A DNA stretch of 64,000 bases from an uncultured Pleurocapsa sp. (GTDB lineage: Bacteria; Chloroflexota; Anaerolineae; Aggregatilineales; Phototrophicaceae). The notes under the pieces are model-generated. The model ran no database searches. It saw only the letters and a list, made by a program, of their open reading frames with translations, and had not been told where the DNA came from. Positions 1 to 64,000 of the stretch are shown one piece after another. The stretch is from NCBI GenBank assembly GCA_964654755.1, contig CAZZJW010000003.1:19719-83718 (forward strand), given 5' to 3'. Every line of letters begins with the position of its first letter. Positions within the stretch are counted from its first letter, which is position 1. The position numbers and the translations under genes were made by a program.

Positions 1-597
1 GACGACGGATTTCGCTTTCTCAAGAAGGCGATCGTGTGCGATGATATGCCCGGCGAGCGTTACGTGCCATCAGAGCCGGCGCTGCTGGACCGGGCCTGGT
101 CGAATGCTGTGCGCGCTGCGCCGCGCTACAACGGCCAGTACTGGATGGAGTACGAGAGCGTGGACGGGGCGGCGCTCAGCTTCGGCTTTGACCCGCGCCG
201 GCTGCGGCGTCTCATGCTCGCCGTCCCGCGCGAGCGCATGCGTCCCGGCGGGGACAGCGCGCACCGCGCGGCGCTGGCGCACAGCCTGCGTGTGATCGGC
301 GCGACGCTCGAACCGGCGTACGGCTTCGGCCTGTTCAGCTATGACGTGCATGATCTGCCGGCTATCGGGGCGGCTCCCGCTGGCGTGTGGGATTACAACT
401 GGTTCGGTCCGGCGCTGCTGGCGCAGTACGGCACTGGCATGCTGGCGGGGCTTCCGGCGCATGCCAGCGCTGCTGTGGGCGCGGGCTGGCTGGTGGAGAT
501 GAGCGCTTCGGTCTACGCGGACTGGCCGGCGGCTGCGCCTCGCTATCGCCAGGCGGCGGCGGCACTGGGGCTGGCGGAAGTGTTTCATGATGGCTGA
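1..597 (+). CDS. hypothetical protein (5'-partial, or starting at GTG 34)
   Basis: Frame +1 is open from position 1 to the TGA at 595-597. The track ORF 34..597 begins at an internal GTG. GC3-rich coding appearance. No family recognised. Confidence 0.5.
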   Translation, partial: DDGFRFLKKAIVCDDMPGERYVPSEPALLDRAWSNAVRAAPRYNGQYWMEYESVDGAALSFGFDPRRLRRLMLAVPRERMRPGGDSAHRAALAHSLRVIGATLEPAYGFGLFSYDVHDLPAIGAAPAGVWDYNWFGPALLAQYGTGMLAGLPAHASAAVGAGWLVEMSASVYADWPAAAPRYRQAAAALGLAEVFHDG

Positions 598-612
598 ACG
601 GGAGACGATGCG

Positions 613-2061
613 GTGGCGCTGACGATCGCGGGCCTGGGCCCCGGCCCGGCTGAAGACCTCACGCGGCGCGCATGGGCCGCGCTGGAAGCGGCGCCGCACA
701 TTCTGCTGCGCACGCAGGAACACCCATGCGTGCCGCTGCTGCCGGGGCGCGAGCGCACCGAGTCGTTCGACCGGGTGTACGAGTCCACCGGCGATTTCGC
801 CGTGATCTACGCCACCATCGTCGAGCAGGTGCTGCAGGCCGCGCGTGAGGGTGACGTGCTGTATGCGGTGCCCGGCGACCCGTGGATGGGCGAGGCGACG
901 GTCAAGGCGCTGGTGGCGCGCGCGCGCGAAGCCGGCATCCCCTGCACCGTGATCCACGGCCTGAGCTTCGTCGAGCCGGCGCTGGGCGCGTTGGGGATCG
1001 ATGCGGTGGACGGGCTGCAGGTGGTGGACGCGCTGGAAGTGGGCATGGCGCATCATCCGCCGCTCAACACCGACATGCCGGCGCTGCTGGCGCAGGTGTA
1101 CAGCCGGGCGGCGGCCTCGGAAGTCAAGCTGACGCTGATGAACGCCTATCCGGACGACTTTCGCGTGGCGCTGATCCATGGCGCCGGCAGCGCGGACGAC
1201 GCCGTCGAGTGGCTGCCGCTGTACGAGATCGACCGCAGTGCACGCATCGGCCATCTCACCACGCTGTATCTGCCGGCGCTGGGCGAGATGAGCAGCTTTG
1301 AGCGCTTTCAGGAGACCATCGCGCATCTGCGTGCGCCGGAGGGCTGCCCGTGGGATCGCGAGCAAACGCATCTGTCGCTGCGGCGCTATCTGATCGAGGA
1401 AGCGTACGAAGTGCTGGAGGCGCTCGACGCGGAGGACCCGCAGGCGTTGTGCGAGGAGCTCGGCGATCTGCTGCTGCAGGTGGCGCTGCACACGCAGATT
1501 GCGACCGAGGACGGCGAATTCCGCATGGCCGACGTGCTGCGCACGATCAACGCCAAGCTCATCCGCCGGCATCCGCATGTGTGGGGCACGGTGCAGGCCG
1601 ATAATCCGGAACAGGTGACCGCCAACTGGGCTGCCATCAAGCAAGCGGAGAAGGCCGGGCGGGGGGATGCTGCGCCCGCCTCGCTGCTGGATGGCGCGCC
1701 GAAAGCGCTGCCCGCGCTGATGCACGCTGTCGAGATCACGCACCGCGCCGCCCGGCCCGGCTTCGATTGGCCGGTGATCGATGACGTGTGGGCCAAACTG
1801 GACGAGGAGATCGCCGAACTGCGCGAGGCGCAGGGCGCGCATCAGGCGGAAGAGCTGGGCGACGTGCTGTTCGTGCTGGCCAATCTGGCGCGCTGGCTGA
1901 AGATCGACCCGGAGGCGGCGCTGCGGGCGACCAGCGCGAAGTTCTACCGCCGTTTCAGCTATATCGAACGCGAGGCGGCTGCGGCAGGCCGCGCGCTGCA
2001 TGAGATGACGCTTGAGGAGATGGACGCGCTGTGGAACGCGGCGAAGGCGAACGGGCTGTAG
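613..2061 (+). CDS. YabN-like fusion: tetrapyrrole-type SAM methyltransferase domain + tandem MazG nucleoside-triphosphate pyrophosphohydrolase domains
   Basis: 482-aa ORF. N-terminal methylase-like motifs (LTIAGLGPG, VLYAVPGDP). Two MazG repeats (CPWDREQTH..IEEAYEV..ELGDLLLQV and EEIAEL..ELGDVLFVLANL). Confidence 0.85.
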   Translation: MALTIAGLGPGPAEDLTRRAWAALEAAPHILLRTQEHPCVPLLPGRERTESFDRVYESTGDFAVIYATIVEQVLQAAREGDVLYAVPGDPWMGEATVKALVARAREAGIPCTVIHGLSFVEPALGALGIDAVDGLQVVDALEVGMAHHPPLNTDMPALLAQVYSRAAASEVKLTLMNAYPDDFRVALIHGAGSADDAVEWLPLYEIDRSARIGHLTTLYLPALGEMSSFERFQETIAHLRAPEGCPWDREQTHLSLRRYLIEEAYEVLEALDAEDPQALCEELGDLLLQVALHTQIATEDGEFRMADVLRTINAKLIRRHPHVWGTVQADNPEQVTANWAAIKQAEKAGRGDAAPASLLDGAPKALPALMHAVEITHRAARPGFDWPVIDDVWAKLDEEIAELREAQGAHQAEELGDVLFVLANLARWLKIDPEAALRATSAKFYRRFSYIEREAAAAGRALHEMTLEEMDALWNAAKANGL

Positions 2062-2816
2062 GCCCGGCGGTGCTGGAGGGCGCGGTCTCGATCGCGGCTG
2101 CGCTGGAGGCGCACAGCCGGCCGGTGCTGCGCGTGCTGGCGCGGCGTGGCCCGCTGGAGCGCACGGCGGCTGCGGTGCTGCGCCAGTGCGCTGAACAGCG
2201 CGTGCCGGTGGAGCGCGTGGATGAGGCGGCGCTGGATGCGCTGGCGACCGGGCGCTCGCACGGCGGGCTGATCGCGGAGGTCGGCGAGCGTCGGCTGCTG
2301 CCGCTGGAGGTTTTGGGCGCCGGCGAGGCGGCTCCGTTCATCGCCATGCTGGACGGCGTCGAGGATCCGTTCAACTTCGGCCAGGCGATCCGCGCGCTGT
2401 ACGCTGCTGGGGCGCATGGGCTGGTCATCCGCGAACGCGCCTGGGCCAACGCTGCCGCAGTGGTAGCGCGCGCGTCCGCTGGCGCCAGCGAGCGCATGCC
2501 CACCGCCAGCGCGGCCAGCGCCGAGGCGGCGGCAGCGCTGCTGCGGGCGCGCGGGCTGCGCGTAGCGGTCACCGACCGGACGCGCGCGCACAGCATCTAC
2601 GAGGCGGATCTGACCGGCCCGCTGTTTCTGGTGATCGGCGGCGAACGGCGAGGCGTGACGCGCTCATTTGCGGATGCGGCGGATGTGCGCCTGATGATCC
2701 CGTACGGCAGGCCGTTCGCGTTGTCGCTGGGGACGACTTCGGCGGCGGCGGTGCTGGCCTTCGAGGTGATGCGCCAGCGCATGGGGAGCGGTATAAATGA
2801 AACAGGCGGCCTGTGA
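2031..2816 (+). CDS. TrmH/SpoU-family RNA 2'-O-methyltransferase (RlmB-like)
   Basis: SpoU motifs LDGVEDPFNFGQAIR, FLVIGGERRGV and IPYGRPFALSLGTTSAAAV. Start is uncertain: GTG 2031 overlaps the upstream gene by 31 nt, and GTG 2070 is an alternative. Confidence 0.8.
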   Translation: MERGEGERAVGPAVLEGAVSIAAALEAHSRPVLRVLARRGPLERTAAAVLRQCAEQRVPVERVDEAALDALATGRSHGGLIAEVGERRLLPLEVLGAGEAAPFIAMLDGVEDPFNFGQAIRALYAAGAHGLVIRERAWANAAAVVARASAGASERMPTASAASAEAAAALLRARGLRVAVTDRTRAHSIYEADLTGPLFLVIGGERRGVTRSFADAADVRLMIPYGRPFALSLGTTSAAAVLAFEVMRQRMGSGINETGGL

Positions 2817-2832
2817 AAGACCGCCTGCACTG

Positions 2833-2906
2833 TCGGGGTGCCCGGACTTGAACCGGGGACCTCAGCGTCCCGATCGCTGCGCGCTACCAAGCTGCGCCAC
2901 ACCCCG
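2833..2906 (-). tRNA. tRNA-Pro (anticodon CGG)
   Basis: The reverse complement folds as a cloverleaf. Acceptor CGGGGTG/CACCCCG, D-arm GCGC-AGCTTGGTA-GCGC, anticodon stem CAGCG/CGCTG with loop AT-CGG-GA, T-arm CCCGG-TTCAAGT-CCGGG, discriminator A. 74 nt, CCA not encoded. Confidence 0.95.
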
Positions 2907-2917
2907 TGACCGGCGAA

Positions 2918-2946
2918 ACTATACTGGAAGGCCTATATCGATGCAA
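2918..2946 (-). promoter_or_regulatory. sigma70-type promoter of tRNA-Pro (TTGCAT-17 nt-TATAGT)
   Basis: The minus strand reads TTGCAT cgatataggccttccag TATAGT. The -10 element ends 11 nt before the tRNA 5' end. Same architecture as the promoters of the other two tRNAs. Confidence 0.6.
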
Positions 2947-2981
2947 GATCGAGTTTGCCCGCAGCACGAGAGGACGCTGTC

Positions 2982-3587
2982 ATGACGCCGCCTGCATCAC
3001 CCGTGGTCTTCACCGATCGCGTGCGTCGCCTCAGCGCCGGCCTGATGCGCCGCGCCGGCATGGCGGTGCACCGCCTCGGCATCCATCCGGACTGGATCAC
3101 GATCGCCGGGCTGGTGCTGGTGCTGATCGGCTCCGTCGCCATCGCGCAGGGCAGTTTCGTGCAGGCGGGGGTGCTGCTGCTGCTCAGCCTGCCGCTGGAC
3201 GCGCTGGACGGCGCGGTCGCCCGGGCGATGCAGCGCACTGACCGCCGCGGCGGGGTGCTGGACTCGACGCTGGACCGCTATGCGGACAGCGCCATCTTCA
3301 CTGGCTTCGCCTGGTATTACGCAGTGAACGACGCGCCCGTTTTGATGCTGCTGGCGATCGCCGGGATGATCGGCACGTCGGGCGTGAGCTACGTGCGCGC
3401 GCGTGCTGGCGAAGCCGGGCTGAGCGTGCGGGTCGGTCTGTTCTCGCGGCTGGAGCGCGTGGTGGTGATGCTGGTGATGCTCTTCATCCCGGCGCTGATC
3501 GTGCCGGGGCTGTGGGTGCTGGCGATCGGCACCAATTTCACCACGCTGCAGCGGCTGTGGTATGTCTATCGCCATCTCGATCGCTGA
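2982..3587 (+). CDS. CDP-alcohol phosphatidyltransferase family protein
   Basis: Motif DALDGAVAR...G..LDSTLDRYAD in a multi-TM protein. ATG 2982 is preceded by GAGAGGA (the track start TTG 2955 is less likely). Confidence 0.8.
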   Translation: MTPPASPVVFTDRVRRLSAGLMRRAGMAVHRLGIHPDWITIAGLVLVLIGSVAIAQGSFVQAGVLLLLSLPLDALDGAVARAMQRTDRRGGVLDSTLDRYADSAIFTGFAWYYAVNDAPVLMLLAIAGMIGTSGVSYVRARAGEAGLSVRVGLFSRLERVVVMLVMLFIPALIVPGLWVLAIGTNFTTLQRLWYVYRHLDR

Positions 3588-3615
3588 CTGTGTGCGCGGT
3601 ATTGTGAGACTGCGC

Positions 3616-3644
3616 TTGAGGCGCGCCCCGCTGAGGGGTATACT
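3616..3644 (+). promoter_or_regulatory. candidate promoter of lgt (TTGAGG-17 nt-TATACT)
   Basis: TTGAGG cgcgccccgctgagggg TATACT lies about 65 nt upstream of the lgt ATG. Confidence 0.45.
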
Positions 3645-3709
3645 CCTGCGCGTTTATGCGACGGGAACGCTCCCGCGCCGCAGTGTATGTCAATGAGGGA
3701 ACCCGAATT

Positions 3710-4558
3710 ATGGAGTTCAGACCTGAATACATCGTTCTCTTTGACCGGCTGCAGATCCGCTACTACGGTATCATCATCGTGGTGGCGATGCTGGTTGCAG
3801 CTTACGTCGCCTCGCGGCTGGCGAAACGCGCGGGCATGGATCCGGAGCATGTGTGGGGTGGCCTGACCTGGGCGATCATCCCCGCCATCGTCGGTGCGCG
3901 GCTGTGGTTCATCCTGTTCCCGCCTGCGTCGCTGGGCAAGGACACGGCCTGGTTCCTGACCAACTTCTTCGACCTGCGTGAGGGAGCAATCGCCATCTGG
4001 TCTGGCGGGCTGAGCATCTTCGGTGCGGTGCTGGGTGGCTTCCTGGGCATGTACATCTACCTGCGCCGCAACAAGCTGCCGCTGGCCCCGTGGCTGGATG
4101 TAGCCGGCATCGCGCTGCCGCTGGGTCAGGCCATCGGCCGGGTGGCCAACTTCGTCAATCAGGAGCTGTACGGCGTGCCAACGGCCCTGCCGTGGGGCAT
4201 CACGATCGACTCGGCCAAGCGCGTTGAGCCTTTCACCAGCCTGGTGGACTGGCCGGTGCGGACGACGCTGTTCCACCCGCTGTTCCTGTATGAGGCGCTG
4301 TGGAACATCGGGGCGTTCCTGATCCTGTCTTACCTGTTCACGCGCAAGCGCAAGGACTTCCATCCCGGCGACTTCTTCCTGCTGTACATCATCCAGTACG
4401 CGTTCGTGCGCTTCCTGCTGGAGTTCATCCGCGTGGAAGTGCCGCTGGTGGGCGGGGTGAACATCAGTCAGGTGGTGTGCGCGGTGGCGTTCGTCGTGGC
4501 GCTGGCGCTGCTGATCGTGCGCCGGCGTGGTGCGGCGGCCCGCACTGCCGCTGCCTGA
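3710..4558 (+). CDS. lgt: prolipoprotein diacylglyceryl transferase
   Basis: Lgt signatures: YYGIIIVVAM, GARLWFILF, GGLSIFGAVLGG, GQAIGRVANFVNQELYG, HPLFLYEALWN. ATG 3710 follows GAGGGA. Confidence 0.9.
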   Translation: MEFRPEYIVLFDRLQIRYYGIIIVVAMLVAAYVASRLAKRAGMDPEHVWGGLTWAIIPAIVGARLWFILFPPASLGKDTAWFLTNFFDLREGAIAIWSGGLSIFGAVLGGFLGMYIYLRRNKLPLAPWLDVAGIALPLGQAIGRVANFVNQELYGVPTALPWGITIDSAKRVEPFTSLVDWPVRTTLFHPLFLYEALWNIGAFLILSYLFTRKRKDFHPGDFFLLYIIQYAFVRFLLEFIRVEVPLVGGVNISQVVCAVAFVVALALLIVRRRGAAARTAAA

Positions 4559-4588
4559 GCGCGACGCGGGTCCAATCGAAGCAGTGCA

Positions 4589-4620
4589 GCAGGCCGCCCG
4601 CGGGCGGTCTGCTTTTGTTT
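4589..4620 (+). terminator. rho-independent terminator after lgt
   Basis: GCAGGCCGCC-cgcg-GGCGGTCTGC (10-bp stem with one G.U pair) followed by TTTTGTTT. Confidence 0.8.
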
Positions 4621-4727
4621 CAGGTGACCTCAGGAACGCTGACAAACCTTTCACATTACGCCGGGCTTTGGCATGGGATAATGACGATACCGAGGACATG
4701 ATGGGCTGACGGCCCAAGAGCGCAGGC

Positions 4728-5681
4728 ATGATCGAAGCGCGTGATTTGAGTAAGCAGTATGATGATTTTCTGGCGGTGGACCGCATCAGCCTGGATATTC
4801 CGGCGGGTTCGGTGCTGGCGCTGCTCGGCCCGAATGGCGCGGGCAAGACCACCACGGTGCGGATGCTCACGTCCATTCTGGCCCCCAGCAGCGGCACCGC
4901 GCGCGTGGCCGGGTACGACGTGGTCCGCAATGCCGAGCAGGTGCGCGCCAGCGTGGGCGTGCTCACCGAGCAGCACGGCCTGTACGAGCGTATGAAGGCG
5001 GTGGAGTATCTCGACTTCTTCGGGCGGGTGTACCGCCTGCCCGCCAATGTGCGCCGCCAGCGCTCGCTGGAGCTGATGGAGCGCTTCGGGCTGTCGTTTG
5101 CGCTCAACCGGCAGCTGGGTGCGTACTCCAAGGGGATGAAACAGAAGCTGGCGCTGGTGCGCGCCATGCTGCACGACCCGCCCGTGCTGCTGCTGGACGA
5201 GCCGACCAGCGCGATGGACCCGCAGAGCGCCAAGCTCGTGCGCGATGCCATCGTCGAACTGCAGCGCGACCGGCGCACCTTCCTGATCACCACGCACAAC
5301 CTGGCCGAAGCGCAGGCGCTGGCCGATCACATCGCCATCATTCGCAAAGGGCGCATCATCGCCAGCGACCGCTTCGAGAACCTCTCTCGCGCGTTCGTGG
5401 GCGAGCCCCTGATGGAGCTGCGCCTGGCCGCGCCGCTCAACGGGCTGCAGACCGAAATTGCCGACATGGTGACCGTGGAGCAGGTGGGCGACACCTGGCT
5501 GCAGTATCGCGTCCCGCGGCCAGAGACCACCAATCCGATGCTGCTGCGCCGGCTGGTGGGCCTGGGGCTGGATGTGATCTCGCTGCGCCCGCTGACGCGC
5601 ACGCTGGAGGAGATCTACCTGCAGGTGATGGAAGAAGACGAGAAGAAGCAGGACGAGGTCGCTCATGAACACATCCGTTAA
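4728..5681 (+). CDS. ABC transporter ATP-binding protein (ABC-2 exporter type)
   Basis: Walker [10 protein letters not shown], signature YSKGMKQKL, Walker B LLLLDEPTS, and a C-terminal accessory domain. Confidence 0.9.
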   Translation: MIEARDLSKQYDDFLAVDRISLDIPAGSVLALLGPNGAGKTTTVRMLTSILAPSSGTARVAGYDVVRNAEQVRASVGVLTEQHGLYERMKAVEYLDFFGRVYRLPANVRRQRSLELMERFGLSFALNRQLGAYSKGMKQKLALVRAMLHDPPVLLLDEPTSAMDPQSAKLVRDAIVELQRDRRTFLITTHNLAEAQALADHIAIIRKGRIIASDRFENLSRAFVGEPLMELRLAAPLNGLQTEIADMVTVEQVGDTWLQYRVPRPETTNPMLLRRLVGLGLDVISLRPLTRTLEEIYLQVMEEDEKKQDEVAHEHIR

Positions 5682-7209
5682 GCCGGCCGCCGGGGCGCTG
5701 GATGCCGCATCGGCCTTTGCAGAGCGCCCCTCCGGGCTGCGCCGCTATGCCAGCATGTTCTCGAACGCGTTGGTGGTGACGCGCCGTGAAGTGCGCGACA
5801 GCCTGCGCGACTGGCGCATCATCGCGCCGATCATCATCCTCACCTTCCTGTTCCCGTTTCTGGCGCAGTTCGTCGCCGGGCGCTTCTCGAATTACCTGGA
5901 AGGCTTTGGCGCGCAGATCCTGGGCGACCGCACCATCCCGTTCCTGCTGATGATCGTGGGCTTCTTCCCGATCTCGATCTCGCTGGTGATCGCGCTGGAG
6001 ACGTTCGTCGGTGAGAAGGAGCGGCGCAGCCTGGAACCGCTGCTGAGCACGCCGCTGTCCAACACCGAGCTGTATATTGGCAAGACGCTGGCCGCCATCC
6101 TGCCGCCGCTGCTCTCCAGCTATGGCGGTATGGCGGTGTACCTGCTGGGGCTGGCGGGCTCGGCCACGGTGTGGCGGCCCCCGCCGATGCTGATCCTGCA
6201 GATCTTTCTGCTTTCCACGGTGCAGGGGTTGGTGATGATCACCGGCGCGGTGGTGGTCTCCAGCCAGACGACCAGCACGCGCGCGGCCAATCTGCTCGCC
6301 AGCTTCATCATCATCCCGGTCACCGTGCTGATCTGGCTGGAGAGCGCCATCATGTTCCTGGCGCCGGACGCCGAGTCGGTCAATGGCATCGGCGCACTGT
6401 GGGCGATCATCGTGGGCATGGCGGTGGTGATCGGGCTGCTGCTGCGAGTCGGCAACAGCGTGTTCAACCGCGAGGAACTGCTCGGTCGTTCGCTGGACAG
6501 CATCGATCTGAAAGGCTTTGCGCGGCGGCTGGGCCGGCAGGTGCGCGCGGTGGATGCGCAGGGTACGCCGGCGCGCAGCCTGCTGGAGTGGTACCGCCGC
6601 GGCATCCCCTTCAGCCTGGGCCGGCTGGGGCTGGCCACGCCGATCACCATCGGGGTATTCGTGGCGGCGCTGCTGGCGGGCTATGTGTTCGGCACGACCT
6701 CGAGCTGGCAGCTCAACCTGCCGACCGGGCTGCCGCTGGAAAATGCTGCGCAGAACCTCGACGCTTACAGCGGCCTGCTGTTCAAGGGTGACGCAGCGCT
6801 GGGCATCTTCCAGCAGAACTGGCGTGTGCTGGCGGTGGCATCGGCGGCGGCGGTGTTCAGCTTCGGGGCGCTGGCGCTGCTGCTGACGCCAGCGGTGTAC
6901 TTCATCATCGGCTACCTGGCCAGCCAGCTCGTTGCGTCTGGCTACAGCATCGCCTTTCTCGTTCCGGCGCTTGGCACGCACGGCCTGATTGAGATCCCGG
7001 TGATCGTCATCGCCACGGCGGCAGCGCTTCGCCTGGGCGCGGTGGTCACGCGGCCGCCCGCGGGCCAGACGGTGGGCACGGCATGGACGGCGGCGCTGGC
7101 CGATACCATCAAGCTGTGGCTTGGGGTGCTGCTGCCCGGCCTGCTGCTGGCCGCGCTGATCGAGGCGAATCTCACACCGATGGTGGTCGCCGCGTTTCTG
7201 GGCGGATAG
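5665..7209 (+). CDS. ABC-2 permease fused to a SpoIIM/DUF95-like membrane domain
   Basis: The N-terminal half carries the ABC-2/NatB-like motif ETFVGEKERRSLEPLLSTPLS. The C-terminal half shows SpoIIM-like features (FQQNWRV..., GTHGLIEIPVIVIATAAALRLG). Overlaps the ATPase gene by 17 nt. Confidence 0.75.
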   Translation: MNTSVKPAAGALDAASAFAERPSGLRRYASMFSNALVVTRREVRDSLRDWRIIAPIIILTFLFPFLAQFVAGRFSNYLEGFGAQILGDRTIPFLLMIVGFFPISISLVIALETFVGEKERRSLEPLLSTPLSNTELYIGKTLAAILPPLLSSYGGMAVYLLGLAGSATVWRPPPMLILQIFLLSTVQGLVMITGAVVVSSQTTSTRAANLLASFIIIPVTVLIWLESAIMFLAPDAESVNGIGALWAIIVGMAVVIGLLLRVGNSVFNREELLGRSLDSIDLKGFARRLGRQVRAVDAQGTPARSLLEWYRRGIPFSLGRLGLATPITIGVFVAALLAGYVFGTTSSWQLNLPTGLPLENAAQNLDAYSGLLFKGDAALGIFQQNWRVLAVASAAAVFSFGALALLLTPAVYFIIGYLASQLVASGYSIAFLVPALGTHGLIEIPVIVIATAAALRLGAVVTRPPAGQTVGTAWTAALADTIKLWLGVLLPGLLLAALIEANLTPMVVAAFLGG

Positions 7210-7348
7210 GCTGCGAGGAGCGCGGTGCATATTGACGCGATGAGCGCGCCAGATGTGCCGCACTCCCGGTTTCCATCTAATGTTCAACTTACACTCTGGC
7301 GCTATAGTTGCCAGAAATTGCCACATGCATTCCTGAGGAACGGCTGTC

Positions 7349-7768
7349 ATGGAGAATCGTCGTTTTCCAGCAGAACGCGATCGGAGGGTTGTGCAGGGCT
7401 ACATGGTGTGGTGGAACAACCGCACTTTCGTCCCGCCGACCGATGTAATCGAATTCCCCGACAGGCTGATGGTGCTGGTGGAGATCGCCGGGATGCGTTC
7501 CGGCGATTTCAACGTCTCGCTGGCCAATCGTACGCTGGTGATCAGTGGCACCCGCGAGCGGCCGTCGCTTGGGCAGGCCGCCTATCACCAGGTCGAGATC
7601 GCCTATGGGGAGTTTCGAGTGGAAGTGCAGTTGCCCTACGCTGTCGTGCGTGAAGAGGTGAGCGCGAGCTACCGGGATGGCGTGCTGCAGGTCTCGCTGC
7701 CGCGGCATGCCGAGAGCCAGCATGTGCTGATCCCCGTCACCCGTATGGATGAGGAAAACAATGAATGA
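7349..7768 (+). CDS. Hsp20/alpha-crystallin family small heat-shock protein
   Basis: ACD-like sequence: [59 protein letters not shown]. Confidence 0.85.
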
Positions 7769-10313
7769 CGAAAAGCCGGTGCCCGCTGTGCCGGAAGTGA
7801 ACGACGAAGTGGAACTGAACGTGCCGGTGGATGTGTCTGGCATGGAGCGCGATCAGGACCTGCCCAATATCCCGCCGGTGCTGGCGGTGCTGCCCCTGCG
7901 CGGCGTGACGGTCTACCCGCAGACGGTGATCCCGCTCACGGTCGGGCAGCCGCGCAGCATCAAGCTGGTGGATGAGGTGGTCAGCGGCGAGCGGCTGGTG
8001 GGCCTGTTCACCTCGAAGAACCCGGAGATCGAAGCGCCCGGGCCGGACGACATCTACCGCATCGGCACGCTCGCCTCGATCCACCGGCTGTTCCGCGCGC
8101 CGGATGGCACGATCCGCATGCTGGTGCAGGGCATTGCCCGCATCAGTCTGGACGAATTCGAGGCGACTGAGCCGTATCTCAAGGCGCGCGTGCATGCGCT
8201 GCCAGAGTCGATTGAGGCCACGCTGGAAGTCGAGGCGCTCACGCGGAATGTGGTGCAGTTGTTCGGCAGGCTGGCGGAGCTGGTGCCCAGCATCCCGGGC
8301 GACCTGATCACGTCTGCGCTGAACGTCGATGATCCGCTGCAGCTGGTGTACACCATCGCCACCTACATCCGCATGGATCTGGACGAGGCGCAGGCGGTGC
8401 TGGAGCTCGACAGTACCGAGGCCAAGCTGCACCGGCTGATGACGATCCTGAGCAAGGAACTCGAAGTCCTCGAACTGGGCCGCAAGATCCAGAATGAAGC
8501 CCAGACCGAGATGGAGAAGATGCAGCGCGAGTTCTTCCTGCGCGAGCAGCTCAAGGCGATTCAGCGCGAGCTGGGCGAGGGCGATGAGCAGTCGATCGAA
8601 GTGGACGAGTTCCGCGAGAAGATCACCAGGGCGCACATGCCGGAGGAAGCCGAGAAGGAAGCGCTGCGCGAGCTGGACCGGCTGAGCAAGCTGCCGATCG
8701 CCGCCGCGGAGTACGGCGTCATTCGCACCTATCTCGACTGGCTGACCAGCCTGCCGTGGAATCAGCGCACTGATGACAACCTCGACATCGCGCACGCGCG
8801 TTCGGTGCTCGAAGAGGACCATTACGGGCTGGAGGACATCAAGGAGCGCATCCTCGAATACCTGGCTGTGCGCAAGCTGCGTCTGGAACGCGCCGAGGAG
8901 TTCGAACACGCGGTGAAGCGCGATCTCATGCGCCGCGAGCGCGTGGGGGCGATCCTGTGCTTCGTCGGCCCGCCGGGCGTTGGCAAGACCTCGCTGGGCG
9001 CTTCCATCGCCCGGGCGATGAACCGCAAGTTCATCCGCATGAGCCTGGGTGGCGTGCGCGATGAGGCCGAGATCCGCGGCTTCCGCCGCACCTACATCGG
9101 TGCGATGCCCGGGCGCATCATCCAGACCATCCGCCGCGTCGAAACGCGCAATCCGATCATCATGCTCGACGAGATCGACAAGCTCGGTCGCGACTTCCGC
9201 GGCGACCCGGCCAGCGCGCTGCTTGAGGTGCTCGATCCGGAACAGAACAGCGAATTCCGCGATCACTACCTCGATATCGCCTTCGACCTGAGCGAGGTGA
9301 TCTTCATCACGACCGCCAACGAGCTGGACACCATCCCCGGCCCGCTGCTGGACCGCATGGAGGTCATTCAGCTCAGTGGCTACACCGAACACGAGAAGAT
9401 CCGCATCGCCGAGCGTTATCTCGTGCCGCGCCAGATCCGCGAGAACGGGCTGCGCGCAGAAGAAGTGACCGTGACGGGCGAGGCGCTTCAGGAGGTCATC
9501 CGCGACTACACGCGGGAGGCGGGCGTGCGCACGCTGGAGCGCGAGATCGGCCGGGCGATGCGCAAGGTGGTGACGCTCGTGGCGGAAGGCCGCAGCGAAA
9601 CCATGGTCATCGACCAGAAGGTGCTGCGCGAACTGCTGGGCAATCCGCGTTACGGCTATCGTACGGAGATCGAGGAGCGCACCGACCGCCCCGGCGTCGC
9701 CACAGGCCTGGCGTGGACGCCGGTGGGCGGGGATGTGCTGTTCGTCGAGGCGACGCAGTATCCGGGCAGCAACCGCTTCCAGTTCACCGGTCATCTGGGT
9801 GAGGTGATGCAGGAAAGCGCGCGCCTGGCGTTGAGCTACGTGCGCAGCCGCGCCGAGGCGCTCAGCATTCCGGCAGAGTTCTTCGAGAAGCACGAGATTC
9901 ATCTGCACGTGCCCTCCGGCGCCACGCCGAAGGATGGTCCGTCGGCGGGGGTGACGATGGCGGTGGCGCTGGTCTCGCTGCTGACGGGCCGCCCGGTCAA
10001 AGGCAATGTCGCCATGACGGGCGAGATCACGCTGCGCGGGCAGGTGCTGCCTGTGGGCGGCGTGAAGGACAAGGTGCTGGCGGCCCATCGCTTTGGCGTG
10101 GACACCGTCATCCTGCCGCGCAAGAACGCCAACGATCTGGACGAGCTGCCGGAGCAGGTGCGCGGGCAGCTGCACTTCGTGATGGTGGACCGGATCGATG
10201 ATGCGATTGAGGCGGCGCTGGTGAACGCGGGCGCGAATGGTCACACGCCAGCCCGGGCGCGCCGCCCAGCGCGCAAGCCGGAGCGGGCGCCGCGCCAGGC
10301 CACGCCGGAGTGA
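7761..10313 (+). CDS. lon: ATP-dependent Lon protease (endopeptidase La)
   Basis: LON N-domain ([16 protein letters not shown]), AAA+ Walker [10 protein letters not shown], protease motif [14 protein letters not shown] 7761 follows GAGGAAAACA and overlaps the hsp20 stop (ATGAATGA). The track start at 7749 is an alternative. Confidence 0.95.
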
Positions 10314-10434
10314 TGCGCTGCCGGCCAGTGTGTTGCCGTCACGGGGCGGTTGCGCCGTGTGGCAACATGCGTGTACACTCCATACTGATTTTGGAGTGTT
10401 GCGTGCCATTCCGTGGAATGCGGCTGAGGGTGTT

Positions 10435-10791
10435 GTGGCCAAAGTGCTGATCGTGGATGATGACGTGGTGACGGTTCGGCTGCTATCGACGCTGCTGGAG
10501 ATGGACGGCTTTGATGTGGTCACGGCGGGGCGCGGCCAGGACGTTCTGCCGCGTGTGCACGCCGAGTTGCCGGATGCGATCATGATCGACTTTCATCTGG
10601 CGGATATGGATGGCGTGGAAGTGATCCGCCAGATACGCAAGGATCCGAAGCTGCACACGCTGCCGATCATCATGGCATCGGGTCTGGATGTGCAGATCGA
10701 GGCGATCAGCGCGGGTGCATCCCTTTTTCTGGCCAAACCATTCGACCCCGGCGAGCTGCCGCGCCTGTTCAACAAGCTGATCGCAGGCTGA
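10435..10791 (+). CDS. single-domain response regulator (CheY-like receiver)
   Basis: KVLIVDDD...IMIDFHLADMDG...LPIIMASG...FLAKPF. GTG 10435 follows a GAGGG Shine-Dalgarno-like sequence. No output domain. Confidence 0.8.
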   Translation: MAKVLIVDDDVVTVRLLSTLLEMDGFDVVTAGRGQDVLPRVHAELPDAIMIDFHLADMDGVEVIRQIRKDPKLHTLPIIMASGLDVQIEAISAGASLFLAKPFDPGELPRLFNKLIAG

Positions 10792-10810
10792 CCCGCAGGG
10801 GTTGGGCGAA

Positions 10811-10848
10811 CGGGCGTGCGCACACAGCGCGTGCGCCCGTTTTTTATT
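10811..10848 (+). terminator. rho-independent terminator after the response regulator
   Basis: CGGGCG(t)GCGC-acaca-GCGC(gtg)CGCCCG hairpin followed by TTTTTTATT. Confidence 0.7.
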
Positions 10849-10883
10849 GCGCGCTGCATACCCAGAAGGGGGCACGGCACGCC

Positions 10884-11450
10884 ATGGCGACCTTCAACCA
10901 GCGCCTGGGACTGAACCGATACGCGGCAGACGAGGCCTACCGGCGTGCGCTGGCTGCCTACCAGCGCCGTGACTTCGATCGCGCCATCGCGCTGCTGAAT
11001 GAGGCGATTGAGGCGCATGCACGCAGCCCTGAGTATTTCGCGGCGCGCGGACTGGTGCACTTCGATGAGGCCGAGTTCGAGCTGGCTGAAGCAGATTTTC
11101 GCCAGGCGCTGGCGCTGAACCGTGCAGAGCTGCTGGCCAACTACGGGCTGGGCCTGCTGCACCTGCGCCGGCGCGAGCTGGATGCCGCCAAAGTGCACCT
11201 CACCGCTGCCTACTATGTCGATCGCGAGCGGCCGGAGACGCTGTTTGCGCTGGGCGTGCTGGCGCATGCGGAGGGTGATCTGGTGATGAGCGCCAACTGG
11301 ATGGGGCTGGCGCACGCCATCTTCGAAAAGCGTGGTGACAAGCGCAAGTCAGAGACCAGCCGCTGGCTGCGTGAGCTCTCCCGCCACGTCAGTCGGCCTG
11401 TGCCGGAGACCGCCCCGCTGCCGCTGCCGCCCGGTGAGGACGCGCGCTAG
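10884..11450 (+). CDS. TPR-repeat protein
   Basis: Repeated A-x-x-Y/F-x-x-A-L/I helical hairpins (YRRALAAYQRRDFDRAIALLNEAIE, ADFRQALALN). No other domain. Confidence 0.7.
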   Translation: MATFNQRLGLNRYAADEAYRRALAAYQRRDFDRAIALLNEAIEAHARSPEYFAARGLVHFDEAEFELAEADFRQALALNRAELLANYGLGLLHLRRRELDAAKVHLTAAYYVDRERPETLFALGVLAHAEGDLVMSANWMGLAHAIFEKRGDKRKSETSRWLRELSRHVSRPVPETAPLPLPPGEDAR

Positions 11451-11863
11451 CGCAGCGCCAGCACGGCGCCGCCCGCCCCTGCGCCCAGCAGGCCGCCCCC
11501 CAGCGCCCAGGTCGGGGCCAGCGCGGCCATTTCTGCGATCATGAAGAAGGGAAAATCGGGGAAGATGTGCGCGTGCAGGCCGTTGCGCAGCAGCATGAGC
11601 AGCGCCGCCGTCAGCGCCGCCGCCAGCCCGGCCAGCGCGCCGCCGCCCGCCCACAACACCAGCCAGCCCGGCCCGCTCAGGCGGGTCAGCGCAAGACGCC
11701 GCCACAGCCAGCCAGCCGTGGCCGGGAGGACCAGCAGCAGGCTGTGCAGTGCAGCCAGCAGCGGATTCGGGTCTTCCAGGCTGAGCCAGAAGAAGGCCAG
11801 CGCACCGCTGCACAGCAGCAGCAGGCGAAAGCGGCGCGCTGGAAAAGCGGGCAGATGGATCAC
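11447..11863 (-). CDS. hypothetical membrane protein (about 4 TM segments)
   Basis: GTG 11863 overlaps the TGA of the upstream GH13 gene (GTGA). Hydrophobic segments throughout. No family recognised. Confidence 0.5.
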   Translation of the reverse strand: MIHLPAFPARRFRLLLLCSGALAFFWLSLEDPNPLLAALHSLLLVLPATAGWLWRRLALTRLSGPGWLVLWAGGGALAGLAAALTAALLMLLRNGLHAHIFPDFPFFMIAEMAALAPTWALGGGLLGAGAGGAVLALR

Positions 11864-13395
11864 TGCGTGGCAGGGCGAGCGGGTTCCGGCTCGGGCTGCG
11901 GCTCCAGTTCGAAGCGCAGGATGAGCGACTCGTGCGGTTCCAGGTCGACGAACAGGCCGCTGCGCGTGAGTGCGCCGCCCTGCCGCTCGTACTCGTCTGC
12001 GCTGAGGACGTCGAATAACTGCCAGCGCCGGTTGCGCAGCCAGCCCCACGGGGAGAGATCGATCCGCCCCTGTGAGCGATGTTCGGTCATGTTGACGAGG
12101 ATCAGCCGGTAATCGGTGCTCTTTTCGTCCGTCCAGCCGTAGGCCAGCAGATTCAGATGCGTGATGCTGCGGCTGGAGACCGGTTTGATCTGGAACAGGT
12201 AGAAGCGGCCATGCTGATAGACCGGGTTCTCCGTCTCGCGCAGCAGGGCGAGATAGTGCGCCTCAAGATCAGCGTGGCGGCGTTCCTCTGGCGCGCGTGA
12301 GATCTGCACGGGCAGCTTGACGCGGCGGCCGGTGAACTGCCCGTCGTGCAGCAGGGTGCCTCCCGGCAGGGTGCACAGCAGGGTGGCGGCGGGCTTGCTG
12401 CGCTGCGGGCCGAAGGCCTCGAAGGCGCGCGCCTCGTCGTGATTCTCGATGAAGCGCAGCAGGCGCTGCTGGTAGGCCAGTTCGGCGACGAGGTGCTGGC
12501 GCAGCTGCTGCACATCGTTGGCGCGCAAGCGGTCGTAGAAGACCTTGTCGTAGCACAGATCGAAGCCCTGCATCAGCAAATCATACTCGCGATGCCAGTA
12601 CACCTCGGCGATGAACAGGAACTCCGGGAACTGTGCGCGTACAGCGGGGATCATCTCCACCCAGTATTCCTGCTCGGGCGCGCCGCCGACGAAGCCAGCC
12701 CATGTGCTGGCGAAGATCTCGCGCATCATCAGCATCGCCATGTCGCAGCGCACGCCGTCACACTGCGCGGCGATCTCCAGCAGCACCCGCCGGACGGCAG
12801 CGCGCAGCTCCGGATTGAAGATATTGAGCTGCGCCGTGTCGCTCCAGCCAGGGAAGTATGGATCGCGGCCATGCGCGAACACCCGTTTGTGCCCGGTCGC
12901 ATCGGTGCTGGTGAAGAAATCGCTGGGCCGCGTGATCAGGTCCTGGTGGCTGCCCTGCACGATGAAATCCGGCTCCTCGCGCACCCAGGCATGGTCGCAG
13001 GCGACGTGATTGGGCACGAAATCGAGGATGAGCTTCAGCCCGCGCTGGTGCAGGCGCTGGCGCAGTGCGGCGAGCGCTTCGCGGCCGCCCAGCCGGTCAT
13101 CGACGCGGTAATCGCCGATGGCATAGGCCGAGCCGATCACATCGCTGTCGGTCATGTCGGGCAGCGCGCTCAGATACTCGTGTTTCCACTTCAGGCTCAC
13201 CTGGCGGCCAAACGGACTGCGCTGCCACACGCCCATCAGCCACACGGCGTCGATGCCCGGGCGAGCGATCTCGTCCAGCGCGTGGTCGGGTACCTGATCG
13301 AGCGTGAGCCGGCGGCCTGCCTGCTGGCTGAGCTCCGTCAGCCACACCCAGGTATTGATCTCATAGATGTACTGCTTGTCTGCGAAAGCGGGCAT
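11860..13395 (-). CDS. alpha-amylase family (GH13) glycoside hydrolase
   Basis: GIDAVWLMGVW, LILDFVPNH and GVRCDMAM motifs. ATG 13395 follows GAGAGG (the track start at 13446 is possible). Confidence 0.8.
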   Translation of the reverse strand: MPAFADKQYIYEINTWVWLTELSQQAGRRLTLDQVPDHALDEIARPGIDAVWLMGVWQRSPFGRQVSLKWKHEYLSALPDMTDSDVIGSAYAIGDYRVDDRLGGREALAALRQRLHQRGLKLILDFVPNHVACDHAWVREEPDFIVQGSHQDLITRPSDFFTSTDATGHKRVFAHGRDPYFPGWSDTAQLNIFNPELRAAVRRVLLEIAAQCDGVRCDMAMLMMREIFASTWAGFVGGAPEQEYWVEMIPAVRAQFPEFLFIAEVYWHREYDLLMQGFDLCYDKVFYDRLRANDVQQLRQHLVAELAYQQRLLRFIENHDEARAFEAFGPQRSKPAATLLCTLPGGTLLHDGQFTGRRVKLPVQISRAPEERRHADLEAHYLALLRETENPVYQHGRFYLFQIKPVSSRSITHLNLLAYGWTDEKSTDYRLILVNMTEHRSQGRIDLSPWGWLRNRRWQLFDVLSADEYERQGGALTRSGLFVDLEPHESLILRFELEPQPEPEPARPATQ

Positions 13396-13649
13396 TCTGC
13401 CTCTCAATTCCATGCCCAGGGCAATCTCCGGAGTATCCTGCAGCACAGCCGATTATGCCAGAAGCCGGTTGAAAAATGGCTGCGGTTTTCTCGATCTGCG
13501 ATCAGGAGAATGGCCAGCGGCGGCGGCCTGCGCCCGCACAGGATTGGCATGCGGCGGCCCGACTGCGTCATCGCTGAAATTGGTCTCTGTTGCAGCGCGG
13601 CGCTTTTCGCCATAATTGCGCATGAGCAGCTTACGCTGAGGGCAGCATA

Positions 13650-13994
13650 ATGGCAGACGGATACTTCGTACCTCCCCAGGAAGCGCGCCAGATTGAGATG
13701 CGGCCCGGGATACATCGTCGCACGATGGGGATCACCGATGAGGTGATGCTGTGCGAGTTCTTCATTCTGCGCGGCGCGCAGGTGCCGCCGCACAGCCACA
13801 TGAACGATCAGGTGGGCTATGTCGTGCGGGGGACAATGGAGATGACGATCGGTGATCAGGTGCGCGTGCTGAGCGCTGGCGACAGTTACGCCATCCCCGG
13901 CGGCATCGTGCACAGCACGCTTGCGCTGGAGGACACGCTGGCGATCGACGTGTTCTCGCCCCCGCGTGACGACTACCGTACTGAAGCCCGGTGA
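13650..13994 (+). CDS. cupin domain protein
   Basis: Cupin motifs PPHSHMNDQVGYVVRG and GDSYAIPGGIVHS. Confidence 0.75.
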   Translation: MADGYFVPPQEARQIEMRPGIHRRTMGITDEVMLCEFFILRGAQVPPHSHMNDQVGYVVRGTMEMTIGDQVRVLSAGDSYAIPGGIVHSTLALEDTLAIDVFSPPRDDYRTEAR

Positions 13995-14089
13995 TCACCC
14001 CGGCCAGGGGTCAGAATCTCAGTAAATTTCAATACAATAGAAGTGCAGTTTGTTCACCCATCCGTTAAGTGTGTGGATCCGGTGCGACT

Positions 14090-15934
14090 ATGGAAGTTTA
14101 TCAGCCCGATCGTAAATCGCGTGGGCGCGCGCGCGAGCGCGTGGCGGCCCGCCAGCGCAAGCAGATGGCCACCCCCATGGCGACGCGTCATGATGCGCCG
14201 ACAGCGGGCCGCCCGGTAGAAGCGCGGCCGCCAATGCAGCGCAGCGAGGCATCAGTAGGCTATGCGCCGGCGCCGCGCCCAGCGCGCGAGCGGCGGGCGA
14301 AACGCGGCCTCGGCCTGCGCCTGCCGCTGGGCGGGCTATGGGCGCGCGTTGGCCTGTTCGTCAGCGACGTGCTGTGGTACATCCGCAGTGATCTGCGCGT
14401 GCTGCTCGGGCTGATGGCGTGCGCTGGCGCGGCAGTGCTGCTGGTGCTGGGGATCACGGTGGGGCAGGGGCGTATCTTCCCCAACGTATGGGCGCTGGGG
14501 GTGCCGCTGGGCGGGCTGACGACGGACGAAGCGGCGGCGGCGCTGCAGGCGGCCTGGAATGAGCGCGTGCGCATCCGCCTGGTGGATGAGGACCGCGAAT
14601 GGGATGTCGCGCCCGCCTCGCTGGGCCTGCAGCTGGACGCGGCAGCGACGGCGACGGCTGCGCGCGGCGTGGGGCTGGCTGGCGTGCCCTTTGGCTATGG
14701 CGTGCGCCCGGCGTTGTCGCTCGACATGCTCACCGCACAGAACACCCTGCTCAACATGAGCACGCAGACGGACCTTGCGCCATTCAACGCCGGCTATCGC
14801 TGGGAAGGCGACACGCTGGTCGGCGTGCCGGGGGCCAACGGGCGCTATCTGGATGTGGCGATGACGCTGGCCGCCATGCAGGAAGATCTGGCCGCAGTGG
14901 GCGAGCAGCAGCGCGTCGATCTGGTGATGACGCCTGCCGCGCCGGATTTCATCGATCCGGAGCCGTATCTGGCGCAGGCGCAGGCGCTGGCCTCAAGCAC
15001 ATTCCTCGTGCGCGGTTACGATCCGTTCACCGACGAGACGCTGGCATGGATGCCTGATCGTGACACGTTCACCAGTTGGCTGGAAGCCGGCGCGACTGCG
15101 CTGTCGCTGCGGGAAGGGCCGTTCGCCAGCTATCTGGACGCGCAGTCGCAGATTCTTTCCGCACAGGATGCCCGCCGCTATCTGGAGCCGATGGACGCCA
15201 TCGAGCAAATGCGCAGCGCCATTGAGCAGGGCCGCCCGGAGGCCACGCTGCGTATTCGCTACCGCAACTCCACACACGTGGTCGAGCGCGGAGACAGCGG
15301 CTATCGCATCGCCCGGCGCAACGGCGTGTCGTTTTACCTGATGCAGCAGGCCAACCCCAACCGCGACTGGGATCAGACGCTGACCGTGGGCGAGGAGATC
15401 ACCGTGCCCTCGCGCGATCTGATGCTGCCGCTGCCCCCGGTGCCCAACAAGCGCATCGTGGTCGATCTGATGACGCAGCAGTTGTGGGCCTTCGAGAACG
15501 GCCAGCTCGTCTTCCGCTGGCTGATCTCGTCCGGCATGGATCAGGCGCCGACTTCGCCCGGCGTGTATCAGGTGCTCAGCCATGCGGATGTCGCGGAGGG
15601 CAGCAGCGTTGAGCTGTGCGGTGATACCTCGTGCGGCACATGGACGATGTACTGGTTCATGGGCATCTACGAGGCGGTGCCCGGGCTGATCAACGGCTTC
15701 CACGGCGCAGTGCTGCTGCCCGGTGGCCGCTACATGGGCGGCGGCAACGTCGGCCAGCCCTTCACGTACGGCTGCGTGATGTCGCAGAATGACAACGCGG
15801 AGCAGCTCTACCGCTGGGCAGACGAGGGGACGCTGGTGGAGATCCTCTCCAGCGAGTACGCCCCGCAGAGCGAATTGGGACGGCAGGCGCTGGAGATGGC
15901 GCGCATGAACCCGCTGCCTGGCCAGCCCGCCTGA
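14090..15934 (+). CDS. L,D-transpeptidase (YkuD) with LysM domain and N-terminal membrane anchor
   Basis: Basic N-terminus plus one TM segment. LysM-like HVVERGDSGYRIARRNGVSFYLMQQANP...GEEITVP. YkuD catalytic region GFHGAVLL...TYGCVM. ATG 14090 preferred over GTG 14069. Confidence 0.8.
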   Translation: MEVYQPDRKSRGRARERVAARQRKQMATPMATRHDAPTAGRPVEARPPMQRSEASVGYAPAPRPARERRAKRGLGLRLPLGGLWARVGLFVSDVLWYIRSDLRVLLGLMACAGAAVLLVLGITVGQGRIFPNVWALGVPLGGLTTDEAAAALQAAWNERVRIRLVDEDREWDVAPASLGLQLDAAATATAARGVGLAGVPFGYGVRPALSLDMLTAQNTLLNMSTQTDLAPFNAGYRWEGDTLVGVPGANGRYLDVAMTLAAMQEDLAAVGEQQRVDLVMTPAAPDFIDPEPYLAQAQALASSTFLVRGYDPFTDETLAWMPDRDTFTSWLEAGATALSLREGPFASYLDAQSQILSAQDARRYLEPMDAIEQMRSAIEQGRPEATLRIRYRNSTHVVERGDSGYRIARRNGVSFYLMQQANPNRDWDQTLTVGEEITVPSRDLMLPLPPVPNKRIVVDLMTQQLWAFENGQLVFRWLISSGMDQAPTSPGVYQVLSHADVAEGSSVELCGDTSCGTWTMYWFMGIYEAVPGLINGFHGAVLLPGGRYMGGGNVGQPFTYGCVMSQNDNAEQLYRWADEGTLVEILSSEYAPQSELGRQALEMARMNPLPGQPA

Positions 15935-16217
15935 GGACGCGCAGTCCGCATCGCACGAGGGCGCTGACGGCCGCGCAGGCGCAGCGCCCTTGTGCAGCAT
16001 GTACGAGATTTCCGGCAGGCCTCCGAACAATAAGTGTTGATATAGAGTAAACAGCAGGCGGGGCCCTTTGCGGAATCATCAACACTCGTTGCTGAAATGC
16101 GCTCAAAATGCCGCAAAGTGACCATGCAGACGTCTGCCAGGCGTCATCAGCACGCTGGAGCTGCGATCAATTATCGATAGTGCGATCTGGAGCAGATGAT
16201 CAGGCGGAATTTCGTGT

Positions 16218-16246
16218 TTGACTCGTTCATCCGCTGCTCATATACT
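16218..16246 (+). promoter_or_regulatory. near-consensus promoter (TTGACT-17 nt-TATACT) inside a gene-free region
   Basis: TTGACT cgttcatccgctgctca TATACT. Best match to the -35/-10 consensus in the window. The predicted TSS is near 16253. Confidence 0.55.
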
Positions 16247-16252
16247 TCGTCT

Positions 16253-16358
16253 CATAAATGACACGCGTGCGGGGCGCGCAAAAGACTTCTTAAAGAAACG
16301 TTCTTGAAGCCCCGAACCGTGAAATCAGCCCCGTCTGCAAAGACGGGGCTTTTTTGTT
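16253..16358 (+). ncRNA. candidate ~100-nt leader RNA/sRNA (possible riboswitch or attenuator for the downstream S9 peptidase gene)
   Basis: Bounded by the promoter at 16218-16246 and the intrinsic terminator at 16327-16358. The only ORF inside is an 11-codon one. GCCCCG (16309, 16328) and CGGGGC (16270, 16344) elements allow alternative pairings. Confidence 0.4.
16327..16358 (+). terminator. rho-independent terminator with no upstream CDS
   Basis: AGCCCCGTCT-gcaa-AGACGGGGCT (10-bp perfect stem) followed by TTTTTTGTT. Confidence 0.85.
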
Positions 16359-16421
16359 GCTCAGGCGGTATGCCGCGGACGCAGGCTGCTGGCAGCGGCC
16401 TTCACAAGGAACGAGGACGCT

Positions 16422-18314
16422 ATGACACGGTTGGCATATGGCGCCTGGCCCAGCCCAGTCAGCCCCCGCATGCTGGCGGGCGGGCTGCGCCTGAATGATG
16501 TGCAGATCTGCCCGAACGGCACGGCGGCGCTGTGGCTGGAGAACCGTGGGCTGACCAGCGCCCTTGTGCTGCAGCGCCAGGGTGACGCCCCGCGCGAGCT
16601 GACTGACGCCGAGATGAGTGTGCGCGGGCGCATCGGCTATGGCGGAGGTGAATTTGCGCTCTCCGACACGCACGTGATCTTCGCTGGCAACAACGGCAGG
16701 CTGTACCGGCAGGCGCTGGATGGCGGCAGCGCGCGCGCGATCACGCCGGCGTTCGGCGCAGCCGCCTCACCTGCGCTGTCGCCTGACGGGCGCTGGACTG
16801 CCTTCGTGCACAGCGACGAGGGCGCGGACATCCTGGCCGTCGTCGACAGCGAAGGCCGGGAGTTCCCGCGCAAGTGGTATACGCGTGCCGATTTCGTCAT
16901 GCAGCCGGCGTGGAGCCCGGCGGGTGACCGAGTCGCCTTCATCGCCTGGGATCGCCCGCAGATGCCGTGGGATGGCGCGGTGCTGATGCTGGGCGATGTG
17001 CGCCACGCGCCGGACGGGCTGCCCGCACTGGTCAATCTGCGCCAGGTGGCGGGCGGACCAGCGGTGTCGGTGTTCGGGCCGCAGTTCTCGGCGGATGGTG
17101 CGTATCTCGCCTACGCCAGCGATGAGGCCGGCTGGTGGCAGGTGTACGCCCTGTCGCTGGCGACCGGGGCCGCACGCTGCCTGACCCGCGATGAGGCCGA
17201 GTACGCCACGCCCGCATGGCTGCAGGGGATGCGCACCTTCGCATGGGCTGGTCCCGATCATCTGCTGGCGCTGCGCAGTGCCCACGCGGCGGTATCGCTG
17301 GTGTCGATTGCGGTGGCTGATGCCGCTGTTACGCCGGTCAGCGGGCTGGAGGCCTACACCGATCTGCGCCAGATCAGCGTGGCCGCCGATGGATGCCGGG
17401 CGGCGCTGCTCGCTTCGGCCAGCGCCATCCCGGAGCGCGTGCTGGCGCTCGATCTGGAGCCTGCGCAGGCGCGGCTACAGGTGCTGCGGCGCACATCGAC
17501 GGAGAACCTGCCCGCGGCGCGGCTGGCACGGGCGGAGCCGATGCAGTGGACGGGCGATGATGGTGAGACGGTGCATGGCCTGTTCTACCGCCCGGTCGGA
17601 GAGGGAGTGGAGGGCGTGGGCAAGCCGCCGCTGATCGTGATCGTGCACGGCGGCCCGACATCGCACGCGCGCCAGAGCTACGTCACCGAGGCGCAGTTCT
17701 ACGCCACGCGCGGCTATGCGCTGCTGTACGTCAACCATCGCGGCAGCACGGGCTATGGCCGGGACTACAAGAATCGCGGGCACGGCATGTGGGGTGTGAC
17801 GGATGTGGCGGATGCCGCAAGCGGCGCCCGGGCGCTGGCCGCAGCTGGCGTGGTCGATCCGGAGCGCCGGGTGGTGCTGGGTGGCAGCGCCGGCGGCTTC
17901 ACCGCGCTGCAGTCGCTGGTGGATCTGCCGGGCTTCTGGACGGCGGCGGTCAGCCTGTATGGCATCGGCAATCAGTTCACGCTGGTGAGCGAGTCGACGT
18001 TCAAGTTCGAGACGCATTACAGCGAGACGCTGCTCGGCCCGCTGCCAGATGCCGCCGCGATTTACCGGGCGCGTTCACCGCTCTTTCACGTCGGGCGCAT
18101 CAGCGATCCGCTGCTGGTATTCCAGGGGGATGAGGACCAGGTGGTGCCGCGCGCGCAGAGCGACTCGTTAGTGGAGGCGCTGCGGGCACGCGGCGTGCCG
18201 GTCGAATATCACGTGTTCGCGGGAGAGGGCCATGGCTGGCGCAAGCCGGAGACCATCGAGGCGTATCTCCGGCTGACGCTGGCGTTTCTGGAGCGCACCG
18301 TGGTCTATCGCTGA
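16422..18314 (+). CDS. S9 family serine peptidase (prolyl oligopeptidase/acylaminoacyl-peptidase type) with N-terminal beta-propeller
   Basis: TolB/PD40-like repeats (SPDGRWTAF, SPAGDRVAF, SADGAYLAY). Catalytic GGSAGGF, then a later D and GEGHGW. Confidence 0.85.
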   Translation: MTRLAYGAWPSPVSPRMLAGGLRLNDVQICPNGTAALWLENRGLTSALVLQRQGDAPRELTDAEMSVRGRIGYGGGEFALSDTHVIFAGNNGRLYRQALDGGSARAITPAFGAAASPALSPDGRWTAFVHSDEGADILAVVDSEGREFPRKWYTRADFVMQPAWSPAGDRVAFIAWDRPQMPWDGAVLMLGDVRHAPDGLPALVNLRQVAGGPAVSVFGPQFSADGAYLAYASDEAGWWQVYALSLATGAARCLTRDEAEYATPAWLQGMRTFAWAGPDHLLALRSAHAAVSLVSIAVADAAVTPVSGLEAYTDLRQISVAADGCRAALLASASAIPERVLALDLEPAQARLQVLRRTSTENLPAARLARAEPMQWTGDDGETVHGLFYRPVGEGVEGVGKPPLIVIVHGGPTSHARQSYVTEAQFYATRGYALLYVNHRGSTGYGRDYKNRGHGMWGVTDVADAASGARALAAAGVVDPERRVVLGGSAGGFTALQSLVDLPGFWTAAVSLYGIGNQFTLVSESTFKFETHYSETLLGPLPDAAAIYRARSPLFHVGRISDPLLVFQGDEDQVVPRAQSDSLVEALRARGVPVEYHVFAGEGHGWRKPETIEAYLRLTLAFLERTVVYR

Positions 18315-18335
18315 CCGCGCTGCGCCGCTGTCACC

Positions 18336-19754
18336 TCAGCCGGCGGCCTCGGCGGTGATGCGGTTGGCCCCGCCCATGTATGGACGCAGCACTTCAGGGA
18401 TGGTCACGCTGCCATCGGCCTGCTGATAGTTCTCCAGAATGGCGATCACGACGCGCGGCGTGGCCAGCCCGCTGCCGTTGAGCGTGTGCACATAGCGCGT
18501 GCGCTTGCCCTCCGCCGGGCGGTAGCGAATGCCGGCCCGCCGTGCCTGGAAGTCCTCATCATTGCTGCATGAGCTCACTTCCAGCCACTCCTGGCAGCCG
18601 GGCGCCCACACCTCCAGATCGTATTTCTTGGTGGCCGCGAAGCCCAGGTCCCCGGTGACGATTTCGAGGCGGCGGAAGCGCAGATCGAGCGCGCGGCATA
18701 CATCGCTGGCGGCCTCCGTCAGCGACTCCAGCTCTTCATAGCTGGTCTCGGGTGTGGTGAACTTGTACAGCTCCACCTTCTCGAACTGATGCACGCGCTT
18801 GATGCCGCGCACATCACGGCCAGCGCTCATGCGTTCGCGGCGGAAGCACGGCGTATGCGCGGCGTAGTACAGCGGAAGCTGATCCTCTTCGAGGATCTCC
18901 TCGCGGTGCAGGTTGGTGATCGCCACTTCGGCGGTGGGCAGCATGTACAGGCCCGCGTCCTGATCGGTGTAGACGTTCTCGCGGAACTTGGGGAATTGGC
19001 CCGCGCCCACCATCATCTCTTCGCGCACCAGGAAGGGCAGATACAGCTCCTCGAAGCCGTGCGCCCGCGCCATGTCCAGAAACAGCGCGATCAGCGCCCG
19101 CTGCAGGCGCGCGCCCAGCCCGCGCAGCACGTAGCCGCGTGTACCGGTCAGGCGGACGCCGCGCTCGAAGTCGATGATGCCCAGCGCCGGGCCCAGGTCC
19201 CAGTGTGGCAGCGGCGTGAAATCGAAGCTGCGCTCCGGGCCTTCCGGCGTCCAGGCGATGTTGGCGGACTCGTCCGGCGCGACAGGGGTGCTGTCGTGGG
19301 GCAGGTTGGGCAGCCAAAGCATGTTGTCGTTCAGATCGGCCTCGACCTGGCGCACGCGCTCGTTGAGCGCTTCGACGGTGCTGCCCATCGCGCCAAGAGC
19401 GCTCATCAGCGCGGGCAGGGCATCCGCCCCGGCGGCGGGCGCGTCCCCGATGCGGTCGTTCATGGCGGCCTCGGCGCGTTCGTAGTCGCGCGCGGTGACG
19501 GCGGCGGCGGCGGCGGCGGCCAGCGCCTGGCGGCGCGCATCGTCGAGCGACTTGCTGCCACGCAGCAGACCGACGGCCTTGTTCAGCCGGTTGCGCGCCG
19601 CCTGCACCGTCTCGCTTTCGGTGAGCAGGGCGCGGCGTTCGCGGTCGAGCTCCAGAATATGGCCCACGCGCTCCAGCGCCGCAGGATCGTTGAGCTTCCC
19701 GATCTGGGCTTTCACCCAGTCCGGTTTTTCCCGAATGAGCGCGATATCAATCAT
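18336..19754 (-). CDS. serS: seryl-tRNA synthetase
   Basis: MIDIALIREKPDWV N-terminus, coiled-coil arm, and class II core (FRRE, GSGLATPRVVIAILENYQ). Confidence 0.95.
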   Translation of the reverse strand: MIDIALIREKPDWVKAQIGKLNDPAALERVGHILELDRERRALLTESETVQAARNRLNKAVGLLRGSKSLDDARRQALAAAAAAAVTARDYERAEAAMNDRIGDAPAAGADALPALMSALGAMGSTVEALNERVRQVEADLNDNMLWLPNLPHDSTPVAPDESANIAWTPEGPERSFDFTPLPHWDLGPALGIIDFERGVRLTGTRGYVLRGLGARLQRALIALFLDMARAHGFEELYLPFLVREEMMVGAGQFPKFRENVYTDQDAGLYMLPTAEVAITNLHREEILEEDQLPLYYAAHTPCFRRERMSAGRDVRGIKRVHQFEKVELYKFTTPETSYEELESLTEAASDVCRALDLRFRRLEIVTGDLGFAATKKYDLEVWAPGCQEWLEVSSCSNDEDFQARRAGIRYRPAEGKRTRYVHTLNGSGLATPRVVIAILENYQQADGSVTIPEVLRPYMGGANRITAEAAG

Positions 19755-19923
19755 GATCTTCTCTCTCCGGCTGAGGGGGTGGCGCGGCTGGACGACGTGT
19801 GCGCGGCGGCAAGACGAGGTCCTGAATCAGGCGCACTGCCGCCAGCGCTGATCCGATGATGATCACCACGATGATGATGGTGTTGAAGAAGTCTGGCGTA
19901 AGCTGTCTCAGGAACTCGAACAT
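19747..19923 (-). CDS. small membrane protein, 58 aa (not in the ORF track, below its length cutoff)
   Basis: Manual translation: MFEFLRQLTPDFFNTIIIVVIIIGSALAAVRLIQDLVLPPRTRRPAAPPPQPEREDHD. GAGGA lies 12 nt upstream. The 3' end overlaps the serS ATG by 8 nt. Confidence 0.45.
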   Translation of the reverse strand: MFEFLRQLTPDFFNTIIIVVIIIGSALAAVRLIQDLVLPPRTRRPAAPPPQPEREDHD

Positions 19924-19963
19924 CGCTTTCGTCTGTCCTCAGCCTGTTGTCCGCGCCCGGCGC

Positions 19964-19994
19964 AAACAAAAACGCCTCTCCTGCGGGAGAGGCG
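19964..19994 (-). terminator. rho-independent terminator after the PAS histidine kinase gene
   Basis: The minus strand reads CGCCTCTCC-cgca-GGAGAGGCG followed by TTTTTGTTT. Confidence 0.8.
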
Positions 19995-20014
19995 ACGCAT
20001 GGCAAACGACGCTC

Positions 20015-21148
20015 TCAGGCAGGCTTCTTGCCAGATCGTGACTGGACAGTGGACGAGCGCGAGGGCAGTTTGATGCTGAAGGTTGTGCCCGCGCCCTCTT
20101 CACTCTCGAACCACATCCAGCCACCCATCGCTTCGACCTCGTGCTTGCACAGATACAGGCTCAGCCCATACCCAAATTCGCCGATGACCTGCGGCTGACG
20201 CCCGCGCTGATGCGGCGCAAACACCCGTTCGACCTCACTGGCGCGGATGCCGTAGCCCTCATCCGCCACGTCGATCTGCACGCCAGCTTCTGACTGGCGC
20301 ACGCTGAGGGTGACGGGCGTCCCTTTCAGACTATACATGATAGCATTGCGCAGCATGTCTCGCAATACGACCGCCAGCACGTCTGGCGCAGCGATCGCCG
20401 AAGGCTCGCCGGTGATTTCGACCTTGAGGCGGCGGCGCACATCCTGCTGCTCGGTCTCGGGGTCCAGTAGCGGGCTTTCGGCGAGCGCCTCGATCAGGTC
20501 CTCGACGAATTCTTCCATGGCGACCGGGCGCAGCGCGGCCTGCATCTGCAGCTTGAGCTGGCCGGTGCGCAGGCGCTCCAGGCGCGCCATGAGCAGCGTG
20601 AGGCGGCTGAGGCGGTGCATATGCGTCTGGATGAGTGTGGCGAAGCCGGAGATGCGGCGGCCAAGCGCCTCGACCGACTCGTTAGGCTTGGGCTTCCTGA
20701 GCGCGTGCTGGATGAGGTCCGCGTGTCCGCCGGTGGATTCGGCGCTCTCGCGCACTTCCTGCAGGTAGTGGTCGAACAGCTCCGTCAGCGCGCTCCAGTC
20801 GGGCTGTTCGAAAGTGAGCACGGTGGAAGGCTGGCCGTTCATCGTGATCACGGCGGCCCAGGCGGGGACATGCACGCCGCCGCGAAAGGCGGAGAAGCGC
20901 ACCGGCTGGTTTTCGCGGGCGGCGCGCTCGCGGATGGCGGGCAGCGCCAGATCGGGATTGCTGTCTCGTGTGCTGAACAGCGGGACGGCGGCGCGCCAGC
21001 CGCCCGCCTGCAGCAGGCGCAGATCCTTGCCGAGCATGGCGCTGGCGGCGGTGTTGTGCCAGCGCAGCTGGCCGTCGCCATCGAAGATCAGCACGGCCTG
21101 CCCGATGCCATTCAAGACTGCGTCCAGCGGTTGCTCAACCGAGGCCAT
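20015..21148 (-). CDS. soluble PAS-domain sensor histidine kinase
   Basis: PAS-like N-terminus (GIGQAVLIFDGDGQLRWHN). HATPase_c region (LRNAIMY, DEGYGI, GYGLSLYLCK, GAGTTFSIKLP). GGGAG Shine-Dalgarno-like sequence before the ATG. Confidence 0.8.
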   Translation of the reverse strand: MASVEQPLDAVLNGIGQAVLIFDGDGQLRWHNTAASAMLGKDLRLLQAGGWRAAVPLFSTRDSNPDLALPAIRERAARENQPVRFSAFRGGVHVPAWAAVITMNGQPSTVLTFEQPDWSALTELFDHYLQEVRESAESTGGHADLIQHALRKPKPNESVEALGRRISGFATLIQTHMHRLSRLTLLMARLERLRTGQLKLQMQAALRPVAMEEFVEDLIEALAESPLLDPETEQQDVRRRLKVEITGEPSAIAAPDVLAVVLRDMLRNAIMYSLKGTPVTLSVRQSEAGVQIDVADEGYGIRASEVERVFAPHQRGRQPQVIGEFGYGLSLYLCKHEVEAMGGWMWFESEEGAGTTFSIKLPSRSSTVQSRSGKKPA

Positions 21149-21231
21149 GACTGCTCCCTGCCAGGCGAATTAGCGGATGCGGCGCCGGTGTACGCCTGCA
21201 TCCCCCATATTGTACGGGAGTTAGCGCGCGT

Positions 21232-22797
21232 TTATTCGCCGCCTTCCTCAATACTCCGTTCTTCATCCTCGCGCAGTGCGCGCAGATGTGGGTAGAGCAG
21301 CACGTCACGGATGGTGTGCTGATCGGTCATCAGCATCACCAGGCGGTCGATGCCCATGCCGAAGCCGCCGTTAGGCGGCATGCCATAGCGCATGGCGCGC
21401 AGGTAGTCCTCGTCGATGGGGGCGGCGTCGTCCTCATCGGGGCGGAAGAGCTGCGCCATCTCCAGGAAACGCGCCTGCTGATCGCGCGGGTCGTTCAGCT
21501 CGGTGAAGGCGTTGCCCATCTCCATGCCGGCGATGTAGAACTCGAAGCGCTCGACGTGCACATCGTCATGCGCCACGCGCTTGGCGAACGGTGAGATATC
21601 GCGCGGGTAGTCGAGGATGAAGGTGGGCTGGATGAGCGACTTCTCGACGTAGTCGCCCAGCAGATGCTCTACCAGCTTGCCCCACGGCTGTCCCGGCGCC
21701 ACCGAGCCGCCGATGGCGCGAATGGCCGCTTCCAGCGCCGGCGCATCGCGGTGTTCGAGATAGTCGATGCCGGTGGCGGCGCGGATGGCCTCGCGCATGG
21801 TCATGCGCTTCCACGGCACGCGGTAGTCGATGATGTGTTCGCCGTAGCGCACCTGTGTGCTGCCGTGCAGCGCCAGCGCAACCGACTCCAGCATGCGCTC
21901 GGTCAGGTCCATCACGCCGTGATAATCGATATAGGCCTTGTAGAATTCCAGCATGGTGAATTCGGGATTGTGCTTCCAGCTCACGCCCTCGTTGCGGAAG
22001 TCCCGTCCGATCTCGTACACGCCGCTGTAGCCGCCCACCAGCAGGCGCTTGAGGTAGAGCTCGAAGCTCACGCGCAGGAAGAGCTCCTGGCGAAGCTGAT
22101 TGTGATGCGTGGTGAAGGGCCGCGCCGCCGCGCCGCCGTAGATCGGCTGCAGGATGGGCGTCTCGACCTCCAGCAGGCCTTCGTTGTCCATGAACTGGCG
22201 CACGGCGCGGATAACCTGAGCGCGCTGGATGAAGCACTCGCGGGTCTCACGGTTGACGGCCAGATCGGCGTAGCGCTGGCGGTAGCGCGTTTCGACGTTG
22301 GAGAATTCGCCGTACTCGCGCACGCTGCCATCTTCCAGCGTCTGCTGCTTGATGACGGGCAGCGGGCTGAGCGACTTGGCCAGCAGCACCAGGTGCGCCA
22401 CGCGCACGCTGATCTCGCCCGCCTGGGTGCGCATCAGTGTGCCGGTGGCCTGCACGAAGTCGTCCATGTCGATCAGCTTGTCTCGCACCAGCGCGTAGAC
22501 GGCCTCGTCCATGTCGTTGACGCGCATGAAGAGCTGGATGCGCCCGGAGTCGTCCTCGATGTGCATGAACGACAGCTTGCCTTTGACGTTTACGCGGCGG
22601 ATGCGCCCGCACACGGTGACTTCGATGGCGGGCACTTCTGCACCCACGGCCTGCGCCTCGGCACGGGCGAACTCCGCAAGCGCAGCGGCGGCGCTGGCTG
22701 TGCGCGCCACGCGTGCCGGATAGGCATTGATGCCGCGCGCTTCCAGCGCATCCAGTTTGTCGAGGCGTTCCTGTTCGAGACGATTGGGCTGCCACAT
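21232..22797 (-). CDS. lysS: lysyl-tRNA synthetase (class II)
   Basis: OB-fold plus class II motifs (FLRVSFELYLKRLLVGG, YEIGRDFRNEG, FEFYIAGMEMGNAFTELNDP, GMGIDRLVMLM). ATG 22797 (MWQPNRLEQ) preferred over 22845. Confidence 0.95.
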   Translation of the reverse strand: MWQPNRLEQERLDKLDALEARGINAYPARVARTASAAAALAEFARAEAQAVGAEVPAIEVTVCGRIRRVNVKGKLSFMHIEDDSGRIQLFMRVNDMDEAVYALVRDKLIDMDDFVQATGTLMRTQAGEISVRVAHLVLLAKSLSPLPVIKQQTLEDGSVREYGEFSNVETRYRQRYADLAVNRETRECFIQRAQVIRAVRQFMDNEGLLEVETPILQPIYGGAAARPFTTHHNQLRQELFLRVSFELYLKRLLVGGYSGVYEIGRDFRNEGVSWKHNPEFTMLEFYKAYIDYHGVMDLTERMLESVALALHGSTQVRYGEHIIDYRVPWKRMTMREAIRAATGIDYLEHRDAPALEAAIRAIGGSVAPGQPWGKLVEHLLGDYVEKSLIQPTFILDYPRDISPFAKRVAHDDVHVERFEFYIAGMEMGNAFTELNDPRDQQARFLEMAQLFRPDEDDAAPIDEDYLRAMRYGMPPNGGFGMGIDRLVMLMTDQHTIRDVLLYPHLRALREDEERSIEEGGE

Positions 22798-22846
22798 GTG
22801 GGCGCAATACTCCTGTGCAGATCTCGTGAGCCGCAGAGACGGCACG

Positions 22847-22852
22847 ATTATA
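22847..22852 (-). promoter_or_regulatory. perfect TATAAT -10 element upstream of lysS
   Basis: The minus strand reads ...GCCGGTATAATCGTG..., immediately after the greA terminator and about 50 nt before the lysS ATG. The -35 element is poor. Confidence 0.4.
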
Positions 22853-22856
22853 CCGG

Positions 22857-22899
22857 CAAAAAAACAGCCCTGCGCGGGCAGAGCTGTGCCGCACAGGGC
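22857..22899 (-). terminator. rho-independent terminator between greA and lysS
   Basis: Minus strand: GCCCTGTGCGG-(11-nt loop)-CCGCGCAGGGC (11 bp including one G.U) followed by TGTTTTTTTG. Confidence 0.85.
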
Positions 22900-22959
22900 A
22901 AATGGAGGCAGAATGGCGTGCTGCCGGGCGCGGCGGACCCGCGCTCCGTCAGGATCAGC

Positions 22960-23433
22960 TCAGGCGATCCCCTTGATGGTGAACGTGATTTCACCGCCGG
23001 GCGCGTTGATGCGCACCTTCTCGCCCACCTTCGCGCCGATCAGCGCCTTGCCGAGCGGGCTCTCGATCGAGATCTTGCCATCGGCGGGGTTGGCCTCGGC
23101 AGAGCCGACCAGATGATACACTTCCTTCGTGGTCGTGCCCTTTTCGACGACGGTCACGAATGTGCCGATAGTGACCACGTCCTTCTTGCCCTTGACCGGT
23201 TCGATCACCTGGGCGCTGGTGAGGATGGTATCAAGACGCAGGATTTCACCTTCGATGAAGGCCTGCTCGTTCTTGGCGTCCTCGTATTCCGCGTTCTCGG
23301 TCAGGTCACCGCCTTCGTCCAGCGCCAGGCGCAGGCGTTCAGCGACTTCCGGGCGGCGCACTTCCTTTAAGTACTTCAGTCGGCTCTCAAGTTCCTTCAA
23401 GCCTTCTGGGGTAAGGTAGTGAGGCTGATCCAT
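22960..23433 (-). CDS. greA: transcription elongation factor GreA
   Basis: LTPEGLKELESRLKYLKEVRRPEVAERL...DLTENAEYEDAK...and a C-terminal FKBP-like domain. Confidence 0.95.
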   Translation of the reverse strand: MDQPHYLTPEGLKELESRLKYLKEVRRPEVAERLRLALDEGGDLTENAEYEDAKNEQAFIEGEILRLDTILTSAQVIEPVKGKKDVVTIGTFVTVVEKGTTTKEVYHLVGSAEANPADGKISIESPLGKALIGAKVGEKVRINAPGGEITFTIKGIA

Positions 23434-23475
23434 TGATGCCGCTCCTTGAGAAAAAGCACGAATCCATCGTCATTC

Positions 23476-23504
23476 AATAGAAAAGACACAGCGCGCGCTG
23501 TGCC
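23476..23504 (-). terminator. intrinsic terminator inside the greA 5' leader
   Basis: Minus strand: GGCACAGC-gcgc-GCTGTGTC (8 bp) followed by TTTTCTATT. It lies between the candidate promoter and the greA ATG. It contains the 16-bp perfect palindrome CACAGCGCGCGCTGTG (23487-23502). Confidence 0.55.
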
Positions 23505-23548
23505 TCCGCAGGATTCCATGTGCCGCGTTTTTCTGCTGCATTACCATC

Positions 23549-23577
23549 ACCTTAGCACGGATTCGGCGGTGTGTAAA
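23549..23577 (-). promoter_or_regulatory. candidate greA promoter (TTTACA-17 nt-TAAGGT)
   Basis: The minus strand reads TTTACA caccgccgaatccgtgc TAAGGT, about 110 nt upstream of the greA ATG. Confidence 0.45.
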
Positions 23578-23630
23578 GTGAAAAGCGCATGATAGGGCGC
23601 TGACTTCTGCGGGGGTGCGAGTGGCGCACT

Positions 23631-24788
23631 TCAGCGCAGCGGGCCGGCGCCAACTGGCAGGGTGAAGCTGAAGCTGCTGCCCACGCCCGGGTCACCGCTG
23701 ATGAACAACTCACCGCCCATCACAGCCAGCATGCGCCGGGCGATGAACAGCCGGAGGCCTGCGCCGGGCTGCCGCGCAACCAGCGGCTGATGGAGCGCGC
23801 GCCAGAATGGTGAGCCGATCTGGGCGATATCGTCCTCGTTCAGGCCGATGCCGCTGTCGGTCACAGTGAAGAGGATGTGATCGCCGAGCGAGTCTGCGGT
23901 CAGGCGGATGGTCCCACTGACAGGGGTGTAGCGGATGGCGTTGTCGAGCAGATCGCACAGGATGGTGTAGGCGCGTTCACCATCGACGTACATCTGCGGC
24001 AGATCGTCATCGGCGAGGATCAGCACCTGATGCTCGGCAGCGGCAGCGCGGGGCAGCAGCTCCTTGCGCGCCTGGCGCAGCAGGTCTTTCGGCTGCACGC
24101 TGAAGGGTTTGAGGGCGAACAGGCCGCGGCGCATGTCGTGCAGGTTCTCGTAGCTGTCGACGATCCGTACGGCCGTCTCGGTGAACGGGCGCACGCGCGC
24201 GTTGTCTGCAGTGTAATCGCGCACCTGCGAAAGCACCGGCCGCATGATGGAGGGCAGGTGCTGGATCAGCGTGTCGCTGTTCGGCGTGCCCTGGTGCGCA
24301 AAATCGGTGCTGTGCCTGGGCAGCCGGTCGGTGTTCTTGTCTTCTGTGCTGCCGAGCGCTCCTGCCGCCGCAGGTTTGCCTTCAGAGCTTTCTGCGTCTT
24401 CTGCGTCAAACTGCGGACGCGAGGACAGGATCTGCGCGAATACGGTGTCGAAGTCGACCCCCTGGCCTTCAGCTCGCTCCTCGCCGGGGTGCACTGGCGC
24501 TGGCGGCAGGCCCAGCGTATCGGTGTTTGGCGTGCTGCTGCTGTTCATTGCAGGCAATGCTGCGCCATAGGTTTTGCCATTGCCCGAAGCGGGCGCATGC
24601 ATCAGCGCCGCCTCGGCATCCAGCCAGCGCGAATACAGCAGCCCGTTTTCCTGCTCCAGCTTGTCGATGACGGAGAGCACTTCGGCCAGTTTCTGGGCAG
24701 TGGCGGGCGGCGCAGCACTCTTCAGCCGCTCCAGCGTCTGGCGCGCATTGGCGATGGCGGCGCTGTCGATGTTGGAGGAAGTGGTCAT
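23631..24788 (-). CDS. histidine-kinase-like ATPase protein with degenerate or absent H-box
   Basis: C-terminal HATPase_c (LLDNAIRYT, DSGIGL, GAGLRLFIARRML, GVGSSFSFTLP). Coiled-coil and low-complexity N-terminus with no HE-x-x-x-P motif. Confidence 0.7.
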   Translation of the reverse strand: MTTSSNIDSAAIANARQTLERLKSAAPPATAQKLAEVLSVIDKLEQENGLLYSRWLDAEAALMHAPASGNGKTYGAALPAMNSSSTPNTDTLGLPPAPVHPGEERAEGQGVDFDTVFAQILSSRPQFDAEDAESSEGKPAAAGALGSTEDKNTDRLPRHSTDFAHQGTPNSDTLIQHLPSIMRPVLSQVRDYTADNARVRPFTETAVRIVDSYENLHDMRRGLFALKPFSVQPKDLLRQARKELLPRAAAAEHQVLILADDDLPQMYVDGERAYTILCDLLDNAIRYTPVSGTIRLTADSLGDHILFTVTDSGIGLNEDDIAQIGSPFWRALHQPLVARQPGAGLRLFIARRMLAVMGGELFISGDPGVGSSFSFTLPVGAGPLR

Positions 24789-24892
24789 GCCAACCTGCTC
24801 TTTCGCAGTAATGCTCTATGATTATACGCCCCTGATCAAAACCCCAGGCGTCCGAGCGCTGTGAATTCAAAATGAATCTTGTGAGGATCCAC

Positions 24893-25750
24893 TCAGGTTG
24901 TGCCGGGCAGCCGCAGCGTGACGGTTGTGCCGGCGCCGGGGGTGCTGGCGAAATGCAGGCTGCTGCCCAGCACCCGGGCGATGCCCATCGCCACGGGCAC
25001 GCCCAGCCCGCTGCCTTTATAGGTGCGCACCAGCTCGTTTTCGGAGCGGAAGTACGTCGTGCCCAGCTGCGCCAGGTCCTCCGGCGCAATACCGATGCCG
25101 TCGTCGCGCACCGTCAGCACCACACTCGCGCCATCGGCCACTGCGGAGACCACGCATTCCCCGCCCTTGCCCTTGTGATAGCGCAAGCCGTTCTCGATGA
25201 GCTTGTTCAGCGCGCGCACCAGCACGTCGCCATCGAGGTTGAGCAGTGGCAGCCCCTGCGGCAGATCGAAGCGCAGTGTGCGCCCGAGCTGCAGCGCCAG
25301 CGGAGTCATCACCTTCTCGGACTGCTGCGCGATGTTACGCACAGTGTCGATGCGGGGGTTGAGGCGCAGTGTGCCCGCGCGCAGCTTGTTGATATCGGAG
25401 ACATCCTGCATCAGCGCTTCCATGCGCCGCACGTTGACGCGCACGGTTTCGACGAAGCCTTTCTGCATGTCGTTCAGGCCGCCCATGCTCACCAGCATGT
25501 CGGTGTAGCCGCGCACGCTGGTCATCGGCGTGCGCAGTTCGTGCAGGGCATGCCCGAAAAAGGCGGACTGCTCGCGCAGGGCGGTCTCGGTTGCGTCGGG
25601 GGTGGGCGCGGCGCTTTCGGGGGCGGCCTGCAGCACACGCTGCACGGCCTTGAGGCGCGCCGTCAGGACGTCGGGCGGCAGTGCTGCGGTGTTGGCGTCG
25701 GCCAGCAGCGCATCGAGCAGCCGCTGCGCCTCGTCTGGGGTGGGGGTCAT
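24893..25750 (-). CDS. soluble histidine kinase (HisKA + HATPase_c)
   Basis: H-box FFGHALHELRTPMTSVRGYTDML. N/G boxes LIENGLRY, DDGIGI, GSGLGVPVAMGIA. Its ATG overlaps the nth stop (ATGA). Confidence 0.85.
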   Translation of the reverse strand: MTPTPDEAQRLLDALLADANTAALPPDVLTARLKAVQRVLQAAPESAAPTPDATETALREQSAFFGHALHELRTPMTSVRGYTDMLVSMGGLNDMQKGFVETVRVNVRRMEALMQDVSDINKLRAGTLRLNPRIDTVRNIAQQSEKVMTPLALQLGRTLRFDLPQGLPLLNLDGDVLVRALNKLIENGLRYHKGKGGECVVSAVADGASVVLTVRDDGIGIAPEDLAQLGTTYFRSENELVRTYKGSGLGVPVAMGIARVLGSSLHFASTPGAGTTVTLRLPGTT

Positions 25751-26484
25751 GGGGCCGTCTCCTGTGCGTTGTCGATGGGGGCGCTGCCTGTCATACGCCG
25801 GTAGTAGTCACAGTGCGCGGTCAGCGGGCAGCGTTCGCAGGCTGGCCGCCGTGCCTGGCATACCTCGCGCCCGTGCCGGATGAGGTTGAGGTGGAAGGCG
25901 TAGTAATCCTGCGGTGGTATCAGCGCTTCCATCACATCGTGGGCGCGGTCGGCGCTGATGCCTTCGGGCAGAAAGCCGATGCGCTGGCCGAGCCGGTGCA
26001 CATGGGTATCGACGGGGAAGGCGGGCCGGCCAAAGGCGAAGCACAGCACGATCGCGGCGGTCTTCGGCCCCACGCCGTCCAGCGCGGTCAGCCAGGCTTT
26101 GGCCTGATCGATGGGCATGCTGCCGAGGAAATCGATGTCGAGCGCCCCGCGTTCGGCATGGATGCGGCGCAGCACCTGCTGGATGCGCGGGCCCTTCTGG
26201 TTGGACAGGCCGGCGGGCCGGATGGCCTCGATCACCGCCTCGGCTGGCGCGTTCATCACCTGCTCCCAGTCGGGGAAGCGGGCTCTGAGGCTGCTGAAGG
26301 CGCGATCGCGATTGCGGTCGTTGGTGCTCTGGCTGAGGATGCAGTCGATCAGCTCGTCCAGCGGCGGCAGCGCAGCGCGCCAGGCGGGGTAGCCGTACAT
26401 CTCACGCAGCGCAGCGGCGACCGGGGCGTACTTCTCCCGGCGCTGCTCAAAATCGGGCAGGCTGCTCTCGGTGAATGCGGTCAT
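25747..26484 (-). CDS. nth: endonuclease III (DNA glycosylase/AP lyase)
   Basis: HhH-GPD motif LTALDGVGPKTAAIVL, VDTHVHR, and C-terminal 4Fe-4S cluster C-x6-C-x2-C-x5-C (CQARRPACERCPLTAHC). The track ORF 25747..27405 extends upstream as a shadow. Confidence 0.9.
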   Translation of the reverse strand: MTAFTESSLPDFEQRREKYAPVAAALREMYGYPAWRAALPPLDELIDCILSQSTNDRNRDRAFSSLRARFPDWEQVMNAPAEAVIEAIRPAGLSNQKGPRIQQVLRRIHAERGALDIDFLGSMPIDQAKAWLTALDGVGPKTAAIVLCFAFGRPAFPVDTHVHRLGQRIGFLPEGISADRAHDVMEALIPPQDYYAFHLNLIRHGREVCQARRPACERCPLTAHCDYYRRMTGSAPIDNAQETAP

Positions 26485-26515
26485 GAAGGCGTGTCCTCCC
26501 GCCGAACGGCGCGTG

Positions 26516-27556
26516 TCATAACGTTCCCAGATACGAGGCCCGCGCGACCGGGATGAGCGCGCCGGTCTTCGCGTCCAGCCGCCATGTGCCATCCTGATCC
26601 GCACGCGTGAGCAGCACCGCGCCGCCGTCCGCCGTCCAGGCGACCGGTCGCAGCGGCGCACTGACCGGGCTGCCGAGCACGCGCACGCTGTCGAGCGAGC
26701 GATCGACCAGCACGAAGAGGGTCTCGCGGCCATCGGGCGCCGGGCGGGCCAGCGCATACACGGCCAGGCTGCCATCCGGCGCGATACGCACATCACCGCC
26801 CAGCGTGTAATCGGCCAGGCCGGCCCCGCGAATGGGATCGAGCGCCCCGGTCGCCAGATCGATGACGTTGACATCGAATCCCACGTCGCCCAGCGCCAGC
26901 CGCACGAGCACGCCGGCGCGGATGTCTCCTCCGCAGTAGCACGCTGCTTCGCCGGGCAGAGCGTACGTCGCGCTGGTCGCCAGATCGACGGCGAACAGCG
27001 ACGCGTACTGCTGGAACGGCGCGAGATCGGCGATGGTATCCGGCTGATAATCCATGTACAGCAGTCCGCCATCAGCGCTGAAGGTGACGGGGAAGGCGCG
27101 GATGCCGTCGTGCGGGCCATCGCGCAGCACCAGGCGCATGCTGCTGCCATCACTGGCGGCGACCCAGCTTTCGGTGGCGAGCGCATCGGGCGTGCCGGAG
27201 GTGATCGTCCAGGCGATCTGCGCGCCATCGGGCGAAGCGGCGAAGTCGACGCGGCGCGCGCCCGCCGGCACGCGGATGAACGGATGCGGGCCGAGCTCCC
27301 CCTGCGCGCTGGCGAACTGCACTGCGCCCTGCGGATCGGTGAAGACCACGCCACCGCCGGCCAGGGTGAAGCGCGCGCCCTGCACTTCGCTGACGACTTC
27401 CTCACCGGTGATCATGCTGACGAAATGCAGCCGCGTGGCGGCGCCGGCGCGTTCTGCAAACACCTCGTAGCGCGGCGGTGGCGGGGCGCTGTCCTGTGCG
27501 GTGGCTGGAGCGAGAGCGGCCAGCGCCAGCCCGACGGCGAGCAGCCAGCGCTTCAT
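26516..27556 (-). CDS. secreted beta-propeller-like protein (PD40/TolB-like repeats), function unknown
   Basis: Signal peptide MKRWLLAVGLALAALAPATAQ. Repeated SPDG/SADG/APDG strands. Its ATG overlaps the sirtuin stop (ATGA). Confidence 0.65.
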   Translation of the reverse strand: MKRWLLAVGLALAALAPATAQDSAPPPPRYEVFAERAGAATRLHFVSMITGEEVVSEVQGARFTLAGGGVVFTDPQGAVQFASAQGELGPHPFIRVPAGARRVDFAASPDGAQIAWTITSGTPDALATESWVAASDGSSMRLVLRDGPHDGIRAFPVTFSADGGLLYMDYQPDTIADLAPFQQYASLFAVDLATSATYALPGEAACYCGGDIRAGVLVRLALGDVGFDVNVIDLATGALDPIRGAGLADYTLGGDVRIAPDGSLAVYALARPAPDGRETLFVLVDRSLDSVRVLGSPVSAPLRPVAWTADGGAVLLTRADQDGTWRLDAKTGALIPVARASYLGTL

Positions 27557-28350
27557 GCCGATGGCCCCGTCGCGCCGAGCAGGCGCACCAGCGCGGGCAG
27601 GGCGTGCCCCGCCGCCGCAGCGATCCACACCACGGCCAGCGGGGTGATATCGCTGCGTTCCGGATTGACCTCGATGATGCGTGCGCCGGCCCCGTGCGCC
27701 TGCGCTGGCAGGCCGGCGGCTGGATAGACCAGCCCGGAGGTGCCCACCACCAGCATGACATCGGCGCTGGCGCAGGCTTCGCGGGCGGCGCGCAGGGTGG
27801 CCTGTGGCAGCGCCTCGGTGAACCACACCACATCCGGGCGAATGGGCGCGCCGCAGTGCGGGCAGGCGGGCGGGCTGCCATCCGCCGGCGCGGGCAGGGC
27901 GCCCCGGTCCACCGGCGTCGGGCTGCCCTGACAGTCGGCGCTGCAGCGATCGGCGTCGAGCGTGCCGTGCAGGCGGATGACGCGCGTGCTGCCTGCGCTC
28001 TCGTGCAGGGTGTCGACGTTCTGCGTGATCAGCGTCAGATGCGGCCAGCGGGCTTCGAGCGCGGCCAGCGCATGATGGGCGGGATTGGGCTGGGCGCTGT
28101 GCAGCTTTTCGCGCCGCGCCTGATAGAACGCCCACACCAGCTTTGGATCGCGCGCGAAGGCTGCCGGCGTGGCGAGCTGTGCCGGGTCGTAGCGGGCCCA
28201 CAGCCCGGTCTGCGCTTCGCGAAAGGTGGCGATGCCAGACTCGCGGCTGACTCCAGCGCCGGTCAGCACGACGAGCCGCCTGCAGTCGCGCAGCAGGCGA
28301 ACGGCATCGCGCAGCGAAGTGTCGTAGTCGTGACGGGAACTGGGGCTCAC
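27553..28350 (-). CDS. cobB: NAD-dependent protein deacylase (Sir2 family, CobB-like)
   Basis: GAGVSRESGIATFR, TQNVDTLH, zinc ribbon C..C...CPHCG, VVWFTE, LVVGTSGLVYPAA. GTG 28350 follows AGGA. Confidence 0.85.
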   Translation of the reverse strand: MSPSSRHDYDTSLRDAVRLLRDCRRLVVLTGAGVSRESGIATFREAQTGLWARYDPAQLATPAAFARDPKLVWAFYQARREKLHSAQPNPAHHALAALEARWPHLTLITQNVDTLHESAGSTRVIRLHGTLDADRCSADCQGSPTPVDRGALPAPADGSPPACPHCGAPIRPDVVWFTEALPQATLRAAREACASADVMLVVGTSGLVYPAAGLPAQAHGAGARIIEVNPERSDITPLAVVWIAAAAGHALPALVRLLGATGPSA

Positions 28351-28507
28351 GCCGATCCTGCGCTGTCTGGTTGAACTGACAAGTGTGGAGATTATAGCGA
28401 ATCCCCGCCTCTCGCGGGAAATTCGTCTGCCGGGCGGCGCAGCGGCCGTCATGCACCGGCCCGGCGGGCGCGCTACACTCGTGCTGCAGACGGCCACGGG
28501 GGTGGAC

Positions 28508-28924
28508 ATGGTGCGGATCACGCGGATTGGGGTGAGTTCAGCGTTCCGGGTGGGGGCGGTGCTGAGCGCGATCACGACGGTCGTGTTCGGGCTGGTGACA
28601 GTGCTGCTTCAGGCTGGCTTCATCGGTCTGGTGGTGGGCGGCTACAACGAGGCGGCGGCTGGTAGCTACTCCGGCGGCGGCAGCACGATCAACCTGGGCG
28701 CGATCAGCGCGTTCAGCGGCGGCGCGCTGGTGTGCGCCTATCTGGCCAGCATCGTGGCAGTGGCGCTGGCGGGCGGGCTGGCGGCGGCGGCGCTGGCGCT
28801 GTTCTACAACGGGACGGCCCGGCTGATCGGCGGCCTGGAGGTGCACGTGAGCACGCTGTCCCCGCAGCGCGAGCAGGATGCGCTGATGGAGGAGATTCAG
28901 GCCGACCTGTCGTACCGGCAGTAG
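28508..28924 (+). CDS. DUF3566-like small membrane protein
   Basis: RITRIGVSSAFRVGAVLSAI...LALFYNGTARLIGGLEVHV resembles the DUF3566 pattern (recalled from memory). Two or three TM segments. Confidence 0.55.
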   Translation: MVRITRIGVSSAFRVGAVLSAITTVVFGLVTVLLQAGFIGLVVGGYNEAAAGSYSGGGSTINLGAISAFSGGALVCAYLASIVAVALAGGLAAAALALFYNGTARLIGGLEVHVSTLSPQREQDALMEEIQADLSYRQ

Positions 28925-28959
28925 ACGGCCCACGCGCTTCACTCGGAGTGCTGGCTGCA

Positions 28960-28989
28960 TTGTTCCTGCGGGCGGCATCAGGTTATACT
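28960..28989 (+). promoter_or_regulatory. candidate promoter of the STAND gene (TTGTTC-18 nt-TATACT)
   Basis: TTGTTC ctgcgggcggcatcaggt TATACT lies about 40 nt upstream of ATG 29030. Confidence 0.35.
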
Positions 28990-29029
28990 TTGGTTTCATA
29001 AGCGGTATGGCATCGGCGGGAAGAGCACA

Positions 29030-31633
29030 ATGACCGACTTTACGCCTCATGAAGCCCCTGCGAGATCGGTTCAGGCGCTGCCAGTGCAGCCGCCAGCCCG
29101 GCTGATCGGGCGCGAGGTCACGCTCACACGCGTGTACTCGCAGCTGCGCGAGCTTAAGCCTGTGCTGCTGTACGGCCCGCCGGGTATCGGCAAGTCGGCG
29201 CTCGCCGCCACGCTCGCCAGCGCCTACACCGAGATGGAAGGCGGGGCGCTTTACCTGACGGTGCACAACGATACGGTGTCGGAGCTGATCGCCCGGGTGG
29301 GCCGCGCCTACCGGGATGAGGCGCTCACCGAGGCCGAGTCGCCGCTGTCGAACGCGCTGCGCGCTGCGGAGCGCCTGGCGGAAGACAAGCCCCTACTGGT
29401 GCTCGATGGTCTGCTCAACCCGCATGCCGTGACCGAGTTCGTCACCCGCTGCGCCAACGCCTATCCGATGCTGCTGGTCAACGAGAGCGAGATCGAAGGG
29501 CCGTGGACGACGCAGCGGCTGGGCAAGCTGGAGCCGGCGGCGGCGGTGGCGATGTTCAAGGCGCAGGCCGGCGCGCAGAGCGACTCGGCGGATGCGGATA
29601 TCGCGGCGCTGGCGGATACGCTGGGCTACACGCCGTTCGCGCTGTCCGTCGCTGCTGGCTGGGCGCGCGCGAACAAGGGGGCGCCGGCGGCCTTCACCGC
29701 GCTGCTGCCGAAAAGCCCGTCGCCGGATGTGCCGCCGTCGCTGCTGGCACTGACCGCCAGCTTCCGCAGCCTGGGCAGCGGCGCGACCAACGCGCTGCAG
29801 GGCCTGCTGCTGGTGATGGGCGCCACCTTCACGGGCAGCGCCAGCGCCGAGATGATGGGGTTGGTCGCCGGCGCGCCCACCGAGATCATCACGGGCGCGC
29901 TCAACCAGCTGGTGCAGCGCGGACTGATTGAGCGCAGCACGCGCTATGGCCAGCCGTACTACCGCCTGCACGAGATCACCTATACCTTCCTGCAGACGTG
30001 GCTGCGCGGCTCGAAAAGCCTCGATCCGCTGCAGGCCAAAGTGCGCGAAGCCGTGCGCGTGTTCACCCGCCGCTATGCCGATGCCGCCCGCGCCAACCCC
30101 GGCGATGCCACCGCCGGCGACCGGCTGGCGGCTGAGATGGAGTTGATCCTGGCGACGGCGCAGTGGGCCGCGCAGGGTGACGACCGCGACCTTGTCAATC
30201 AGCTTGCCGGGGCGCTGCTCAGCGCAGGCGCTTTCGTCAGTGAGCGCGGCTACACCTACGATCTGCAGCTGCTGCGCCGGCTTTCGGCCAGCTCGACCAC
30301 GCCATTCCCCGCACATGCTGCTGTCGCTGAGCCGGCACGCCCGGCGGCGCCCGCGCCTGGCCCGGTGTCGATCATGGATACGCTGGCCGCTGCTGAGGCC
30401 CCGCTGACGATCGCGCCGGCGGCGGAGGAAGACGAGGAGGAGCCGGGCGCGCCGGACCTCATCCCGCTGCAAGACGACGCGGATGACGAGGCTGTACCCG
30501 AAGACGCCACGCCGGATGACGAGGCGGACGTGATCGATGACGACGCGGATGAGGACGAGCCTGGCGAGGCTGAGATTGAAAGCCCGCTGCCGTTCGTGGA
30601 CGATGCGCAGGCCGACAGCGAGACGCAGCAGCACCGTCGCGCCGCTGGCCTCGCCCGCCAGGCGGGCGACCGGCGTACGCAGGCAGACGAGCTGGCGAGC
30701 CTGGCGCGCACGCAGGAGCGCGAAGGCAAGGACACCGAGGCGATCGCCACGGCTTCAGAGGCGCTGGCGCTGTACGAGGAACTGAACGATACGCCCGGCA
30801 TGCTGAGCGCGCTGGAGGCGCTGGCCCGGCTGACCGTGCGCACCGAAAATGCGCAGGCTGCCGTGCTGCACGCCTCGCGCGGGGCGGCGCTGGCGCGCGA
30901 GTTCGGCAACGCACCGGCGCGCATGGCGCTTCTGGCGGCGCTGGGCGATGCGCGGCAGCTGCTGGGCGAGAGCGAGGATGCGCTGCGGGCCTACAGTGAG
31001 GCGCTGGAGATCGCGCTGGGCAGCGCGGATGTGCTGGCCGCTGGGCAGATTCAGCTCAAGCTCGGCTATGCGCAGTTGGATGCTGGCGACGCTTCCAGCG
31101 CGATGAAGACCTGGGACGAGGCGCTGTCTCAGTTCCGCTCGCAGAACCGGCGCGATCTCGAAGCGCGTGCGCTGGGCGGGATCGGCACGGCCAACGGTGA
31201 GCTTGGCCGCTGGACGGAGGCGGTCGGCTACTTCGGCTCGGCGCTGCACATCGCCCGCGAGGTGGGCGATCGTGCGGAAGAGGCGCTGCAGCTCAGCAAC
31301 CTGGCCGATGCGCATGTGCAGGCCAATCAGCTTGGCCAGGCAGTGATGCGCTACCGCCAGGCGCTGCATCTGGCTTACGAGGCGGACAATGACGATGCGG
31401 TGATCAGCACCGTGGTCGATCTGGGGCGGCTGCTGGTGGAAAGCCCTCGGCATCTGTCGATCGCGGAACTGCTGGTGAACGATGCGCTGACGCGCGCGCC
31501 GCATGATCGCGATCTGCGCCGGCTGAAGGAGCGGATCGAGGACGAGCGCGAGGCGCTGGGGGAGAGCGTGGCGTACAAGCCGGTCGCTGGCACTGCCCGC
31601 GATTATGCGGCCAACGCCTACCGCATGGAGTAG
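29030..31633 (+). CDS. STAND-class P-loop NTPase (NB-ARC/AAA-like) with acidic linker and C-terminal TPR array
   Basis: Walker A LLYGPPGIGKSALA, Walker B PLLVLDGL, winged-helix-like middle region, D/E-rich linker (EEDEEEPGAPD...DDDADEDEPGEAE), then about 8 TPR-like repeats. Confidence 0.75.
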   Translation: MTDFTPHEAPARSVQALPVQPPARLIGREVTLTRVYSQLRELKPVLLYGPPGIGKSALAATLASAYTEMEGGALYLTVHNDTVSELIARVGRAYRDEALTEAESPLSNALRAAERLAEDKPLLVLDGLLNPHAVTEFVTRCANAYPMLLVNESEIEGPWTTQRLGKLEPAAAVAMFKAQAGAQSDSADADIAALADTLGYTPFALSVAAGWARANKGAPAAFTALLPKSPSPDVPPSLLALTASFRSLGSGATNALQGLLLVMGATFTGSASAEMMGLVAGAPTEIITGALNQLVQRGLIERSTRYGQPYYRLHEITYTFLQTWLRGSKSLDPLQAKVREAVRVFTRRYADAARANPGDATAGDRLAAEMELILATAQWAAQGDDRDLVNQLAGALLSAGAFVSERGYTYDLQLLRRLSASSTTPFPAHAAVAEPARPAAPAPGPVSIMDTLAAAEAPLTIAPAAEEDEEEPGAPDLIPLQDDADDEAVPEDATPDDEADVIDDDADEDEPGEAEIESPLPFVDDAQADSETQQHRRAAGLARQAGDRRTQADELASLARTQEREGKDTEAIATASEALALYEELNDTPGMLSALEALARLTVRTENAQAAVLHASRGAALAREFGNAPARMALLAALGDARQLLGESEDALRAYSEALEIALGSADVLAAGQIQLKLGYAQLDAGDASSAMKTWDEALSQFRSQNRRDLEARALGGIGTANGELGRWTEAVGYFGSALHIAREVGDRAEEALQLSNLADAHVQANQLGQAVMRYRQALHLAYEADNDDAVISTVVDLGRLLVESPRHLSIAELLVNDALTRAPHDRDLRRLKERIEDEREALGESVAYKPVAGTARDYAANAYRME

Positions 31634-31646
31634 CAGTTGCGCTGGT

Positions 31647-33233
31647 TCAGGTCAGCGGCAGCCAGAAGCCAAAGGTGCTGCCGTGCCCGAGCTGGCTTTT
31701 CACCCACACTTCGCCCTGGTGGCGCTCGATCACGGTTCTGACCAGATGCAGGCCGAGGCCACGTCCTTCGATGCCTTCCACGCCTGGGCTGCGCGCGCGG
31801 AAGAATGCCTCGAACACGCGCGGCAGCGCCTCTGGCGCAATGCCCGGGCCGCTGTCTGACACGGTGACCTCCATTCGGCCATCGCGCAGCGCTGCGCGCA
31901 GGGTGATCCGCCCGTGTTCTGGCGTGTACTTGCTGGCGTTGTCGAGGTAGTTCTCCACCGCTTCGCGCACCAGCGGCCCGTTCATCCGCACCATCGTCGG
32001 CCCATCGAAGTGCGCTTCAACGTCCAGCGTCTGGCTGCGCGCCTCGAAGTACGGGCGCATGTGTTCGACAGCGGCTTCCAGCACGAGGCGGAAATCCATG
32101 CTCTCGACCATCTCCAGCGGAGAGGTACGGATCTTCTCGACCCGCAGCAGGTCGTCCAGCAGGCCCTGCATGCGGTCGATGGCGCGGTAGATGGCGTCGA
32201 GGTGCTCGTTGATGGGAGAGCCCTCCTCGACTTCGAGCGCGATCAGCGAGCAGTAGCCGACGATCAGCGCCAGCGGGCTGCGCAGATCGTGCGAGGCCAT
32301 GTTGAGCATCTCGTCCTTGAAGCGGTTGAGGTCGCGAAGTTGGGTGATGTCGCGCACCACGATCACGTGACCGGGGGCCTCCTGACCGCTGCGCCAGGTG
32401 GTGATGGTGACGGCGTAGTCGCGCAGCTCGGCGCTGGAGCGCGCCTCCAGGATGCGTACCGGCTCGTCACTCCCATGCTGCGTGATCGCGTCCTGAAGCT
32501 GCGCCAGGACCTCGTTGGCGGCGGCCAGATCGCGCATCTGCCGGCCGAGTGCCTGCGCTTCGCTGCAGCCAATCAGGGCGGCGCCGGCAGCATTGACCAG
32601 CAGCACAGTCCCCGCCCCGTCCAGCACCAGCAGCACATCGGGCATGGCAGAGAGGATGGCGGCGAACTGCCGCTCGCGCTGCTGCATGCGGCGCAGCATG
32701 TGCGCGTTCTGCAGCGCGACGGTGGCTTCATTGGCGATGATGGAGAGCACGTTCAGCTCGTGCGCGGCATAGCGGCCGGGCTGGCTGTGCTGCAGCGTGA
32801 GCACGCCCAGCACACGCCCGTGAAAGGCCATCGGCACGCACATCACCGCGCCAGCCGCCGAGGTGACGCCCTCGACATGCACCCAGCGCGGGTCTTCTGC
32901 CGCATTGGCGATCAGCACGCCCTGGCCGTGTGCAAGCACCCACCCAGCGAGTCCATGATCCAGGATTTCTGCCGGGTATGCACCTTCGCCCGCTGTGATG
33001 CGCTGCACCGGCTTCCCGACGCGGTATTCCAGCAGGGCCGCTTTCTGCCCGGAGGGCGGGTCTGCGACCAGCAGCAGGCTGGCGCGTTCGGCGCGGAATG
33101 CGCTGGCGGTCGTTTCGATGACGCGCTCAAACAACTGATCGGGATCGGCCAGCGTGAGCATCGCTGAAATCTCCGACAGCAGCGTGAGGTCTTCGGAAGA
33201 GACAGAGCGCAGGAACGACGTTTCCGACATCAC
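31647..33233 (-). CDS. GAF-PAS sensor histidine kinase
   Basis: GAF (VMCVPMAFHGRVLGVLTL), PAS (MPDVLLVLDGAGTVLLVN), H-box MASHDLRSPL, HATPase_c (DNASKYTP, DSGPGI, GRGLGLHLV, GHGSTFGFWLP). Confidence 0.9.
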   Translation of the reverse strand: MMSETSFLRSVSSEDLTLLSEISAMLTLADPDQLFERVIETTASAFRAERASLLLVADPPSGQKAALLEYRVGKPVQRITAGEGAYPAEILDHGLAGWVLAHGQGVLIANAAEDPRWVHVEGVTSAAGAVMCVPMAFHGRVLGVLTLQHSQPGRYAAHELNVLSIIANEATVALQNAHMLRRMQQRERQFAAILSAMPDVLLVLDGAGTVLLVNAAGAALIGCSEAQALGRQMRDLAAANEVLAQLQDAITQHGSDEPVRILEARSSAELRDYAVTITTWRSGQEAPGHVIVVRDITQLRDLNRFKDEMLNMASHDLRSPLALIVGYCSLIALEVEEGSPINEHLDAIYRAIDRMQGLLDDLLRVEKIRTSPLEMVESMDFRLVLEAAVEHMRPYFEARSQTLDVEAHFDGPTMVRMNGPLVREAVENYLDNASKYTPEHGRITLRAALRDGRMEVTVSDSGPGIAPEALPRVFEAFFRARSPGVEGIEGRGLGLHLVRTVIERHQGEVWVKSQLGHGSTFGFWLPLT

Positions 33234-33332
33234 CTTCTCAGCACGGACAGCGCGCAGCCGGTCTGTGAATCTGCGCGCAAGCTTCTCTCAGTGAAGCACA
33301 TTTCACTTCCGAAAATCATGAAGGCTTTGCCG

Positions 33333-34376
33333 TCAGCCGACTGGATTGGCAAGCAGCGCGGCCAGCAGCGCCGTGCAGGCTTCCAGATCGGCGCTGTCGA
33401 CGGTCTCGCTGGTGGTATGCACATAGCGCGTCGGGATGGAGAGCGCGCCGCTGGCGACGCCGGCGCGGCTCGCCTGGATGCCGGCGGCGTCCGTCGTGCC
33501 CAACGTCAGCGTCTCGCGCTGGTACGGGATGCCGTCCGCTTCGGCGCGCGCGATCATCCAGTCGCGCACGGCTGGCGGCACGATCAGCCCGGTGTCCTGC
33601 AGCTTGATGGCCGCGCCCGCGCCCAGCCGGATCTCGTTGCGCTCGACGTTGACCAGATCGCCGGTGGACGTCACATCGATCGCGATCGCCAGGTCGGGCG
33701 CCACCTGGAAGGCCGCGGGCCGGGCCCCGCGCAGGCCGACTTCTTCCTGCACGGTGAACACCACGACGACTTCGTTCTGCACGCGCTTGTTCAGCCGGCG
33801 CAGCGCTTCGATCGCTACCACGCAGCCGACGCGGTCGTCCATCGCCTTGCCGATGATGCGGCTGCCCCGCTGGATCATCTCGCGGTCGAAGCAGGCGGCC
33901 ATGCCGGGCGTGATCCGCCCTTCGCCACCATCGCTGACGTCGATCCAGTATTCATCGAGCGCCGGGGCCGTCTGCCGCCCAGCGTGGAAGTAGTCGGGCA
34001 TGCACAGCGTGCCGATCGTGCCGTCCTCAAAGCGCACGCGCGCGCCCAGCAGCGCGGTGTGCATCAGTCCGCCGATCGGGGCGAAGCGCAGAAAGCCGGT
34101 CTTCTTCTCGACAAACGTCACCATCACGCCGATTTCGTCCATGTGCGCGGCGACCATGATGCGTTTGCCGCCGCTGCCCACGCGGCAGATCAGATTGCCG
34201 AGCGCGTCCACTTCCATGTGGTCGACGAACGGGGCGACACGGCGCTCGATCAGCCGGCGCACGCCGTGCTCAAAACCTGACGGACCCCACGCCTGCGAGA
34301 TCTCGCTCAGCGTGTCGATCAACGTTTCGCTATCCGGGCGCTTTTTCGTTGCGCCGCCTGCCGGTCGCTTCATCAT
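33333..34376 (-). CDS. M42 family metallo-aminopeptidase (FrvX/TET-like), paralogue 1
   Basis: AAHMDEIGVMV, GKAMDDRVG, FTVQEEVGLRGA, and C-terminal ...IPTRYVHTTSE. Confidence 0.85.
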   Translation of the reverse strand: MMKRPAGGATKKRPDSETLIDTLSEISQAWGPSGFEHGVRRLIERRVAPFVDHMEVDALGNLICRVGSGGKRIMVAAHMDEIGVMVTFVEKKTGFLRFAPIGGLMHTALLGARVRFEDGTIGTLCMPDYFHAGRQTAPALDEYWIDVSDGGEGRITPGMAACFDREMIQRGSRIIGKAMDDRVGCVVAIEALRRLNKRVQNEVVVVFTVQEEVGLRGARPAAFQVAPDLAIAIDVTSTGDLVNVERNEIRLGAGAAIKLQDTGLIVPPAVRDWMIARAEADGIPYQRETLTLGTTDAAGIQASRAGVASGALSIPTRYVHTTSETVDSADLEACTALLAALLANPVG

Positions 34377-34410
34377 CCATGTCCCATCGTGTGTTCAGGT
34401 TGTCGAGCAA

Positions 34411-35457
34411 TCAGCGTACGCGCACAGCCTCAGCCGTCAGCCGGGCCAGCGCAGCGCGCACAAGGCGCAGGGTATCGTCGTAATCCTGGCGCAGCAGCAG
34501 CGCCGCCGGGCTGTGGATGTAGCGGCAGGGCAGCGAGATCACCGCTGTGGGCGCGCCCGCCCCCGCCATGTGGATGGCGCCGCCATCCGTTCCGCCGCCG
34601 GGATTGGACTTGAACTGATGGCGAATGCCTTCTGCTTCCGCCGTCTCGCGCAGAAAGGCCACCAGCTGCGGCGGCACGATCAGGCTGGAGTCCATCAGCG
34701 AGATCACCGGCCCGCCGCCCATCCGGCAGGTGGGGTTGATCTCGCGTTCATCATCTGCCTGTGCGGTTGGATTGGGCAGATCGTTGGCGGTCGTGCCCTC
34801 CAGCACCAGCGCGACATCGGGCTGCAGCGTGTTCGCCGCCACATGTGCCCCGCGCAGGCCGATCTCCTCCTGCACGGTGAAGGCCGCCAGCACGTCCACC
34901 GGATAGGGCCCGCCCTGCAGCACGTCGATCAGCAGCGCGCAGCCCGCGCGATCGTCAAACGCCTTGCCGCGCAGCATGCGCCCGCCGTCCAGCTCGGTGA
35001 AGGTGCTGTCGAAGGCGATCCGCTCGCCGCGTTTGACCTTGCCCGCTGCCTCGTCCTTGCTGGTCGCGCCGATATCGATGCGCAGGCTGGAGATGCGGAC
35101 GGCGTTCTGGTCCTGATTCTTGTGGATCGGCGTCCATACGATCACGCCCGGCGTGCTGCCGATGCGCACGCGCTTGCCCGGCAGGATGCGGTCATCGATG
35201 CCGCCCACCGCCACAAAGCGGATCAGCCCGTCGCCCTCGAAGCCGGTCACCATCAGGCCGATCTCATCCATATGCGCCGCCAGCATCACGCGAAGCCGGC
35301 GTTCGCCGGTGCCGCGCTGCAGCGCCGTGATGCCGCCCAGCGCGTTGATGCGCACGTCGGTCACGTGCGGGCGGATGGCCCCCAGCACCAGTGCGCGAAC
35401 GGCGTCTTCCTGGCCGGATACGCCGACAGCATCGGAAAGCGTCTGGAGCATCTTCAT
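34411..35457 (-). CDS. M42 family metallo-aminopeptidase, paralogue 2
   Basis: AAHMDEIGLMV, GKAFDDRAG, FTVQEEIGLRGA, LPCRYIHSP. Confidence 0.85.
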   Translation of the reverse strand: MKMLQTLSDAVGVSGQEDAVRALVLGAIRPHVTDVRINALGGITALQRGTGERRLRVMLAAHMDEIGLMVTGFEGDGLIRFVAVGGIDDRILPGKRVRIGSTPGVIVWTPIHKNQDQNAVRISSLRIDIGATSKDEAAGKVKRGERIAFDSTFTELDGGRMLRGKAFDDRAGCALLIDVLQGGPYPVDVLAAFTVQEEIGLRGAHVAANTLQPDVALVLEGTTANDLPNPTAQADDEREINPTCRMGGGPVISLMDSSLIVPPQLVAFLRETAEAEGIRHQFKSNPGGGTDGGAIHMAGAGAPTAVISLPCRYIHSPAALLLRQDYDDTLRLVRAALARLTAEAVRVR

Positions 35458-36533
35458 GCGCTCGCCTCCTCGTAGGCAATCGACTGCATGAACTGGCCGT
35501 CCAACTCGCTGATGAACAGCGCCATCAGCCGGCCAGCCCGCTCAACATCGCGCAGGTCGATGGTCTCGACGGCGGAATGCATGCTGCGCAGCGGGATCTC
35601 GAGCAGCGCAGTTGGAACGCCTTCGCGGGCGATCTGGATGGACCAGGCATCGGTGCCGCTGCTGGCGGGGATCACATCGTCCTGCAGCCGGATCTCATGC
35701 CGCTTCGCGGTCTCGCGCAGGCGGTCGTACAGCTTCGGATGGAAGTTCGCGCCCAGGCCGATGCCCGGGCCGCCGCCCATCTCCAGCGCCTCGTCGGCAG
35801 AGACGCCGGATTGCGGCGCGAAGCACACGTCGAGCGCGATGGCGATGTCGGGCTGCAGGCGAAATGCCGAAGTGCGCGCGCCGAACAGCCCGGTCTCTTC
35901 CTGCACCGTCGCTACGGCGGCCACATCCCATGCGTGGTGCATGCCCTGCAGCGCGTGCAGGCAGGCGCTGACAGCGGCCACAGAGGCGCGGTCGTCCATC
36001 GCCTTGCCGGCCACCTTCGTGCCCAGCAGTTCGATCATCGGCGCATCCACGGTGATCAGATCGCCGATGCGCACCAGCTCGTGCACGCGCTCTGCCGGCA
36101 GGCCGACATCGATCAGCAGCTCGTCGAACGACGGGTAGCGCGCGCGCGCCGCCTGCGTCAGCAGGTGTGGCGGCCTGGCGGCAACGATGCCGGGCAGCAC
36201 TTCGCGGCCATGCACCAGCACGGTCTGCGCCATCAGCAGGCGATTGTCTGTGCCGGCCACGCGGTTGAAGCGGATGAAGCCTTCGCAGATGCCCGTCACC
36301 ATCATGCCGATTTCGTCCATGTGCGCGGCCAGCATGATGGTGCGCGGGGCGGGCAGCGGGCGCGTGGCACGGCGCAGGGCGATCAGGCTGCCCAGGCCGT
36401 CCTCGTGCAGCTCATCTGCACATGGCCCCCATTCCTCGCGCAGGATAGCGCGCAGCGGGCCTTCGTGGCCGCTGGGGGCGTGCGTCTCGGTCAGGCGGCG
36501 CAGATGCGCCTTGATGTCGAAGCTCAACAGCAC
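35454..36533 (-). CDS. M42 family metallo-aminopeptidase, paralogue 3
   Basis: AAHMDEIGMMV, GKAMDDRAS, ATVQEETGLFGA, IPLRSMHSAVE. Its stop overlaps the start of paralogue 2 (ATGA). Confidence 0.85.
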   Translation of the reverse strand: MLLSFDIKAHLRRLTETHAPSGHEGPLRAILREEWGPCADELHEDGLGSLIALRRATRPLPAPRTIMLAAHMDEIGMMVTGICEGFIRFNRVAGTDNRLLMAQTVLVHGREVLPGIVAARPPHLLTQAARARYPSFDELLIDVGLPAERVHELVRIGDLITVDAPMIELLGTKVAGKAMDDRASVAAVSACLHALQGMHHAWDVAAVATVQEETGLFGARTSAFRLQPDIAIALDVCFAPQSGVSADEALEMGGGPGIGLGANFHPKLYDRLRETAKRHEIRLQDDVIPASSGTDAWSIQIAREGVPTALLEIPLRSMHSAVETIDLRDVERAGRLMALFISELDGQFMQSIAYEEASA

Positions 36534-36554
36534 GTCTCCTCATCGATCAGGGGG

Positions 36555-37148
36555 TCAGGGGCCGGGCGGCAGCACCGTTTCGGTCGGCGTGGCCGTCGGT
36601 GGGCAGCCGGTCGGCGGCGGCCCTGGCTGGCTTGGGCACAGATCGAGATTGTCGGCCACGCCGTCTCCGTCGCTGTCCGGCACCGGGATGGGCGTGGCGC
36701 TGGCGAAGACGAACGGCGTGTCGGTCGCGATCGGGATGGGCGATGGCGTCGCGCTGGGTGGCGGCGCGACAGTCGGCGGCAGGGTGAGCGTGGGCGCAGG
36801 CGTCGAGGTTGGGAAGATGAACGGCGTGGCCGTCGGGGGCGCCAGCGTCGGAAAGACCACGGTCGGAAAGACGATCGTCGGGAAGAACTGGCCGGGCGTG
36901 GGCAGCAGGCCGCCTCCGCCACCGGGCAGCGGTGTGATGCTGGGGAAGGCGATGCGCGTGGCGGTCGCCAGCGTGCGGGTGAGCGCGGGCTGGGTGGTTG
37001 CCAGCGGTGTGGGCGTGGCGCGGACGCTGGGGGCCGTCCCCAGCAGCACGAAGCCCGCGCAGTAGAACGGAAGCGTCGCCAGAATGATCAGAAACAGCAC
37101 GACCTGCAGGTTGCGCCGCCGCCGATCTGCGGGTGCTCCGGCTACCAT
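36555..37148 (-). CDS. membrane-anchored Pro/Thr-rich protein with thrombospondin-type-3-like motif
   Basis: One N-terminal TM segment (VVLFLIILATLPFYCAGFVLLG). Long P/T-rich repeats (FPTIVFPTVVFPT). DSDGDGVADNLDLCP near the C-terminus. Its start overlaps the elp3 stop by 7 nt. Confidence 0.6.
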   Translation of the reverse strand: MVAGAPADRRRRNLQVVLFLIILATLPFYCAGFVLLGTAPSVRATPTPLATTQPALTRTLATATRIAFPSITPLPGGGGGLLPTPGQFFPTIVFPTVVFPTLAPPTATPFIFPTSTPAPTLTLPPTVAPPPSATPSPIPIATDTPFVFASATPIPVPDSDGDGVADNLDLCPSQPGPPPTGCPPTATPTETVLPPGP

Positions 37149-39040
37149 TCCTTCTCCTCAGGCTGCTCCACGCGCGCGCTGAACATGTTACCACAAGCCG
37201 CCTGATCCGACGAACCCGCCAGCAGGCGGTGCTGATACAGCGCGCCGTCGCTGAATCCGCGCCGTCGGTAATAGGCGCGCGTGCCCACCGCGCTGATGAC
37301 GCTCAGCCGGGCGCAGCCGGCCTCCGCAGCCAGCAGCGCAGCATGCTCGATCAGGCGCGCACCCAGCCCGCTGTGCTGCGCCCGCCCCGGCTGGCTGCCG
37401 CCGATCTCGACCGCCTGCCCGTACACGTGCACCTCGCGGATGATCGCCGCCCCGGCCAGTTCGGCGCACAGCGGCGCGGCCTCCGGCGCGGGCAGGCGCA
37501 GGCGCAGAAAGGCAGCGATGCTGCGATCCGGCGCGATGAACTGCAGGAAGGCCTCGCGGCCGCCGGCTGCCTCGTACAGCGTGGTCTCCAGGCGTAGTTC
37601 ATCCATGTCCACCAGGCGAAAGCGTACCTCGCGGGCGCGGATGTCGGCGCTCTTCTCGCCGCGCGCTGCCAGCGCCTGCTCGACGAGCTGGCGGAAGTTG
37701 GTCGTGCGGTTGCCGTCGACGATATCGGTGCCGGGGATGTCGCGGATGACGCGCGTCAGGCGGCAGTACTCCGGTGTGCGGCGGAAGCACGCCATCAGCA
37801 GCTCGAGCAGCTCGTCGTGCGTGTAGGGCCGCCAGCGCCCTTCCTGATAAGGACGCATCAGTTCAGCGCTCTCGATCAGCGAACACGGATAGATCTTGAG
37901 CTCGTCGGGCCGGTAGGCGGGATCGGCGAACAGCCGGTCGTAATCGTCGCGGTCGCTGTCCGGCGTCGCGCCGTACAGATTGGGCATCCAGTGCGCGTGG
38001 ATCTTGAAGCCGGCAGCGCGCAGCAGGGCGACCGCCTCGCGGGTGGCCTGCGTGGTGTGTCCGCGCCGATTGAGGCGCAGGATGCGGTCGTCGAGGCTCT
38101 GAAAGCCGATCTGCACCTTGGTGGCGCCCAGCCGGCGCAGGCGCAGCGTCTCTTCCGCCGTCAGGTAGTCTGGCCGCGTTTCGATCACCAGCCCGACGCA
38201 GCGCACGGCGGCGGCCTCGTTCTCGCGGTGCGCGGCCTCCAGCTCCTGCCATGTGGCGAACTCGTCGGTCGGGCGGCGCGCGCCCCCCGCCGCAAGCAGC
38301 GCGGCCAGCCGGGCGGCCTGCTGGCGTTCGCTGGCGTACAGGCGCTGCACGGTCTGGTTGTAGCTCTCGTGCAGCGCCGCGCCCTGCAGCCGCACATTCG
38401 GCGCGGGCTGCGCCGGGTCGAAGGGCGACTGCTCGTGTATCGCCTGCCAGACTTCGGCGGAGCGGTCTTCGCCGCGCCCGAAATCGTGCAGCGCGTCAAA
38501 GGCGCGGCGCACGAACCAGATCTGATAGCTCTCCGGGTAGAACGACCACGTCCCGCCCAGGATGAGCAGCTCGATCTTGTCGGTGGGGTGGCCGGTGTTG
38601 AAGAAGGCGCGCAGGCGCGTCATGGTCTGGAGATAGGGGTCGAAGGCATTCTGCGCCGCCCGCTGCGCGCCGGGCTCATCGGAGAGGTAGCTCTTGGGCA
38701 TGCGCACGTCGTTGGGGCAGAAGATGCACTCGCCGGGGCAGGGATACGGCCGGGTGAGGATGGTGACCGGCGTCACGCCGCTGCTGGTGCGCACTGGTTT
38801 CATGCGCAGGCGCTCGATGACCGCCGGATCGAAGGGAGGCAGCGCTTCGCCGGCGAAGGCGCGGTAGGCGCGCAGCAGATCATCGCGGCTGAAGATGCGC
38901 CCGCCAGCCGTCCGCCCGGTCTGGCGCACCAGCCGGTCGAGGCGCTGGCCGGTGAGCGTGGCATCAGCCGCCACCGCCTGCAGGATGGTCAGCAGTGCTG
39001 CGCGGTGCTGTTCGAGGTCGAGGGCAGGGCGAAAGGTCAT
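37142..39040 (-). CDS. elp3: Elp3-family radical SAM/GNAT enzyme (tRNA wobble-uridine carboxymethylation type)
   Basis: Radical-SAM Cys triad CPGECIFCP. Elp3-like blocks ELLILGGTWSFYPESYQIWF, VGLVIETRPDYL, VQIGFQSLDDRILRLNRRGHT, DELKIYPCSLIESAEL, TRVIRDIPGTDIV. C-terminal GNAT (IIREVHVYGQAV, QHSGLGARLIEHAA, SVISAVGTRAYYRRRGF). Confidence 0.85.
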   Translation of the reverse strand: MTFRPALDLEQHRAALLTILQAVAADATLTGQRLDRLVRQTGRTAGGRIFSRDDLLRAYRAFAGEALPPFDPAVIERLRMKPVRTSSGVTPVTILTRPYPCPGECIFCPNDVRMPKSYLSDEPGAQRAAQNAFDPYLQTMTRLRAFFNTGHPTDKIELLILGGTWSFYPESYQIWFVRRAFDALHDFGRGEDRSAEVWQAIHEQSPFDPAQPAPNVRLQGAALHESYNQTVQRLYASERQQAARLAALLAAGGARRPTDEFATWQELEAAHRENEAAAVRCVGLVIETRPDYLTAEETLRLRRLGATKVQIGFQSLDDRILRLNRRGHTTQATREAVALLRAAGFKIHAHWMPNLYGATPDSDRDDYDRLFADPAYRPDELKIYPCSLIESAELMRPYQEGRWRPYTHDELLELLMACFRRTPEYCRLTRVIRDIPGTDIVDGNRTTNFRQLVEQALAARGEKSADIRAREVRFRLVDMDELRLETTLYEAAGGREAFLQFIAPDRSIAAFLRLRLPAPEAAPLCAELAGAAIIREVHVYGQAVEIGGSQPGRAQHSGLGARLIEHAALLAAEAGCARLSVISAVGTRAYYRRRGFSDGALYQHRLLAGSSDQAACGNMFSARVEQPEEKEW

Positions 39041-39164
39041 GGGCGGGGCGCCGGATCACTGTCGTGCGACAGCCAGCGCGCACGACCGGCGGCAGCGAAA
39101 GCGGGAAGGCTGGGCGCACTTCCCGCTGAGGATGACCGTGGAACTGAGGCGGTGCGCGCGCGCG

Positions 39165-39416
39165 TCAGCCTTCCGGCGGCGGCACGGGCAGGTCGTCGAT
39201 GGCGACATCCTTGTACTTCGCGCCCTCTTCCACCAGCATCACCGGGATGCCGTTGCGGATGGGATATTTGTAGCCGGACTCTTTGCTGACCAGCCAACAT
39301 CCTCGCACCAGCTCCAGCCGGCCAGGGTCTGCGCCGCGGTCCTTCCAGTGCACGGCGACCGGGCAGCGCAGCAGTTCGAGCAGTGCCGGGTCAATCGCCG
39401 GGGTGGTTTCGCTCAT
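39165..39416 (-). CDS. Trm112-like small protein (UPF0434 type, partly Cys-less)
   Basis: 83 aa. LLELLRCPV...YKYPIRNGIPVMLVEE matches the Trm112 N- and C-terminal signature. Only part of the zinc-knuckle Cys set is present. Confidence 0.7.
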   Translation of the reverse strand: MSETTPAIDPALLELLRCPVAVHWKDRGADPGRLELVRGCWLVSKESGYKYPIRNGIPVMLVEEGAKYKDVAIDDLPVPPPEG

Positions 39417-39456
39417 GGTGTGTCTCCGCGTGACGATACAACTGCGTGTTGAGTAT

Positions 39457-39485
39457 AGCATAGCGGCGGGGCGGCGGGGCGTCAA
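39457..39485 (-). promoter_or_regulatory. candidate promoter of the Trm112-like/elp3 unit (TTGACG-17 nt-TATGCT)
   Basis: The minus strand reads TTGACG ccccgccgccccgccgc TATGCT, about 40 nt upstream of the Trm112-like ATG. Confidence 0.5.
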
Positions 39486-39504
39486 TCTGCGCGCCGGCCC
39501 GGCG

Positions 39505-40428
39505 TCAGCTGCTCTCCACGCCCCACAGCAGCAGGCGGTTGTCACCGGCGGCGCTGGCGAGGAACTGCCCGTCCTGCACGAAGGTGAGCGCCAGCACCGG
39601 ACGGGTGTGCCCGCTCAGGCTGGCCAGGGGCTGGCCGCTGGCCGCATCCCACAGCCGGATGACGCCGTCGCGCCCGCCGCTGGCCAGCACGTCTCCGGCG
39701 GGGGAGAACGCCACGGCATCGGCGCCGCCGTCGTGCGCAGTCAGGCGCTGTTGCAGCGTGAGCGCGTGTTCGTGCGCGTGAAGCAGCGCGATCTGCCCAT
39801 CGCGGAAGGCGACGGCAGCCTGCCCGCGCCTGCCCACCGCCAGATCGCGCGCCCAGATCGGCTGGTCGTCGCTGTCCTCGTGCGTCAGGAAGGCCACGCT
39901 GCTGGCCCGGCGCACATCCCACAGCCGCACCACGCCGTCCCAGCCGCACGAGAGCAGCCGGCCATCGTCCAGAAAGCCGACGCGCGCGATCTCGTCGCCG
40001 TGAAAGCCGAGGGTGCTGGGCGCGCCATTCCCGCCGAACAGCAGCAGCGCGCCGCTGCCACAGCCCGCCGCCACCCATGCGCCATCCGGGGACACCGCCA
40101 CGGCATTGACGGGCGACCCGGCGGCCCAGGTGTGGGTGAGCGTCAGCCCGGGCAAGCTGAGCCGGTAGACGAACGTGTCGCTGCTGCCGGCGGCCAGCCA
40201 ACTGCCATCGGGGGCGAAGGCCGCGCTCTTGACCGGGGCGCTGTGCGCGAAGCGGGCGTCCGGCGCGCCGCCGAATCCCCCGGTCCACAACCACACGCCC
40301 GCGCCACAGGCGGCGGCCAGCGCGCGCGCCGGGGCGCTGAAGGCGAGCTCGGTCGGCAGCGCGATCGCCGCTTCACCCAGCAGGGTGATCCGCGAGGCGG
40401 TGTGAGGGGTGATTGAAAGCAAGGCCAT
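39505..40428 (-). CDS. WD40-repeat beta-propeller protein
   Basis: Repeats ending in W-D/L-W (GRDGVIRLWDAASG, GWDGVVRLWDVRR, DNRLLLWGVES). ATG 40428 preferred over 40476. Confidence 0.8.
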   Translation of the reverse strand: MALLSITPHTASRITLLGEAAIALPTELAFSAPARALAAACGAGVWLWTGGFGGAPDARFAHSAPVKSAAFAPDGSWLAAGSSDTFVYRLSLPGLTLTHTWAAGSPVNAVAVSPDGAWVAAGCGSGALLLFGGNGAPSTLGFHGDEIARVGFLDDGRLLSCGWDGVVRLWDVRRASSVAFLTHEDSDDQPIWARDLAVGRRGQAAVAFRDGQIALLHAHEHALTLQQRLTAHDGGADAVAFSPAGDVLASGGRDGVIRLWDAASGQPLASLSGHTRPVLALTFVQDGQFLASAAGDNRLLLWGVESS

Positions 40429-40512
40429 AGCAAACTCTGATCTGATCGTAATCTGCGCGTGATATCGTTTTGTCACGTAGCCGGCTCAGGGCAGCGATGG
40501 AGGGCAATCACG

Positions 40513-40905
40513 ATGAGCGCAGCGGAAACCGTAACGCAGGACAGCGTATTTGGCAATCTGAATGGTCATGAGTACATGCGCCTGACCACGTTTCGCAAGT
40601 CTGGAGAGGGCGTGCCGACGCCGGTGTGGTTCGCGCGCGAGGGCGACCGGCTGTATGTGACGACGCAGGCGACATCCGGCAAGGTCAAGCGTATCAGCCA
40701 CACGGCGCGCGTGCGGATCGAGCCGTGCACCGTGCGTGGCGACGTGCTGGGGCCGGCGGCGGAGGGCAGCGCGCGCGTGGTGACGGGCGAGGAGGCGCAG
40801 CGGGCCAACGCCGCGCTCTCGCGCAAGTACGGGCTGAAGAAGCGCCTGTTCGAGCTGTTCAGCCGCGGCGGCAACCGCACCTATCTGATGATCACCAGCG
40901 CATAG
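40513..40905 (+). CDS. PPOX-class (pyridoxamine-5'-phosphate-oxidase fold) probable F420/FMN-dependent protein
   Basis: YMRLTTFRKSGEGVPTPVWFAREGDRLYVTT...KVKRISHTARVRIEPC pattern of PPOX class F420-dependent enzymes. Confidence 0.7.
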   Translation: MSAAETVTQDSVFGNLNGHEYMRLTTFRKSGEGVPTPVWFAREGDRLYVTTQATSGKVKRISHTARVRIEPCTVRGDVLGPAAEGSARVVTGEEAQRANAALSRKYGLKKRLFELFSRGGNRTYLMITSA

Positions 40906-40924
40906 CACGCGCCGTGTGGCCGGG

Positions 40925-40930
40925 TATAAT
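40925..40930 (+). promoter_or_regulatory. perfect TATAAT box 8 nt before the GT4 start codon (possible leaderless mRNA)
   Basis: cgggTATAATcccgcgccATG. No room for a Shine-Dalgarno sequence. The -35 element is weak (ATAGCA). Confidence 0.35.
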
Positions 40931-40938
40931 CCCGCGCC

Positions 40939-42063
40939 ATGCACATCGGACTGAATGCACATCTGCTTTCCGGGCAGGCGGGCTATCGCGCAGCCGGAAT
41001 TCATCGCTACATCGCGGGGCTGCTGGCGCATCTGGCGGCGGCGGCCCCGGCGGGCTGGCGCTATACCGCCATGGTGGGCGCGGCCAACACCGATCACTTC
41101 CCCGGCATCGACATGCGCCGCGCGCGCCTGAACACCGAAAATCCGCTGGCGCGCATCGTCTGGGAGCAGGCAGCGCAGCCGCTGCAGCTGGGCGGCTTCG
41201 ATCTGCTGCACGCCATGGCCTTCGCGGGCCCGCTGATCGCGCCGCGGCCGATGGTGGTGACGGTGTACGATCTGAGCTTCGTGCATTATCCGGAGCGCCT
41301 GCCGCGCTCGCGCCGCTGGTATCTGTCGCTGTTCGCCCGGATGACCGCCCGCCGCGCGCGCCGCGTGATGGCGATTTCGCGTGCGACGGCAGCCGACCTG
41401 ACGGCGACGTGGGGCATCGCGCCAGAGCGCATCGACCTGGTGGCCCCGGGCTATGATGCGCAGGTCTTTCGCCCGCTGCCTGAGGATGTGCTGCGCGCCT
41501 TTCGCCAGAGCAAGGGGCTGCCGCCGCGCTTCTGGCTGTTCATCGGCACGCTGGAGCCGCGCAAGAACCTGACCACGCTGCTGGAAGGCTACGCGGCGCT
41601 GCCACCGGGCGAGCGCCTGCCGCTGGTGATCGCCGGGGGCAAAGGCTGGGACACCGGGCCGATCTTCGCGGCGGTCGAGCGCTGGAAGCTGGGGGAGCAG
41701 GTACGCTTTCCCGGCTATCTTTCCCACGAGGAACTGCCGTTCTGGTACAATACCGCCGAAGCATTCGTCTATCCGTCTGTGTTTGAAGGGTTTGGCCTGC
41801 CGGTGCTGGAGGCGATGGCCTGCGGCACGCCCGTGGTGGTCTCCGATGCATCGTCGCTGACCGAGATCGCGGAGGGCGCGGGCATGCTCGTGCCGCCGTA
41901 TCAGGTGCAGGCCTGGACGGAAGCGCTGCGGCGGGCGGGCGGCGACGTGACCTGGCGCAGCGAGACGCGCGCGCTGGGACTGCAGCGCGCCATGCGTTAT
42001 CCGTGGCAGGCGGCGGCGGCGAATGCGACGGCAAGTTATCAGCGTATTCTCGATGGATCATGA
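40939..42063 (+). CDS. glycosyltransferase family 4 (GT-B, group 1)
   Basis: C-terminal motif FVYPSVFEGFGLPVLEAMACGTPVVVSD. Confidence 0.85.
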   Translation: MHIGLNAHLLSGQAGYRAAGIHRYIAGLLAHLAAAAPAGWRYTAMVGAANTDHFPGIDMRRARLNTENPLARIVWEQAAQPLQLGGFDLLHAMAFAGPLIAPRPMVVTVYDLSFVHYPERLPRSRRWYLSLFARMTARRARRVMAISRATAADLTATWGIAPERIDLVAPGYDAQVFRPLPEDVLRAFRQSKGLPPRFWLFIGTLEPRKNLTTLLEGYAALPPGERLPLVIAGGKGWDTGPIFAAVERWKLGEQVRFPGYLSHEELPFWYNTAEAFVYPSVFEGFGLPVLEAMACGTPVVVSDASSLTEIAEGAGMLVPPYQVQAWTEALRRAGGDVTWRSETRALGLQRAMRYPWQAAAANATASYQRILDGS

Positions 42064-43502
42064 CTGAGCAGGTGCATCGGCCATCTCCCCCAGAGCCAGC
42101 CTGGCTGATGCCCGTCATCGATGCCGGGCTGGCGCTGCTTGCCTTCACGCTGGCGTATGTCGTGCGCTATCAGCTCCAGATCCTGCGCCCGGTGTACGAG
42201 TTCAACTTCGCGCCGTTCGACGCCTACGTGCCGTATGGCCTGCTGTTCGCCGTGCTGGTGCTGTTCAGCCTGCGCGGGGCGGGGCTGTACAAGCCGCCGC
42301 GCACGCGCCGCTTCTCCGAAGATCTGTACGCCATCCTCAACAGCGTGGCCAGCAGCACAGTGGTGCTGATGGCGATCAGCTTCGTCTTTCAGCCGGCATT
42401 CTTCAGCCGCCTGATGCTGATCTATGCGGCGGTGGGCGCGGTGCTGCTGTTCACGCTGGCGCGCATCGTCCGGCGGGTGCTGGATGCACGGCTGCGCGCA
42501 CGCGGCGTGGGCGTGCAGCGCGTGCTGGTGATCGGCGCCGGGGATACCGGGCGCGCGGTGCTGCGCACGATGATCGCGCGCAAGTCGCTCGGCTATGTGC
42601 CGGTTGGCTACCTGGATGATGATCCCAGTCGTGGCAGCGTCGATCTGGGGCGTGTGCGCGGGCTGGGCGGGACCGGGCAGCTTGACAGCGTGCTGAAGGC
42701 AGAAACCGTCGATCTGGTGGTGATCACGCTGCCGTGGTCGTATCACGATCGCATCATGCGGCTGGTGGAGACGTGCCAGAAGGCGGGCGTGGAGACCAGC
42801 GTGGTCCCGGATGTGTTTCAGCTCAATCTGCGCCAGGTGCAGGTGGAGAACGTGGATGGCATTCCGCTGCTGCGCGTGAGCGGGGCGGTGCCGTTCAAGG
42901 GCGGCAACCGGCTGCTGAAGCGCGCTTTGGATGTGGGGTTGACGGTGCTGGCCGCGCCGCTGTGGCTGCTGGTGTGCCTGGTGATCGTGATCGCCATCCG
43001 GCTGGAGGGCGCAGGCCCGATCCTCTACCGCGCGCGGCGGGTGGGCGAAGGGGGCCGCGAATTCGACATGCTCAAGTTCCGCAGCATGGTCCCGAATGCC
43101 GAGGCGCTGCATGCCGAACTGGTGAAGGCGCACGAGCTGGACCCGCGCCATCCCAAGCTGCGGGATGATCCGCGGGTGACGCGCGTCGGCGGGGTGCTGC
43201 GCCGCACCAGCCTGGACGAGCTGCCGAATCTGCTCAATGTGCTGATGGGCCAGATGAGCCTGGTCGGGCCGCGCCCGCCCACGCCCGGTGAAGTGTCGCT
43301 GTATGAGCAGTGGCACCTGCAGCGCCTGCAGGTGAAGCCGGGCATGACCGGCCTGTGGCAGGTGAGCGGACGCAGCGATGTGCCGTTTGACGAGATGTGC
43401 CTGCTGGATATCTACTACATCGAGAACTGGACGATTGGCCTGGACGCGCAGATCCTGATGATGACCATTCCGCGCGTGCTGCTGCGCTCCGGGGCCTACT
43501 AG
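42060..43502 (+). CDS. polyprenyl glycosylphosphotransferase (WbaP/EpsL-type initiating sugar transferase)
   Basis: Multi-TM N-terminus, central Rossmann-like region (RVLVIGAGDTG), bacterial sugar transferase domain (KRALDVGL..., FDMLKFRSM, DELPNLLNVLMGQMSLVGPRP). Its ATG overlaps the GT4 stop (ATGA). Confidence 0.9.
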   Translation: MTEQVHRPSPPEPAWLMPVIDAGLALLAFTLAYVVRYQLQILRPVYEFNFAPFDAYVPYGLLFAVLVLFSLRGAGLYKPPRTRRFSEDLYAILNSVASSTVVLMAISFVFQPAFFSRLMLIYAAVGAVLLFTLARIVRRVLDARLRARGVGVQRVLVIGAGDTGRAVLRTMIARKSLGYVPVGYLDDDPSRGSVDLGRVRGLGGTGQLDSVLKAETVDLVVITLPWSYHDRIMRLVETCQKAGVETSVVPDVFQLNLRQVQVENVDGIPLLRVSGAVPFKGGNRLLKRALDVGLTVLAAPLWLLVCLVIVIAIRLEGAGPILYRARRVGEGGREFDMLKFRSMVPNAEALHAELVKAHELDPRHPKLRDDPRVTRVGGVLRRTSLDELPNLLNVLMGQMSLVGPRPPTPGEVSLYEQWHLQRLQVKPGMTGLWQVSGRSDVPFDEMCLLDIYYIENWTIGLDAQILMMTIPRVLLRSGAY

Positions 43503-43541
43503 ACGCGCCGCCAGCGATGCGGTGATGCGAGGGACCGCGCG

Positions 43542-43931
43542 ATGCTCACGATTGCCTATGACGGACAGTGCGTGATCTGCCGCAGCACGCGGCGCTTTGC
43601 GATGGCGCTGGACTGGCGCCGCCAGCTGCGCTGGGTGGATATTCATGACGCGCAGGCGGTGGCCGCGCACTACCCCGATCTGGACTTCGCGCAGGCGATG
43701 GGGCAGGTGCATGTGCGCGAGACCGCTGGCCGGGAATACACCGGCTTTTTCGGCACGCGGCGGATGATGCGCAGCCTGCCGGCGCTGCTTCCGCTGGGGC
43801 TGGCGCTGCATCTGCCCGGCATGACATGGCTGGGCCAGCGCGCGTACCGCTTCATCGCCCGCCACCGCTATCAGATCAACCGGCTGCTGGGCGCGCCCGT
43901 GTGCGAGACGGATGGCTGCCGCGTCGGTTGA
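43542..43931 (+). CDS. DCC-family thiol-disulfide oxidoreductase (DUF393)
   Basis: N-terminal YDGQCVICR CxxC motif and ...AYRFIARHRY C-terminal pattern. Confidence 0.75.
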   Translation: MLTIAYDGQCVICRSTRRFAMALDWRRQLRWVDIHDAQAVAAHYPDLDFAQAMGQVHVRETAGREYTGFFGTRRMMRSLPALLPLGLALHLPGMTWLGQRAYRFIARHRYQINRLLGAPVCETDGCRVG

Positions 43932-43956
43932 GCGCGCGCGCCGGCTCTGGTACAAT
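43928..43956 (+). promoter_or_regulatory. sigma70-type promoter of tRNA-Arg (TTGAGC-17 nt-TACAAT)
   Basis: TTGAGC gcgcgcgccggctctgg TACAAT. The -10 element ends 14 nt before the tRNA 5' end. The -35 element overlaps the stop codon of the DCC gene. Confidence 0.55.
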
Positions 43957-43970
43957 ACTGCATAGGACAG

Positions 43971-44042
43971 GCCCCCATAGCTCAGTGGATAGAGCGGCGG
44001 ACTCCTAAGCCGTGCGCCCGGGTTCGATTCCCGGTGGGGGTA
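43971..44042 (+). tRNA. tRNA-Arg (anticodon CCT)
   Basis: Acceptor GCCCCCA/TGGGGGT (G1.U72 wobble), D-arm GCTC-AGTGGATA-GAGC, anticodon loop CT-CCT-AA, T-arm CCGGG-TTCGATT-CCCGG, discriminator A. 4-nt variable loop. A31/G39 are unpaired. Confidence 0.85.
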
Positions 44043-44094
44043 CTTTCGACAGCAGTTGCAGCCGCGTTTTCGCGTTCCCGCGCCAGATTATCTG

Positions 44095-44123
44095 TTGTGC
44101 AAAACCCTCAAAGCCGGCATAAT
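44095..44123 (+). promoter_or_regulatory. candidate promoter (TTGTGC-17 nt-CATAAT) in the tRNA-Arg/recX spacer
   Basis: TTGTGC aaaaccctcaaagccgg CATAAT lies about 390 nt upstream of recX, in a locally AT-rich patch. Confidence 0.4.
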
Positions 44124-44512
44124 ATATATAGTCGGTCATTCATGGCTGATCCCGGAACAGTACGATGCGGTAACCTGCGCTGGCTGTGTGATGAACACGC
44201 TGGCGAGCGATGCAAGTGATGCCTGCCCGAACGCGTTTGCGCCGGGTGGCTGCGATCCGTAGGTGACGGTGGCTGCAGAGGATATTCATCGATGTGCAAG
44301 CAAGCGGGCAGACGGGCCCGAAGGCGCCTGATCACCTTGGGGTGAGGAACGCGCTGAAAGTGAACCGTTCAACCGCTTTGAAGGTTGCCTGCCGCTGTAC
44401 TCCGCGTCACTCGACGCGCATTCTGTCGAGCGCCAGCCGCTGGCGCTGTTTCCGACGTGCTGCTCCCGGGATTATTCGCTAACCAGTCGGTCAGTGATGT
44501 GCGGGTGCGCGC

Positions 44513-45190
44513 GTGGGTGTGATCACCGCTCTTGAGACAGGCAAGCGCAGCAGAAAGCGCGTCAATGTTCAGATTGACGGCGCGTTCGGCTTTGCTCTGT
44601 CGCTGGATGAGGCGGCCCGCCTGCGCAAAGGCCAGGTGCTGAGCGAGCAGGAGATTGCGACGCTGCAGGCGGCGGATGCCAGCCAGCGCGCGGCGGATGT
44701 GGCGGCGCGGCTGCTGAGCCTGCGCCCGCGCAGCACCGCTGAAGTGCGTCAGCATCTGCTTCGCAAAGGCGTCACTGCTGAGACTGCGGAAGCGGCTATC
44801 GCCCGTTTGCAGGTGATGGGCTATCTGGATGACCACGCCTTCGCGCAAGCCTGGATTCAGGCGCGGGGCAGTTCCCGATCGTTGAGCGCGCGCGCACTGC
44901 GCCATGAGCTGCGGCAAAAAGGCGTCTCGCGCGACATCATCGACGAACTGCTGGCCGGGCAGGATGACCAGGAGAGCGCCGAACAGGCGGCCCGTTCGCA
45001 GCTTGCGCGCCTGCGTGGCAAGGACCGCGCCCAGGCGCGACAGCGGCTGATGGGCGTGCTTGCGCGTCGCGGTTTCAGCAGCAGCACCAGCCGCGATGCC
45101 GTGCGCCACCTGTTCGACGCGCTGGACGAGGAAGATCCGCATTTCTTCGCCAGCCGTGATGGATCGGATGATGAACCGGAGTTCGACTGA
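44513..45190 (+). CDS. recX: RecA regulator RecX
   Basis: Three-repeat helical RecX pattern (LSLRPRSTAEVRQHLLRKG, LDDHAFAQAWI, RALRHELRQKGVSRDII). GTG start. Acidic C-terminal tail. Confidence 0.85.
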   Translation: MGVITALETGKRSRKRVNVQIDGAFGFALSLDEAARLRKGQVLSEQEIATLQAADASQRAADVAARLLSLRPRSTAEVRQHLLRKGVTAETAEAAIARLQVMGYLDDHAFAQAWIQARGSSRSLSARALRHELRQKGVSRDIIDELLAGQDDQESAEQAARSQLARLRGKDRAQARQRLMGVLARRGFSSSTSRDAVRHLFDALDEEDPHFFASRDGSDDEPEFD

Positions 45191-45263
45191 GTATCACCCT
45201 TGACTCGTGTTTCCCTGAAAGGAGGATGCGGGTGCCCCCAGTACCGGGCACATCGCGCAGGTT

Positions 45264-46793
45264 ATGGAAATTGTCGCTGCCATCATAGGGCTGATCATCG
45301 GGGCGGCGGCTGGAATTGGTGGACTTCTCTACTACCAGAACCAGCAGGGCGCCAACCGCCGCAAGCAGGCGGAGGACCAGGCCCAGCAGGTGATCGCCAA
45401 AGCTGAAGCAGAGTCGCTGGGGATCGCCCGCGATGCCGAGGCTGATGCGAAGAAGGTCATCGACGAGGCCAACGAGAACTCGGTGCGCCGCCGCCGCGAA
45501 CTGGACAAGGAAGATGAGCGCCTGCAGCGCCGCCGTGAGGACCTGGACAAGCGCTACGAGCGCCTGGAACAGCGTGAGCAGAACCTCAACAAGCGCCAGA
45601 GCCGCCTGGACAAGCAGCAAACAGACCTGACCAAGCTGGCCGAGGAGCGCGCCGCCGAGCTGCAGCGCATCGCGCAGCTGACGATGGACGAAGCCAAATC
45701 CGAGCTGATGGGTTTGGCCGAGCAGGAAGCGCGCAACGACATGGCGCGCATCATCCGCCAGGTGGAAGCGGAAGCCCGCGAGGAAGCGGACAACCGCGCC
45801 CGCGAGGTGATCGCGCTGGCGGTGCAGCGCCTCGCTTCGGAGCATGTGTCCGAGATCGCGGTCAGCGTGATTTCGCTGCCGAGCGATGAGATGAAGGGCC
45901 GCATCATTGGCCGCAACGGGCGCAACATCCGCGCCTTTGAGCTGGCGACGGGCGTGGATGTGGTGGTGGACGACACGCCTGAGGCGATCACGGTGAGCAG
46001 CTTTGACCCGGTGCGCCGCGAAGTGGCCAAGCGCGCGATGGCCAAGCTGGTGACCGATGGCCGTATTCACCCGGCGCGCATCGAGAAGCTGGTGGAAGAC
46101 GCCCGCACAGAGGTCGAGACGGTCATTCGCCAGGAAGGCGAGCGCGCCGCCTACGAAACCGGCGTGGTGGGCCTGCATCCGGAGATCGTCAAGCTGCTGG
46201 GGCGGCTGAAGTTCCGCACCAGCTACGGACAGAACCAGCACGCGCATGTGATCGAGACCGCGCACATCGCCGGGATGATCGCCGCCGAGCTGGGCGCAGA
46301 TGTGATGATCGCCAAGGCGGGCGGCCTGCTGCATGACCTGGGCAAGGCGGTGGACCACGAGGTGGAAGGCACGCACGCGACGATCGGCGCCGAGCTGGCG
46401 AAACGCTATGGCGTGCATCCGCGCGTGGTCAATGCCATCGCCAGCCACCACCATGAGGTAGAGCAGGAGTTCGTCGAGTCGTACATCGTCGAGGCGGCGG
46501 ATGCCATCTCCGGTGCGCGCCCCGGCGCCCGGCGCGAGAGCCTGGAGTCGTACGTGCGGCGCGTGCGCACGCTTGAGGAAATCGCCAACAGCTTCGACGG
46601 CGTGGACCAGAGCTATGCGCTGCAGGCGGGCCGCGAGGTACGCATCATTGTGCGGCCAGAGCAGGTGGACGATCTTCAGGCAGTGCGCCTGTCGAAGGAG
46701 ATCGCCAAGAAGATCGAAGAGACCATGCAGTATCCCGGCCAGATCAAGGTGCAGGTCATCCGCGAACGCCGGGCGGTCGAATTCGCCAAGTAG
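45264..46793 (+). CDS. rny: ribonuclease Y
   Basis: N-terminal TM helix, long coiled coil, KH domain (MKGRIIGRNGRNIRAFE), HD domain (HAHVIETAHIAG..LLHDLGKA). Confidence 0.95.
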   Translation: MEIVAAIIGLIIGAAAGIGGLLYYQNQQGANRRKQAEDQAQQVIAKAEAESLGIARDAEADAKKVIDEANENSVRRRRELDKEDERLQRRREDLDKRYERLEQREQNLNKRQSRLDKQQTDLTKLAEERAAELQRIAQLTMDEAKSELMGLAEQEARNDMARIIRQVEAEAREEADNRAREVIALAVQRLASEHVSEIAVSVISLPSDEMKGRIIGRNGRNIRAFELATGVDVVVDDTPEAITVSSFDPVRREVAKRAMAKLVTDGRIHPARIEKLVEDARTEVETVIRQEGERAAYETGVVGLHPEIVKLLGRLKFRTSYGQNQHAHVIETAHIAGMIAAELGADVMIAKAGGLLHDLGKAVDHEVEGTHATIGAELAKRYGVHPRVVNAIASHHHEVEQEFVESYIVEAADAISGARPGARRESLESYVRRVRTLEEIANSFDGVDQSYALQAGREVRIIVRPEQVDDLQAVRLSKEIAKKIEETMQYPGQIKVQVIRERRAVEFAK

Positions 46794-46820
46794 CCGGCGG
46801 GGCGCACAAGCCCGCGATGG

Positions 46821-46867
46821 AAATAAAAAGAGGAGCCGCTCCGCAGAGCAGCTCCTCTTTTTATTTC
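46821..46867. terminator. bidirectional rho-independent terminator between rny (+) and the BMP-family gene (-)
   Basis: AAATAAAAAGAGGAGC-(14-nt loop)-GCTCCTCTTTTTATTT. A 10-bp stem is flanked by an A-tract and a T-tract. Confidence 0.85.
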
Positions 46868-46880
46868 GGTGTCAGATGGT

Positions 46881-47927
46881 TTAGCTGGCAGCCAGCAGCT
46901 CGCCCGTGGCCGGGTCGACGCCGGTCTCAATCGAGCCGTCGATCAGGCCGGCCAGCAGCTCATCCATGGCGGCGGTCACTTCTTCCGGCACGGGAGCGTC
47001 GTGCGCCGGCGCAAAGCCGATGCCGTCATTCTCGACCGAGAGCACGTACATGCCGCTCTCCGGGAAGGCATCGCCATTGACCGCGGCGGCGATCATGTCG
47101 TACACGCCGTTGTCCACGCGCTTGACCGCGCTGGTGATGATGCGGTCGGCGCCGGGCGCTTCGCCTTCACCGAAGGTGGTGAAGTACTCGTCCTGGTCCA
47201 CGCCGATGACGAACGCGCCTTCGCCGGCAGCATAGGCGATCGCGCCGGAGCCGGTCGGGCCGCCAGCGCCGAAGATCACATCCGCGCCTTCGCCGATGAA
47301 CTGCTCAGCGGCCGCCGCGCCGCGATCCGGAGCGACGAAGCTGTCGATGTAGACGCCGAGGACCTGCACATCGGTGTCCATCTGCTCATTGACCCAGGCC
47401 ACGCCCTGCTCGTAGCCGTTGCGGAACTTGACCACCGGCGGGATGTCGATGCCGTACACGCCGGCGACGGTGCCGCTCTCGGTCATCCACGCGGCCATCG
47501 CGCCGACGAGGAAGCCGGCCTGGTCTTCGCGGAACTGCAGGCCGACGTAGTTCGGCAGCGGCTCAGCGACGAACTGGTCGACGCCGATGAACAGCGTGTC
47601 CGGATTGGCTTCAGCGGCGGCGTAGGTGGCATCGGCGATCAGGAAGCCGACGGTCACGATGACATCGTAACCTTCCTGGATGCAGGTCTCGAGATTGGCC
47701 TGGTAGTCGGTCTGGGCCTGGGTCTCGATGAAGGTGGCGTCCAGACCGAGGTCCTCGGCGGCGCGCTCCATGCCTTCATAGGCGTACTGATTGAACGTGC
47801 CATCATTGACGCGGCCGACGTCAGTGACGAGGCACACGGACTCCGCACCATCCTGAGCCGCAATCGAGAGGGTGGGGACAATGAGCAGGCTGGCTGCCCC
47901 TGCGACCAACAGCACTTTCTTCAACAT
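46881..47927 (-). CDS. BMP-family (PnrA/Med-like) substrate-binding protein
   Basis: Signal peptide MLKKVLLVAGAASLLIVPTLSIAA. VCLVTDVGRVNDGTFNQ, GYDVIVTVGF and FIGVDQ motifs. ATG 47927 follows GGAGG. Confidence 0.85.
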   Translation of the reverse strand: MLKKVLLVAGAASLLIVPTLSIAAQDGAESVCLVTDVGRVNDGTFNQYAYEGMERAAEDLGLDATFIETQAQTDYQANLETCIQEGYDVIVTVGFLIADATYAAAEANPDTLFIGVDQFVAEPLPNYVGLQFREDQAGFLVGAMAAWMTESGTVAGVYGIDIPPVVKFRNGYEQGVAWVNEQMDTDVQVLGVYIDSFVAPDRGAAAAEQFIGEGADVIFGAGGPTGSGAIAYAAGEGAFVIGVDQDEYFTTFGEGEAPGADRIITSAVKRVDNGVYDMIAAAVNGDAFPESGMYVLSVENDGIGFAPAHDAPVPEEVTAAMDELLAGLIDGSIETGVDPATGELLAAS

Positions 47928-48075
47928 TCTGAAATCGCCTCCATTATGCTTCACATCCGATGGCGTTTTGCCGCATCCTGCAGCATGAAAACACTATAGC
48001 GCATTTTCGCATGCCATACCACGCACGTGCAGGCCATGCCATTTGTGAGAACTGCCCGATTTCAAAGCGTCGTAC

Positions 48076-49782
48076 TCACAGCGCCAGCAGCGCGCGCAGG
48101 GTGAAGTGCAGCAGGTCGTATTCCGGCTGGGAAACCCACAGCCCGGCCTGCCGCAGGCCACCAGCCGCCTGGCCGCCCGCCGATGGCGAGATGACGTTGT
48201 AGATGGCGTCGAGGTCGAAGTACCACTGCGGTGGAGAGTCGGTGGCCAGCGCCTGCCAGCGCGGTTGATCCTGCAGGCGATTGTCCCCCTGGCCGGCGTG
48301 CAGCGCCGTCTCGGCGGCACTGCCCGTGCCGATCAGCAGCGCGCCCGGGGCAGCGATGGCGCTGGCGAGCGTTTCTCCCGTCACCGGGTCGGTGACGCGC
48401 AGCGCGGGCTGGCCGTCCATCTGGCTTTCCTGCACCGCATCCGTGCCCAGCACTGCTCCGGCGAGCGCCTGCACCTGCGCCAGCGCGGCCTGCGGATCGG
48501 CGCTGGCGATGATGCCGAGCATCTCGGCTTCGCTGTTGAGGACCGGGATGGGGTTGTTCGGGCGCGGCAGCAGCGCGGCAATGCCCGGCCCGTCCAGCGG
48601 GCGCAGCACATCCTGATCGATGTCCAGCCCGGCAGCCGCGCCAAGCGCCTGCAGCGCCGCGCTCACCGCCGACTCAATGTCGGCGGCGGCGGGGGCGTCC
48701 AGCACCCCGTTGGCGACGATCGGCGTGGACATGAAGGGGAATGCGCCCAGGGCCACGCCCGCGAAGTTGCTCAGCGGCGCGGCGGTGAGCAGCGCGCGGA
48801 TGGTCTCCCCGGCATTGTCCGCGCGCAGGGCGACCATGGCGCTGCGCGGCAGGTAACGCAGCAGGTCCTCCGCCTCGGCGGGGGCAGCGGGCAGGCTGAT
48901 CGGTTCGCGCAGCAGCACCGCAGCGTCGGCTTCCAGAGCGCGGCTGATGGGGCTGGCGGGCAGCACTGCTGCGCCAGCGGCCAGCACAGCGCCGGTGGCC
49001 AACGCGGCGTCGCGCGGGCTGCCGCCGGCTGCGGCCAGCGCCTCGCCGAACGCCCGCAGCAGCGCAGCGCCCGCCTCGCCGCTGACGAGGAAGGGCAGGG
49101 TGTTGGCGGCGGCGTCGCCCTGCACATAAGCGGTGAGCGCGGCGTCATCCGGCAGAGCGCCTGCGATGCGCGCATAGGGTGCGCTGTCGATCAGCCGCGC
49201 GGCCTCACCCCGGCCCGCGGCCAGCGCCGCTTCGACATCGGCGCGCGTGCCGAACAGGACCGCGCCCGGGGTGAAGGCGATGCTGACGCGGTCACCATCA
49301 TAGATCAGCGCGTCGCCTTCCGTCGCGCGCTGCAGCATGTCCTGGCCCTGCAGCGCAGGCGCGAGGGCTGCGGCGGCTGCAAAGCCGTCGTCTGTGGGCA
49401 CGATCAGCAGCGGCTGCGCGCTGTGGTAGGCGGCGTCGAGTGTGGGATAGGCGATCACAGCTTCGCCCGCCGCCCACGGCAGGATGAGCGTGGTGAAGCT
49501 GGCGGACTCAAGATCGAGGAAGTCCAGCGGGAAATAGGCATTCAGGCTGGTCGATGCGCTGATGCTGAGGCGCGTGGGCTGGACCACACTGGCGACGAAG
49601 CCCGCGACGTTCAGACTGTCGAGCGTTTCGGCTGGCGCACCGAGCGGCAGCGCCAGAAAGCCGGCAGCGTCCGCCGGGATCCACGGTCGCCCGCTGGGGG
49701 CGGGGGCGTCCTCGGCGCTGACGGCGCCCACCATCAGCAGCGCCAGCACAGCGGCGCACACGCGCACAATCATACGGGTCAT
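48076..49782 (-). CDS. secreted hypothetical protein (possibly DUF3352-like)
   Basis: Signal peptide MTRMIVRVCAAVLALLMVGAVSA. Ala/Leu-rich, about 570 aa. ATG 49782 follows GAGAGGA. Family assignment is from memory only. Confidence 0.6.
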   Translation of the reverse strand: MTRMIVRVCAAVLALLMVGAVSAEDAPAPSGRPWIPADAAGFLALPLGAPAETLDSLNVAGFVASVVQPTRLSISASTSLNAYFPLDFLDLESASFTTLILPWAAGEAVIAYPTLDAAYHSAQPLLIVPTDDGFAAAAALAPALQGQDMLQRATEGDALIYDGDRVSIAFTPGAVLFGTRADVEAALAAGRGEAARLIDSAPYARIAGALPDDAALTAYVQGDAAANTLPFLVSGEAGAALLRAFGEALAAAGGSPRDAALATGAVLAAGAAVLPASPISRALEADAAVLLREPISLPAAPAEAEDLLRYLPRSAMVALRADNAGETIRALLTAAPLSNFAGVALGAFPFMSTPIVANGVLDAPAAADIESAVSAALQALGAAAGLDIDQDVLRPLDGPGIAALLPRPNNPIPVLNSEAEMLGIIASADPQAALAQVQALAGAVLGTDAVQESQMDGQPALRVTDPVTGETLASAIAAPGALLIGTGSAAETALHAGQGDNRLQDQPRWQALATDSPPQWYFDLDAIYNVISPSAGGQAAGGLRQAGLWVSQPEYDLLHFTLRALLAL

Positions 49783-49853
49783 CGGCGGAGTCCTCTCATA
49801 CAACGCCGGTAGTGTACCCGCGCGTTTTTCGGATGAGCAAATGCTGAAGCCGG

Positions 49854-50666
49854 CTATAGCCCGATATCACGCCGGTCGTAGCGCCAGACGGCCGCCCCGA
49901 GCATGACAGCGCCTGCCAGCAGCAGCACACTGATGTTGCCCCAGTTCAGTCCGTGCTGCATCACGCCGGTTGCGTCGTAGTAGGTCATGAACGACAGCCA
50001 GCGCAGGCTGTCCAGGATCGTCCCCGGCGAGGCCAGCGCGAAAGTGGTGAGAAAGTAGCTGGCGACGATGAAGATCGCGCTGACTGCCATCGCTGTGCCC
50101 CGGCGGCGAAAGATCGTGCCTGCCATGATGGTGAACGCCAGAAGCGCGAGCATACCGGGCAGGATATTGAGCGTTGCCAGCACCAGCGGGCCGACGTCCC
50201 ACGCGATGCCAGGCGTGAGCACGATGCCCAGCAGCAGCCCGGCCACAGTAAGCGCCACCACCAGCCCACACAGCAGCGCATAGGCAATCGTCTTCGCGAG
50301 GATGAGCTGTGTGCGGGGCACGGGCAGGCTGAGAATGACATCCATCACGCCGGCTTCCTCTTCGTTGGCAGTCACGTTCAGCCCGCCGACCACGCTGTAT
50401 ATCGCATAGACCACGATGACGTATCCGTAGAACTGCAGCGCGAGGTAGCCCGAGGGCGTGGCGATGAAGGTGATGTCGCTTGTGCCGCCGAAGGCTTCCA
50501 GGAGAAACGGAGGCAGCGAGTTGAGCAGGAGCGCGGTCTGCTCCAGCAGGCTGGCATCCTGCAGGATGATGATCTGCAGGAACAGCAGGCCGGCCATTCC
50601 CAGTCCCCACCAGATCGCAGTGCGCAGCCCGCGACGCAGGGTGTTGTTGAAGATTGACCCGGCCAT
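49854..50666 (-). CDS. ABC-2 type exporter permease
   Basis: Six predicted TM segments. Its ATG at 50666 lies 1 nt after the stop of the upstream ATPase gene. Confidence 0.75.
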   Translation of the reverse strand: MAGSIFNNTLRRGLRTAIWWGLGMAGLLFLQIIILQDASLLEQTALLLNSLPPFLLEAFGGTSDITFIATPSGYLALQFYGYVIVVYAIYSVVGGLNVTANEEEAGVMDVILSLPVPRTQLILAKTIAYALLCGLVVALTVAGLLLGIVLTPGIAWDVGPLVLATLNILPGMLALLAFTIMAGTIFRRRGTAMAVSAIFIVASYFLTTFALASPGTILDSLRWLSFMTYYDATGVMQHGLNWGNISVLLLAGAVMLGAAVWRYDRRDIGL

Positions 50667-50667
50667 G

Positions 50668-51600
50668 CTAGCCCTCCTGCGGGCCGCGCGTACGCCCGCC
50701 ATTGACGCGATCGCCGTAGTAGGCCATGAAGATGTCTTCCAGCGAAGGCTCGTTCACCTGAATGCTGCGCACGTACAGCGGCGCGAGCGCCTTCAGCAGC
50801 GGGTCGAAGTCGCCCGTCACCCGCGCGTGGAGGGTCGGGCCGTTCGCATAAATCTCGCTCACGCCGGCCACGCCAGCCAGCATGCCCGCCGGCGCCGGAT
50901 CGCGCAGGGTGATCGTCACCTGGTGGAAGCTGGCATGCGACAGATCGGCGATGGCCTGCACTGCCAGCAGCCGGCCATCGCGCAGGATGCCCACGTGGTC
51001 GCAGATCGCCTGCACCTCGTTGAGCATGTGCGAGGAGAGGAAGACGGTCTGCCCGGCGGCGCGCGCCTCGCGCATCATGGCGATGAAATCCTGCTGCAGC
51101 AGCGGATCGAGGCCGCCGGTCGGCTCGTCGAGGATGAGCAGTTCGGGCTGGTGCATCAGCGCCAGGATCAGGCCGAGCTTGCGCCGGTTGCCGCTGGAAT
51201 ACGAGCGCACGCGCTTGCTCGGGTCAAAGCTGAGGCGCTCGACGAGCGTGTCGGTGAAGCGCATGTCCTTCAGGCCGCGCACCTGGGCAAAGTAGCGCAT
51301 CACCTGCGCGCCGGTCTGGCCGGGCCACAGGCTGAGATCGCCCGGCAGATAGCCAACGCGGCGGCGGATGGCGGCGCTGTCCCGGCGCGAGTCCAGGCCG
51401 AACAGGCGCACGCTGCCAATGTCCGGGCGGATGAGATCCAGCAGCAGCTTGATGGTGGTGGTCTTGCCCGCGCCGTTGGGGCCAAGATAGCCGAAGATCT
51501 CGCCCTGCTGCACCGCCAGATCGAGGTTCTGCAGGGCGAATCGCGTCTTGCCGCCCCGGTAGGTCTTGCCGAGCTTCTCCGTGAGCACAACTGGCGTCAT
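50668..51600 (-). CDS. ABC transporter ATP-binding protein
   Basis: Walker [11 protein letters not shown], signature YSSGNRRKL, Walker [13 protein letters not shown]. Start ATG 51600 (alternatives 51606/51609/51648). Confidence 0.9.
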
Positions 51601-51802
51601 GAGCATCATCCCTGTGTGCGCTGCTGCCAACTGCTCCACAACAAGCATACTCCCATTTGGCCGCCCGGGGGCTGCGTTCCTGCCGCAGTGGGGACCGGCA
51701 TTCCCCGGGAAGATGCCTCATGCGCGGTTGCAGCGCGCGGGTGCGTCCATTACACTTTCTCACATCGAGGGTAGTTATGTAGTGGTATGGAGGAAGTGGT
51801 TC

Positions 51803-52669
<867 letters not shown>

Positions 52670-52671
52670 CG

Positions 52672-53121
52672 ATGAGCGGGCTTCCGGACAAACTGGCCGC
52701 GATCGTCGCGGACCTGGAGAGCGTGACCGACCGCAACGAACGGGCGGAGCTGCTGATCGAATTTGCCGATCGCTTCGATGCGGTGCGCGTGCCCGCGCAG
52801 ATCGCGCACAAGCCGTACGACGAGGCGCACCGTGTGCCCGCCTGCGAGAGCGACGCATTCGTGTGGGTGCAGGATCAGCCGGACGGCACGCTGCGCTGCT
52901 ATTTCGATGTGCTCAACCCGCAGGGCCTGTCTGCGATGGCGATGGCGGTGATCCTGGGCGAGACGCTGAACGGCCTGCCGCCGGCGCAGATCGCTCAGGT
53001 GCACAGCGACATTGTGCTGCGGCTGTTCGGGCGCGAGCTTTCGATGGGCAAGGGTGCCGGGCTGATGGGCATCGTCAGCATGGTGCAGGCCGAGGCCCGC
53101 CGCCGGCTGGCCCGCGCATGA
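52672..53121 (+). CDS. SufE-like sulfur acceptor protein
   Basis: ERAELLIEFADRF...RVPACESDAFVWV...GLSAMAMAVIL...LSMGKGAGL. Starts 2 nt after the rhodanese stop. Confidence 0.8.
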   Translation: MSGLPDKLAAIVADLESVTDRNERAELLIEFADRFDAVRVPAQIAHKPYDEAHRVPACESDAFVWVQDQPDGTLRCYFDVLNPQGLSAMAMAVILGETLNGLPPAQIAQVHSDIVLRLFGRELSMGKGAGLMGIVSMVQAEARRRLARA

Positions 53122-54284
53122 ATGCGATCGTCCGCCGCCCGGCGCTGCTGGTGCTGGCGCTGTTTGTGCTCACCCGCGTCGTGCTGCTGGGCGCGGGTGT
53201 GCTGTTTCAGAGCGTGCTGACGCCGGTCGAGGGGCCGGAGTACAAGCACCTGATCGACGGCGGGCCGGCGCTCGATATGTGGTATCGCTGGGATGCCGGC
53301 TTCTACGCCACCATCGCCACGGAAGGCTACGACTGGGTCAATGACCGCGCCCCGGCGGCGGACATGGCTTTTCTGCCCGTGTTCCCGGCGCTGACGCGGC
53401 TGGCCAGCGGCATGGGCGAGGCAGGCTGTTTGTGGTCTCCCTATCTGAGCACATGCGCGACGATCGGCGGGCTGCTGGTGTCCAATCTGGCGCTGCTGGG
53501 CGCGGCGCTGCTGCTGCTCGACATGGGCCGGCGGCGCTTCGGGGAGCGCACGGGGCTGTGGGCGGCGTGCCTGCTGCTGATCGCGCCAAACGCGGTGTTT
53601 TTGAGCGGGGTGTACACCGAGGCGGTGTTCCTGTTGCTGGCGCTGCTGGTATTCTGGCTGCTGGAGCGCGGGCGTTTCTGGCTGGCGCTGGCGGCGGCCT
53701 GCGCGGCTGCCCTGACGCGCACGGTGGGCGTGGCGCTCGTGCCCGCGCTGCTGCTGGCGGCCTGGGCCGATGACGTGCCGGTGCCCCGGCGCTGGCTGCG
53801 CATGGGGGCGGCGCTGCTGCCGGGCGCGGCCTTCGCCGCCTGGGTGTTCGGCAGCGGGCTGTTCGTGGGCGATCCGCTGGCGTACTTCAGCGCTTACGAC
53901 GGCATCTGGGGACGCTCGTCTTCGCTGCTGGATGTGGTGCGCGTGTACACGAGCGAGCCCGTGGCGCTGTTCGGCTGGTATCCCTCGTGGCTGGACCTGG
54001 GCGCGGCCCTGGGTTATCTGGCGCTGGCGCTGTGGGTGCTGCTGGGCTGGAAGCAGCGCACGTGGGGGCTGTTTGCGCTGTTCGCAGTGCTCATCCCGAT
54101 CGCGTCTGGCTCGCTGGTGGGGATGCCGCGTTTTGGTGCGGTGATCTTTCCGTTCTATCTGGCACTGGCGTGGTGGATCGAGCGGCCGTGGCGGGCGTGG
54201 AAGCTGGCAGCGGTGGCGCTGCCTTCGCTGGCGCTGGCGCTGCTTTTCCTGTCCCGCTTCGTGACGTGGCGCTGGATCGCCTGA
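53118..54284 (+). CDS. integral-membrane GT-C glycosyltransferase (PIG-V/Mannosyl_trans2-like)
   Basis: About 10 TM segments. RWDAGFYATIATEGY motif. Its ATG overlaps the sufE-like stop (ATGA). Confidence 0.55.
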   Translation: MNAIVRRPALLVLALFVLTRVVLLGAGVLFQSVLTPVEGPEYKHLIDGGPALDMWYRWDAGFYATIATEGYDWVNDRAPAADMAFLPVFPALTRLASGMGEAGCLWSPYLSTCATIGGLLVSNLALLGAALLLLDMGRRRFGERTGLWAACLLLIAPNAVFLSGVYTEAVFLLLALLVFWLLERGRFWLALAAACAAALTRTVGVALVPALLLAAWADDVPVPRRWLRMGAALLPGAAFAAWVFGSGLFVGDPLAYFSAYDGIWGRSSSLLDVVRVYTSEPVALFGWYPSWLDLGAALGYLALALWVLLGWKQRTWGLFALFAVLIPIASGSLVGMPRFGAVIFPFYLALAWWIERPWRAWKLAAVALPSLALALLFLSRFVTWRWIA

Positions 54285-54294
54285 CGGGCGGCGC

Positions 54295-54492
54295 TTACAG
54301 CTCGCTGCAATCCCACATGAAGCCGCAGCGTTCGCAGCGCACCTTGCACGCGCGGCGGACGGTGGGCGCGCCGCAGCCGGGGCAGGCCGTGGAGAGCGTG
54401 TAGTTGGGCAGGGGAGCCAGCGGCGGGCGCGCGGGTGCCTGTTCGGGCGCGACGGGCGGCGCAGCAGGCTGTGGCGGGGCAGAGCGTTTCAT
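54295..54492 (-). CDS. small Pro-rich zinc-ribbon protein (65 aa)
   Basis: CPGCG...CERCG pair of CxxC motifs. ATG 54492 preferred over 54534. Confidence 0.45.
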   Translation of the reverse strand: MKRSAPPQPAAPPVAPEQAPARPPLAPLPNYTLSTACPGCGAPTVRRACKVRCERCGFMWDCSEL

Positions 54493-54841
54493 GCAGAGCG
54501 CTCGCAGGTGCACATGCGGACGGGATACGCGCACTATAGCGCCTGGGCGGGGGCGCTGTCAACGCGCCTGCGTAGTGGTATTCCCGCCCGCAGAAAACTG
54601 ACCCTCGCGCCGGGGCAGATGGCCTGCTATACTGCTCAGGCAGTGTGGAACAGAGAGGCAATTGTGCCTCCTCCGCATCGGCGCAGTGGTTAGGCGCCAG
54701 ATAGACCCCCTCATCAGAGCAATCCGCTTCCTCGATACCGAGCCTGATTGTTTTGTGCAGAATGCGTTTCCTACCTCCTGAACGATGGATGTAGTGCGTA
54801 TAACGGCTATAGCAGACCAAAGTTCACAGGAGCAGCCAACA

Positions 54842-55054
54842 ATGGCTAATCGTGCATCGGGTACCGTGAAGTGGTTTAATGCGGAAAAGGGCTTCGGCTT
54901 CATCGCCCAGCAGGGCGGGGACGACCTGTTCGTGCATTACACCGAGATCATGAGCACCGGCTTCCGCTCGCTCGAAGAAGGCGCCAAGGTGGAATTCGAA
55001 ATCACCCAGGGCAAGAAGGGCAAGCAGGCAAGCAAGGTCAGCCTCGTTCGCTAA
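54842..55054 (+). CDS. cspA: cold-shock protein (CspA family)
   Basis: [15 protein letters not shown] (RNP1) and DLFVHYT (RNP2). 70 aa. Confidence 0.95.
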
Positions 55055-55079
55055 GCGAACGCGCCTGATCTGCACAAAA

Positions 55080-55105
55080 GCCGCCTCAGACCGAGGCGGT
55101 TTTTG
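55080..55105 (+). terminator. rho-independent terminator after cspA
   Basis: CCGCCTC-agacc-GAGGCGG followed by TTTTT. Confidence 0.8.
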
Positions 55106-55131
55106 ATTCCTGCGCCAGCCAGCCCGATCCC

Positions 55132-55168
55132 GGAAAACAAAGCGGCCCACTCATTGAGCGGGCCGCTT
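55132..55168 (-). terminator. rho-independent terminator after tRNA-Cys
   Basis: Minus strand: AGCGGCCC-(11-nt loop)-GGGCCGCT followed by TTGTTTTCC. Confidence 0.65.
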
Positions 55169-55175
55169 CCGGCTG

Positions 55176-55246
55176 AGGCGACGACCAGATTCGAACTGGT
55201 GATCAGGCTTTTGCAGAGCCTTGCCTTACCTCTTGGCCACGTCGCC
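55176..55246 (-). tRNA. tRNA-Cys (anticodon GCA)
   Basis: Reverse complement: acceptor GGCGACG/CGTCGCC, short D-stem GCC/GGC, anticodon stem AGGCT/AGCCT with loop CT-GCA-AA, T-arm ACCAG-TTCGAAT-CTGGT, discriminator U. Confidence 0.95.
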
Positions 55247-55257
55247 GGATTGAAGGC

Positions 55258-55286
55258 ATTATACGTGAGCGCCTGTGCCCTGACAA
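55258..55286 (-). promoter_or_regulatory. sigma70-type promoter of tRNA-Cys (TTGTCA-17 nt-TATAAT)
   Basis: The minus strand reads TTGTCA gggcacaggcgctcacg TATAAT. The -10 element ends 11 nt before the tRNA 5' end. Confidence 0.65.
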
Positions 55287-55327
55287 GACCTTGCGCCTGT
55301 GCGCGAAAGCGGCCACAATACCGAATT

Positions 55328-56173
55328 ATGAACGATGACTTCCGGCCACCGGCCGACCCCGAAGATCCTTCCGCCCAGCCGGATCCCGTGCCGGCGGATG
55401 CGCCTGCAGAGCCCGCGCAGTCCGATGCGCCCGGCCTGGAGGCGTTTGCCGCGGAGACGCAGGCGTTGTTCGAGTCGGACTTTGACCCGGAAGCAGCGCT
55501 GGACGCCATCATCAGCGGGCAGGCGGCGGCGCAGCTTGCCGCACTGGAGACCGCTGAGCCTGAGGAAGAAGCGCCGGTTGTGCGCCGGGCGCTGCCGCCG
55601 GTGTACGAGCCGGTGGCATATACGCCGGCGCTGGCCATGCCGGGCGGCGAGTCGCTGCGGCGCGGGTCGCCAGGGGCGCTGGCTGCCGGGCTGGTGCTGA
55701 TCGCGCTGGGCGGCGGGCTGACGGCTGCGCTGTCGCTGGGGCAGCCGCTGGACCCGCTGCTCCTGACGGTGGCGGGCCTGGGCGGGCTGGCGCTGGTGCT
55801 GCTGGCGCACTGGCTGGGCAGCGGGCGCTGGGCGCGCGGCGTGCTGTTCGTGGCGCTGGCGCTGCTGCTGCCGGGCGCGCTGGTGGCGGCCACGATCCTC
55901 GTACCCGGTTTTGCGCTCACCTCGACGTGGCCGCTGCTGCTGAGCGCGCTGGGCGTCGCTTGTCTGCTGACGGCGGCGCTGGGCCGCCCGCGCAGCGCCT
56001 CGATCGCTCTGCTGGGCGCGGCGCTGATCGTCGCCGGAGCGGTGGGCACGCTGTTCACCTTCGGCTTTCTGCCCGCCGCATGGCTGGAGCCGGGCCGCAC
56101 CCTCGCCCCCGCGCTGCTGATCGTGTTCGCCATCCTCTGGGCGCTGCCGCTGGTCATCCGCCGCCGGACGTAA
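55328..56173 (+). CDS. hypothetical membrane protein with acidic N-terminal tail
   Basis: Acidic, Pro-rich first ~90 aa, then about 6 TM segments. The first ~225 nt of track ORF 55103..56173 cover the tRNA-Cys locus and are not coding. Confidence 0.55.
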   Translation: MNDDFRPPADPEDPSAQPDPVPADAPAEPAQSDAPGLEAFAAETQALFESDFDPEAALDAIISGQAAAQLAALETAEPEEEAPVVRRALPPVYEPVAYTPALAMPGGESLRRGSPGALAAGLVLIALGGGLTAALSLGQPLDPLLLTVAGLGGLALVLLAHWLGSGRWARGVLFVALALLLPGALVAATILVPGFALTSTWPLLLSALGVACLLTAALGRPRSASIALLGAALIVAGAVGTLFTFGFLPAAWLEPGRTLAPALLIVFAILWALPLVIRRRT

Positions 56174-56175
56174 TC

Positions 56176-57249
56176 GTGCATCTCGCGATTGACGCCAGCC
56201 GGACCACCAATGCCCACCCCACCGGGACCGAACGGTACGCGCTCGAAATGATCCGCGCGCTCATTCCACTCATCAATGGGCGGCTGACGCTGTACTTTCG
56301 CGATGTGCCGCCGCGTGGGCTGTTCCCCGACAGTGCTGAATGCAGGGTGCTGCACATGCCGCGCCTGTGGACGCACACGCGGCTGGCGCTGCAGGTGGCT
56401 CTCGACCGCCCGGACGTGCTGTGGGTGCCCGCGCATACCCTGCCATTCGCCTTTCCGGGCCGCGCCGCCGTGACCGTGCATGACCTGGGCTATCTGCACT
56501 TCCCGGATGCGCATCCGCCGCGCCAGCGCGCCTACCTCGACTGGACCACGCGCAGCAGCGCCCGCCGCGCGGCGATCGTGCTGGCGGACAGCAGGGCGAC
56601 GGCGACAGACCTGACTCGCGCCTATCGCATCCCCCCGGAGCGCATCCGCGTGGTGTACCCGGGCGTGAACGTGCCGCCGGTGCAGGATGTCCCGGCTGTC
56701 GCGCGGAAGCTGGGCCTGCCGGAGCGCTACTTCCTGTTTCTGGGCACGCTGCAGCCGCGCAAGAATATCGCCCGGTTGGTGCAGGCCTATCAGCGCTGGC
56801 AGGCGGAGCATCCCGGCGATCCGGCGGCGCTGGTGCTGGCGGGCCGGCGCGGCTGGCTGTATGACCCGGCCTGGACGGCGAATGTGCCCGGCGTGATAGA
56901 GCCTGGCTACGTTGCGGATGAGGACCGGGGCGCGCTGTACGCGGGGGCGCTTGCGCTGGTCTTCCCGTCGCTGTACGAGGGATTCGGCTTTCCTGTGCTG
57001 GAAGCGATGGGCTGCGAGACGCCCGTCATCGCCAGCGCGACGTCCAGCCTGCCGGAGCTGGCGGGCGATGCGGCGCTGCTGGTCAACCCGCTGGATGTCG
57101 AAGAGATCGCCTCGGCCATGGGCCGCCTGAGCGACCGGCCGGGGGAGCACGACCGGTTGGTACGCGCTGGCCTGCGTCAGGTGGAGAAGTTCACCTGGGC
57201 TGCGGCTGCCGAGGCTGCATGGGCGGCGCTGCAGGAGGCGGCGAGTTGA
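56176..57249 (+). CDS. glycosyltransferase family 4 (GT-B)
   Basis: LVFPSLYEGFGFPVLEAMGCETPVIAS motif. GTG 56176 lies 3 nt after the upstream stop. Confidence 0.85.
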   Translation: MHLAIDASRTTNAHPTGTERYALEMIRALIPLINGRLTLYFRDVPPRGLFPDSAECRVLHMPRLWTHTRLALQVALDRPDVLWVPAHTLPFAFPGRAAVTVHDLGYLHFPDAHPPRQRAYLDWTTRSSARRAAIVLADSRATATDLTRAYRIPPERIRVVYPGVNVPPVQDVPAVARKLGLPERYFLFLGTLQPRKNIARLVQAYQRWQAEHPGDPAALVLAGRRGWLYDPAWTANVPGVIEPGYVADEDRGALYAGALALVFPSLYEGFGFPVLEAMGCETPVIASATSSLPELAGDAALLVNPLDVEEIASAMGRLSDRPGEHDRLVRAGLRQVEKFTWAAAAEAAWAALQEAAS

Positions 57250-59090
57250 GTGTACAACGCATCCTGATCGTGCAGCTTGGAGATCTGGGCGATATGCTGC
57301 TCTCCACGCCGGCGCTGGCGGCGCTTCGCGAGGCGCTGCCGGGTGCGCGGCTGGACGTGCTGGCGGCTCCACACAACGAAGCGCTGCTGCGCGGCAGCGG
57401 GCTGGCTGATCGGTTGATCCCGCTGTCGCGGCGCGCGAGCCTGCGGCGCCCGGGCGGGCTGCTGGCGCTGGTGCGTGCGCTGCGCGCCGAACGATACGAC
57501 GTCGTGCTGTATCTGCATCATTTCACCACGCGGGCAGGCGCGCTGAAGTACGCGGCCATCGCCTGGGCGACCGGCGCTCCGGTCCGGCTGGGGCTGGAGA
57601 ATGGACACGGCTTCTTTCTGACCGAGCGGCTGCCGGACGAGGGCTTCGGCGCGCGGCACCAGGCGGAGTACTGGCTGGCGCTGACTGCCCGGCTTGGTGC
57701 AGACCCCCGCCCACGACCGATGCAGATCGCCATCGCGGCTGAGGACCGCGCCTGGGCGCAGCAGCAGCTGGCGGCGCTGCCGTCTGGCCCGCGCGTGGTG
57801 CTGCACCCCGGCAGCGGGGGCGACAGCCTGGCGCGGCGCTGGCCGGCGCAGGCGTTCGCCGATGCGGCAGCACTGCTGACGGCGCAGGGCGCGCAGCTGG
57901 TGTTGGTGGGCGGCCCGAATGATGACCTCGACGCGGTGCGCGCCGTCGCACAGGTTCCGCTGCTCGATCTGGGCGGGCAGACCACGCTTGGCCGGCTGGC
58001 GGCGGTGCTGGCGCAGGCCGACGCTTTCCTGGGCGCGGACAGCGGCGTGATGCACCTGGCGTGCGCGGTGCAAACGCCGACCGCCGCGATCTTCGGGCCG
58101 AGCAATGCGCGCGCCTGGGGGCCGTGGACGCCGCAGTCCCCGGCGCTGATCGTGCGGCGCGCGCCTGCATGCTCGCCGTGCAGCTATATTCGCCATACGA
58201 CCGGCCAGCGCGAGGGCTGCCCGGCGCGCACGTGCATGCATCTGGTCACGCCGGCGCGGGCTGCCGCGGCTGTGCAGTCGCTGCTGGCGGGTGCGGTGCT
58301 GCCGGGCGTTCCGGAAAGCACGCCACCTGGTGAAGGCGGGGTGGATGGCGTCGCGCACGTGACCGTGCTCGGGATGCCGGTGAGCGCGATCACCTACGCG
58401 CGGCTGCTGACGCTGATCGGGCGCTGGATACAGGAAGCACCGCATGGTCTGCGCCACATCTGCACGATCAACCCGGAGATGGTGATGATCGCCCGGCGCG
58501 ATGTCAACTTCGCCAACATCCTGCAGCGCGCGGCGGTGACCGTCCCGGATGGCGTTGGGCTGCTGTGGGCGGCTCGGCGGCTGGGGAAGCCGCTGCCGGA
58601 GCGTGTGACTGGCTCGGACGGCGTGCCGCTGATCGCGGAGCGGGCTGCCCGCCATGGCTGGCGCCTGTTCCTGCTGGGCGCAGCCCCCGGCGTGGCGGAT
58701 CGCGCCGCCGAGGTGCTGTGTGCGCGTTATCCCGGGCTTCGCATCGCCGGGGTGTACAGCGGCAGCCCGAAGCCGGAAGAGGAGGCCGAAATCGCCGAGC
58801 GCGTCAATCAGAGCGGCGCGGATGTGCTGTTCGTCGCCTTCGGCGCGCCGGAGCAGGACAAGTGGATTGCGCGCAACGCGCCGCGCCTGAATGTGACGAT
58901 GGCGATGGGTGTGGGCGGCACGTTCGACTTCATCGCCGGGGTGGTGCCGCGCGCGCCGCAGTGGATGCGCCGTGCAGGGCTGGAATGGCTGTACCGGCTG
59001 ATCCGCCAGCCCTGGCGGCTGCGCAGGATGCTGCGCCTGCCGCGCTTCGCGGCGCTGGTGATGCTGCACGGCGCAAAGGGAGCGGGCTGA
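57246..59090 (+). CDS. fusion glycosyltransferase: GT9 (heptosyltransferase-like) + GT26 (WecB/TagA/CpsF)
   Basis: N-terminal half: RILIVQLGDLGDMLLSTPALAALRE and ...GADSGVMHLACAV (GT9). C-terminal half: CTINPEMVM, VPDGVGLLWAAR, LLGAAPGVA, VAFGAPEQDKW, GVGGTFDF (GT26). Single uninterrupted frame. Start is TTG 57246 (TTGA overlap) or ATG 57219. Confidence 0.8.
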   Translation: MSVQRILIVQLGDLGDMLLSTPALAALREALPGARLDVLAAPHNEALLRGSGLADRLIPLSRRASLRRPGGLLALVRALRAERYDVVLYLHHFTTRAGALKYAAIAWATGAPVRLGLENGHGFFLTERLPDEGFGARHQAEYWLALTARLGADPRPRPMQIAIAAEDRAWAQQQLAALPSGPRVVLHPGSGGDSLARRWPAQAFADAAALLTAQGAQLVLVGGPNDDLDAVRAVAQVPLLDLGGQTTLGRLAAVLAQADAFLGADSGVMHLACAVQTPTAAIFGPSNARAWGPWTPQSPALIVRRAPACSPCSYIRHTTGQREGCPARTCMHLVTPARAAAAVQSLLAGAVLPGVPESTPPGEGGVDGVAHVTVLGMPVSAITYARLLTLIGRWIQEAPHGLRHICTINPEMVMIARRDVNFANILQRAAVTVPDGVGLLWAARRLGKPLPERVTGSDGVPLIAERAARHGWRLFLLGAAPGVADRAAEVLCARYPGLRIAGVYSGSPKPEEEAEIAERVNQSGADVLFVAFGAPEQDKWIARNAPRLNVTMAMGVGGTFDFIAGVVPRAPQWMRRAGLEWLYRLIRQPWRLRRMLRLPRFAALVMLHGAKGAG

Positions 59091-60073
59091 TGACGATGCT
59101 GGCCGGGCTGGTTGAGCACTTTCGCCGCCTGCGGGTGGTGGTGGTGGGCGATGTCATCCTTGACGAGTACCTGATCGGGCGCGCGGTGCGCCTCAGCCGT
59201 GAAGCGCCCGTGCCCGTGCTGGAGTTTGAGCAGCGCCAGCTCATCCCCGGCGGCGCGGCCAACCCGGCGGTCAACACCGCGGCGCTGGGCGCGCAGACCA
59301 CGCAGGTCGGGCTGATCGGCGCGGATGCCGAGGGCGAGGCGCTGGAGGAGGCGCTGCGCGGGCGCGGCGTCACGCCCCGGCTGATCGTCGATGGCGGGCG
59401 CGGCACGACGGTCAAGACGCGGGTGCTGGCGCATATGGGCCTGCGTTTTCCGCAGCAGGTGGCGCGGCTGGACCGGCTGTCTCGCGCGCCGCTGGACGAC
59501 GCGAGCAGCGCGGCGGTGGGGGCGGCGCTGGAGCAGGCAGGGCGTGGCGCGGATGTCGTGCTGTATTCCGACTATCAGCTCGGGCTGATCACGCCGGCGC
59601 TGGCTGCGCTGCCGTTCACCGGGCTGCGTGTGGCAGACTCGCAGGGCAGCTTCGAGAAGTACAGCGGCTTTGACGCGGTGAAGTGCAACGCAGATGAAGC
59701 CTCGGCCTGGCTGGGAGTGCGGCTGGAGGGCGATGCTGCGTTCGCCGGCGCGGCGCAGGCGCTGTTCGCGCAACTGAAGCTGCGGCGGTGCATGGTGATC
59801 ACGCGCGGGGCGGATGGCGCGACGGTCGCCGATGCCGGGGGCGCGGCGCACTGCCCGGCCCCGGCCACCAGCGAAGTGTACGATACCGTGGGCGCGGGCG
59901 ATACCGCCGTGGCGGTGCTGGCGCTGGCGCTGGCCGCGGGCGCGGTGCCCGCCGATGCCGTGCGTATGGCGAACGCGGCCAGCGGACTGGTGGTGCGCCG
60001 GGTGGGCAACTATGCACCCAGCGTGGATGAGCTCAGCGCGGCGCTGGCCGCTGCAGAATCCGATAGGCGTTGA
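59090..60073 (+). CDS. PfkB-family sugar kinase resembling HldE/RfaE domain I (heptose-7-phosphate kinase)
   Basis: RVVVVGDVILDEYLIGRAVRLSREAPVPVLE (RfaE-like N-terminus) and DTVGAGDT (PfkB signature). No adenylyltransferase domain. The ATG shares 1 nt with the upstream TGA. Confidence 0.75.
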   Translation: MTMLAGLVEHFRRLRVVVVGDVILDEYLIGRAVRLSREAPVPVLEFEQRQLIPGGAANPAVNTAALGAQTTQVGLIGADAEGEALEEALRGRGVTPRLIVDGGRGTTVKTRVLAHMGLRFPQQVARLDRLSRAPLDDASSAAVGAALEQAGRGADVVLYSDYQLGLITPALAALPFTGLRVADSQGSFEKYSGFDAVKCNADEASAWLGVRLEGDAAFAGAAQALFAQLKLRRCMVITRGADGATVADAGGAAHCPAPATSEVYDTVGAGDTAVAVLALALAAGAVPADAVRMANAASGLVVRRVGNYAPSVDELSAALAAAESDRR

Positions 60074-60749
60074 CCGCGCCCGAAAAGCCGTCTGCGCGGT
60101 AGGCGCGCAGCATGTTCAGCCCGGTCGCCGCGCACAGCGCCTCGATCTCCGCATCGTCGGCATGGTGGCAGTAGCGCAGCGCATGCGTCCCTGCGCGCCA
60201 GTCCAGCAGCGCGTCTCCCGGCTCAGGCGTCATGTCTGCGGGGAAGGGGACCATGCGCTGGCGGAAGCGCTCGTACTCGCCGAAGCGCCAGCAGGCGAAG
60301 CACAGCAGGCCTCCGGGCGCGACGCAGGCCGCCGCCCGCTCCATGAGCGCGAGGCGCCGCTGCAGGCCGGGGATGTGATGCAGCAGGCCGAACAGCGCGA
60401 CCAGGCCGAAGGTGCGGCTGGGCAGCGGGGCGCTGAGCACATCGGCCTGCTGCAGCGTGAGCGACAGGCCGGGCAGGCTGGCGCAGCGTTCGCGCGCATG
60501 GGCCAGCAGGCCAGCATCCGAGTCGATGCCGTGGAAAGTCAGCTCGCCACCCAGCGCGGGATGCAGAAAGCGCGCCAGTCGGCCGTTGCCGCAGCCGATA
60601 TCGAGCACGCTCAGCGGCGGGTGCAGCAGGGGCAGCAGGCCGGACCAGCCCGGCCACGGCTGACCGCGCGTGGCATCGAAGGCCTCGCCGGCGCTGCGGT
60701 AGAATGCCTGATTGAGCGCGTTCAGACGCGCCGCTGTTTCATCGTCCAT
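60033..60749 (-). CDS. class I SAM-dependent methyltransferase, Trm9/ALKBH8-MT-like
   Basis: SAM motif I VLDIGCGNG. Trm9-like blocks FDATRGQPWP (compare HFSxTRxxPWP), LLHHI...RR, CFACW, LRYCHHADDAEIEALC (compare RYYHxFxxGEL). The 3' end overlaps the convergent kinase gene by 41 nt. Confidence 0.7.
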   Translation of the reverse strand: MDDETAARLNALNQAFYRSAGEAFDATRGQPWPGWSGLLPLLHPPLSVLDIGCGNGRLARFLHPALGGELTFHGIDSDAGLLAHARERCASLPGLSLTLQQADVLSAPLPSRTFGLVALFGLLHHIPGLQRRLALMERAAACVAPGGLLCFACWRFGEYERFRQRMVPFPADMTPEPGDALLDWRAGTHALRYCHHADDAEIEALCAATGLNMLRAYRADGFSGAVNAYRILQRPAPR

Positions 60750-60762
60750 CCGGGAGCCGGGC

Positions 60763-61587
60763 ATGATGCAGTTCGCCATCAACTATTCACCGCAGGCCGC
60801 CGCGCTGCTGCAGCGTGGAGAGATTGTAATCGACCGCTTCAAGTGCCCCAACTGGGACTGGCTGATCGCAGAGGCGCGCCAGTTCCTGCAGGTGTACGTG
60901 CACTTCGATCTGATCGCCGGCAACGGCTCGGTGCGGCAGTGCGACTGGGCGGCGGTGGAACGCCAGCTTGCGCAGACCGGGACGCATTACGTCAATTTGC
61001 ACCCGGACGTGCGCCTGCGCGATTTCGGCTTCAGCGCACAGCCGGAGCGCCGTGCGGAGATCGAGCGCGTGGCCGAGCAGGTGCTGGCAGACCTCGCCTG
61101 GGTGTCTGCGCGGGTGGGCGCGGAGCGCGTGCTGCTGGAGAATCTGCCGTTTCGCGAGAACGCGCGCAACCCTGCCGCCAGTATGGTGCGCGCGCTGAGC
61201 GACCCGGCAGAGCTGAGTCGCATCATCAGCGCGGCGCGGGTGGGCCTGCTGCTCGACCTGTCGCACGCGGCCCTCAGCGCGCCAGCGTTTGGGCTGAGTG
61301 AGGACGCCTACATCGATGCGCTGCCGCTGGCACGGGTGGGCGAGGTGCATGTCACCGGCATCGGCCTGGTGGAGGGCGAACGGCGCGATCACCTGCCGAT
61401 GACTGCGCCGGACTGGACGCGCTTCGCGGGCTTCATCCAGCGCCTGCGCGCCGGGGCGATGGGGCGCCCAGCGATCGTCGCCTTCGAGTACGGCGGTGTG
61501 GGCGAGAAGTTCGCCTGGCGCAGCGACTCAGAAGTCATCCGCCGGGATGGGCAAAAGTTGTATTACGGAGTTCACAGCGCGCTATAA
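60763..61587 (+). CDS. DUF692/MbnB-like TIM-barrel protein (multinuclear non-haem iron oxidase, MNIO family)
   Basis: 274 aa. The ordered candidate metal ligands match the MbnB pattern recalled from memory: H47 (YVHFD), H80 (NLHPD), E126 (LLENLP), D165/H168 (LLDLSHA), H196 (EVHVTG), D209/H210 (RRDHLPM), E242 (AFEYGG). The N-terminus MQFAINYS...IDRFK resembles MQIGFNFT...IDYVE of MbnB. Confidence 0.6.
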   Translation: MMQFAINYSPQAAALLQRGEIVIDRFKCPNWDWLIAEARQFLQVYVHFDLIAGNGSVRQCDWAAVERQLAQTGTHYVNLHPDVRLRDFGFSAQPERRAEIERVAEQVLADLAWVSARVGAERVLLENLPFRENARNPAASMVRALSDPAELSRIISAARVGLLLDLSHAALSAPAFGLSEDAYIDALPLARVGEVHVTGIGLVEGERRDHLPMTAPDWTRFAGFIQRLRAGAMGRPAIVAFEYGGVGEKFAWRSDSEVIRRDGQKLYYGVHSAL

Positions 61588-61663
61588 TCCAAAAATCGTA
61601 TATTGGGCGGGTGTCAGCGTGCGGTTGCGCGCGCCCCGCCGCACAGTTGATGGGGACGCTCTC

Positions 61664-63031
61664 ATGCGAAGCCTGTGGCAGGACCGGGGTGGGCGCATCT
61701 TCTTGCTGGTGTGGTTCGGGCAGCTCATCTCACTGGTGGGCTCGCAGCTCACGTCGTTCGGCCTGGGCGTGTGGGTGTATCAGCAGACGGGCTCAGTCAC
61801 CGACTTTGCGCTGATCCTGGTGGCGGCGGTGCTGCCGACGATCGTGCTTTCTCCTTTCGCCGGGGCGGTGGCGGACCGATACGACCGCCGCCGGGTGATG
61901 ATCGTGGCCGACAGCGCGGCGGCGCTCTCCACGCTGAGCGTGGCGCTGCTGTACAGCACGGGCAGCCTGCAGATCTGGCATATCTATCTGGCAGCGCTGG
62001 TGAACTCGAGCGCAACCGCCTTTCAGATGCCGGCTTACAGCGCGTCGATTTCGCTGCTGGTGCCCAGCGAGCAGTACGGGCGTGCCGCCGGCCTGGGCAG
62101 CCTGTCCGAGTCGCTTTCGCTGATCTTCGGCCCGCTGCTGGCGGGGGCGCTGATCGGGGTGATCGGCCTGAGCGGAATCATCGCGCTGGACGTGCTGACG
62201 TTTGTCTTTGCGGTGACGGTGGTGCTGCTGGTGCGCTTCCCCGCCGTGCCGCGCGCGGAGGGCGCTTCGGGAGAGGCCCCACCCTCGTTCTGGAGTGAGG
62301 TGCTGGCGGGCTGGAAGTACCTGACCAGCAACCGGCCGCTGCTGCTGCTCATCCTCTTCTTCGCCGCCAGCAATCTGGCCGGCGCGCTGGTCTCTGTGCT
62401 GCTGACGCCGCTGGTGCTTTCATATGCCAGCCCGATTGAGCTCGGCATCGTCAATGGCGCGTTCGGGCTGGGCATGCTGATCGGCAGCGTGCTGATGGTG
62501 ACGTGGGGCGGGCCGACCCGCCGCGTTCGGGCGATGCTGCTGCTGTCGCTGGTCAACGGAGTCGTCTTCATGCTGATCGGCGGGCTGCCCAGTGTGCCGG
62601 TGGCCGCGCTGGCGATCACGCTGTCGATGATCGGCGTGCCGATCCTCAACGGCGCGTTCAGCGTGCTGATCCGCATGAAAGTGCCGCCGGAACTGCAGGG
62701 GCGGGTGTTCTCGGCGATCATGATGCTGGCGATGAGCGCGGTGCCAGTCGCCAGCCTGCTGGCAGGGCCGCTGGCGGACCGCGTGTTTGAGCCGCTGATG
62801 GCGGCAGGCGGAGGCCTGGCAGGCAGCCTCGGCGGGCTGATCGGCGTGGGCGATGGGCGCGGGATCGGCCTGATGCTGATCCTGAACGGCCTGTTCCTGA
62901 TCGCGGTGACGGGCATCGCTGCGCTGACGCCGACGCTGCGGCAGGTGGAGCACCTGCTGCCGGATTACGAGATGCCCGACGCGCCGCCTGAGGCTGCCGA
63001 GCCAGCGATGGAGCCCGGGGCAGCCGCCTGA
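61664..63031 (+). CDS. MFS transporter (EntS/MFS_3-like exporter)
   Basis: 12-TM MFS pattern. FGQLISLVGSQLTSFGLGVW, FAGAVADRYDRRRVMI. ATG 61664. Confidence 0.85.
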   Translation: MRSLWQDRGGRIFLLVWFGQLISLVGSQLTSFGLGVWVYQQTGSVTDFALILVAAVLPTIVLSPFAGAVADRYDRRRVMIVADSAAALSTLSVALLYSTGSLQIWHIYLAALVNSSATAFQMPAYSASISLLVPSEQYGRAAGLGSLSESLSLIFGPLLAGALIGVIGLSGIIALDVLTFVFAVTVVLLVRFPAVPRAEGASGEAPPSFWSEVLAGWKYLTSNRPLLLLILFFAASNLAGALVSVLLTPLVLSYASPIELGIVNGAFGLGMLIGSVLMVTWGGPTRRVRAMLLLSLVNGVVFMLIGGLPSVPVAALAITLSMIGVPILNGAFSVLIRMKVPPELQGRVFSAIMMLAMSAVPVASLLAGPLADRVFEPLMAAGGGLAGSLGGLIGVGDGRGIGLMLILNGLFLIAVTGIAALTPTLRQVEHLLPDYEMPDAPPEAAEPAMEPGAAA

Positions 63032-63041
63032 CGCAGCGCGG

Positions 63042-63914
63042 CTACTTGTCCCGCGTGAGCGCGAAGCCGCTCATGAACTGCTTCTGCAGCAGCACGAACA
63101 CGATCATCGGCGGCAGGCTGGCGACGACCGCGCCCAGCATGAGTGGGCCGAAGCTCGTGCCGATATCCCCGCCCAGCAGCGAGCGCAGCCCGACCTGCAC
63201 CATCTGCCGGTCCGGGCCCTGCATGATCAGCACCGGCCACAGATACATATTCCACACGTAGACGAACTGGATCACGGCCAGCGCGCCGATGGTATTCCAG
63301 CTCATCGGAACCAGCACGCGGAACAGGAACTGCAGCGGCGTGGCCCCGTCCAGCTGCGCCGCCTCGGAATACTCCGCAGGGATGTTGGCGAAGTGCTGGC
63401 GAAAGAGAAACGCGCCCGTGGCGCTGGCGATGAAGGGCACGATCAGCGCCGCGAAGGTGTTGCCCCAGCCGAGCGCGTTGACGAAACGGAAGAGCGCGAT
63501 CACCAGGATCTCGGTGGGCATCATCAGCGTGATGAGCACAAAGAAGAACAGCAGCCACTTGCCCGGAAAGCGGAAGTAGATGAAGGCCAGCCCGGCCAGC
63601 AGCGAGAGCACGGTCTTGCCGATGGTGACGGCGACTGCCACGAACACGCTGTTGACCATGTAGCCGGCCAGCCGGTTCTGGTTCATCACCACATTCCAGT
63701 TGTCGCTGAAGGACATGCCGGGCACGAACTGGTAGTTGTAGACCTGCGTGTTGGTCTGCGTGCTGACGATGATGGCGTAGAACAGCGGAAAGCCGATGAT
63801 GGCGCACGTGACGATCAGGAAGAGGTGCGCCCACCACCGCCTGGGGAGGAGCGAGGGGCGGTCGGTGCGGGCGGCCTGCGCTGCGGCGGTATGGGAAAGT
63901 TCGCGTGTGGCCAT
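63042..63914 (-). CDS. carbohydrate ABC transporter permease (MalG/UgpE type)
   Basis: EAA loop EYSEAAQLDGATPLQFLFRVLVP. Six TM segments. Confidence 0.9.
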   Translation of the reverse strand: MATRELSHTAAAQAARTDRPSLLPRRWWAHLFLIVTCAIIGFPLFYAIIVSTQTNTQVYNYQFVPGMSFSDNWNVVMNQNRLAGYMVNSVFVAVAVTIGKTVLSLLAGLAFIYFRFPGKWLLFFFVLITLMMPTEILVIALFRFVNALGWGNTFAALIVPFIASATGAFLFRQHFANIPAEYSEAAQLDGATPLQFLFRVLVPMSWNTIGALAVIQFVYVWNMYLWPVLIMQGPDRQMVQVGLRSLLGGDIGTSFGPLMLGAVVASLPPMIVFVLLQKQFMSGFALTRDK

Positions 63915-63919
63915 GAGTC

Positions 63920-64000
63920 TCAGGCTCCGTAGGTGACGCGCCGGGCGGTGGTGCGGAACTGCAGCACGGTGAAGCCGATCACCAGCACGAACAGCACGAT
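63920..64000 (-). CDS. carbohydrate ABC transporter permease (MalF/UgpA type), 3' end only
   Basis: The reverse complement reads IVLFVLVIGFTVLQFRTTARRVTYGA-stop, ending 5 nt before the next permease ATG. The gene continues beyond the window edge. Confidence 0.55.
   Translation of the reverse strand: MVLFVLVIGFTVLQFRTTARRVTYGA

Follow-up and report, generated by a model that had tools for sequence, protein, structure and literature searches.

A zinc-less Trm112-like gene placed next to elp3, probably by one inversion, in a genome of the Aggregatilineales

Background

The modification that brings Trm112 and Elp3 together has been described in eukaryotes, where Elp3 (Elongator) is followed by Trm9-Trm112 to give mcm5U34 (5CM2); nine residues of Trm9 were mutated in the study of which we could consult a part (PMC4678810). 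The four Cys/Asp zinc ligands are not universal in Trm112, since the Haloferax volcanii protein (HvoTrm112) does without them according to the available text of PMC6144793. For bacteria, the accessible parts of PMC5372719 and PMC6144793 describe Trm112 structures that match the methyltransferase-binding face, fusions of Trm112 to methyltransferases in some species, and the binding of DVU0656 to HemK, UbiE and Sun (UbiE binding as cited in PMC6144793). An interaction between E. coli YcaR and UbiE is presented as validated in the excerpt seen of a preprint (bioRxiv 10.1101/2024.04.12.589144). The literature excerpts consulted mention no bacterial Trm112 function beyond this preprint and no bacterial Trm112-Elp3 gene pair.

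The DNA considered here (hereafter the window, the whole stretch of 64,000 nucleotides) carries such a pair. An earlier note proposed that the two genes are functionally coupled; the elements it listed, i.e., the TTGACG-17-TATGCT promoter, the 83-aa Trm112-like ORF, the 124-nt spacer and the two stems before elp3, are all present in the sequence (Table 1). We believe that the product of the small gene is a bacterial Trm112-like protein of the UPF0434/YcaR type without zinc and that the adjacency of the gene to elp3 would be an accident of one inversion of about 10 kb specific to this genome; the probability of this explanation as a whole is about 0.75.

Table 1. Coordinates of the features discussed (positions in the window)
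Feature	Position	Strand	Remarks
DUF3566 membrane-protein gene	28334..28924	+	196 aa; directly upstream of elp3 in relatives, here abuts the 902-aa gene
Inverted block, about 10 kb	28925..39100 (approx.)		flipped relative to the genus order; synteny with G023, G012, G009, G007, G017
Promoter-like site of the 902-aa AAA_16/TPR gene	28960..28989	+	TTGTTC, 18 nt, TATACT; travelled with the gene to the other inversion junction
elp3	37142..39040	-	632 aa; radical-SAM and GNAT domains; start codon in line with the N-termini of orthologues
Spacer between the small gene and elp3	39041..39164	-	124 nt; putative inversion junction; no TA dinucleotide
Hairpin nearer elp3	39061..39086	-	8-bp stem, 10-nt loop, 20 nt upstream of the elp3 ATG
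Hairpin nearer the small gene	39100..39127	-	9-bp GC-rich stem, 10-nt loop, then UUUCG; terminator-like, short U-tract
Trm112-like (UPF0434/YcaR-type) gene	39165..39416	-	83 aa + stop; ATG at 39416, stop 39165-39167
Second TATACT box of the small-gene promoter	39452-39457	-	sequence reads TATGCTATACT
Sigma-70-type promoter of the small gene	39457..39485	-	TTGACG (39485-39480), 17 nt, TATGCT (39462-39457)
Trm9-like class I methyltransferase	60033..60749	-	238 aa; 21 kb from elp3 here; recurrent head-to-head elp3 neighbour in relatives

Results

The product of the small gene

The small protein reads MSETTPAIDPALLELLRCPV...YKYPIRNGIPVMLVEE...DLPVPPPEG. Its score against Pfam PF03966 (Trm112p; COG2835) is 21.2 bits with a cut-off of 22; the whole-genome profile search gave the ORF 22 bits "with its neighbours in the frame", and the NCBIfam archaeal model (Trm112_arch) gave 24.9 bits with a cut-off of 77. 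With phmmer, the ORF finds PDB 2pk7 at E 4.9e-5, and its sequence matches in PDB are the bacterial UPF0434 proteins 2pk7, 2kpi, 2jny and 2js4. That the ORF would model as a Trm112 fold, as the earlier note expected, is borne out: the AlphaFold model has a pLDDT of 91.3 (elements H10-15, E33-37, E41-44, E50-54 and H62-67), the predicted structure contains the zinc-knuckle-type fold, i.e., an N-terminal helix and a small antiparallel sheet, and all 20 of the 20 structural matches listed are Trm112-family chains. The top match, 2pk7_B, has a Z of 6.0, and a Z below 8 is modest for so small a domain; the archaeal chains 6zxw_H (Z 5.6, rmsd 1.8 A over 48 residues) and 6f5z_D (Z 5.5) are also among the matches.

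The note was also right that most of the zinc-knuckle cysteines are missing. Among 29 orthologues C18 is the only invariant Cys, and the remaining ligand positions hold V/A/H or are variable, so that the four-Cys/Asp ligand set is absent; with a single invariant Cys, a zinc site is not expected. The sequences and the predicted structure together support a Trm112-fold protein without a zinc site.

The small gene as a unit of its own

Orthologues of the small gene (identity 58-83%) were found in 40 of 41 relatives, and the gene is a core gene of the Anaerolineae/Aggregatilineales lineage. As a rule it stands alone, as a unit of one gene transcribed from a near-consensus promoter of its own. Here the promoter agrees with the consensus at 9 of 12 positions and is the sole sigma-70-like site in 36400-40700, a region for which 50 shuffles averaged 0.2; the scan covers sigma-70-type consensus sites. 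Of 79 related loci, 53 have the pattern TTGACN-N16-18-TATACT at most 140 nt before the orthologue, with a background of 0.017 per 130 nt, and a looser pattern is found in 20 of 29 relatives' loci, which supports phylogenetic conservation of the promoter. Judged by their sequence, many of the relatives' small genes appear to possess a terminator besides the promoter, a GC hairpin with a T-run following the gene immediately in at least nine of 28 loci.

In two studies, RNA-library contigs stop at 39435 and 39438, 14-17 nt past the TATACT box, and the contig from library X15 has adapter letters beyond its end. Taken together, these ends hint at best weakly at a 5' end. The contig depth in X15 is 108.5 over the small gene and 37-38 over elp3, per-contig figures that cannot rank the genes, and gaps in the RNA-contig cover (e.g., 38742-38978 in X15) are uninformative.

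The adjacency and the inversion

The product of elp3 scores 459.8 bits against TIGR01211 (cut-off 350) and has the Pfam domains Radical_SAM, Radical_SAM_C and Acetyltransf_7; it is a genuine Elp3. Its proximity to the small gene is another matter. None of 40 other relatives has the adjacency, the two genes being on separate contigs or 9 to 109 kb apart; in the phylum sample (301 genomes, 57 with Elp3) it occurs in this genome alone and in none of the other 56, the distances on a shared contig elsewhere in that sample being at least 132 kb; and in 80 related loci the 4 kb around the small gene contain no Elp3. The proposal of a functional Trm112-elp3 gene pair is therefore not supported by any of the three counts (0/40, 0/56 and 0/80), and the adjacency is attributed to the inversion.

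The order in G023, G012 and G009 is small gene (+), 902-aa gene (+), histidine kinase (-), M42c (-), M42b (-), M42a (-) and elp3 (-). In the window the same block, which comprises the AAA_16/TPR gene, the histidine kinase gene, three M42 peptidase genes, a Pro-rich ORF and elp3, is reversed between the small gene and the DUF3566 gene. The breaks would have fallen just 3' of the small gene and between elp3 and its predecessor in relatives, the DUF3566 gene, with the spacer as the junction left behind; this inversion would account for the small gene standing beside elp3. The site upstream of the 902-aa gene matches a conserved element, ATTGC...GTTATACT, located after the terminator of the small gene in G017, G023 and G012, and G007 keeps its GTTATACT box. 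G018, one of the three closest relatives found, has a different inversion of the same block, and its small gene adjoins an M42 peptidase gene.

A misassembly is not the explanation, since an independent metagenome, from a lake, yields a contig of 16,275 nt that covers 37100-40500 with 10 differences. The stretch is present in 14 DNA runs at 0.85 or more of the sampled words, with a single spanning contig in the one run examined. No inverted repeats pair the breakpoint regions at about 28.9 kb and about 39.1 kb, and no tRNA genes that could serve as integration sites are found in 27000-42000 or in seven related loci. Gene calling by GC3 was unsuited to the relatives of lower GC, and ORF clustering was used instead.

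The spacer and its hairpins

The exact coordinates of both stems (Table 1) are shifted by one base from the earlier figures (39060-39085 and 39099-39126). The spacer as a whole folds with a z of -2.12, 5 of 200 shuffles folding as well. Perfect stems of at least 8 bp are not enriched in the window (24, where first-order Markov random sequences average 30), yet two of them lie within these 124 nt.

The hairpins differ in quality, and a role for them as processing signals that set the ratio of the two products, as the note suggested, is speculative. The stem at 39100-39127 taken alone has -19.5 kcal/mol and a z of -3.04 (2 of 200 shuffles as stable), without variants across four runs. A terminator scan requiring 5 T in 8 bases found no terminator, and this hairpin fails the rule by having a UUU tail only; from its sequence it looks like an ordinary terminator, probably a leaky one, and we presume that it acts as a weak terminator. 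It has in common with the region upstream of elp3 in G018 a 9-nt string, GCTTTCGCT, so the hairpin could stem from the elp3 side of the junction. For the stem at 39061-39086 (-18.0 kcal/mol, z -0.57) 50 of 200 shuffles are as stable, hence it is not above chance. Natural variants at 39060 and 39061 hit the base of this stem and break its outer pair with no compensating change, and the hairpin has no demonstrable role. Rfam over 38800-39700 gave only a chance miRNA match inside elp3 (E 0.22) and none in the spacer.

Considering that no TA dinucleotide exists in the spacer, and hence no -10 box, it is tempting to propose that the inversion cost elp3 its own promoter and that the gene is now read through from the strong promoter of the small gene, the hairpin at 39100-39127 being a leaky terminator that sets the ratio of the products. 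A TA[CGT]AAT box precedes the elp3 start in all seven relatives examined, the scan of 36400-40700 gives no further promoter-like site, the U-tract of the hairpin is short, and the X15 contig runs unbroken over 38979-39438, from 62 nt inside elp3 through the spacer and across the small gene, so that the two genes may now be co-transcribed. However, contigs show neither the strand nor a single transcript, RNA libraries can contain DNA, and the scan is limited to sigma-70-type consensus sites. Positional homology between the intergenic regions is likewise uncertain owing to the composition of the locus (70% GC, against 56% in the loci of the closest relatives), and the MAFFT alignment of the elp3 upstream regions was too poor to fix the breakpoint or to prove decay of a -10 box in place. 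On balance we consider such read-through an open proposal, with the odds somewhat against it.

The Trm9-like methyltransferase

The conserved neighbour of elp3 in this bacterial group is a Trm9-like methylase, which the small protein may assist. Orthologues of the methylase are divergent from elp3 and 246-1137 nt apart in 13 of 40 relatives, and lie within 4.5 kb in 15 of 40; the divergent arrangement recurs in other Chloroflexota families at L161-L163 and L167-L170, i.e., 7 of 10 Elp3 loci. In G023, G012 and G009 the small gene, elp3 and the methylase gene all fall within about 14.5 kb. A profile of the methylase family (29 sequences) has as its best PDB match the Trm9 of the Trm9-Trm112 crystal (5cm2_Z, E 5.4e-15, 58.4 bits; the next match has 48.8 bits, so that Trm9 leads the generic methylases by about 10 bits); the single sequence gives generic class I matches in PDB, Pfam and NCBIfam, so that the link to Trm9 comes via the family profile. 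Invariant columns of the family correspond to seven of the nine mutated Trm9 residues (R29, D72, H115, H116, W145, W168 and R241); Y243 aligns with a Cys, and N271 is outside the aligned part. Sequence comparison thus supports the assignment of the enzyme at 60033-60749 as Trm9-like, and it is a plausible client of the small protein.

The predicted complex of the small protein with this methylase scores 0.55 (runs 0.00, 0.56 and 0.55; best of three controls 0.01), to be read against a calibration in which 116 of 157 solved complexes pass the mark, as do 2 of 215 mismatched pairs; the passes at 0.60 or less comprise only 18 of the 157 solved complexes and both of the mismatched pairs. Agreement between the runs is at least 0% of contacts, with a partner pLDDT of at least 70.

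Discussion

By analogy with its family, the protein would assist or activate class I SAM methyltransferases as a small partner, and probably serves several of them; the genome also encodes two fusions of a Trm112 domain with a methyltransferase. Which enzyme it mainly serves admits two proposals.

The first retains the association of Elp3, Trm9 and Trm112 that the earlier note drew from the eukaryotic case. Under it the small protein serves the Trm9-like methylase as its Trm112 subunit, and as in archaea and eukaryotes the pair converts the cm5U34 made by Elp3 into mcm5U34, the adjacency to elp3 being accidental and the link being in trans. The Trm9-like nature of the enzyme at 60033-60749, with seven of nine tested residues kept, and its recurrence beside elp3 in 13/40 relatives and 7/10 loci of other families survive from that association; the complex prediction (0.55 against 0.01) lends it weak, model-based support. 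No MnmE or MnmG exceeds the family cut-off in this 96%-complete genome. Elp3 (present in 30 of 33 sampled genomes of the Anaerolineae besides this one) is near-universal across the class, and so are the Trm9-like methylase and the small gene, which makes a link in trans possible. Against the proposal, G026, G028, G039 and G040 keep the small protein (71-76% identity) with no match to Elp3 or the methylase, and 107 of 244 Elp3-less genomes of the phylum sample have a relative of it. Conversely, five genomes of family f31 (1.4-1.9 Mb), all with Elp3, yielded no stand-alone Trm112, and G061 and G096, the f31 Elp3 loci fetched, have the divergent methylase beside elp3. The Y243 to Cys replacement and the unaligned N271 also count against it, and the complex score may reflect the model's memory of solved Trm9-Trm112 complexes, one of the three runs having given 0.00. 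We offer this pathway tentatively, and doubt prevails.

The second proposal is that the main client is not a tRNA enzyme but the menaquinone/ubiquinone C-methyltransferase MenG/UbiE, as for E. coli YcaR. It draws on the validated YcaR-UbiE interaction in the excerpted preprint (10.1101/2024.04.12.589144) and on the binding of UbiE by DVU0656 (cited in the available part of PMC6144793); a MenG/UbiE gene of this genome clears the family cut-off (212.5 bits), and such a client would explain why the small protein is kept where Elp3 was not found. Against this, G027 and G033 keep the small protein and have no MenG match at E 1e-30 or better, and no neighbourhood link is seen; we consider it unlikely that MenG/UbiE is the main client.

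The idea of a selected Trm112-Elp3 operon, with adjacency and hairpins selected to couple expression, can be dismissed as very improbable: the adjacency exists, recurs in the 14 DNA runs, with one single spanning contig, and stands behind a strong promoter, but no other genome examined has it, G018 among the closest relatives has an M42 peptidase gene in the place of elp3, and the hairpin nearer elp3 does not stand out from shuffled sequence.

Our preferred reading remains that of a zinc-less Trm112-like protein whose gene adjoins elp3 owing to the inversion. A gene pair that is accidental and occurs in one genome should not serve as an argument from genomic context for linking Trm112 with Elp3. 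The locus is also a clean small example of how an inversion can set a promoter-less gene behind the promoter of a neighbour. Elp3, a Trm9-like methylase and a stand-alone Trm112-like protein in a genome where MnmE and MnmG were not found make a concrete candidate client that can be tested. The full picture, in which the Aggregatilineales (Anaerolineae) would possess a complete mcm5U34 pathway of the archaeal/eukaryotic style (Elp3, a Trm9-like enzyme and a zinc-less Trm112 activator) and elp3 would here be under the promoter of the small gene with a leaky terminator, seems to us doubtful as a whole; if the mcm5U34 reading is true, it would give a bacterial Trm112 orthologue an assigned function for the first time.

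Comparison with known systems

The three components of the eukaryotic route, Elp3, a Trm9-like enzyme and a Trm112-like protein, are all encoded in the window. In contrast to that route, Elp3 stands alone here, the three genes form no conserved cluster, and a Cys takes the place of Trm9 Y243. DmcElp3 of Dehalococcoides mccartyi belongs to the same family and comes from the same phylum as the Elp3 considered here, and is called a "rare example of bacterial Elp3s" in the part of PMC6367351 seen. The present protein has 632 aa, whereas four complete ORFs from the small-genome Chloroflexota loci L161-L163 and L169 have 454-480 aa.

The archaeal Trm112 proteins of Haloferax volcanii (6F5Z) and Archaeoglobus fulgidus (6ZXW) have the same fold as predicted for the small protein (Z 5.5-5.6, rmsd 1.8-2.0 A over 48-49 residues), which is set apart from them by its score far under the cut-off of the NCBIfam archaeal model. 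HvoTrm112, likewise without zinc, serves many methyltransferases including a Trm9 (PMC6144793, in the part available), and the small protein is likened to it by its modelled fold. The bacterial Trm112 orthologues (UPF0434/YcaR; 2PK7, 2KPI, 2JNY, 2JS4, 2JR6 and 2HF1) are the best matches of the small protein in both sequence and structure, and share with it the short N-terminal helix, the small antiparallel sheet and the LLxxLxCP and GIPVLL motifs. They have about 60 aa against its 83, and what it has in addition to them is a conserved C-terminal tail, K[WY]KD...DLPVPPP, the matches of which in the phylum survey are confined to its own class.

Results

The adjacency of the small Trm112-like gene and elp3 belongs to a single genome, where one inversion joined the two genes by accident. 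Of 41 genomes of the order, 40 have the 83-aa protein (58-83% identity) and 37 have Elp3; outside the source genome (G000) the two genes lie on separate contigs or far apart, at about 9 kb (G023, G012, G009), 16 kb (G005), 38 kb (G024), 82-83 kb (G011, G004) and 109 kb (G029). In the phylum sample (n = 301) a relative of the small protein occurs in 144 genomes (including G266 and G077, both flagged unpublished), Elp3 in 57 and both in 37; they are adjacent in G000 only, and at least 132 kb separates them in the seven other same-contig cases. No Elp3 lies within 4 kb of the small-gene relative in 80 further loci from named Anaerolineae, Aggregatilineales and other Chloroflexota assemblies. The most frequent neighbour there is a 902-aa AAA_16/TPR gene directly downstream (30/80), followed by an upstream cytochrome c gene (20), histidine kinases (11), ThiF-rhodanese (9) and a tyrosine recombinase (8). 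No cluster of methyltransferases was seen around the small gene across these loci. The Chloroflexota neighbourhood survey called for in the earlier note speaks against a conserved Trm112-Elp3 pair.

The elements described at the locus (ORF, promoter, spacer, two exact stems, elp3) are all in place, and the small gene is correctly annotated as Trm112-like.

Features of the locus in the direction of transcription, other genes discussed, and two fused methyltransferases of the same genome
Feature	Position	Strand	Remarks
WD40 gene	40476-39505	-	first in transcription direction
Gap, 88 nt		-	between WD40 gene and 83-aa ORF; holds TTGACG-17-TATGCT at 39485-39457
Ribosome-binding site GGAGA		-	ahead of 83-aa ORF
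83-aa Trm112-like ORF	39416-39165	-	
Spacer, 124 nt	39164-39041	-	between 83-aa ORF and elp3
elp3, 632 aa	39040-37142	-	TIGR01211, radical-SAM and GNAT domains
Proline-rich ORF, 197 aa	36555-37148	-	between M42a and elp3; 7-nt overlap with elp3 stop
Three tandem M42 aminopeptidase paralogues	33336-36533	-	downstream of elp3
DUF3566 membrane-protein gene, 196 aa	28334-28924	+	
Trm9-like methylase gene	60033-60749	-	
DUF692/MbnB-like gene	60712-61584		neighbour of the methylase gene
Class I methyltransferase fused to Trm112-like zinc-knuckle domain	G000:C13:11566-12510 (locus L003:685-1629)	+	
Class I methyltransferase fused to Trm112-like zinc-knuckle domain	G000:C105:6107-7111 (locus L006:655-1659)	-	

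The small ORF scores 21.2 bits against Pfam Trm112p (cut-off 22), and its closest matches with a solved structure belong to bacterial UPF0434: 2pk7 (E 4.9e-5), 2kpi, 2jny and 2js4. Its AlphaFold model from 29 orthologues (pLDDT 91.3) is ranked by Foldseek nearest to UPF0434 proteins, then to archaeal Trm112. A structural second look gave Trm112-family chains in all 20 rows listed (2pk7_B, Z 6.0; 6zxw_H, Z 5.6, rmsd 1.8 A over 48 residues; 6f5z_D, Z 5.5); Z below 8 counts as modest; the domain, however, is very small, and the structural result agrees with the sequence matches. A zinc site is not expected, because C18 is the sole invariant cysteine among the orthologues (n = 29). Their conserved C-terminal tail ends in DLPVPPP, and its matches in the phylum survey are restricted to the same class. 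The 632-aa product is Elp3 (459.8 bits to TIGR01211, cut-off 350), with radical-SAM and GNAT domains found. Elp3 has 608-646 aa in most relatives of this order (window, loci L038-L045) and 454-480 aa in small-genome Chloroflexota (four complete ORFs; loci L161-L163, L169).

The proposal that the small gene has its own promoter is strongly supported. The site is the only promoter-like one in 4.3 kb by consensus scan (shuffle mean 0.2); of 79 loci of different species, 53 have TTGACN-N16-18-TATACT no more than 140 nt upstream of the orthologue (chance rate 0.017 per 130 nt), and 20 of the 29 loci from the first set of relatives show a looser pattern. The -10 region (39452-39462) reads TATGCTATACT, so the conserved TATACT box is still there, though 22 nt away from the -35 box; TATGCT has the proper 17-nt spacing. 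TATGCTATACT resembles a 5-bp insertion or duplication into the conserved TATACT promoter with that spacing retained.

In G023, G012 and G009 the order is small gene(+), 902-aa gene(+), histidine kinase(-), M42c(-), M42b(-), M42a(-), elp3(-), and beyond elp3 a DUF3566 gene(-) and a methyltransferase(+). The window reads DUF3566(+), 902-aa(+), kinase(-), M42c, M42b, M42a, proline-rich ORF, elp3(-), small gene(-); to judge by gene order, everything from the 902-aa gene through elp3 is inverted as one block, with both flanks unchanged. The promoter that belongs to the 902-aa gene (ATTGC...GTTATACT in relatives) moved along with it and is now at 28960-28989. The junction is real; an independent lake-metagenome contig of 16,275 nt crosses 37100-40500 with 10 differences, and at least 85% of sampled words of the stretch are present in 14 DNA runs. 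Neither inverted repeats at the breakpoints nor a tRNA gene near them was found.

The relative G007 retains the genus-type junctions. In G018 and L081 (the closest match in the named collection) the small gene abuts M42a; G018 has the C-terminal end of elp3 upstream of its 902-aa gene, which indicates that the block was inverted in a different way there. The rearrangements of G018/L081 and of the window differ, thus the small-gene flank is a recurrent breakpoint. The tyrosine recombinase mentioned above (phage integrase family) lies directly downstream of the Trm112-like gene at L110:4439-5509 and in 7 other related loci, and insertions or rearrangements may recur at this flank; a tRNA gene scan of L110 and six other related loci found none.

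The order elp3, M42a, M42b, M42c is common to G007, G023, G012 and G009; the M42 paralogues share about 31-36% identity with each other and 61-72% with their respective orthologues. The proline-rich ORF has only a weak thrombospondin-repeat match, and relatives have a 730-800 nt gap in its place.

Both spacer stems are exact. The hairpin 39100-39127 is above chance (z -3.04; 2/200 shuffles as good), and the hairpin 39061-39086 is not above shuffled sequence (z -0.57; 50/200). A consensus scan called no terminator in the spacer, because only UUU follows the former stem, and an Rfam search of the spacer matched no family. Relatives carry a GC hairpin with a T-run 3' of the small gene in at least 9 of 28 loci and a TA[CGT]AAT box at elp3 in all seven examined, and the spacer holds no TA dinucleotide; therefore we infer that 39100-39127 terminates transcription weakly and that read-through from the small gene may now be what elp3 relies on. 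An RNA-library contig (X15) is unbroken across 38979-39438; since contigs do not reveal the strand or prove a single transcript, read-through is offered as a hypothesis. The outer pair of 39061-39086 is hit by natural variants, T>G at 39060 and G>A at 39061, with no compensating change; none falls in 39100-39127, which matches the elp3 upstream region of G018 over 9 nt and, given this match, may derive from either side of the junction. In relatives the elp3 -10 box stands 24-52 nt before the start; the elp3 leader of the two closest is 24-27 nt, with no evident Shine-Dalgarno sequence.

Discussion

The earlier note linked the pair to the mcm5U pathway and pointed to a methyltransferase elsewhere in the window, which proves to be Trm9-like. 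In 7 of 10 Elp3 loci fetched from other Chloroflexota, elp3 has a divergent methylase (about 215-260 aa) beside it; that of G115 has Trm9 as its top solved structure (5cm2_Z, E 7.8e-9), and its closest G000 counterpart is this methylase (E 2.5e-34, 34% identity, full length). Orthologues occur in 32 of 41 relatives, divergent from elp3 at 246-1137 nt in 13 (n = 40) and within 4.5 kb in 15; in G000, G007 and G018 the gene adjoins a DUF692 gene rather than elp3. Trm9 is matched by the family profile (29 members) with E 5.4e-15 and outscores generic methylases by about 10 bits. Seven of nine Trm9 mutagenesis residues, as given in the accessible part of PMC4678810, align with invariant columns of the family; Y243 is aligned to Cys and N271 is outside the alignment. 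No MnmG or MnmE scored above the family cut-off in G000 (96.4% complete), where searches gave only GTPase domains and one 53-bit fragment. The pathway idea is now testable through this candidate. In relatives the DUF3566 gene (conserved C-terminus LLDEIE.DL) sits between elp3 and the Trm9-like methylase, in the direction of elp3, and may be a third member of the module.

Complex prediction weakly supports binding of the methylase and the small protein: 0.55 (runs 0.00, 0.56, 0.55; run-to-run contact agreement at least 0%, partner pLDDT at least 70), the best of three controls scoring 0.01. The mark is reached by 116/157 solved complexes and 2/215 mismatched pairs, scores up to 0.60 comprising only 18 of the 157 and both those mismatches; the pass may be model memory, because a similar complex is already solved.

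A role dedicated to the Elp3 pathway is opposed by the distribution of the genes. G026, G028, G039 and G040 keep the small protein and give no match for Elp3 or the methylase, and 107 of 244 Elp3-less phylum genomes have a relative of it. No stand-alone Trm112 was seen in five Elp3-bearing small-genome Chloroflexota of family f31, where the PF03966 matches lie inside frames of 272-823 aa; G061 and G096, the two of this family with fetched Elp3 loci, have the divergent methylase beside elp3.

Also against a dedicated role, published work, in the parts accessible, points to several clients of Trm112-like proteins: at least eight methylases for HvoTrm112 and HemK, UbiE and Sun for DVU0656 (PMC6144793), and UbiE for E. 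coli YcaR (2024 preprint, 10.1101/2024.04.12.589144); these parts yielded no bacterial Trm112 function beyond methylase binding. G000 encodes MenG/UbiE and PrmC, as well as the two fused methylases, with the Trm112-like domain C-terminal in one and N-terminal in the other. Trm112-like proteins of bacteria and Elp3 of Chloroflexota are each a kind already known.

Follow-up and report, generated by a model that had tools for sequence, protein, structure and literature searches.

The window, the stretch of 64,000 nucleotides analysed here, contains a gene that probably encodes a bacterial orthologue of Trm9, paired with Elp3 and predicted to form mcm5U34 (Table 1). The protein has the methyltransferase fold and a conserved constellation of Trm9 active-site residues. 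Trm9 is the best relative of its family among proteins of solved structure, and the pair with Elp3 is widely conserved. Since the active-site residues of Trm9 are kept and the gene is head-to-head with the Elp3 gene in many bacteria, the most likely role of the methyltransferase is to finish mcm5U. To our knowledge, mcm5U has not been reported from bacterial tRNA.

In the proposed pathway, Elp3 would perform the upstream step and form cm5U34. The methyltransferase would then esterify the cm5U34 carboxylate using SAM, with mcm5U34 as the predicted product.

Table 1. Genes of the window considered in this study
Feature	Coordinates	Strand	Basis and assignment
Trm9-like class I SAM-dependent methyltransferase, 238 aa	60033..60749	-	ORF and alignment; predicted to form the methyl ester (cm5U34 to mcm5U34)
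Elp3, radical SAM and acetyltransferase enzyme predicted to form cm5U34, 632 aa	37142..39040	-	TIGR01211
Trm112/UPF0434 (YcaR)-type small protein, 83 aa	39165..39416	-	motif scan and ORF listing; candidate methyltransferase partner

The methyltransferase and its family

The longest open reading frame of the methyltransferase gene starts with TTG and encodes 249 aa (60033..60782, minus strand). Alignment with 31 homologues assigns the start codon to the ATG at 60749, with a protein beginning MDDETAARLN; this start is the same as in the initial annotation. Scans around the gene detected no promoters or terminators. The only tRNA genes found in the window are those of Pro-CGG, Arg-CCT and Cys-GCA, none of which is a U34 tRNA gene.

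The features of the class I SAM methyltransferase fold, the GxGxG motif I and the acidic residue ending strand 2, are present, and both the string VLDIGCGNG and D76 are invariant in the alignment of 32 family sequences. The AF2 model (pLDDT 90.9) has the Rossmann-type order of strands. The Pfam domains found are the generic Methyltransf_25, Methyltransf_12 and Methyltransf_11 alone (E 2e-17 to 2e-13). The initial annotation had quoted a series of strings, mostly as blocks specific to Trm9, and all of them occur in the protein: VLDIGCGNG, FDATRGQPWP, LLHHI, RR, GG, CFACW, LLDW and LRYCHHADDAEIEALC. That the likeness to Trm9 extends beyond the SAM motif is borne out by the PDB profile search, hhalign and MAFFT, in all of which regions outside the Rossmann core match Trm9. 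The equation of LLDW with the VPW block of Trm9 was wrong: both hhalign and MAFFT pair the VPW block with MVPF (residues 166-169), where the family consensus is IVPW.

A family profile built from the 32 homologues was searched against 177,635 PDB sequences. The first rank is taken by Yarrowia Trm9 (5cm2_Z; 45.5 bits, E 4.8e-11, profile positions 26-215), with a lead of 3.7 bits over the second match. Among the five matches shown as alignments, Trm9 is the only one that is near full length and reaches past the Rossmann core, the other four having at most 41.8 bits and covering only profile positions 47-152. Comparison of the family profile with yeast Trm9 by hhalign yielded a probability of 98.2% and E 4e-14 over 187 aligned columns. 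The yeast sequence used matches 5cm2_Z at E 4.5e-71, and its numbering agrees with PMC4678810. In the reverse direction, the 44,743 ORFs of 240 bacterial loci and the window were searched with fungal Trm9. Approximately the first 100 ranks were all family members (best E 4.6e-13), and all 116 family ORFs were recovered, above the other methyltransferases of those loci. The resemblance of the family to Trm9 is well above chance.

A PDB search with the single methyltransferase sequence places Trm9 at E 0.95, below many generic methyltransferases. With the AF2 model, Foldseek ranks it 11th in a list of class I methyltransferases that score almost equally; since such enzymes score alike in Foldseek, fold comparison cannot separate Trm9 from the others. 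Curated libraries could not settle the identity either, as searches of Pfam and NCBIfam returned no Trm9-specific model. None of the 25 listed NCBIfam matches reaches its cut-off, the best being CpaM (36 bits, cut-off 180) and UbiE (30.6 bits, cut-off 216).

One possibility is that the protein belongs to the ordinary class I methyltransferases, with a small molecule, a peptide or a protein as substrate, the likeness to Trm9 being noise at the family level. This would agree with the purely generic Pfam domains, with the weak NCBIfam matches, which are to CpaM, UbiE and RiPP methyltransferases, and with the natural-product methyltransferases at the top of the Foldseek list. However, every NCBIfam score is 5- to 15-fold under its cut-off, and the blocks beyond the Rossmann core match Trm9 specifically. 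The protein is thus not placed with UbiE/SmtA-type enzymes, its NCBIfam scores being below the cut-offs and the best structure for its family profile being Trm9. Further evidence on this possibility comes from the gene context considered below.

The family is large, with about 1,700 clusters at 50% identity in the representative-library search (E <= 1e-30). The best 150 matches of this search are all bacterial-type single-domain proteins and include no bridge to eukaryotic or archaeal Trm9. The automatic annotation of JGI already names some members, 14 of 120 listed relatives, 'tRNA (uracil-5-)-methyltransferase TRM9'. A literature search yielded no paper describing a Trm9 from bacteria. The NCBI label for the family is just 'class I SAM-dependent methyltransferase'.

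Active-site residues

Ten active-site residues of Trm9 were taken from PMC4678810 and mapped onto the methyltransferase using hhalign and the alignments. Nine of them are kept or conservatively replaced. Residues Y18, R29, D72, H115, H116, W145, R241 and N271 of Trm9 correspond to Y17, R28, D76, H124, H125, W154, R192 and N227 of the methyltransferase, and the position of W168 is occupied by Phe in the window and by Trp in most family members. The tenth residue, Y243, is not kept: its position is occupied by Cys194 of the RYCH block. All ten bacterial sequences in the alignment with Trm9 have this Cys, and it does not vary among the 32 aligned family sequences. The N-terminal block Y..(x)..F..TR..PWP is present, as Y17 and R28-x3-W32-P33 align with Y18 and R29-x3-W33-P34 of S. 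cerevisiae. R28 and W32 are invariant across the ten bacterial and two fungal sequences, and H124, H125, W154, R192 and N227 are invariant both in this alignment and in that of the 32 family members.

Mutagenesis of yeast Trm9 shows that H115/H116, Trp145, Arg241 and Asn271 are needed for activity or tRNA binding, and the Y243A substitution strongly impairs the enzyme; R29 and H116, the second dyad His, have been proposed to position the carboxylate (PMC4678810). By analogy, Arg28 and His125 of the bacterial protein may position the carboxylate of cm5U34, and His124, Trp154, Arg192 and Asn227 may hold the uridine.

The invariant Cys in place of Tyr243 could also mean that the methyltransferase is coupled to Elp3 and performs other chemistry, acting on a different intermediate, on another atom of U34 or at another tRNA position, so that the product is not mcm5U. 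The insertion of six residues ahead of the conserved Asn, the stretch from W154 to R192, which is unlike that of fungal Trm9, and the identity to fungal Trm9 of about 25% are consistent with such a difference. On the other hand, the proposed carboxylate and uracil binders (R29, H115, H116, W145, R241 and N271 in Trm9) are all conserved, which would be difficult to account for with another substrate. We consider other chemistry to be rather unlikely and prefer the formation of mcm5U34 from cm5U34.

Coupling with Elp3

The gene context is the strongest evidence for the Trm9 assignment. Elp3 genes were observed at most 10 kb from the methyltransferase gene in 40 of 80 homologue loci, or 40 of the 76 that are informative. 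A head-to-head arrangement occurs in 33 of these 76 species-level loci, mostly with a spacing of 35-65 nt, and about half of the related methyltransferase loci have no Elp3 within 10 kb. Seen from the side of Elp3, the methyltransferase gene lies at most 10 kb upstream in 31 of 68 informative loci. Six of seven distant family members are head-to-head with Elp3 as well, the flanking genes being unrelated, and one of the distant paired members belongs to a cluster containing a Myxococcota protein. At least 12 assemblies contain both genes without adjacency. The reading of the initial annotation withstood both of the checks run on it, the profile searches and the coupling with Elp3. The coupling proved to be strong, given the head-to-head loci and the distant members with unrelated flanks.

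We rejected extended synteny as the cause of the pairing. The pair survives wholly different flanks, and other recurrent neighbours occur in at most 24 loci; the second commonest one, with 24 loci, has no relation to tRNA. Assigned by eye from their sequences, these recurrent neighbours are MutY-like, YedY-like, lipoate-protein-ligase-like and LCP-like genes.

The Elp3 reported earlier in the window is real, as it scores above the curated cut-off of TIGR01211 (459.8 bits, cut-off 350, model positions 51-517 of 522), and the match covers the radical SAM as well as the C-terminal acetyltransferase part. It has the Pfam domains Radical_SAM and Radical_SAM_C and the string CPGECIFC, that is, the CxxxCxxC cluster motif. 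The Pfam domain Acetyltransf_1 was not detected in it at E 1e-3; the same domain is weak or faint in three Elp3 homologues and unlisted for the rest. The protein is 62-68% identical to those Elp3 of other genomes whose genes adjoin the methyltransferase gene. In the window, the Elp3 and methyltransferase genes are both intact and lie 21 kb apart. The pair has thus been split in the source genome, and a different gene is now head-to-head with that of the methyltransferase.

This gene encodes a distant MNIO/xylose-isomerase-like TIM-barrel protein and is adjoined by genes of a heptose pathway. It bears on the possibility of an ordinary methyltransferase, which might act together with the MNIO/DUF692-like or heptose genes. 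Indeed, the divergent MNIO-like gene is approximately 13 nt from the start codon, and the same arrangement was observed in four homologue loci (L010, L013, L014 and L021). However, MNIO and RfaE neighbours occur in 4 of 80 loci, compared with 40 of 80 for Elp3, and the pairing with Elp3 holds across phyla with unrelated flanks. Thus the MNIO-like gene was rejected as a general functional partner, and we regard the assignment to an ordinary methyltransferase as highly improbable.

Comparison with known systems

Trm9 of S. cerevisiae and Y. lipolytica (5CM2) and the methyltransferase domain of ALKBH8 (EC 2.1.1.229) have the same class I SAM fold as the methyltransferase of the window. The other shared features are the TR..PWP block with the catalytic Arg, the HH dyad after strand 4, the Trp after strand 5, the RY.H block, the terminal Asn and the functional pairing with Elp3. 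Apart from the Cys at the position of Tyr243 and the six extra residues before the conserved Asn, the window protein differs from Trm9 in its bacterial host. It lacks the long Lys/Glu-rich insertion of yeast Trm9 and carries neither an RRM nor an AlkB domain.

CmoM (SmtA) of E. coli, likewise a bacterial class I methyltransferase, forms a methyl ester at a carboxyl group of the modified wobble uridine, converting cmo5U34 to mcmo5U34. Unlike the methyltransferase in the role proposed here, it acts in the cmo5U pathway without Elp3. The 60 top-ranked PDB matches for the family profile include no CmoM-type protein, and CmoA (4GEK, 4IWN) had about 30 bits in this search.

The archaeal Trm9 candidates (Haloferax HVO_1032 and Sulfolobus), likened here by description, similarly combine a prokaryotic stand-alone Trm9 with a stand-alone Elp3, and in Sulfolobus the Elp3 and Trm9 genes are clustered (PMC6144793). 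According to a review of 2017, Trm112-dependent methyltransferases have a narrow distribution in archaea, and no similar bacterial genes were detected (PMC5372719). For the upstream step, the closest parallel is DmcElp3 of Dehalococcoides mccartyi, a bacterial Elp3 that stands alone and comes from a member of the same phylum. Structural and biochemical studies have addressed it as a tRNA modification enzyme whose hydrolysis of acetyl-CoA depends on tRNA (PMC6367351). Unlike DmcElp3, the Elp3 of the window has N-terminal and internal extensions, with a total length of 632 aa. The papers on DmcElp3 consulted here, PMC6367351 among them, do not discuss a downstream methyltransferase.

The mcm5U wobble modification and the Trm9-Trm112 system have so far been treated as eukaryotic and narrowly archaeal. 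Our data suggest that an Elp3-Trm9 gene pair is conserved across hundreds of species of bacteria, and lead to the prediction that mcm5U34 occurs in bacteria. This bears on the spread of the Elp3 pathway between domains, and would sharpen the annotation of a large family that is now labelled generically by NCBI. In cultivable Chloroflexota, the Elongator pathway could then be studied in a simple system of two proteins.

The Trm112-like protein

The Trm112-like ORF named in the initial annotation also proved to be real. It scores 21.2 bits with Pfam Trm112p (PF03966), slightly short of the cut-off of 22 (E 2.9e-4), and phmmer matches it to the PDB entries 2PK7 (4.9e-5), 2KPI (1.5e-4), 2JNY (2.4e-3) and 2JS4 (0.03). 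Judging from these matches, the protein very probably belongs to the Trm112/UPF0434 family (PF03966, COG2835). Proteins up to 79% identical to it are present in other Anaerolineae. It resembles the bacterial Trm112 orthologues (YcaR/UPF0434; 2KPI, 2JS4, 2PK7) and is longer than these due to a C-terminal tail. Its only Cys residues are C18 and C40, and it therefore has no Cys4 zinc site. Trm112 of Haloferax also lacks the zinc site and still binds methyltransferases (PMC6144793).

The initial annotation had gone further and suggested that all three eukaryote-type components are encoded here, with this protein as an activator. By analogy with eukaryotes and Haloferax, the methyltransferase may indeed need the neighbouring Trm112-like protein as an activating subunit. 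The Trm112-like gene lies 124 nt upstream of the Elp3 gene on the same strand, and in 8 of 80 Elp3 loci the two genes are within 10 kb. Trm112 is the partner of Trm9 in eukaryotes and archaea, and the structures of bacterial Trm112 would allow it to bind a methyltransferase (PMC6144793, PMC5372719). However, in those eight loci the Trm112-like gene is 7-9 kb away from Elp3 and on the opposite strand. None of the 80 methyltransferase loci searched contains a Trm112-like ORF. Conversely, among 80 Trm112-like loci, Elp3 is nearby in one and the methyltransferase in none, and no methyltransferase of any kind recurs near the Trm112-like gene. Relatives of the protein are common in groups for which Elp3 was not shown here, such as Sphingomonas and Acidobacteriota, and the lack of the Cys4 site also argues against this role. 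Since the protein is generic and its adjacency to Elp3 is peculiar to the window, we treat the activator role as a possibility; an obligate activating subunit, with the three components acting together, is a tentative and somewhat doubtful suggestion.

A broader scheme would combine these elements into a bacterial Elp3-Trm9 module that installs mcm5U34, possibly replacing MnmE/MnmG, with Trm112 (YcaR/UPF0434) as the activating subunit. The module would have spread over Anaerolineae, at least one lineage of Myxococcota and some unplaced lineages. Taken as a whole, this scheme is unlikely. The function of bacterial Trm112 was given as unknown in the 2017 review (PMC5372719), and the methyltransferase offers it a concrete candidate partner, which, if true, would be the first defined partner of the family. 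The sole recurrent neighbour of the Trm112-like gene is a large ATPase-like gene, observed in 12 loci.

Similarity to Trm9

Family comparisons support the assignment of the methyltransferase, as a candidate bacterial member, to a known kind of enzyme, Trm9. This had been proposed in the initial annotation; the profile search of PDB, direct alignment, a reverse search, most of the mapped active-site residues and the pairing with Elp3 agree with it.

The coordinates proposed for the gene are exact, the start codon being set by alignment with 31 homologues, and codon-position GC shows the ORF to be coding (GC3 0.86). Its product has five generic methyltransferase domains in Pfam and no NCBIfam score near any cut-off, and a single-sequence search of PDB finds Trm9 at E 0.95. 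The family profile, built from 32 members with 52-89% identity to the query, is more informative. Its top PDB match is Yarrowia lipolytica Trm9 (5cm2_Z, E 4.8e-11, profile positions 26-215); the aligned matches ranked 2-5 cover the Rossmann core alone (about positions 41-153), and nearly all remaining listed matches are also confined to this core. The yeast Trm9 sequence was checked against 5cm2_Z (E 4.5e-71), and its numbering fits the published mutants (PMC4678810). When aligned with it by hhalign, the profile gives a probability of 98.2% and E 4e-14 over 187 columns.

In the reverse direction, yeast and Yarrowia Trm9 were compared with the 44,743 ORFs obtained by six-frame translation of 240 bacterial loci and of the window. 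Each of the 116 family ORFs was matched (best E 4.6e-13), and family members fill approximately the first 100 ranks, above every other methyltransferase of those loci. The AF2 model (pLDDT 90.9) retrieves Trm9 at rank 11 in Foldseek, and class I methyltransferases are not separable by fold. We regard an unrelated small-molecule or peptide methyltransferase as very improbable.

Table. Features of the window and of related loci
Feature	Coordinates	Strand	Remarks
Three tandem paralogous M42 glutamyl-aminopeptidase genes	33333..36533	-	downstream of Elp3
Pro/Thr-rich ORF, 197 aa	36555..37148		between M42 genes and Elp3
Elp3, 632 aa	37142..39040	-	TIGR01211
Trm112-like, 83 aa	39165..39416	-	motif scan; 124 nt upstream of Elp3, same strand
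WD40-repeat protein	39505..40476	-	directly upstream of Trm112-like gene
ORF, 373 codons	55055..56173	+	coding-like GC3; no Pfam/NCBIfam match
tRNA-Cys(GCA)	55175..55246	-	overlaps the preceding ORF
Family-9 heptosyltransferase domain fused to WecG/TagA-type glycosyltransferase	57219..59090	+	one ORF
RfaE-domain-I-like heptose-7-phosphate kinase	about 59090..60073	+	248 bits, cut-off 345
Methyltransferase ORF	60033..60782	-	249 aa from a TTG
Methyltransferase, 238 aa	60033..60749	-	ATG at 60749; N-terminus MDDETAARLN
MNIO/DUF692- or xylose-isomerase-like TIM-barrel gene (distant)	60763..61587	+
Second methyltransferase, locus L006	10746..11663
Second methyltransferase, locus L120	7453..8280
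Second methyltransferase, locus L125	7673..8590
Second methyltransferase, locus L126	3996..4844
Second methyltransferase, locus L127	4641..5561

Active site and proposed reaction

Ten residues of yeast Trm9 (PMC4678810, Létoquart et al.) were mapped using hhalign and a MAFFT alignment in which ten bacterial members are combined with two fungal Trm9 sequences. Conserved are Y18, R29, D72, H115, H116, W145, R241 and N271 (Y17, R28, D76, H124, H125, W154, R192 and N227, respectively, in the window protein). Since these equivalents are conserved, the window protein keeps the residues proposed to hold the carboxylate of cm5U and the uracil ring. W168 corresponds to F169, with Trp in most family members. 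The functionally important Y243 is systematically exchanged: it is C194 in the window protein, and Cys in every bacterial member. All motif strings quoted in the initial annotation occur in the methyltransferase; the pairing of its LLDW with VPW was wrong, as VPW pairs with MVPF (residues 166-169) in both alignments. Weighing the exchanged tyrosine against the retained residues, we consider an Elp3-linked enzyme with altered chemistry unlikely.

On the Trm9-type reading, Elp3 would form cm5U34, and the Trm9-like enzyme would then methylate the cm5U34 carboxylate with SAM as donor, R28 and H125 orienting the carboxylate and H124, W154, R192 and N227 holding the base. The data show the fold, the residue conservation and the coupling of the two genes; we infer this substrate and product as well as any protein partner, and consider it likely that Elp3 followed by the Trm9-like enzyme yields mcm5U34.

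The Elp3-methyltransferase gene pair

The Elp3 gene reported in the window passes the curated TIGR01211 cut-off (459.8 bits, cut-off 350, model positions 51-517 of 522) and encodes Radical_SAM and Radical_SAM_C domains. With each GTDB species represented by one genome, a scan yielded at least 517 loci with a methyltransferase relative, and the best 80, almost all from Anaerolineae, were used. Elp3 lies within 10 kb of the methyltransferase in 40 of these 80 loci; 33 have the two genes head-to-head, usually with 35-65 nt between start codons. No Elp3 was found within 10 kb in 36 loci, and four were too short to judge. Seen from Elp3, the methyltransferase is within 10 kb upstream in 31 of 68 informative loci. 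At least 12 assemblies in which the two genes are not adjacent carry both, further apart or on other contigs. Other neighbours recur in 24 loci at most; the recurrence of MutY-, YedY-, lipoate-ligase- and LCP-like genes is local synteny of one subclade.

The family comprises 1,706 50%-identity clusters (exhaustive profile search, E <= 1e-30). Seven distant members were inspected (38-46% identity where measured), and six of them are head-to-head with an Elp3 gene (583-605 aa) in wholly different gene surroundings. Four of these Elp3 were confirmed by phmmer (639-729 bits) and two were recognised by Pfam domains. One of the six members belongs to a cluster that includes a Myxococcota MAG protein; another is on an 8.1-Mb contig. 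Since the pairing is kept across lineages while the flanks differ, common descent of the chromosomal region does not explain it. Such pairing is a classic signature of functional coupling, and gene context is the strongest evidence for the Trm9-type reading.

Elp3 has been recorded in "numerous bacteria" (PMC13315578), and that of Dehalococcoides mccartyi, DmcElp3, is well studied (PMC6367351); neither paper discusses a bacterial downstream methyltransferase. Clustering of Elp3 and Trm9 was noted before in Sulfolobus (PMC6144793). According to a 2017 review, genes resembling the Trm112-dependent methyltransferases could not be detected in bacteria (PMC5372719), and our literature search found no report of a bacterial Trm9. 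JGI automatic annotation gives the name TRM9 to 14 of the 120 relatives listed; the NCBI name is class I SAM-dependent methyltransferase. The widely conserved Elp3-Trm9 pair is apparently a new, unreported addition. From it one would expect many bacteria to carry a wobble modification of eukaryotic type, and the role of bacterial Trm112 can be put to the test.

A second, different class I methyltransferase (~305 aa) immediately adjoins the Trm9-like gene in several related genomes; its domains are the generic Methyltransf_11/25, and it has a weak match to CMAS. Loci from MAGs labelled Pleurocapsa, a cyanobacterium, are syntenic with the Anaerolineae methyltransferase/Elp3 loci and 56-66% identical (L010, L021, L061, L105), which suggests that these assemblies are mis-binned or mislabelled.

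The Trm112-like gene

A motif scan of the window found one Trm112-like ORF. Very probably a member of the family, it matches the solved bacterial Trm112/UPF0434 proteins 2PK7, 2KPI, 2JNY and 2JS4, with a slightly sub-threshold Pfam Trm112p score (21.2 bits, threshold 22); 2KPI and 2JS4 are cited as bacterial Trm112 orthologues (PMC6144793, PMC5372719). Within Anaerolineae the protein is highly conserved, with identities of up to 79% in the scan; beyond them, its relatives shade into the generic Trm112/YcaR proteins found in many phyla.

No Trm112-like ORF was found near the methyltransferase in the 80 methyltransferase loci. Eight Elp3 loci (L081, L082, L092, L120, L125, L126, L151, L160) have one (120-155 bits) about 7-9 kb downstream on the opposite strand. 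Among 80 Trm112-like loci, Elp3 is nearby in one and the Trm9-like methyltransferase in none, and no methyltransferase of any kind is a conserved neighbour; in 12 a large (~850 aa) NTPase-like gene then follows. The position directly upstream of Elp3 is therefore specific to the lineage of the window, and a local rearrangement may have created it. The loci compared here lend no support to a partnership of the Trm112-like protein with the Trm9-like enzyme, which is plausible by analogy with eukaryotes and archaea.

The order of WD40 and Trm112-like genes seen in the window also occurs in L092 and L160 but is absent from the majority of other Trm112-like loci. In eukaryotes, WD40 proteins serve as partners of tRNA methyltransferases and of Elongator; the adjacency may be meaningful or equally a coincidence.

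Other genes of the window

The window (GC ~67%) is an ordinary high-GC bacterial chromosomal stretch. It also encodes Lon, SerRS, LysRS, Lgt, RNase Y, histidine kinases and glycosyltransferases, and the nearest relatives of its genes are in MAGs of Anaerolineae (Chloroflexota). Here the methyltransferase and Elp3 are split by 21 kb. The place held elsewhere by Elp3 is occupied by the MNIO-like gene (Pfam MbnB_TglH_ChrH 27.4 bits; NCBIfam ApyH 43 bits, cut-off 400), head-to-head with the methyltransferase at ~13 nt between start codons. Among the 80 loci, this arrangement, with its MNIO- and RfaE-like neighbours, recurs solely in L010, L013, L014 and L021.

The RfaE-like kinase gene converges on the 3' end of the methyltransferase and is preceded by the heptosyltransferase fusion. 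To our knowledge, this Chloroflexota lineage is usually considered to be without LPS, and a heptose pathway is unexpected. Because a tRNA-Cys(GCA) gene overlaps it on the other strand, the 373-codon ORF must start further downstream or be spurious. The Pro/Thr-rich ORF has a weak match to thrombospondin type 3 repeats.

Follow-up and report, generated by a model that had tools for sequence, protein, structure and literature searches.

MNIOs (DUF692, PF05114) are currently regarded as RiPP-tailoring enzymes, and the gene for their partner protein normally lies just downstream of the enzyme gene. Genome mining treats every PF05114 match as the marker of a peptide cluster, and recent surveys count about 13,500-14,000 'MNIO BGCs'. 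Peptide binding by the characterised MNIOs depends on a partner (DUF2063, MbnC, TglI or DUF1772), except in MovX, which has a fused RRE-like domain for this purpose; the precursor is encoded alongside (PMC12452194; PMC11252979; PMC13174530). Antoine et al. point out that many small MNIO groups have precursors that are difficult to identify, and that some may modify bona fide proteins (PMC12452194). Here, we analyse an MNIO-like gene in a 64,000-nucleotide stretch of DNA (the window, taken as a whole). Its clade has in common with MbnB/MbnC, TglH/TglI, HvfB/HvfC, BufB/BufC and ApyH/ApyI the PF05114 assignment, the (beta/alpha)8 barrel and nine ligand positions in the same order, but differs from these partnered enzymes in overall sequence and fold (12-18% identity, TM 0.62-0.67), in a His for an Asn and an adjacent D-H for a D-x-H among the ligands, and in having no partner, precursor or biosynthetic cluster, the gene sitting instead among housekeeping or sugar-catabolic genes.

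Translation of plus-strand positions 60763-61587 gives 274 codons and a stop codon, free of internal stops. The longest ORF for the gene, by mechanical call, begins with a TTG at 60712; the start chosen by gene callers on near-identical public contigs is the second Met, at 60766, which yields the 273-aa form (Table 1). All homologues in the alignment begin with M-x-F-A-I-N-Y-S, and GGGAG is found 6-9 nt 5' of the start. Scanning around the gene for promoters and terminators returned no sites, a null result that is itself uninformative, and no riboswitch or leader RNA was found upstream of homologues. The AlphaFold2 model of the 273/274-aa protein, for which the alignment of 41 relatives served as input, is very confident (pLDDT 95.8, pTM 0.93) and shows a plain (beta/alpha)8 barrel. 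The gene product is a single-domain TIM-barrel protein, probably a cytoplasmic metalloenzyme, that forms part of a deep, distinct branch of the MNIO (DUF692) family.

Table 1. Window coordinates of the MNIO-like gene, its putative ligand codons and the neighbouring genes discussed in the text
Feature	Position	Strand	Remarks
MNIO-like gene (DUF692/PF05114 clade)	60766-61587	+	Single (beta/alpha)8 barrel, 273 aa; 274 aa from Met at 60763
H47 codon; H80 codon	60901-60903; 61000-61002	+	Putative site 1 ligands, by analogy with endonuclease IV H69/H109; strand ends E44-47, E77-80
E126 codon (E-N motif)	61138-61140	+	Putative bridging carboxylate; aligns with VEN of 3BWW and IEN (E145) of Nfo
D165-L-S-H168 motif	61255-61266	+	His in the clade, Asn in solved MNIOs
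H196 and adjacent D209-H210 on beta hairpin	61348-61392 (H196 61348-61350; D209-H210 61387-61392)	+	Invariant; D209-H210 aligned with TglH D-W-H and Nfo D-R-H
E242-Y-G-G motif	61486-61497	+	E242 the last putative ligand; aligns with TglH L-E-Y-Q-G
Divergent class I SAM methyltransferase	60033-60764	-	Identified by Pfam; a neighbour only in the window subclade
MFS_3/EntS-Mef-like transporter	61664-63031	+	76 nt past the stop of the MNIO-like gene; sporadic neighbour
HVO_2523-type zinc ribbon, small Cys-rich gene	54298-54492	-	6.2 kb upstream of the MNIO-like gene

An earlier reading of this DNA, made from the sequence only, had assigned the protein to the MNIO/DUF692 family, and profile and structure searches bear this out. 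Taken singly, the protein scores marginally above the PF05114 (MbnB_TglH_ChrH) cut-off (27.6 bits against 25, residues 115-200 only), in a near tie with PF01261 (27.5 bits over residues 45-258, under a cut-off of 31.1). PF05114 is nevertheless matched by all 41 relatives (best E 9.5e-15) and PF01261 by only five of them, while a family profile searched against PDB sequences finds MNIOs alone (3BWW 1.1e-6, TglH 2.9e-6, MbnB 3.7e-4), with no other chain, sugar isomerases included, at E <= 1. The first seven places in the Foldseek ranking are likewise taken by TglH (6e-13, TM 0.67), MbnB and 3BWW (E 6e-13 to 3e-9, TM 0.62-0.67); D-tagatose 3-epimerases follow (2e-8, TM 0.57-0.60), and then IolI, xylose isomerases, UVDE and endonuclease IV at 1e-6 to 3e-5 (endonuclease IV 2.9e-5, TM 0.50). 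Family membership follows from the 41 PF05114 matches, the PDB profile search and the fold ranking together, and the assignment to sugar isomerases or AP endonuclease 2 against which the sequence-only reading had weighed its own did not emerge. The relationship is remote, at 12-18% identity to the solved MNIOs, and the NCBIfam equivalogs all score far below cut-off (ApyH 42.1 against 400 bits, BufB 26.5 against 310, HvfB 19.2 against 360), the best of them, ApyH, being a weak partial match (E 5.5e-11).

The nine ligand positions H47, H80, E126, D165-x-x-H168, H196, D209-H210 and E242 are invariant in the 41 relatives (39-56% identity) and again in a sister subgroup of 20 sequences; the ordered pattern already seen in the 274-aa protein from its letters is genuine. 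In the AlphaFold model the residues lie at or just past the C-terminal ends of consecutive strands (E44-47, E77-80, E123-126, E161-165, E192-197, the hairpin E206-211, and E238-241). The C-terminal strand ends form the catalytic face of TIM barrels, and from this topology the nine residues would be expected to cluster in space. By analogy with solved relatives, the protein would bind two or three metals, most likely iron, with H47, H80 and E126 as a putative site 1, E126, D165, H196 and E242 as site 2, and H168, D209 and H210 as site 3.

Two of these ligand positions deviate from the solved MNIOs in a clade-specific manner. Three residues past the beta-6 Asp, where 3BWW (D-V-N-N), TglH (D-L-H-N) and MbnB (D-I-S-N) have Asn, the clade has an invariant His, as does Nfo (D-T-C-H), and the D-x-H of solved MNIOs (D-W-H in TglH) is replaced by an adjacent D-H. 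Alignment with E. coli Nfo by hhalign (sequence taken from NC_000913) pairs H80 with H109, E126 with E145, D165-x-x-H168 with D179-x-x-H182, H196 with H216, and D209-H210 with D229-x-H231; the match is weak (probability 35%, E 4e-4, residues 69-227) and aligns seven of the nine positions, H47 and E242 corresponding by order only. For the roles of the Nfo residues in the tri-zinc site we rely on what we take to be the arrangement in its structure. As far as aligned residues can tell, the shared ligand order shows superfamily-level homology of the site, not membership of the endonuclease IV family. It follows that the ordered pattern, which fits the tri-zinc site of endonuclease IV equally well, is not by itself diagnostic of an MNIO: the earlier claim that the pattern is present stands, but its value as an MNIO signature does not.

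The Nfo-like D-x-x-H prompts a further explanation, namely that the protein would be a trinuclear phosphodiesterase of the endonuclease IV/UvdE type, with damaged DNA, or else RNA, as its substrate. Nfo and UvdE belong to the same superfamily, and endonuclease IV and UVDE give fold matches at 2-3e-5. Moreover, nth lies within 3 kb of the MNIO-like gene in two unrelated lineages (10 Anaerolineae loci and, on the same strand, two Tepidisphaeraceae loci), and in other loci the neighbours include RuvX, era, a RecG-like gene and LigT. Genes for nucleic-acid metabolism are, however, abundant in housekeeping operons anyway, the similarity to endonuclease IV is much weaker than that to MNIOs in both sequence and fold (TM 0.50 against 0.67), and no DNA-binding features, such as DNA-binding loops, were identified. 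We consider this activity very unlikely.

Non-redox chemistry on sugars is a second alternative suggested by the fold. PF01261 sugar barrels (D-tagatose 3-epimerase and the IolE/IolI/IolO-type proteins) are of the same superfamily, supply the next-best folds after the MNIOs, match over residues 45-258 and co-occur with the MNIO-like gene in some sugar and cyclitol operons; the gene also occurs in probable anaerobes. The protein would then be a xylose-isomerase-like isomerase, epimerase or dehydratase of sugars or sugar phosphates, using a divalent metal such as Mn, Co or Zn, with the extra His ligands a peculiarity of the lineage. To our knowledge, however, PF01261 sugar epimerases use a single E-D-H-E metal site, and the clade has five further invariant ligand positions (H47, H80, H168, D209 and H210); it also stays below the PF01261 cut-off, and loci L092 and L171 already have a conventional PF01261 barrel next to the MNIO-like gene or close by. 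An isomerase of this type therefore seems distinctly unlikely.

In the window, the start codon of the MNIO-like gene abuts that of the divergent methyltransferase gene, the two start codons touching, and the MFS gene follows after 76 nt, which leaves no room for a precursor gene. The small ORFs in the vicinity all overlap real genes in other frames. The small Cys-rich gene at 54298-54492, considered as a precursor, was rejected as it encodes a standard CPxCG...CxRCG ribbon and, apart from two close relatives that have it at the same syntenic position, is not conserved. No DUF2063, MbnC, TglI or DUF1772 was found in the Pfam annotation of the approximately 45 window genes and of 10 kb past the window end, an annotation in which stretches at about 26.5-28.4, 33.4-35.5, 42-45 and 50.4-52.5 kb are poorly gene-called. 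The remaining window genes are ordinary housekeeping genes by Pfam (Lon, SerRS, LysRS, GreA, RNase Y, histidine kinases, glycosyltransferases and a radical-SAM protein). On both counts, the lack of a partner beside the gene and of a credible small Cys-containing precursor nearby, our results agree with the sequence-only reading. The flanking methyltransferase, MFS exporter and glycan genes that it had listed are indeed present, but they are lineage-specific and carry little functional information: the methyltransferase is found in the window and loci L001-L004 only (5/121 loci), the glycan genes likewise in 5/121, and an MFS homologue after the MNIO-like gene only in the window, L003 and L007 (3/121). 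Neither the methyltransferase nor the MFS protein was retained as a functional partner, given this lineage restriction.

For the window subclade taken separately, the divergent methyltransferase (in all five loci), the MNIO-like enzyme and the EntS/Mef-like exporter could form a module that makes and exports a small methylated metabolite. We find this highly improbable. The five loci are closely related, with synteny extending over GT9-WecG, PfkB, methyltransferase and MNIO-like gene, so that shared ancestry explains the three-gene arrangement; 116 of the 121 loci lack the methyltransferase and 118 lack the MFS gene, and the methyltransferase itself has generic class I profile matches only.

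The clade extends well past these loci. A word-indexed search returned 814 homologues, which among the matches listed are 258-366 aa long and either unannotated or named 'DUF692/UPF0276 family', and an exhaustive HMM search of 1.84 billion representatives gave 268 clusters at E <= 1e-30, 755 at <= 1e-10 and 2489 at <= 1e-3. We take the clade to comprise about 270 clusters at 50% identity and about 400 genomic matches. Among the best 150 of the 268 representatives at E <= 1e-30, lengths range from 168 to 318 aa, the shortest looking like fragments, and none has an extra fused domain. Long ORFs in three loci (804, 461 and 437 aa), considered as domain fusions that might hint at function, proved to owe their extensions to Arg-rich read-through 5' of the conserved MxFAxNYS start. 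In a subgroup of approximately 300 aa, roughly 25 extra residues are inserted between the beta-7 His and the D-H hairpin, with all invariant residues retained. In species-representative genomes, 399 stretches encode a relative, mostly in Chloroflexota (Anaerolineae, Aggregatilineales and 'Chloroflexia' MAGs), with further carriers among Trueperaceae, four Halobacillus species, Tepidisphaeraceae, an Armatimonadales MAG and a Bacillota MAG; plasmid records hold no homologue. Record names alone indicate that many carriers are MAGs of Anaerolineae recovered from subsurface or anaerobic-culture samples.

To compare neighbourhoods, we clustered all ORFs up to 7 kb from the gene in 81 genomic loci and up to 6 kb from it in another 40, which belong to the 300-aa subgroup, span at least 5 kb each and are mostly metagenomic. 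Across the 121 loci there is no general neighbour, and context tracks lineage; the commonest neighbour, the housekeeping gene MltG, occurs in 33/81 genomic loci. The window and four Anaerolineae MAGs share the order GT9-WecG fusion, PfkB kinase, divergent class I methyltransferase, MNIO-like gene. Twelve loci have nth, an unknown secreted protein and Sir2, on the opposite strand, before the MNIO-like gene and sugar ABC permeases after it, and these permeases are found in the window too, with the MFS gene inserted. In 33 loci the gene ends a co-directional series of alaS, Baseplate_J-like, ruvX and mltG, the mltG stop lying at most 3 nt from its start in nine loci and at most 93 nt in 23. A possible analogy with the mltG-trmR-trhP (tRNA ho5U) neighbourhood of B. 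subtilis was considered and set aside. Halobacillus has mannitol EIIA, mannitol-1-phosphate dehydrogenase and a YfcE-type phosphoesterase upstream; Tepidisphaeraceae have lpxI, moaD and moaE upstream, and a membrane protein and nth downstream; in Trueperaceae the gene is followed by ATP sulfurylase and APS kinase.

The 300-aa subgroup is itself varied. Its members are found overlapped by era; after a cupin and a GNAT; in L092 after MFS, three Gfo/Idh/MocA genes and an IolE-like TIM barrel, at a 2-nt gap; after a sugar-isomerase-like barrel, GH42 beta-galactosidase, SDR and an IolM-like Zn-ADH; or between an upstream URO-D and a downstream AKR, TPP enzyme and SDR. The IolM-like ADH arrangement was annotated in full in L171, with tight ADH pairing in three loci (gaps of 12-66 nt) and five loci in the ADH cluster. 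The idea of a low-molecular-weight thiol, raised by GNAT and PIG-L neighbours, was dropped as a two-GNAT neighbour had no mycothiol-synthase match.

Partners and precursors were sought in the same loci. A co-directional ORF within 250 nt downstream is present in only 44/121 loci, and these ORFs are heterogeneous (GSDH, MFS, GNAT, PLD-like, sulfurylase, Uma2, DUF1349, hydrolases, NUDIX, DUF218, PPTase and MgtC); a GSDH gene lies downstream in 13 loci. Upstream genes are equally mixed, with MltG, Era, ADH, GNAT, phosphatases and others. No match to DUF2063, MbnC, TglI or DUF1772 was found among the downstream ORFs of the 44 loci, nor in Pfam scans of about 10 other contexts, and no family of small ORFs (18-100 aa, lying near the gene but not within large ORFs) is shared by more than 3/81 loci. 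The absence of partner, precursor and fused recognition domain is a property of the whole clade, not of the window locus alone, and the MNIO-like gene is not part of a RiPP gene cluster.

These observations bear on the most conventional explanation, an ordinary MNIO-type maturase whose peptide or protein substrate, and possibly a helper, is encoded elsewhere in the genome, the substrate being recognised directly with no leader-binding partner. All characterised MNIO members modify peptides (PMC13174530), and MovX shows that an enzyme of this family can work without a separate partner protein (Antoine et al., PMC12452194; PMC11252979); ApyH, at 42 bits, is also the best NCBIfam match. MovX, however, has an extra RRE-like winged-helix domain and a precursor in its RiPP cluster, whereas the clade is a bare barrel with no fused RRE or wHTH domain and no precursor nearby. 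A linked precursor is found in 0 of the 121 loci, from five phyla, the gene appears to have spread singly into unrelated contexts, and the equivalog scores, that of ApyH included, are all far below cut-off. A maturase of this kind is, in our view, unlikely.

We tentatively favour a self-sufficient metal-cluster enzyme that handles a small soluble substrate at its multinuclear metal site. The lack of a partner, precursor or recognition domain in any lineage, together with the lone occurrence of the gene in several phyla, points to an enzyme that acts by itself on a generally available substrate rather than on a dedicated peptide inherited along with it, and its presence as a lone gene in unrelated contexts of five phyla fits an autonomous function on a widespread one. 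Between a substrate encoded elsewhere and a non-peptide substrate, the two possibilities left by the sequence-only reading, the evidence leans to the latter. The substrate would not be genetically linked to the gene and would most likely be a common soluble small molecule, for which the commonest operon partners suggest a sugar, cyclitol or polyol derivative; carbohydrate and cyclitol catabolism is the only functional theme that recurs in tight operons. In its favour we count the co-directional Gfo/Idh/MocA and IolM-like ADH arrangements, the downstream AKR, TPP enzyme and SDR, the Halobacillus mannitol genes, the GSDH gene of 13 loci, and the sugar ABC permeases of the window's own lineage.

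Some observations count against the sugar assignment. RNA, DNA and cell-envelope housekeeping contexts (alaS-ruvX-mltG, era, nth) are about as frequent as sugar-related ones, the clearest sugar operons belong to the approximately 300-aa sister subgroup and not to the window's subgroup of approximately 270 aa, and no sugar gene of the window is demonstrably co-transcribed with the MNIO-like gene.

As for the chemistry, we can only speculate on an MNIO-type mechanism in which a heteroatom of the substrate would bind one Fe(III), and O2 activated at a neighbouring Fe(II) would abstract a C-H hydrogen. In MIOX and other mixed-valent di-iron oxygenases, a small polyol or hydroxylated substrate bound to Fe(III) undergoes four-electron oxidation with no external reductant, and this reductant-free logic has also been proposed for MNIOs. 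Oxidation of a polyol at the mixed-valent di-iron site of myo-inositol oxygenase may therefore serve as a precedent, by mechanistic analogy only, since its HD-domain fold is unrelated and it has no sequence relationship to the clade. A more specific proposal, which we regard as possible though doubtful, is that the clade is the first MNIO-type family to act on a non-peptide small molecule, working alone in the core or carbohydrate metabolism of Anaerolineae and scattered other bacteria, one candidate reaction being the oxidation, in the manner of MIOX and independent of a reductant, of a sugar, cyclitol or other common metabolite. The probable anaerobic habitat of many Anaerolineae carriers sits uneasily with an obligatory O2-dependent reaction, and it counts against any small-molecule substrate that peptides or proteins are the substrates of all MNIOs characterised to date (PMC13174530; PMC12452194).

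Family assignment is not in itself new, as databases already label these proteins DUF692. The novelty lies in several properties that occur together: the clade is large and mostly Anaerolineae, its members are bare barrels that keep a full ligand set with His for Asn, partner and precursor are systematically lacking, and the genes are placed in core or sugar operons. In the literature searched we found no description of the clade, no paper on Chloroflexota MNIOs and no non-peptide MNIO substrate. With several hundred clusters that have the full metal site but no partner, precursor or recognition domain, the assumption that PF05114 marks a RiPP cluster does not hold universally. A small-molecule substrate would take the chemistry of multinuclear iron barrels beyond peptides, and the clade would then offer a simple one-protein system for study of the cofactor, including a third metal site with His in place of the usual Asn. 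The role of the third metal site in MNIOs is debated. A cultured aerobic carrier exists in Halobacillus andaensis, whose protein (WP_188377651.1) NCBI names 'DUF692 family multinuclear iron-containing protein', and the question is therefore directly testable.

The start codons of the MNIO-like gene and of the divergently transcribed methyltransferase gene touch or overlap inside GCATGATG (window 60752-60768), leaving effectively no intergenic region between the two. Either each promoter lies within the opposite gene, or methyltransferase translation begins at an internal codon, Met12 (60749).

Features of the window, with coordinates and strand
Feature	Position	Strand	Remarks
tRNA gene	2833-2906	-	
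M42 aminopeptidase	35454-36533	-	last of the three-gene run 35454-39040
197-aa protein		-	between the radical-SAM and M42 aminopeptidase genes; no Pfam match
Radical-SAM protein, 632 aa	37142-39040	-	Radical_SAM_C domain
tRNA gene	43971-44042	+	
Small Cys-rich zinc-ribbon protein	54298-54492	-	CPGCG...CERCG; faint HVO_2523 match
tRNA gene	55176-55246	-	within long mechanical ORF 55103-56173
GT9-WecG/TagA/CpsF fusion protein, 623 aa	57219-59090	+	
GGGAG	60752-60756		within the start-codon stretch
Methyltransferase start ATG	60764-60762	-	divergent from MNIO-like gene
MNIO-like gene start ATG	60763 or 60766	+	

The glycosyltransferase fusion combines a GT9 heptosyltransferase-family domain (residues 82-320) with a WecG/TagA/CpsF glycosyltransferase domain (residues 438-604), and is kept at the equivalent position in the related Anaerolineae loci L002-L004. 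The zinc-ribbon gene, which has a cold-shock gene on one side and a PF04188 mannosyltransferase-like gene on the other, is retained at the equivalent spot only in L002 and L004. The true gene start in the mechanical ORF that contains the third tRNA gene is probably about 230 nt further in, and in called contigs the gene encodes 281 aa. A distance of 22 kb separates the radical-SAM stretch from the MNIO-like gene, with no evident link between the two.

Relatives in the ~300-aa sister subgroup (P0162, P0165, P0192 and others; alignment A2) carry an insertion of ~25 residues between the β-7 His and the D-H hairpin, adjoining the putative third metal site; this insertion might form a lid or a determinant of specificity.

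Further observations come from other loci carrying relatives of the MNIO-like gene. On a Trueperaceae chromosome (L089), the ~935 nt preceding the gene (5066-6000) are apparently non-coding, match nothing in Rfam and hold no conserved ORF; sat and cysC come after the gene. A protein of 500-550 aa with a phage Baseplate_J-like domain is encoded between alaS and ruvX in L090 (2793-4442) and in 27 other loci of group C, in which these genes and mltG precede the MNIO-like gene in the same direction; the surrounding operon looks like a conserved Anaerolineae housekeeping operon, an odd setting for such a domain. Tandem MNIO-like paralogues occur in an Aggregatilineales MAG (L041; 9022-9870 and about 10001-10813), the sole duplication of the gene among the 121 loci compared.
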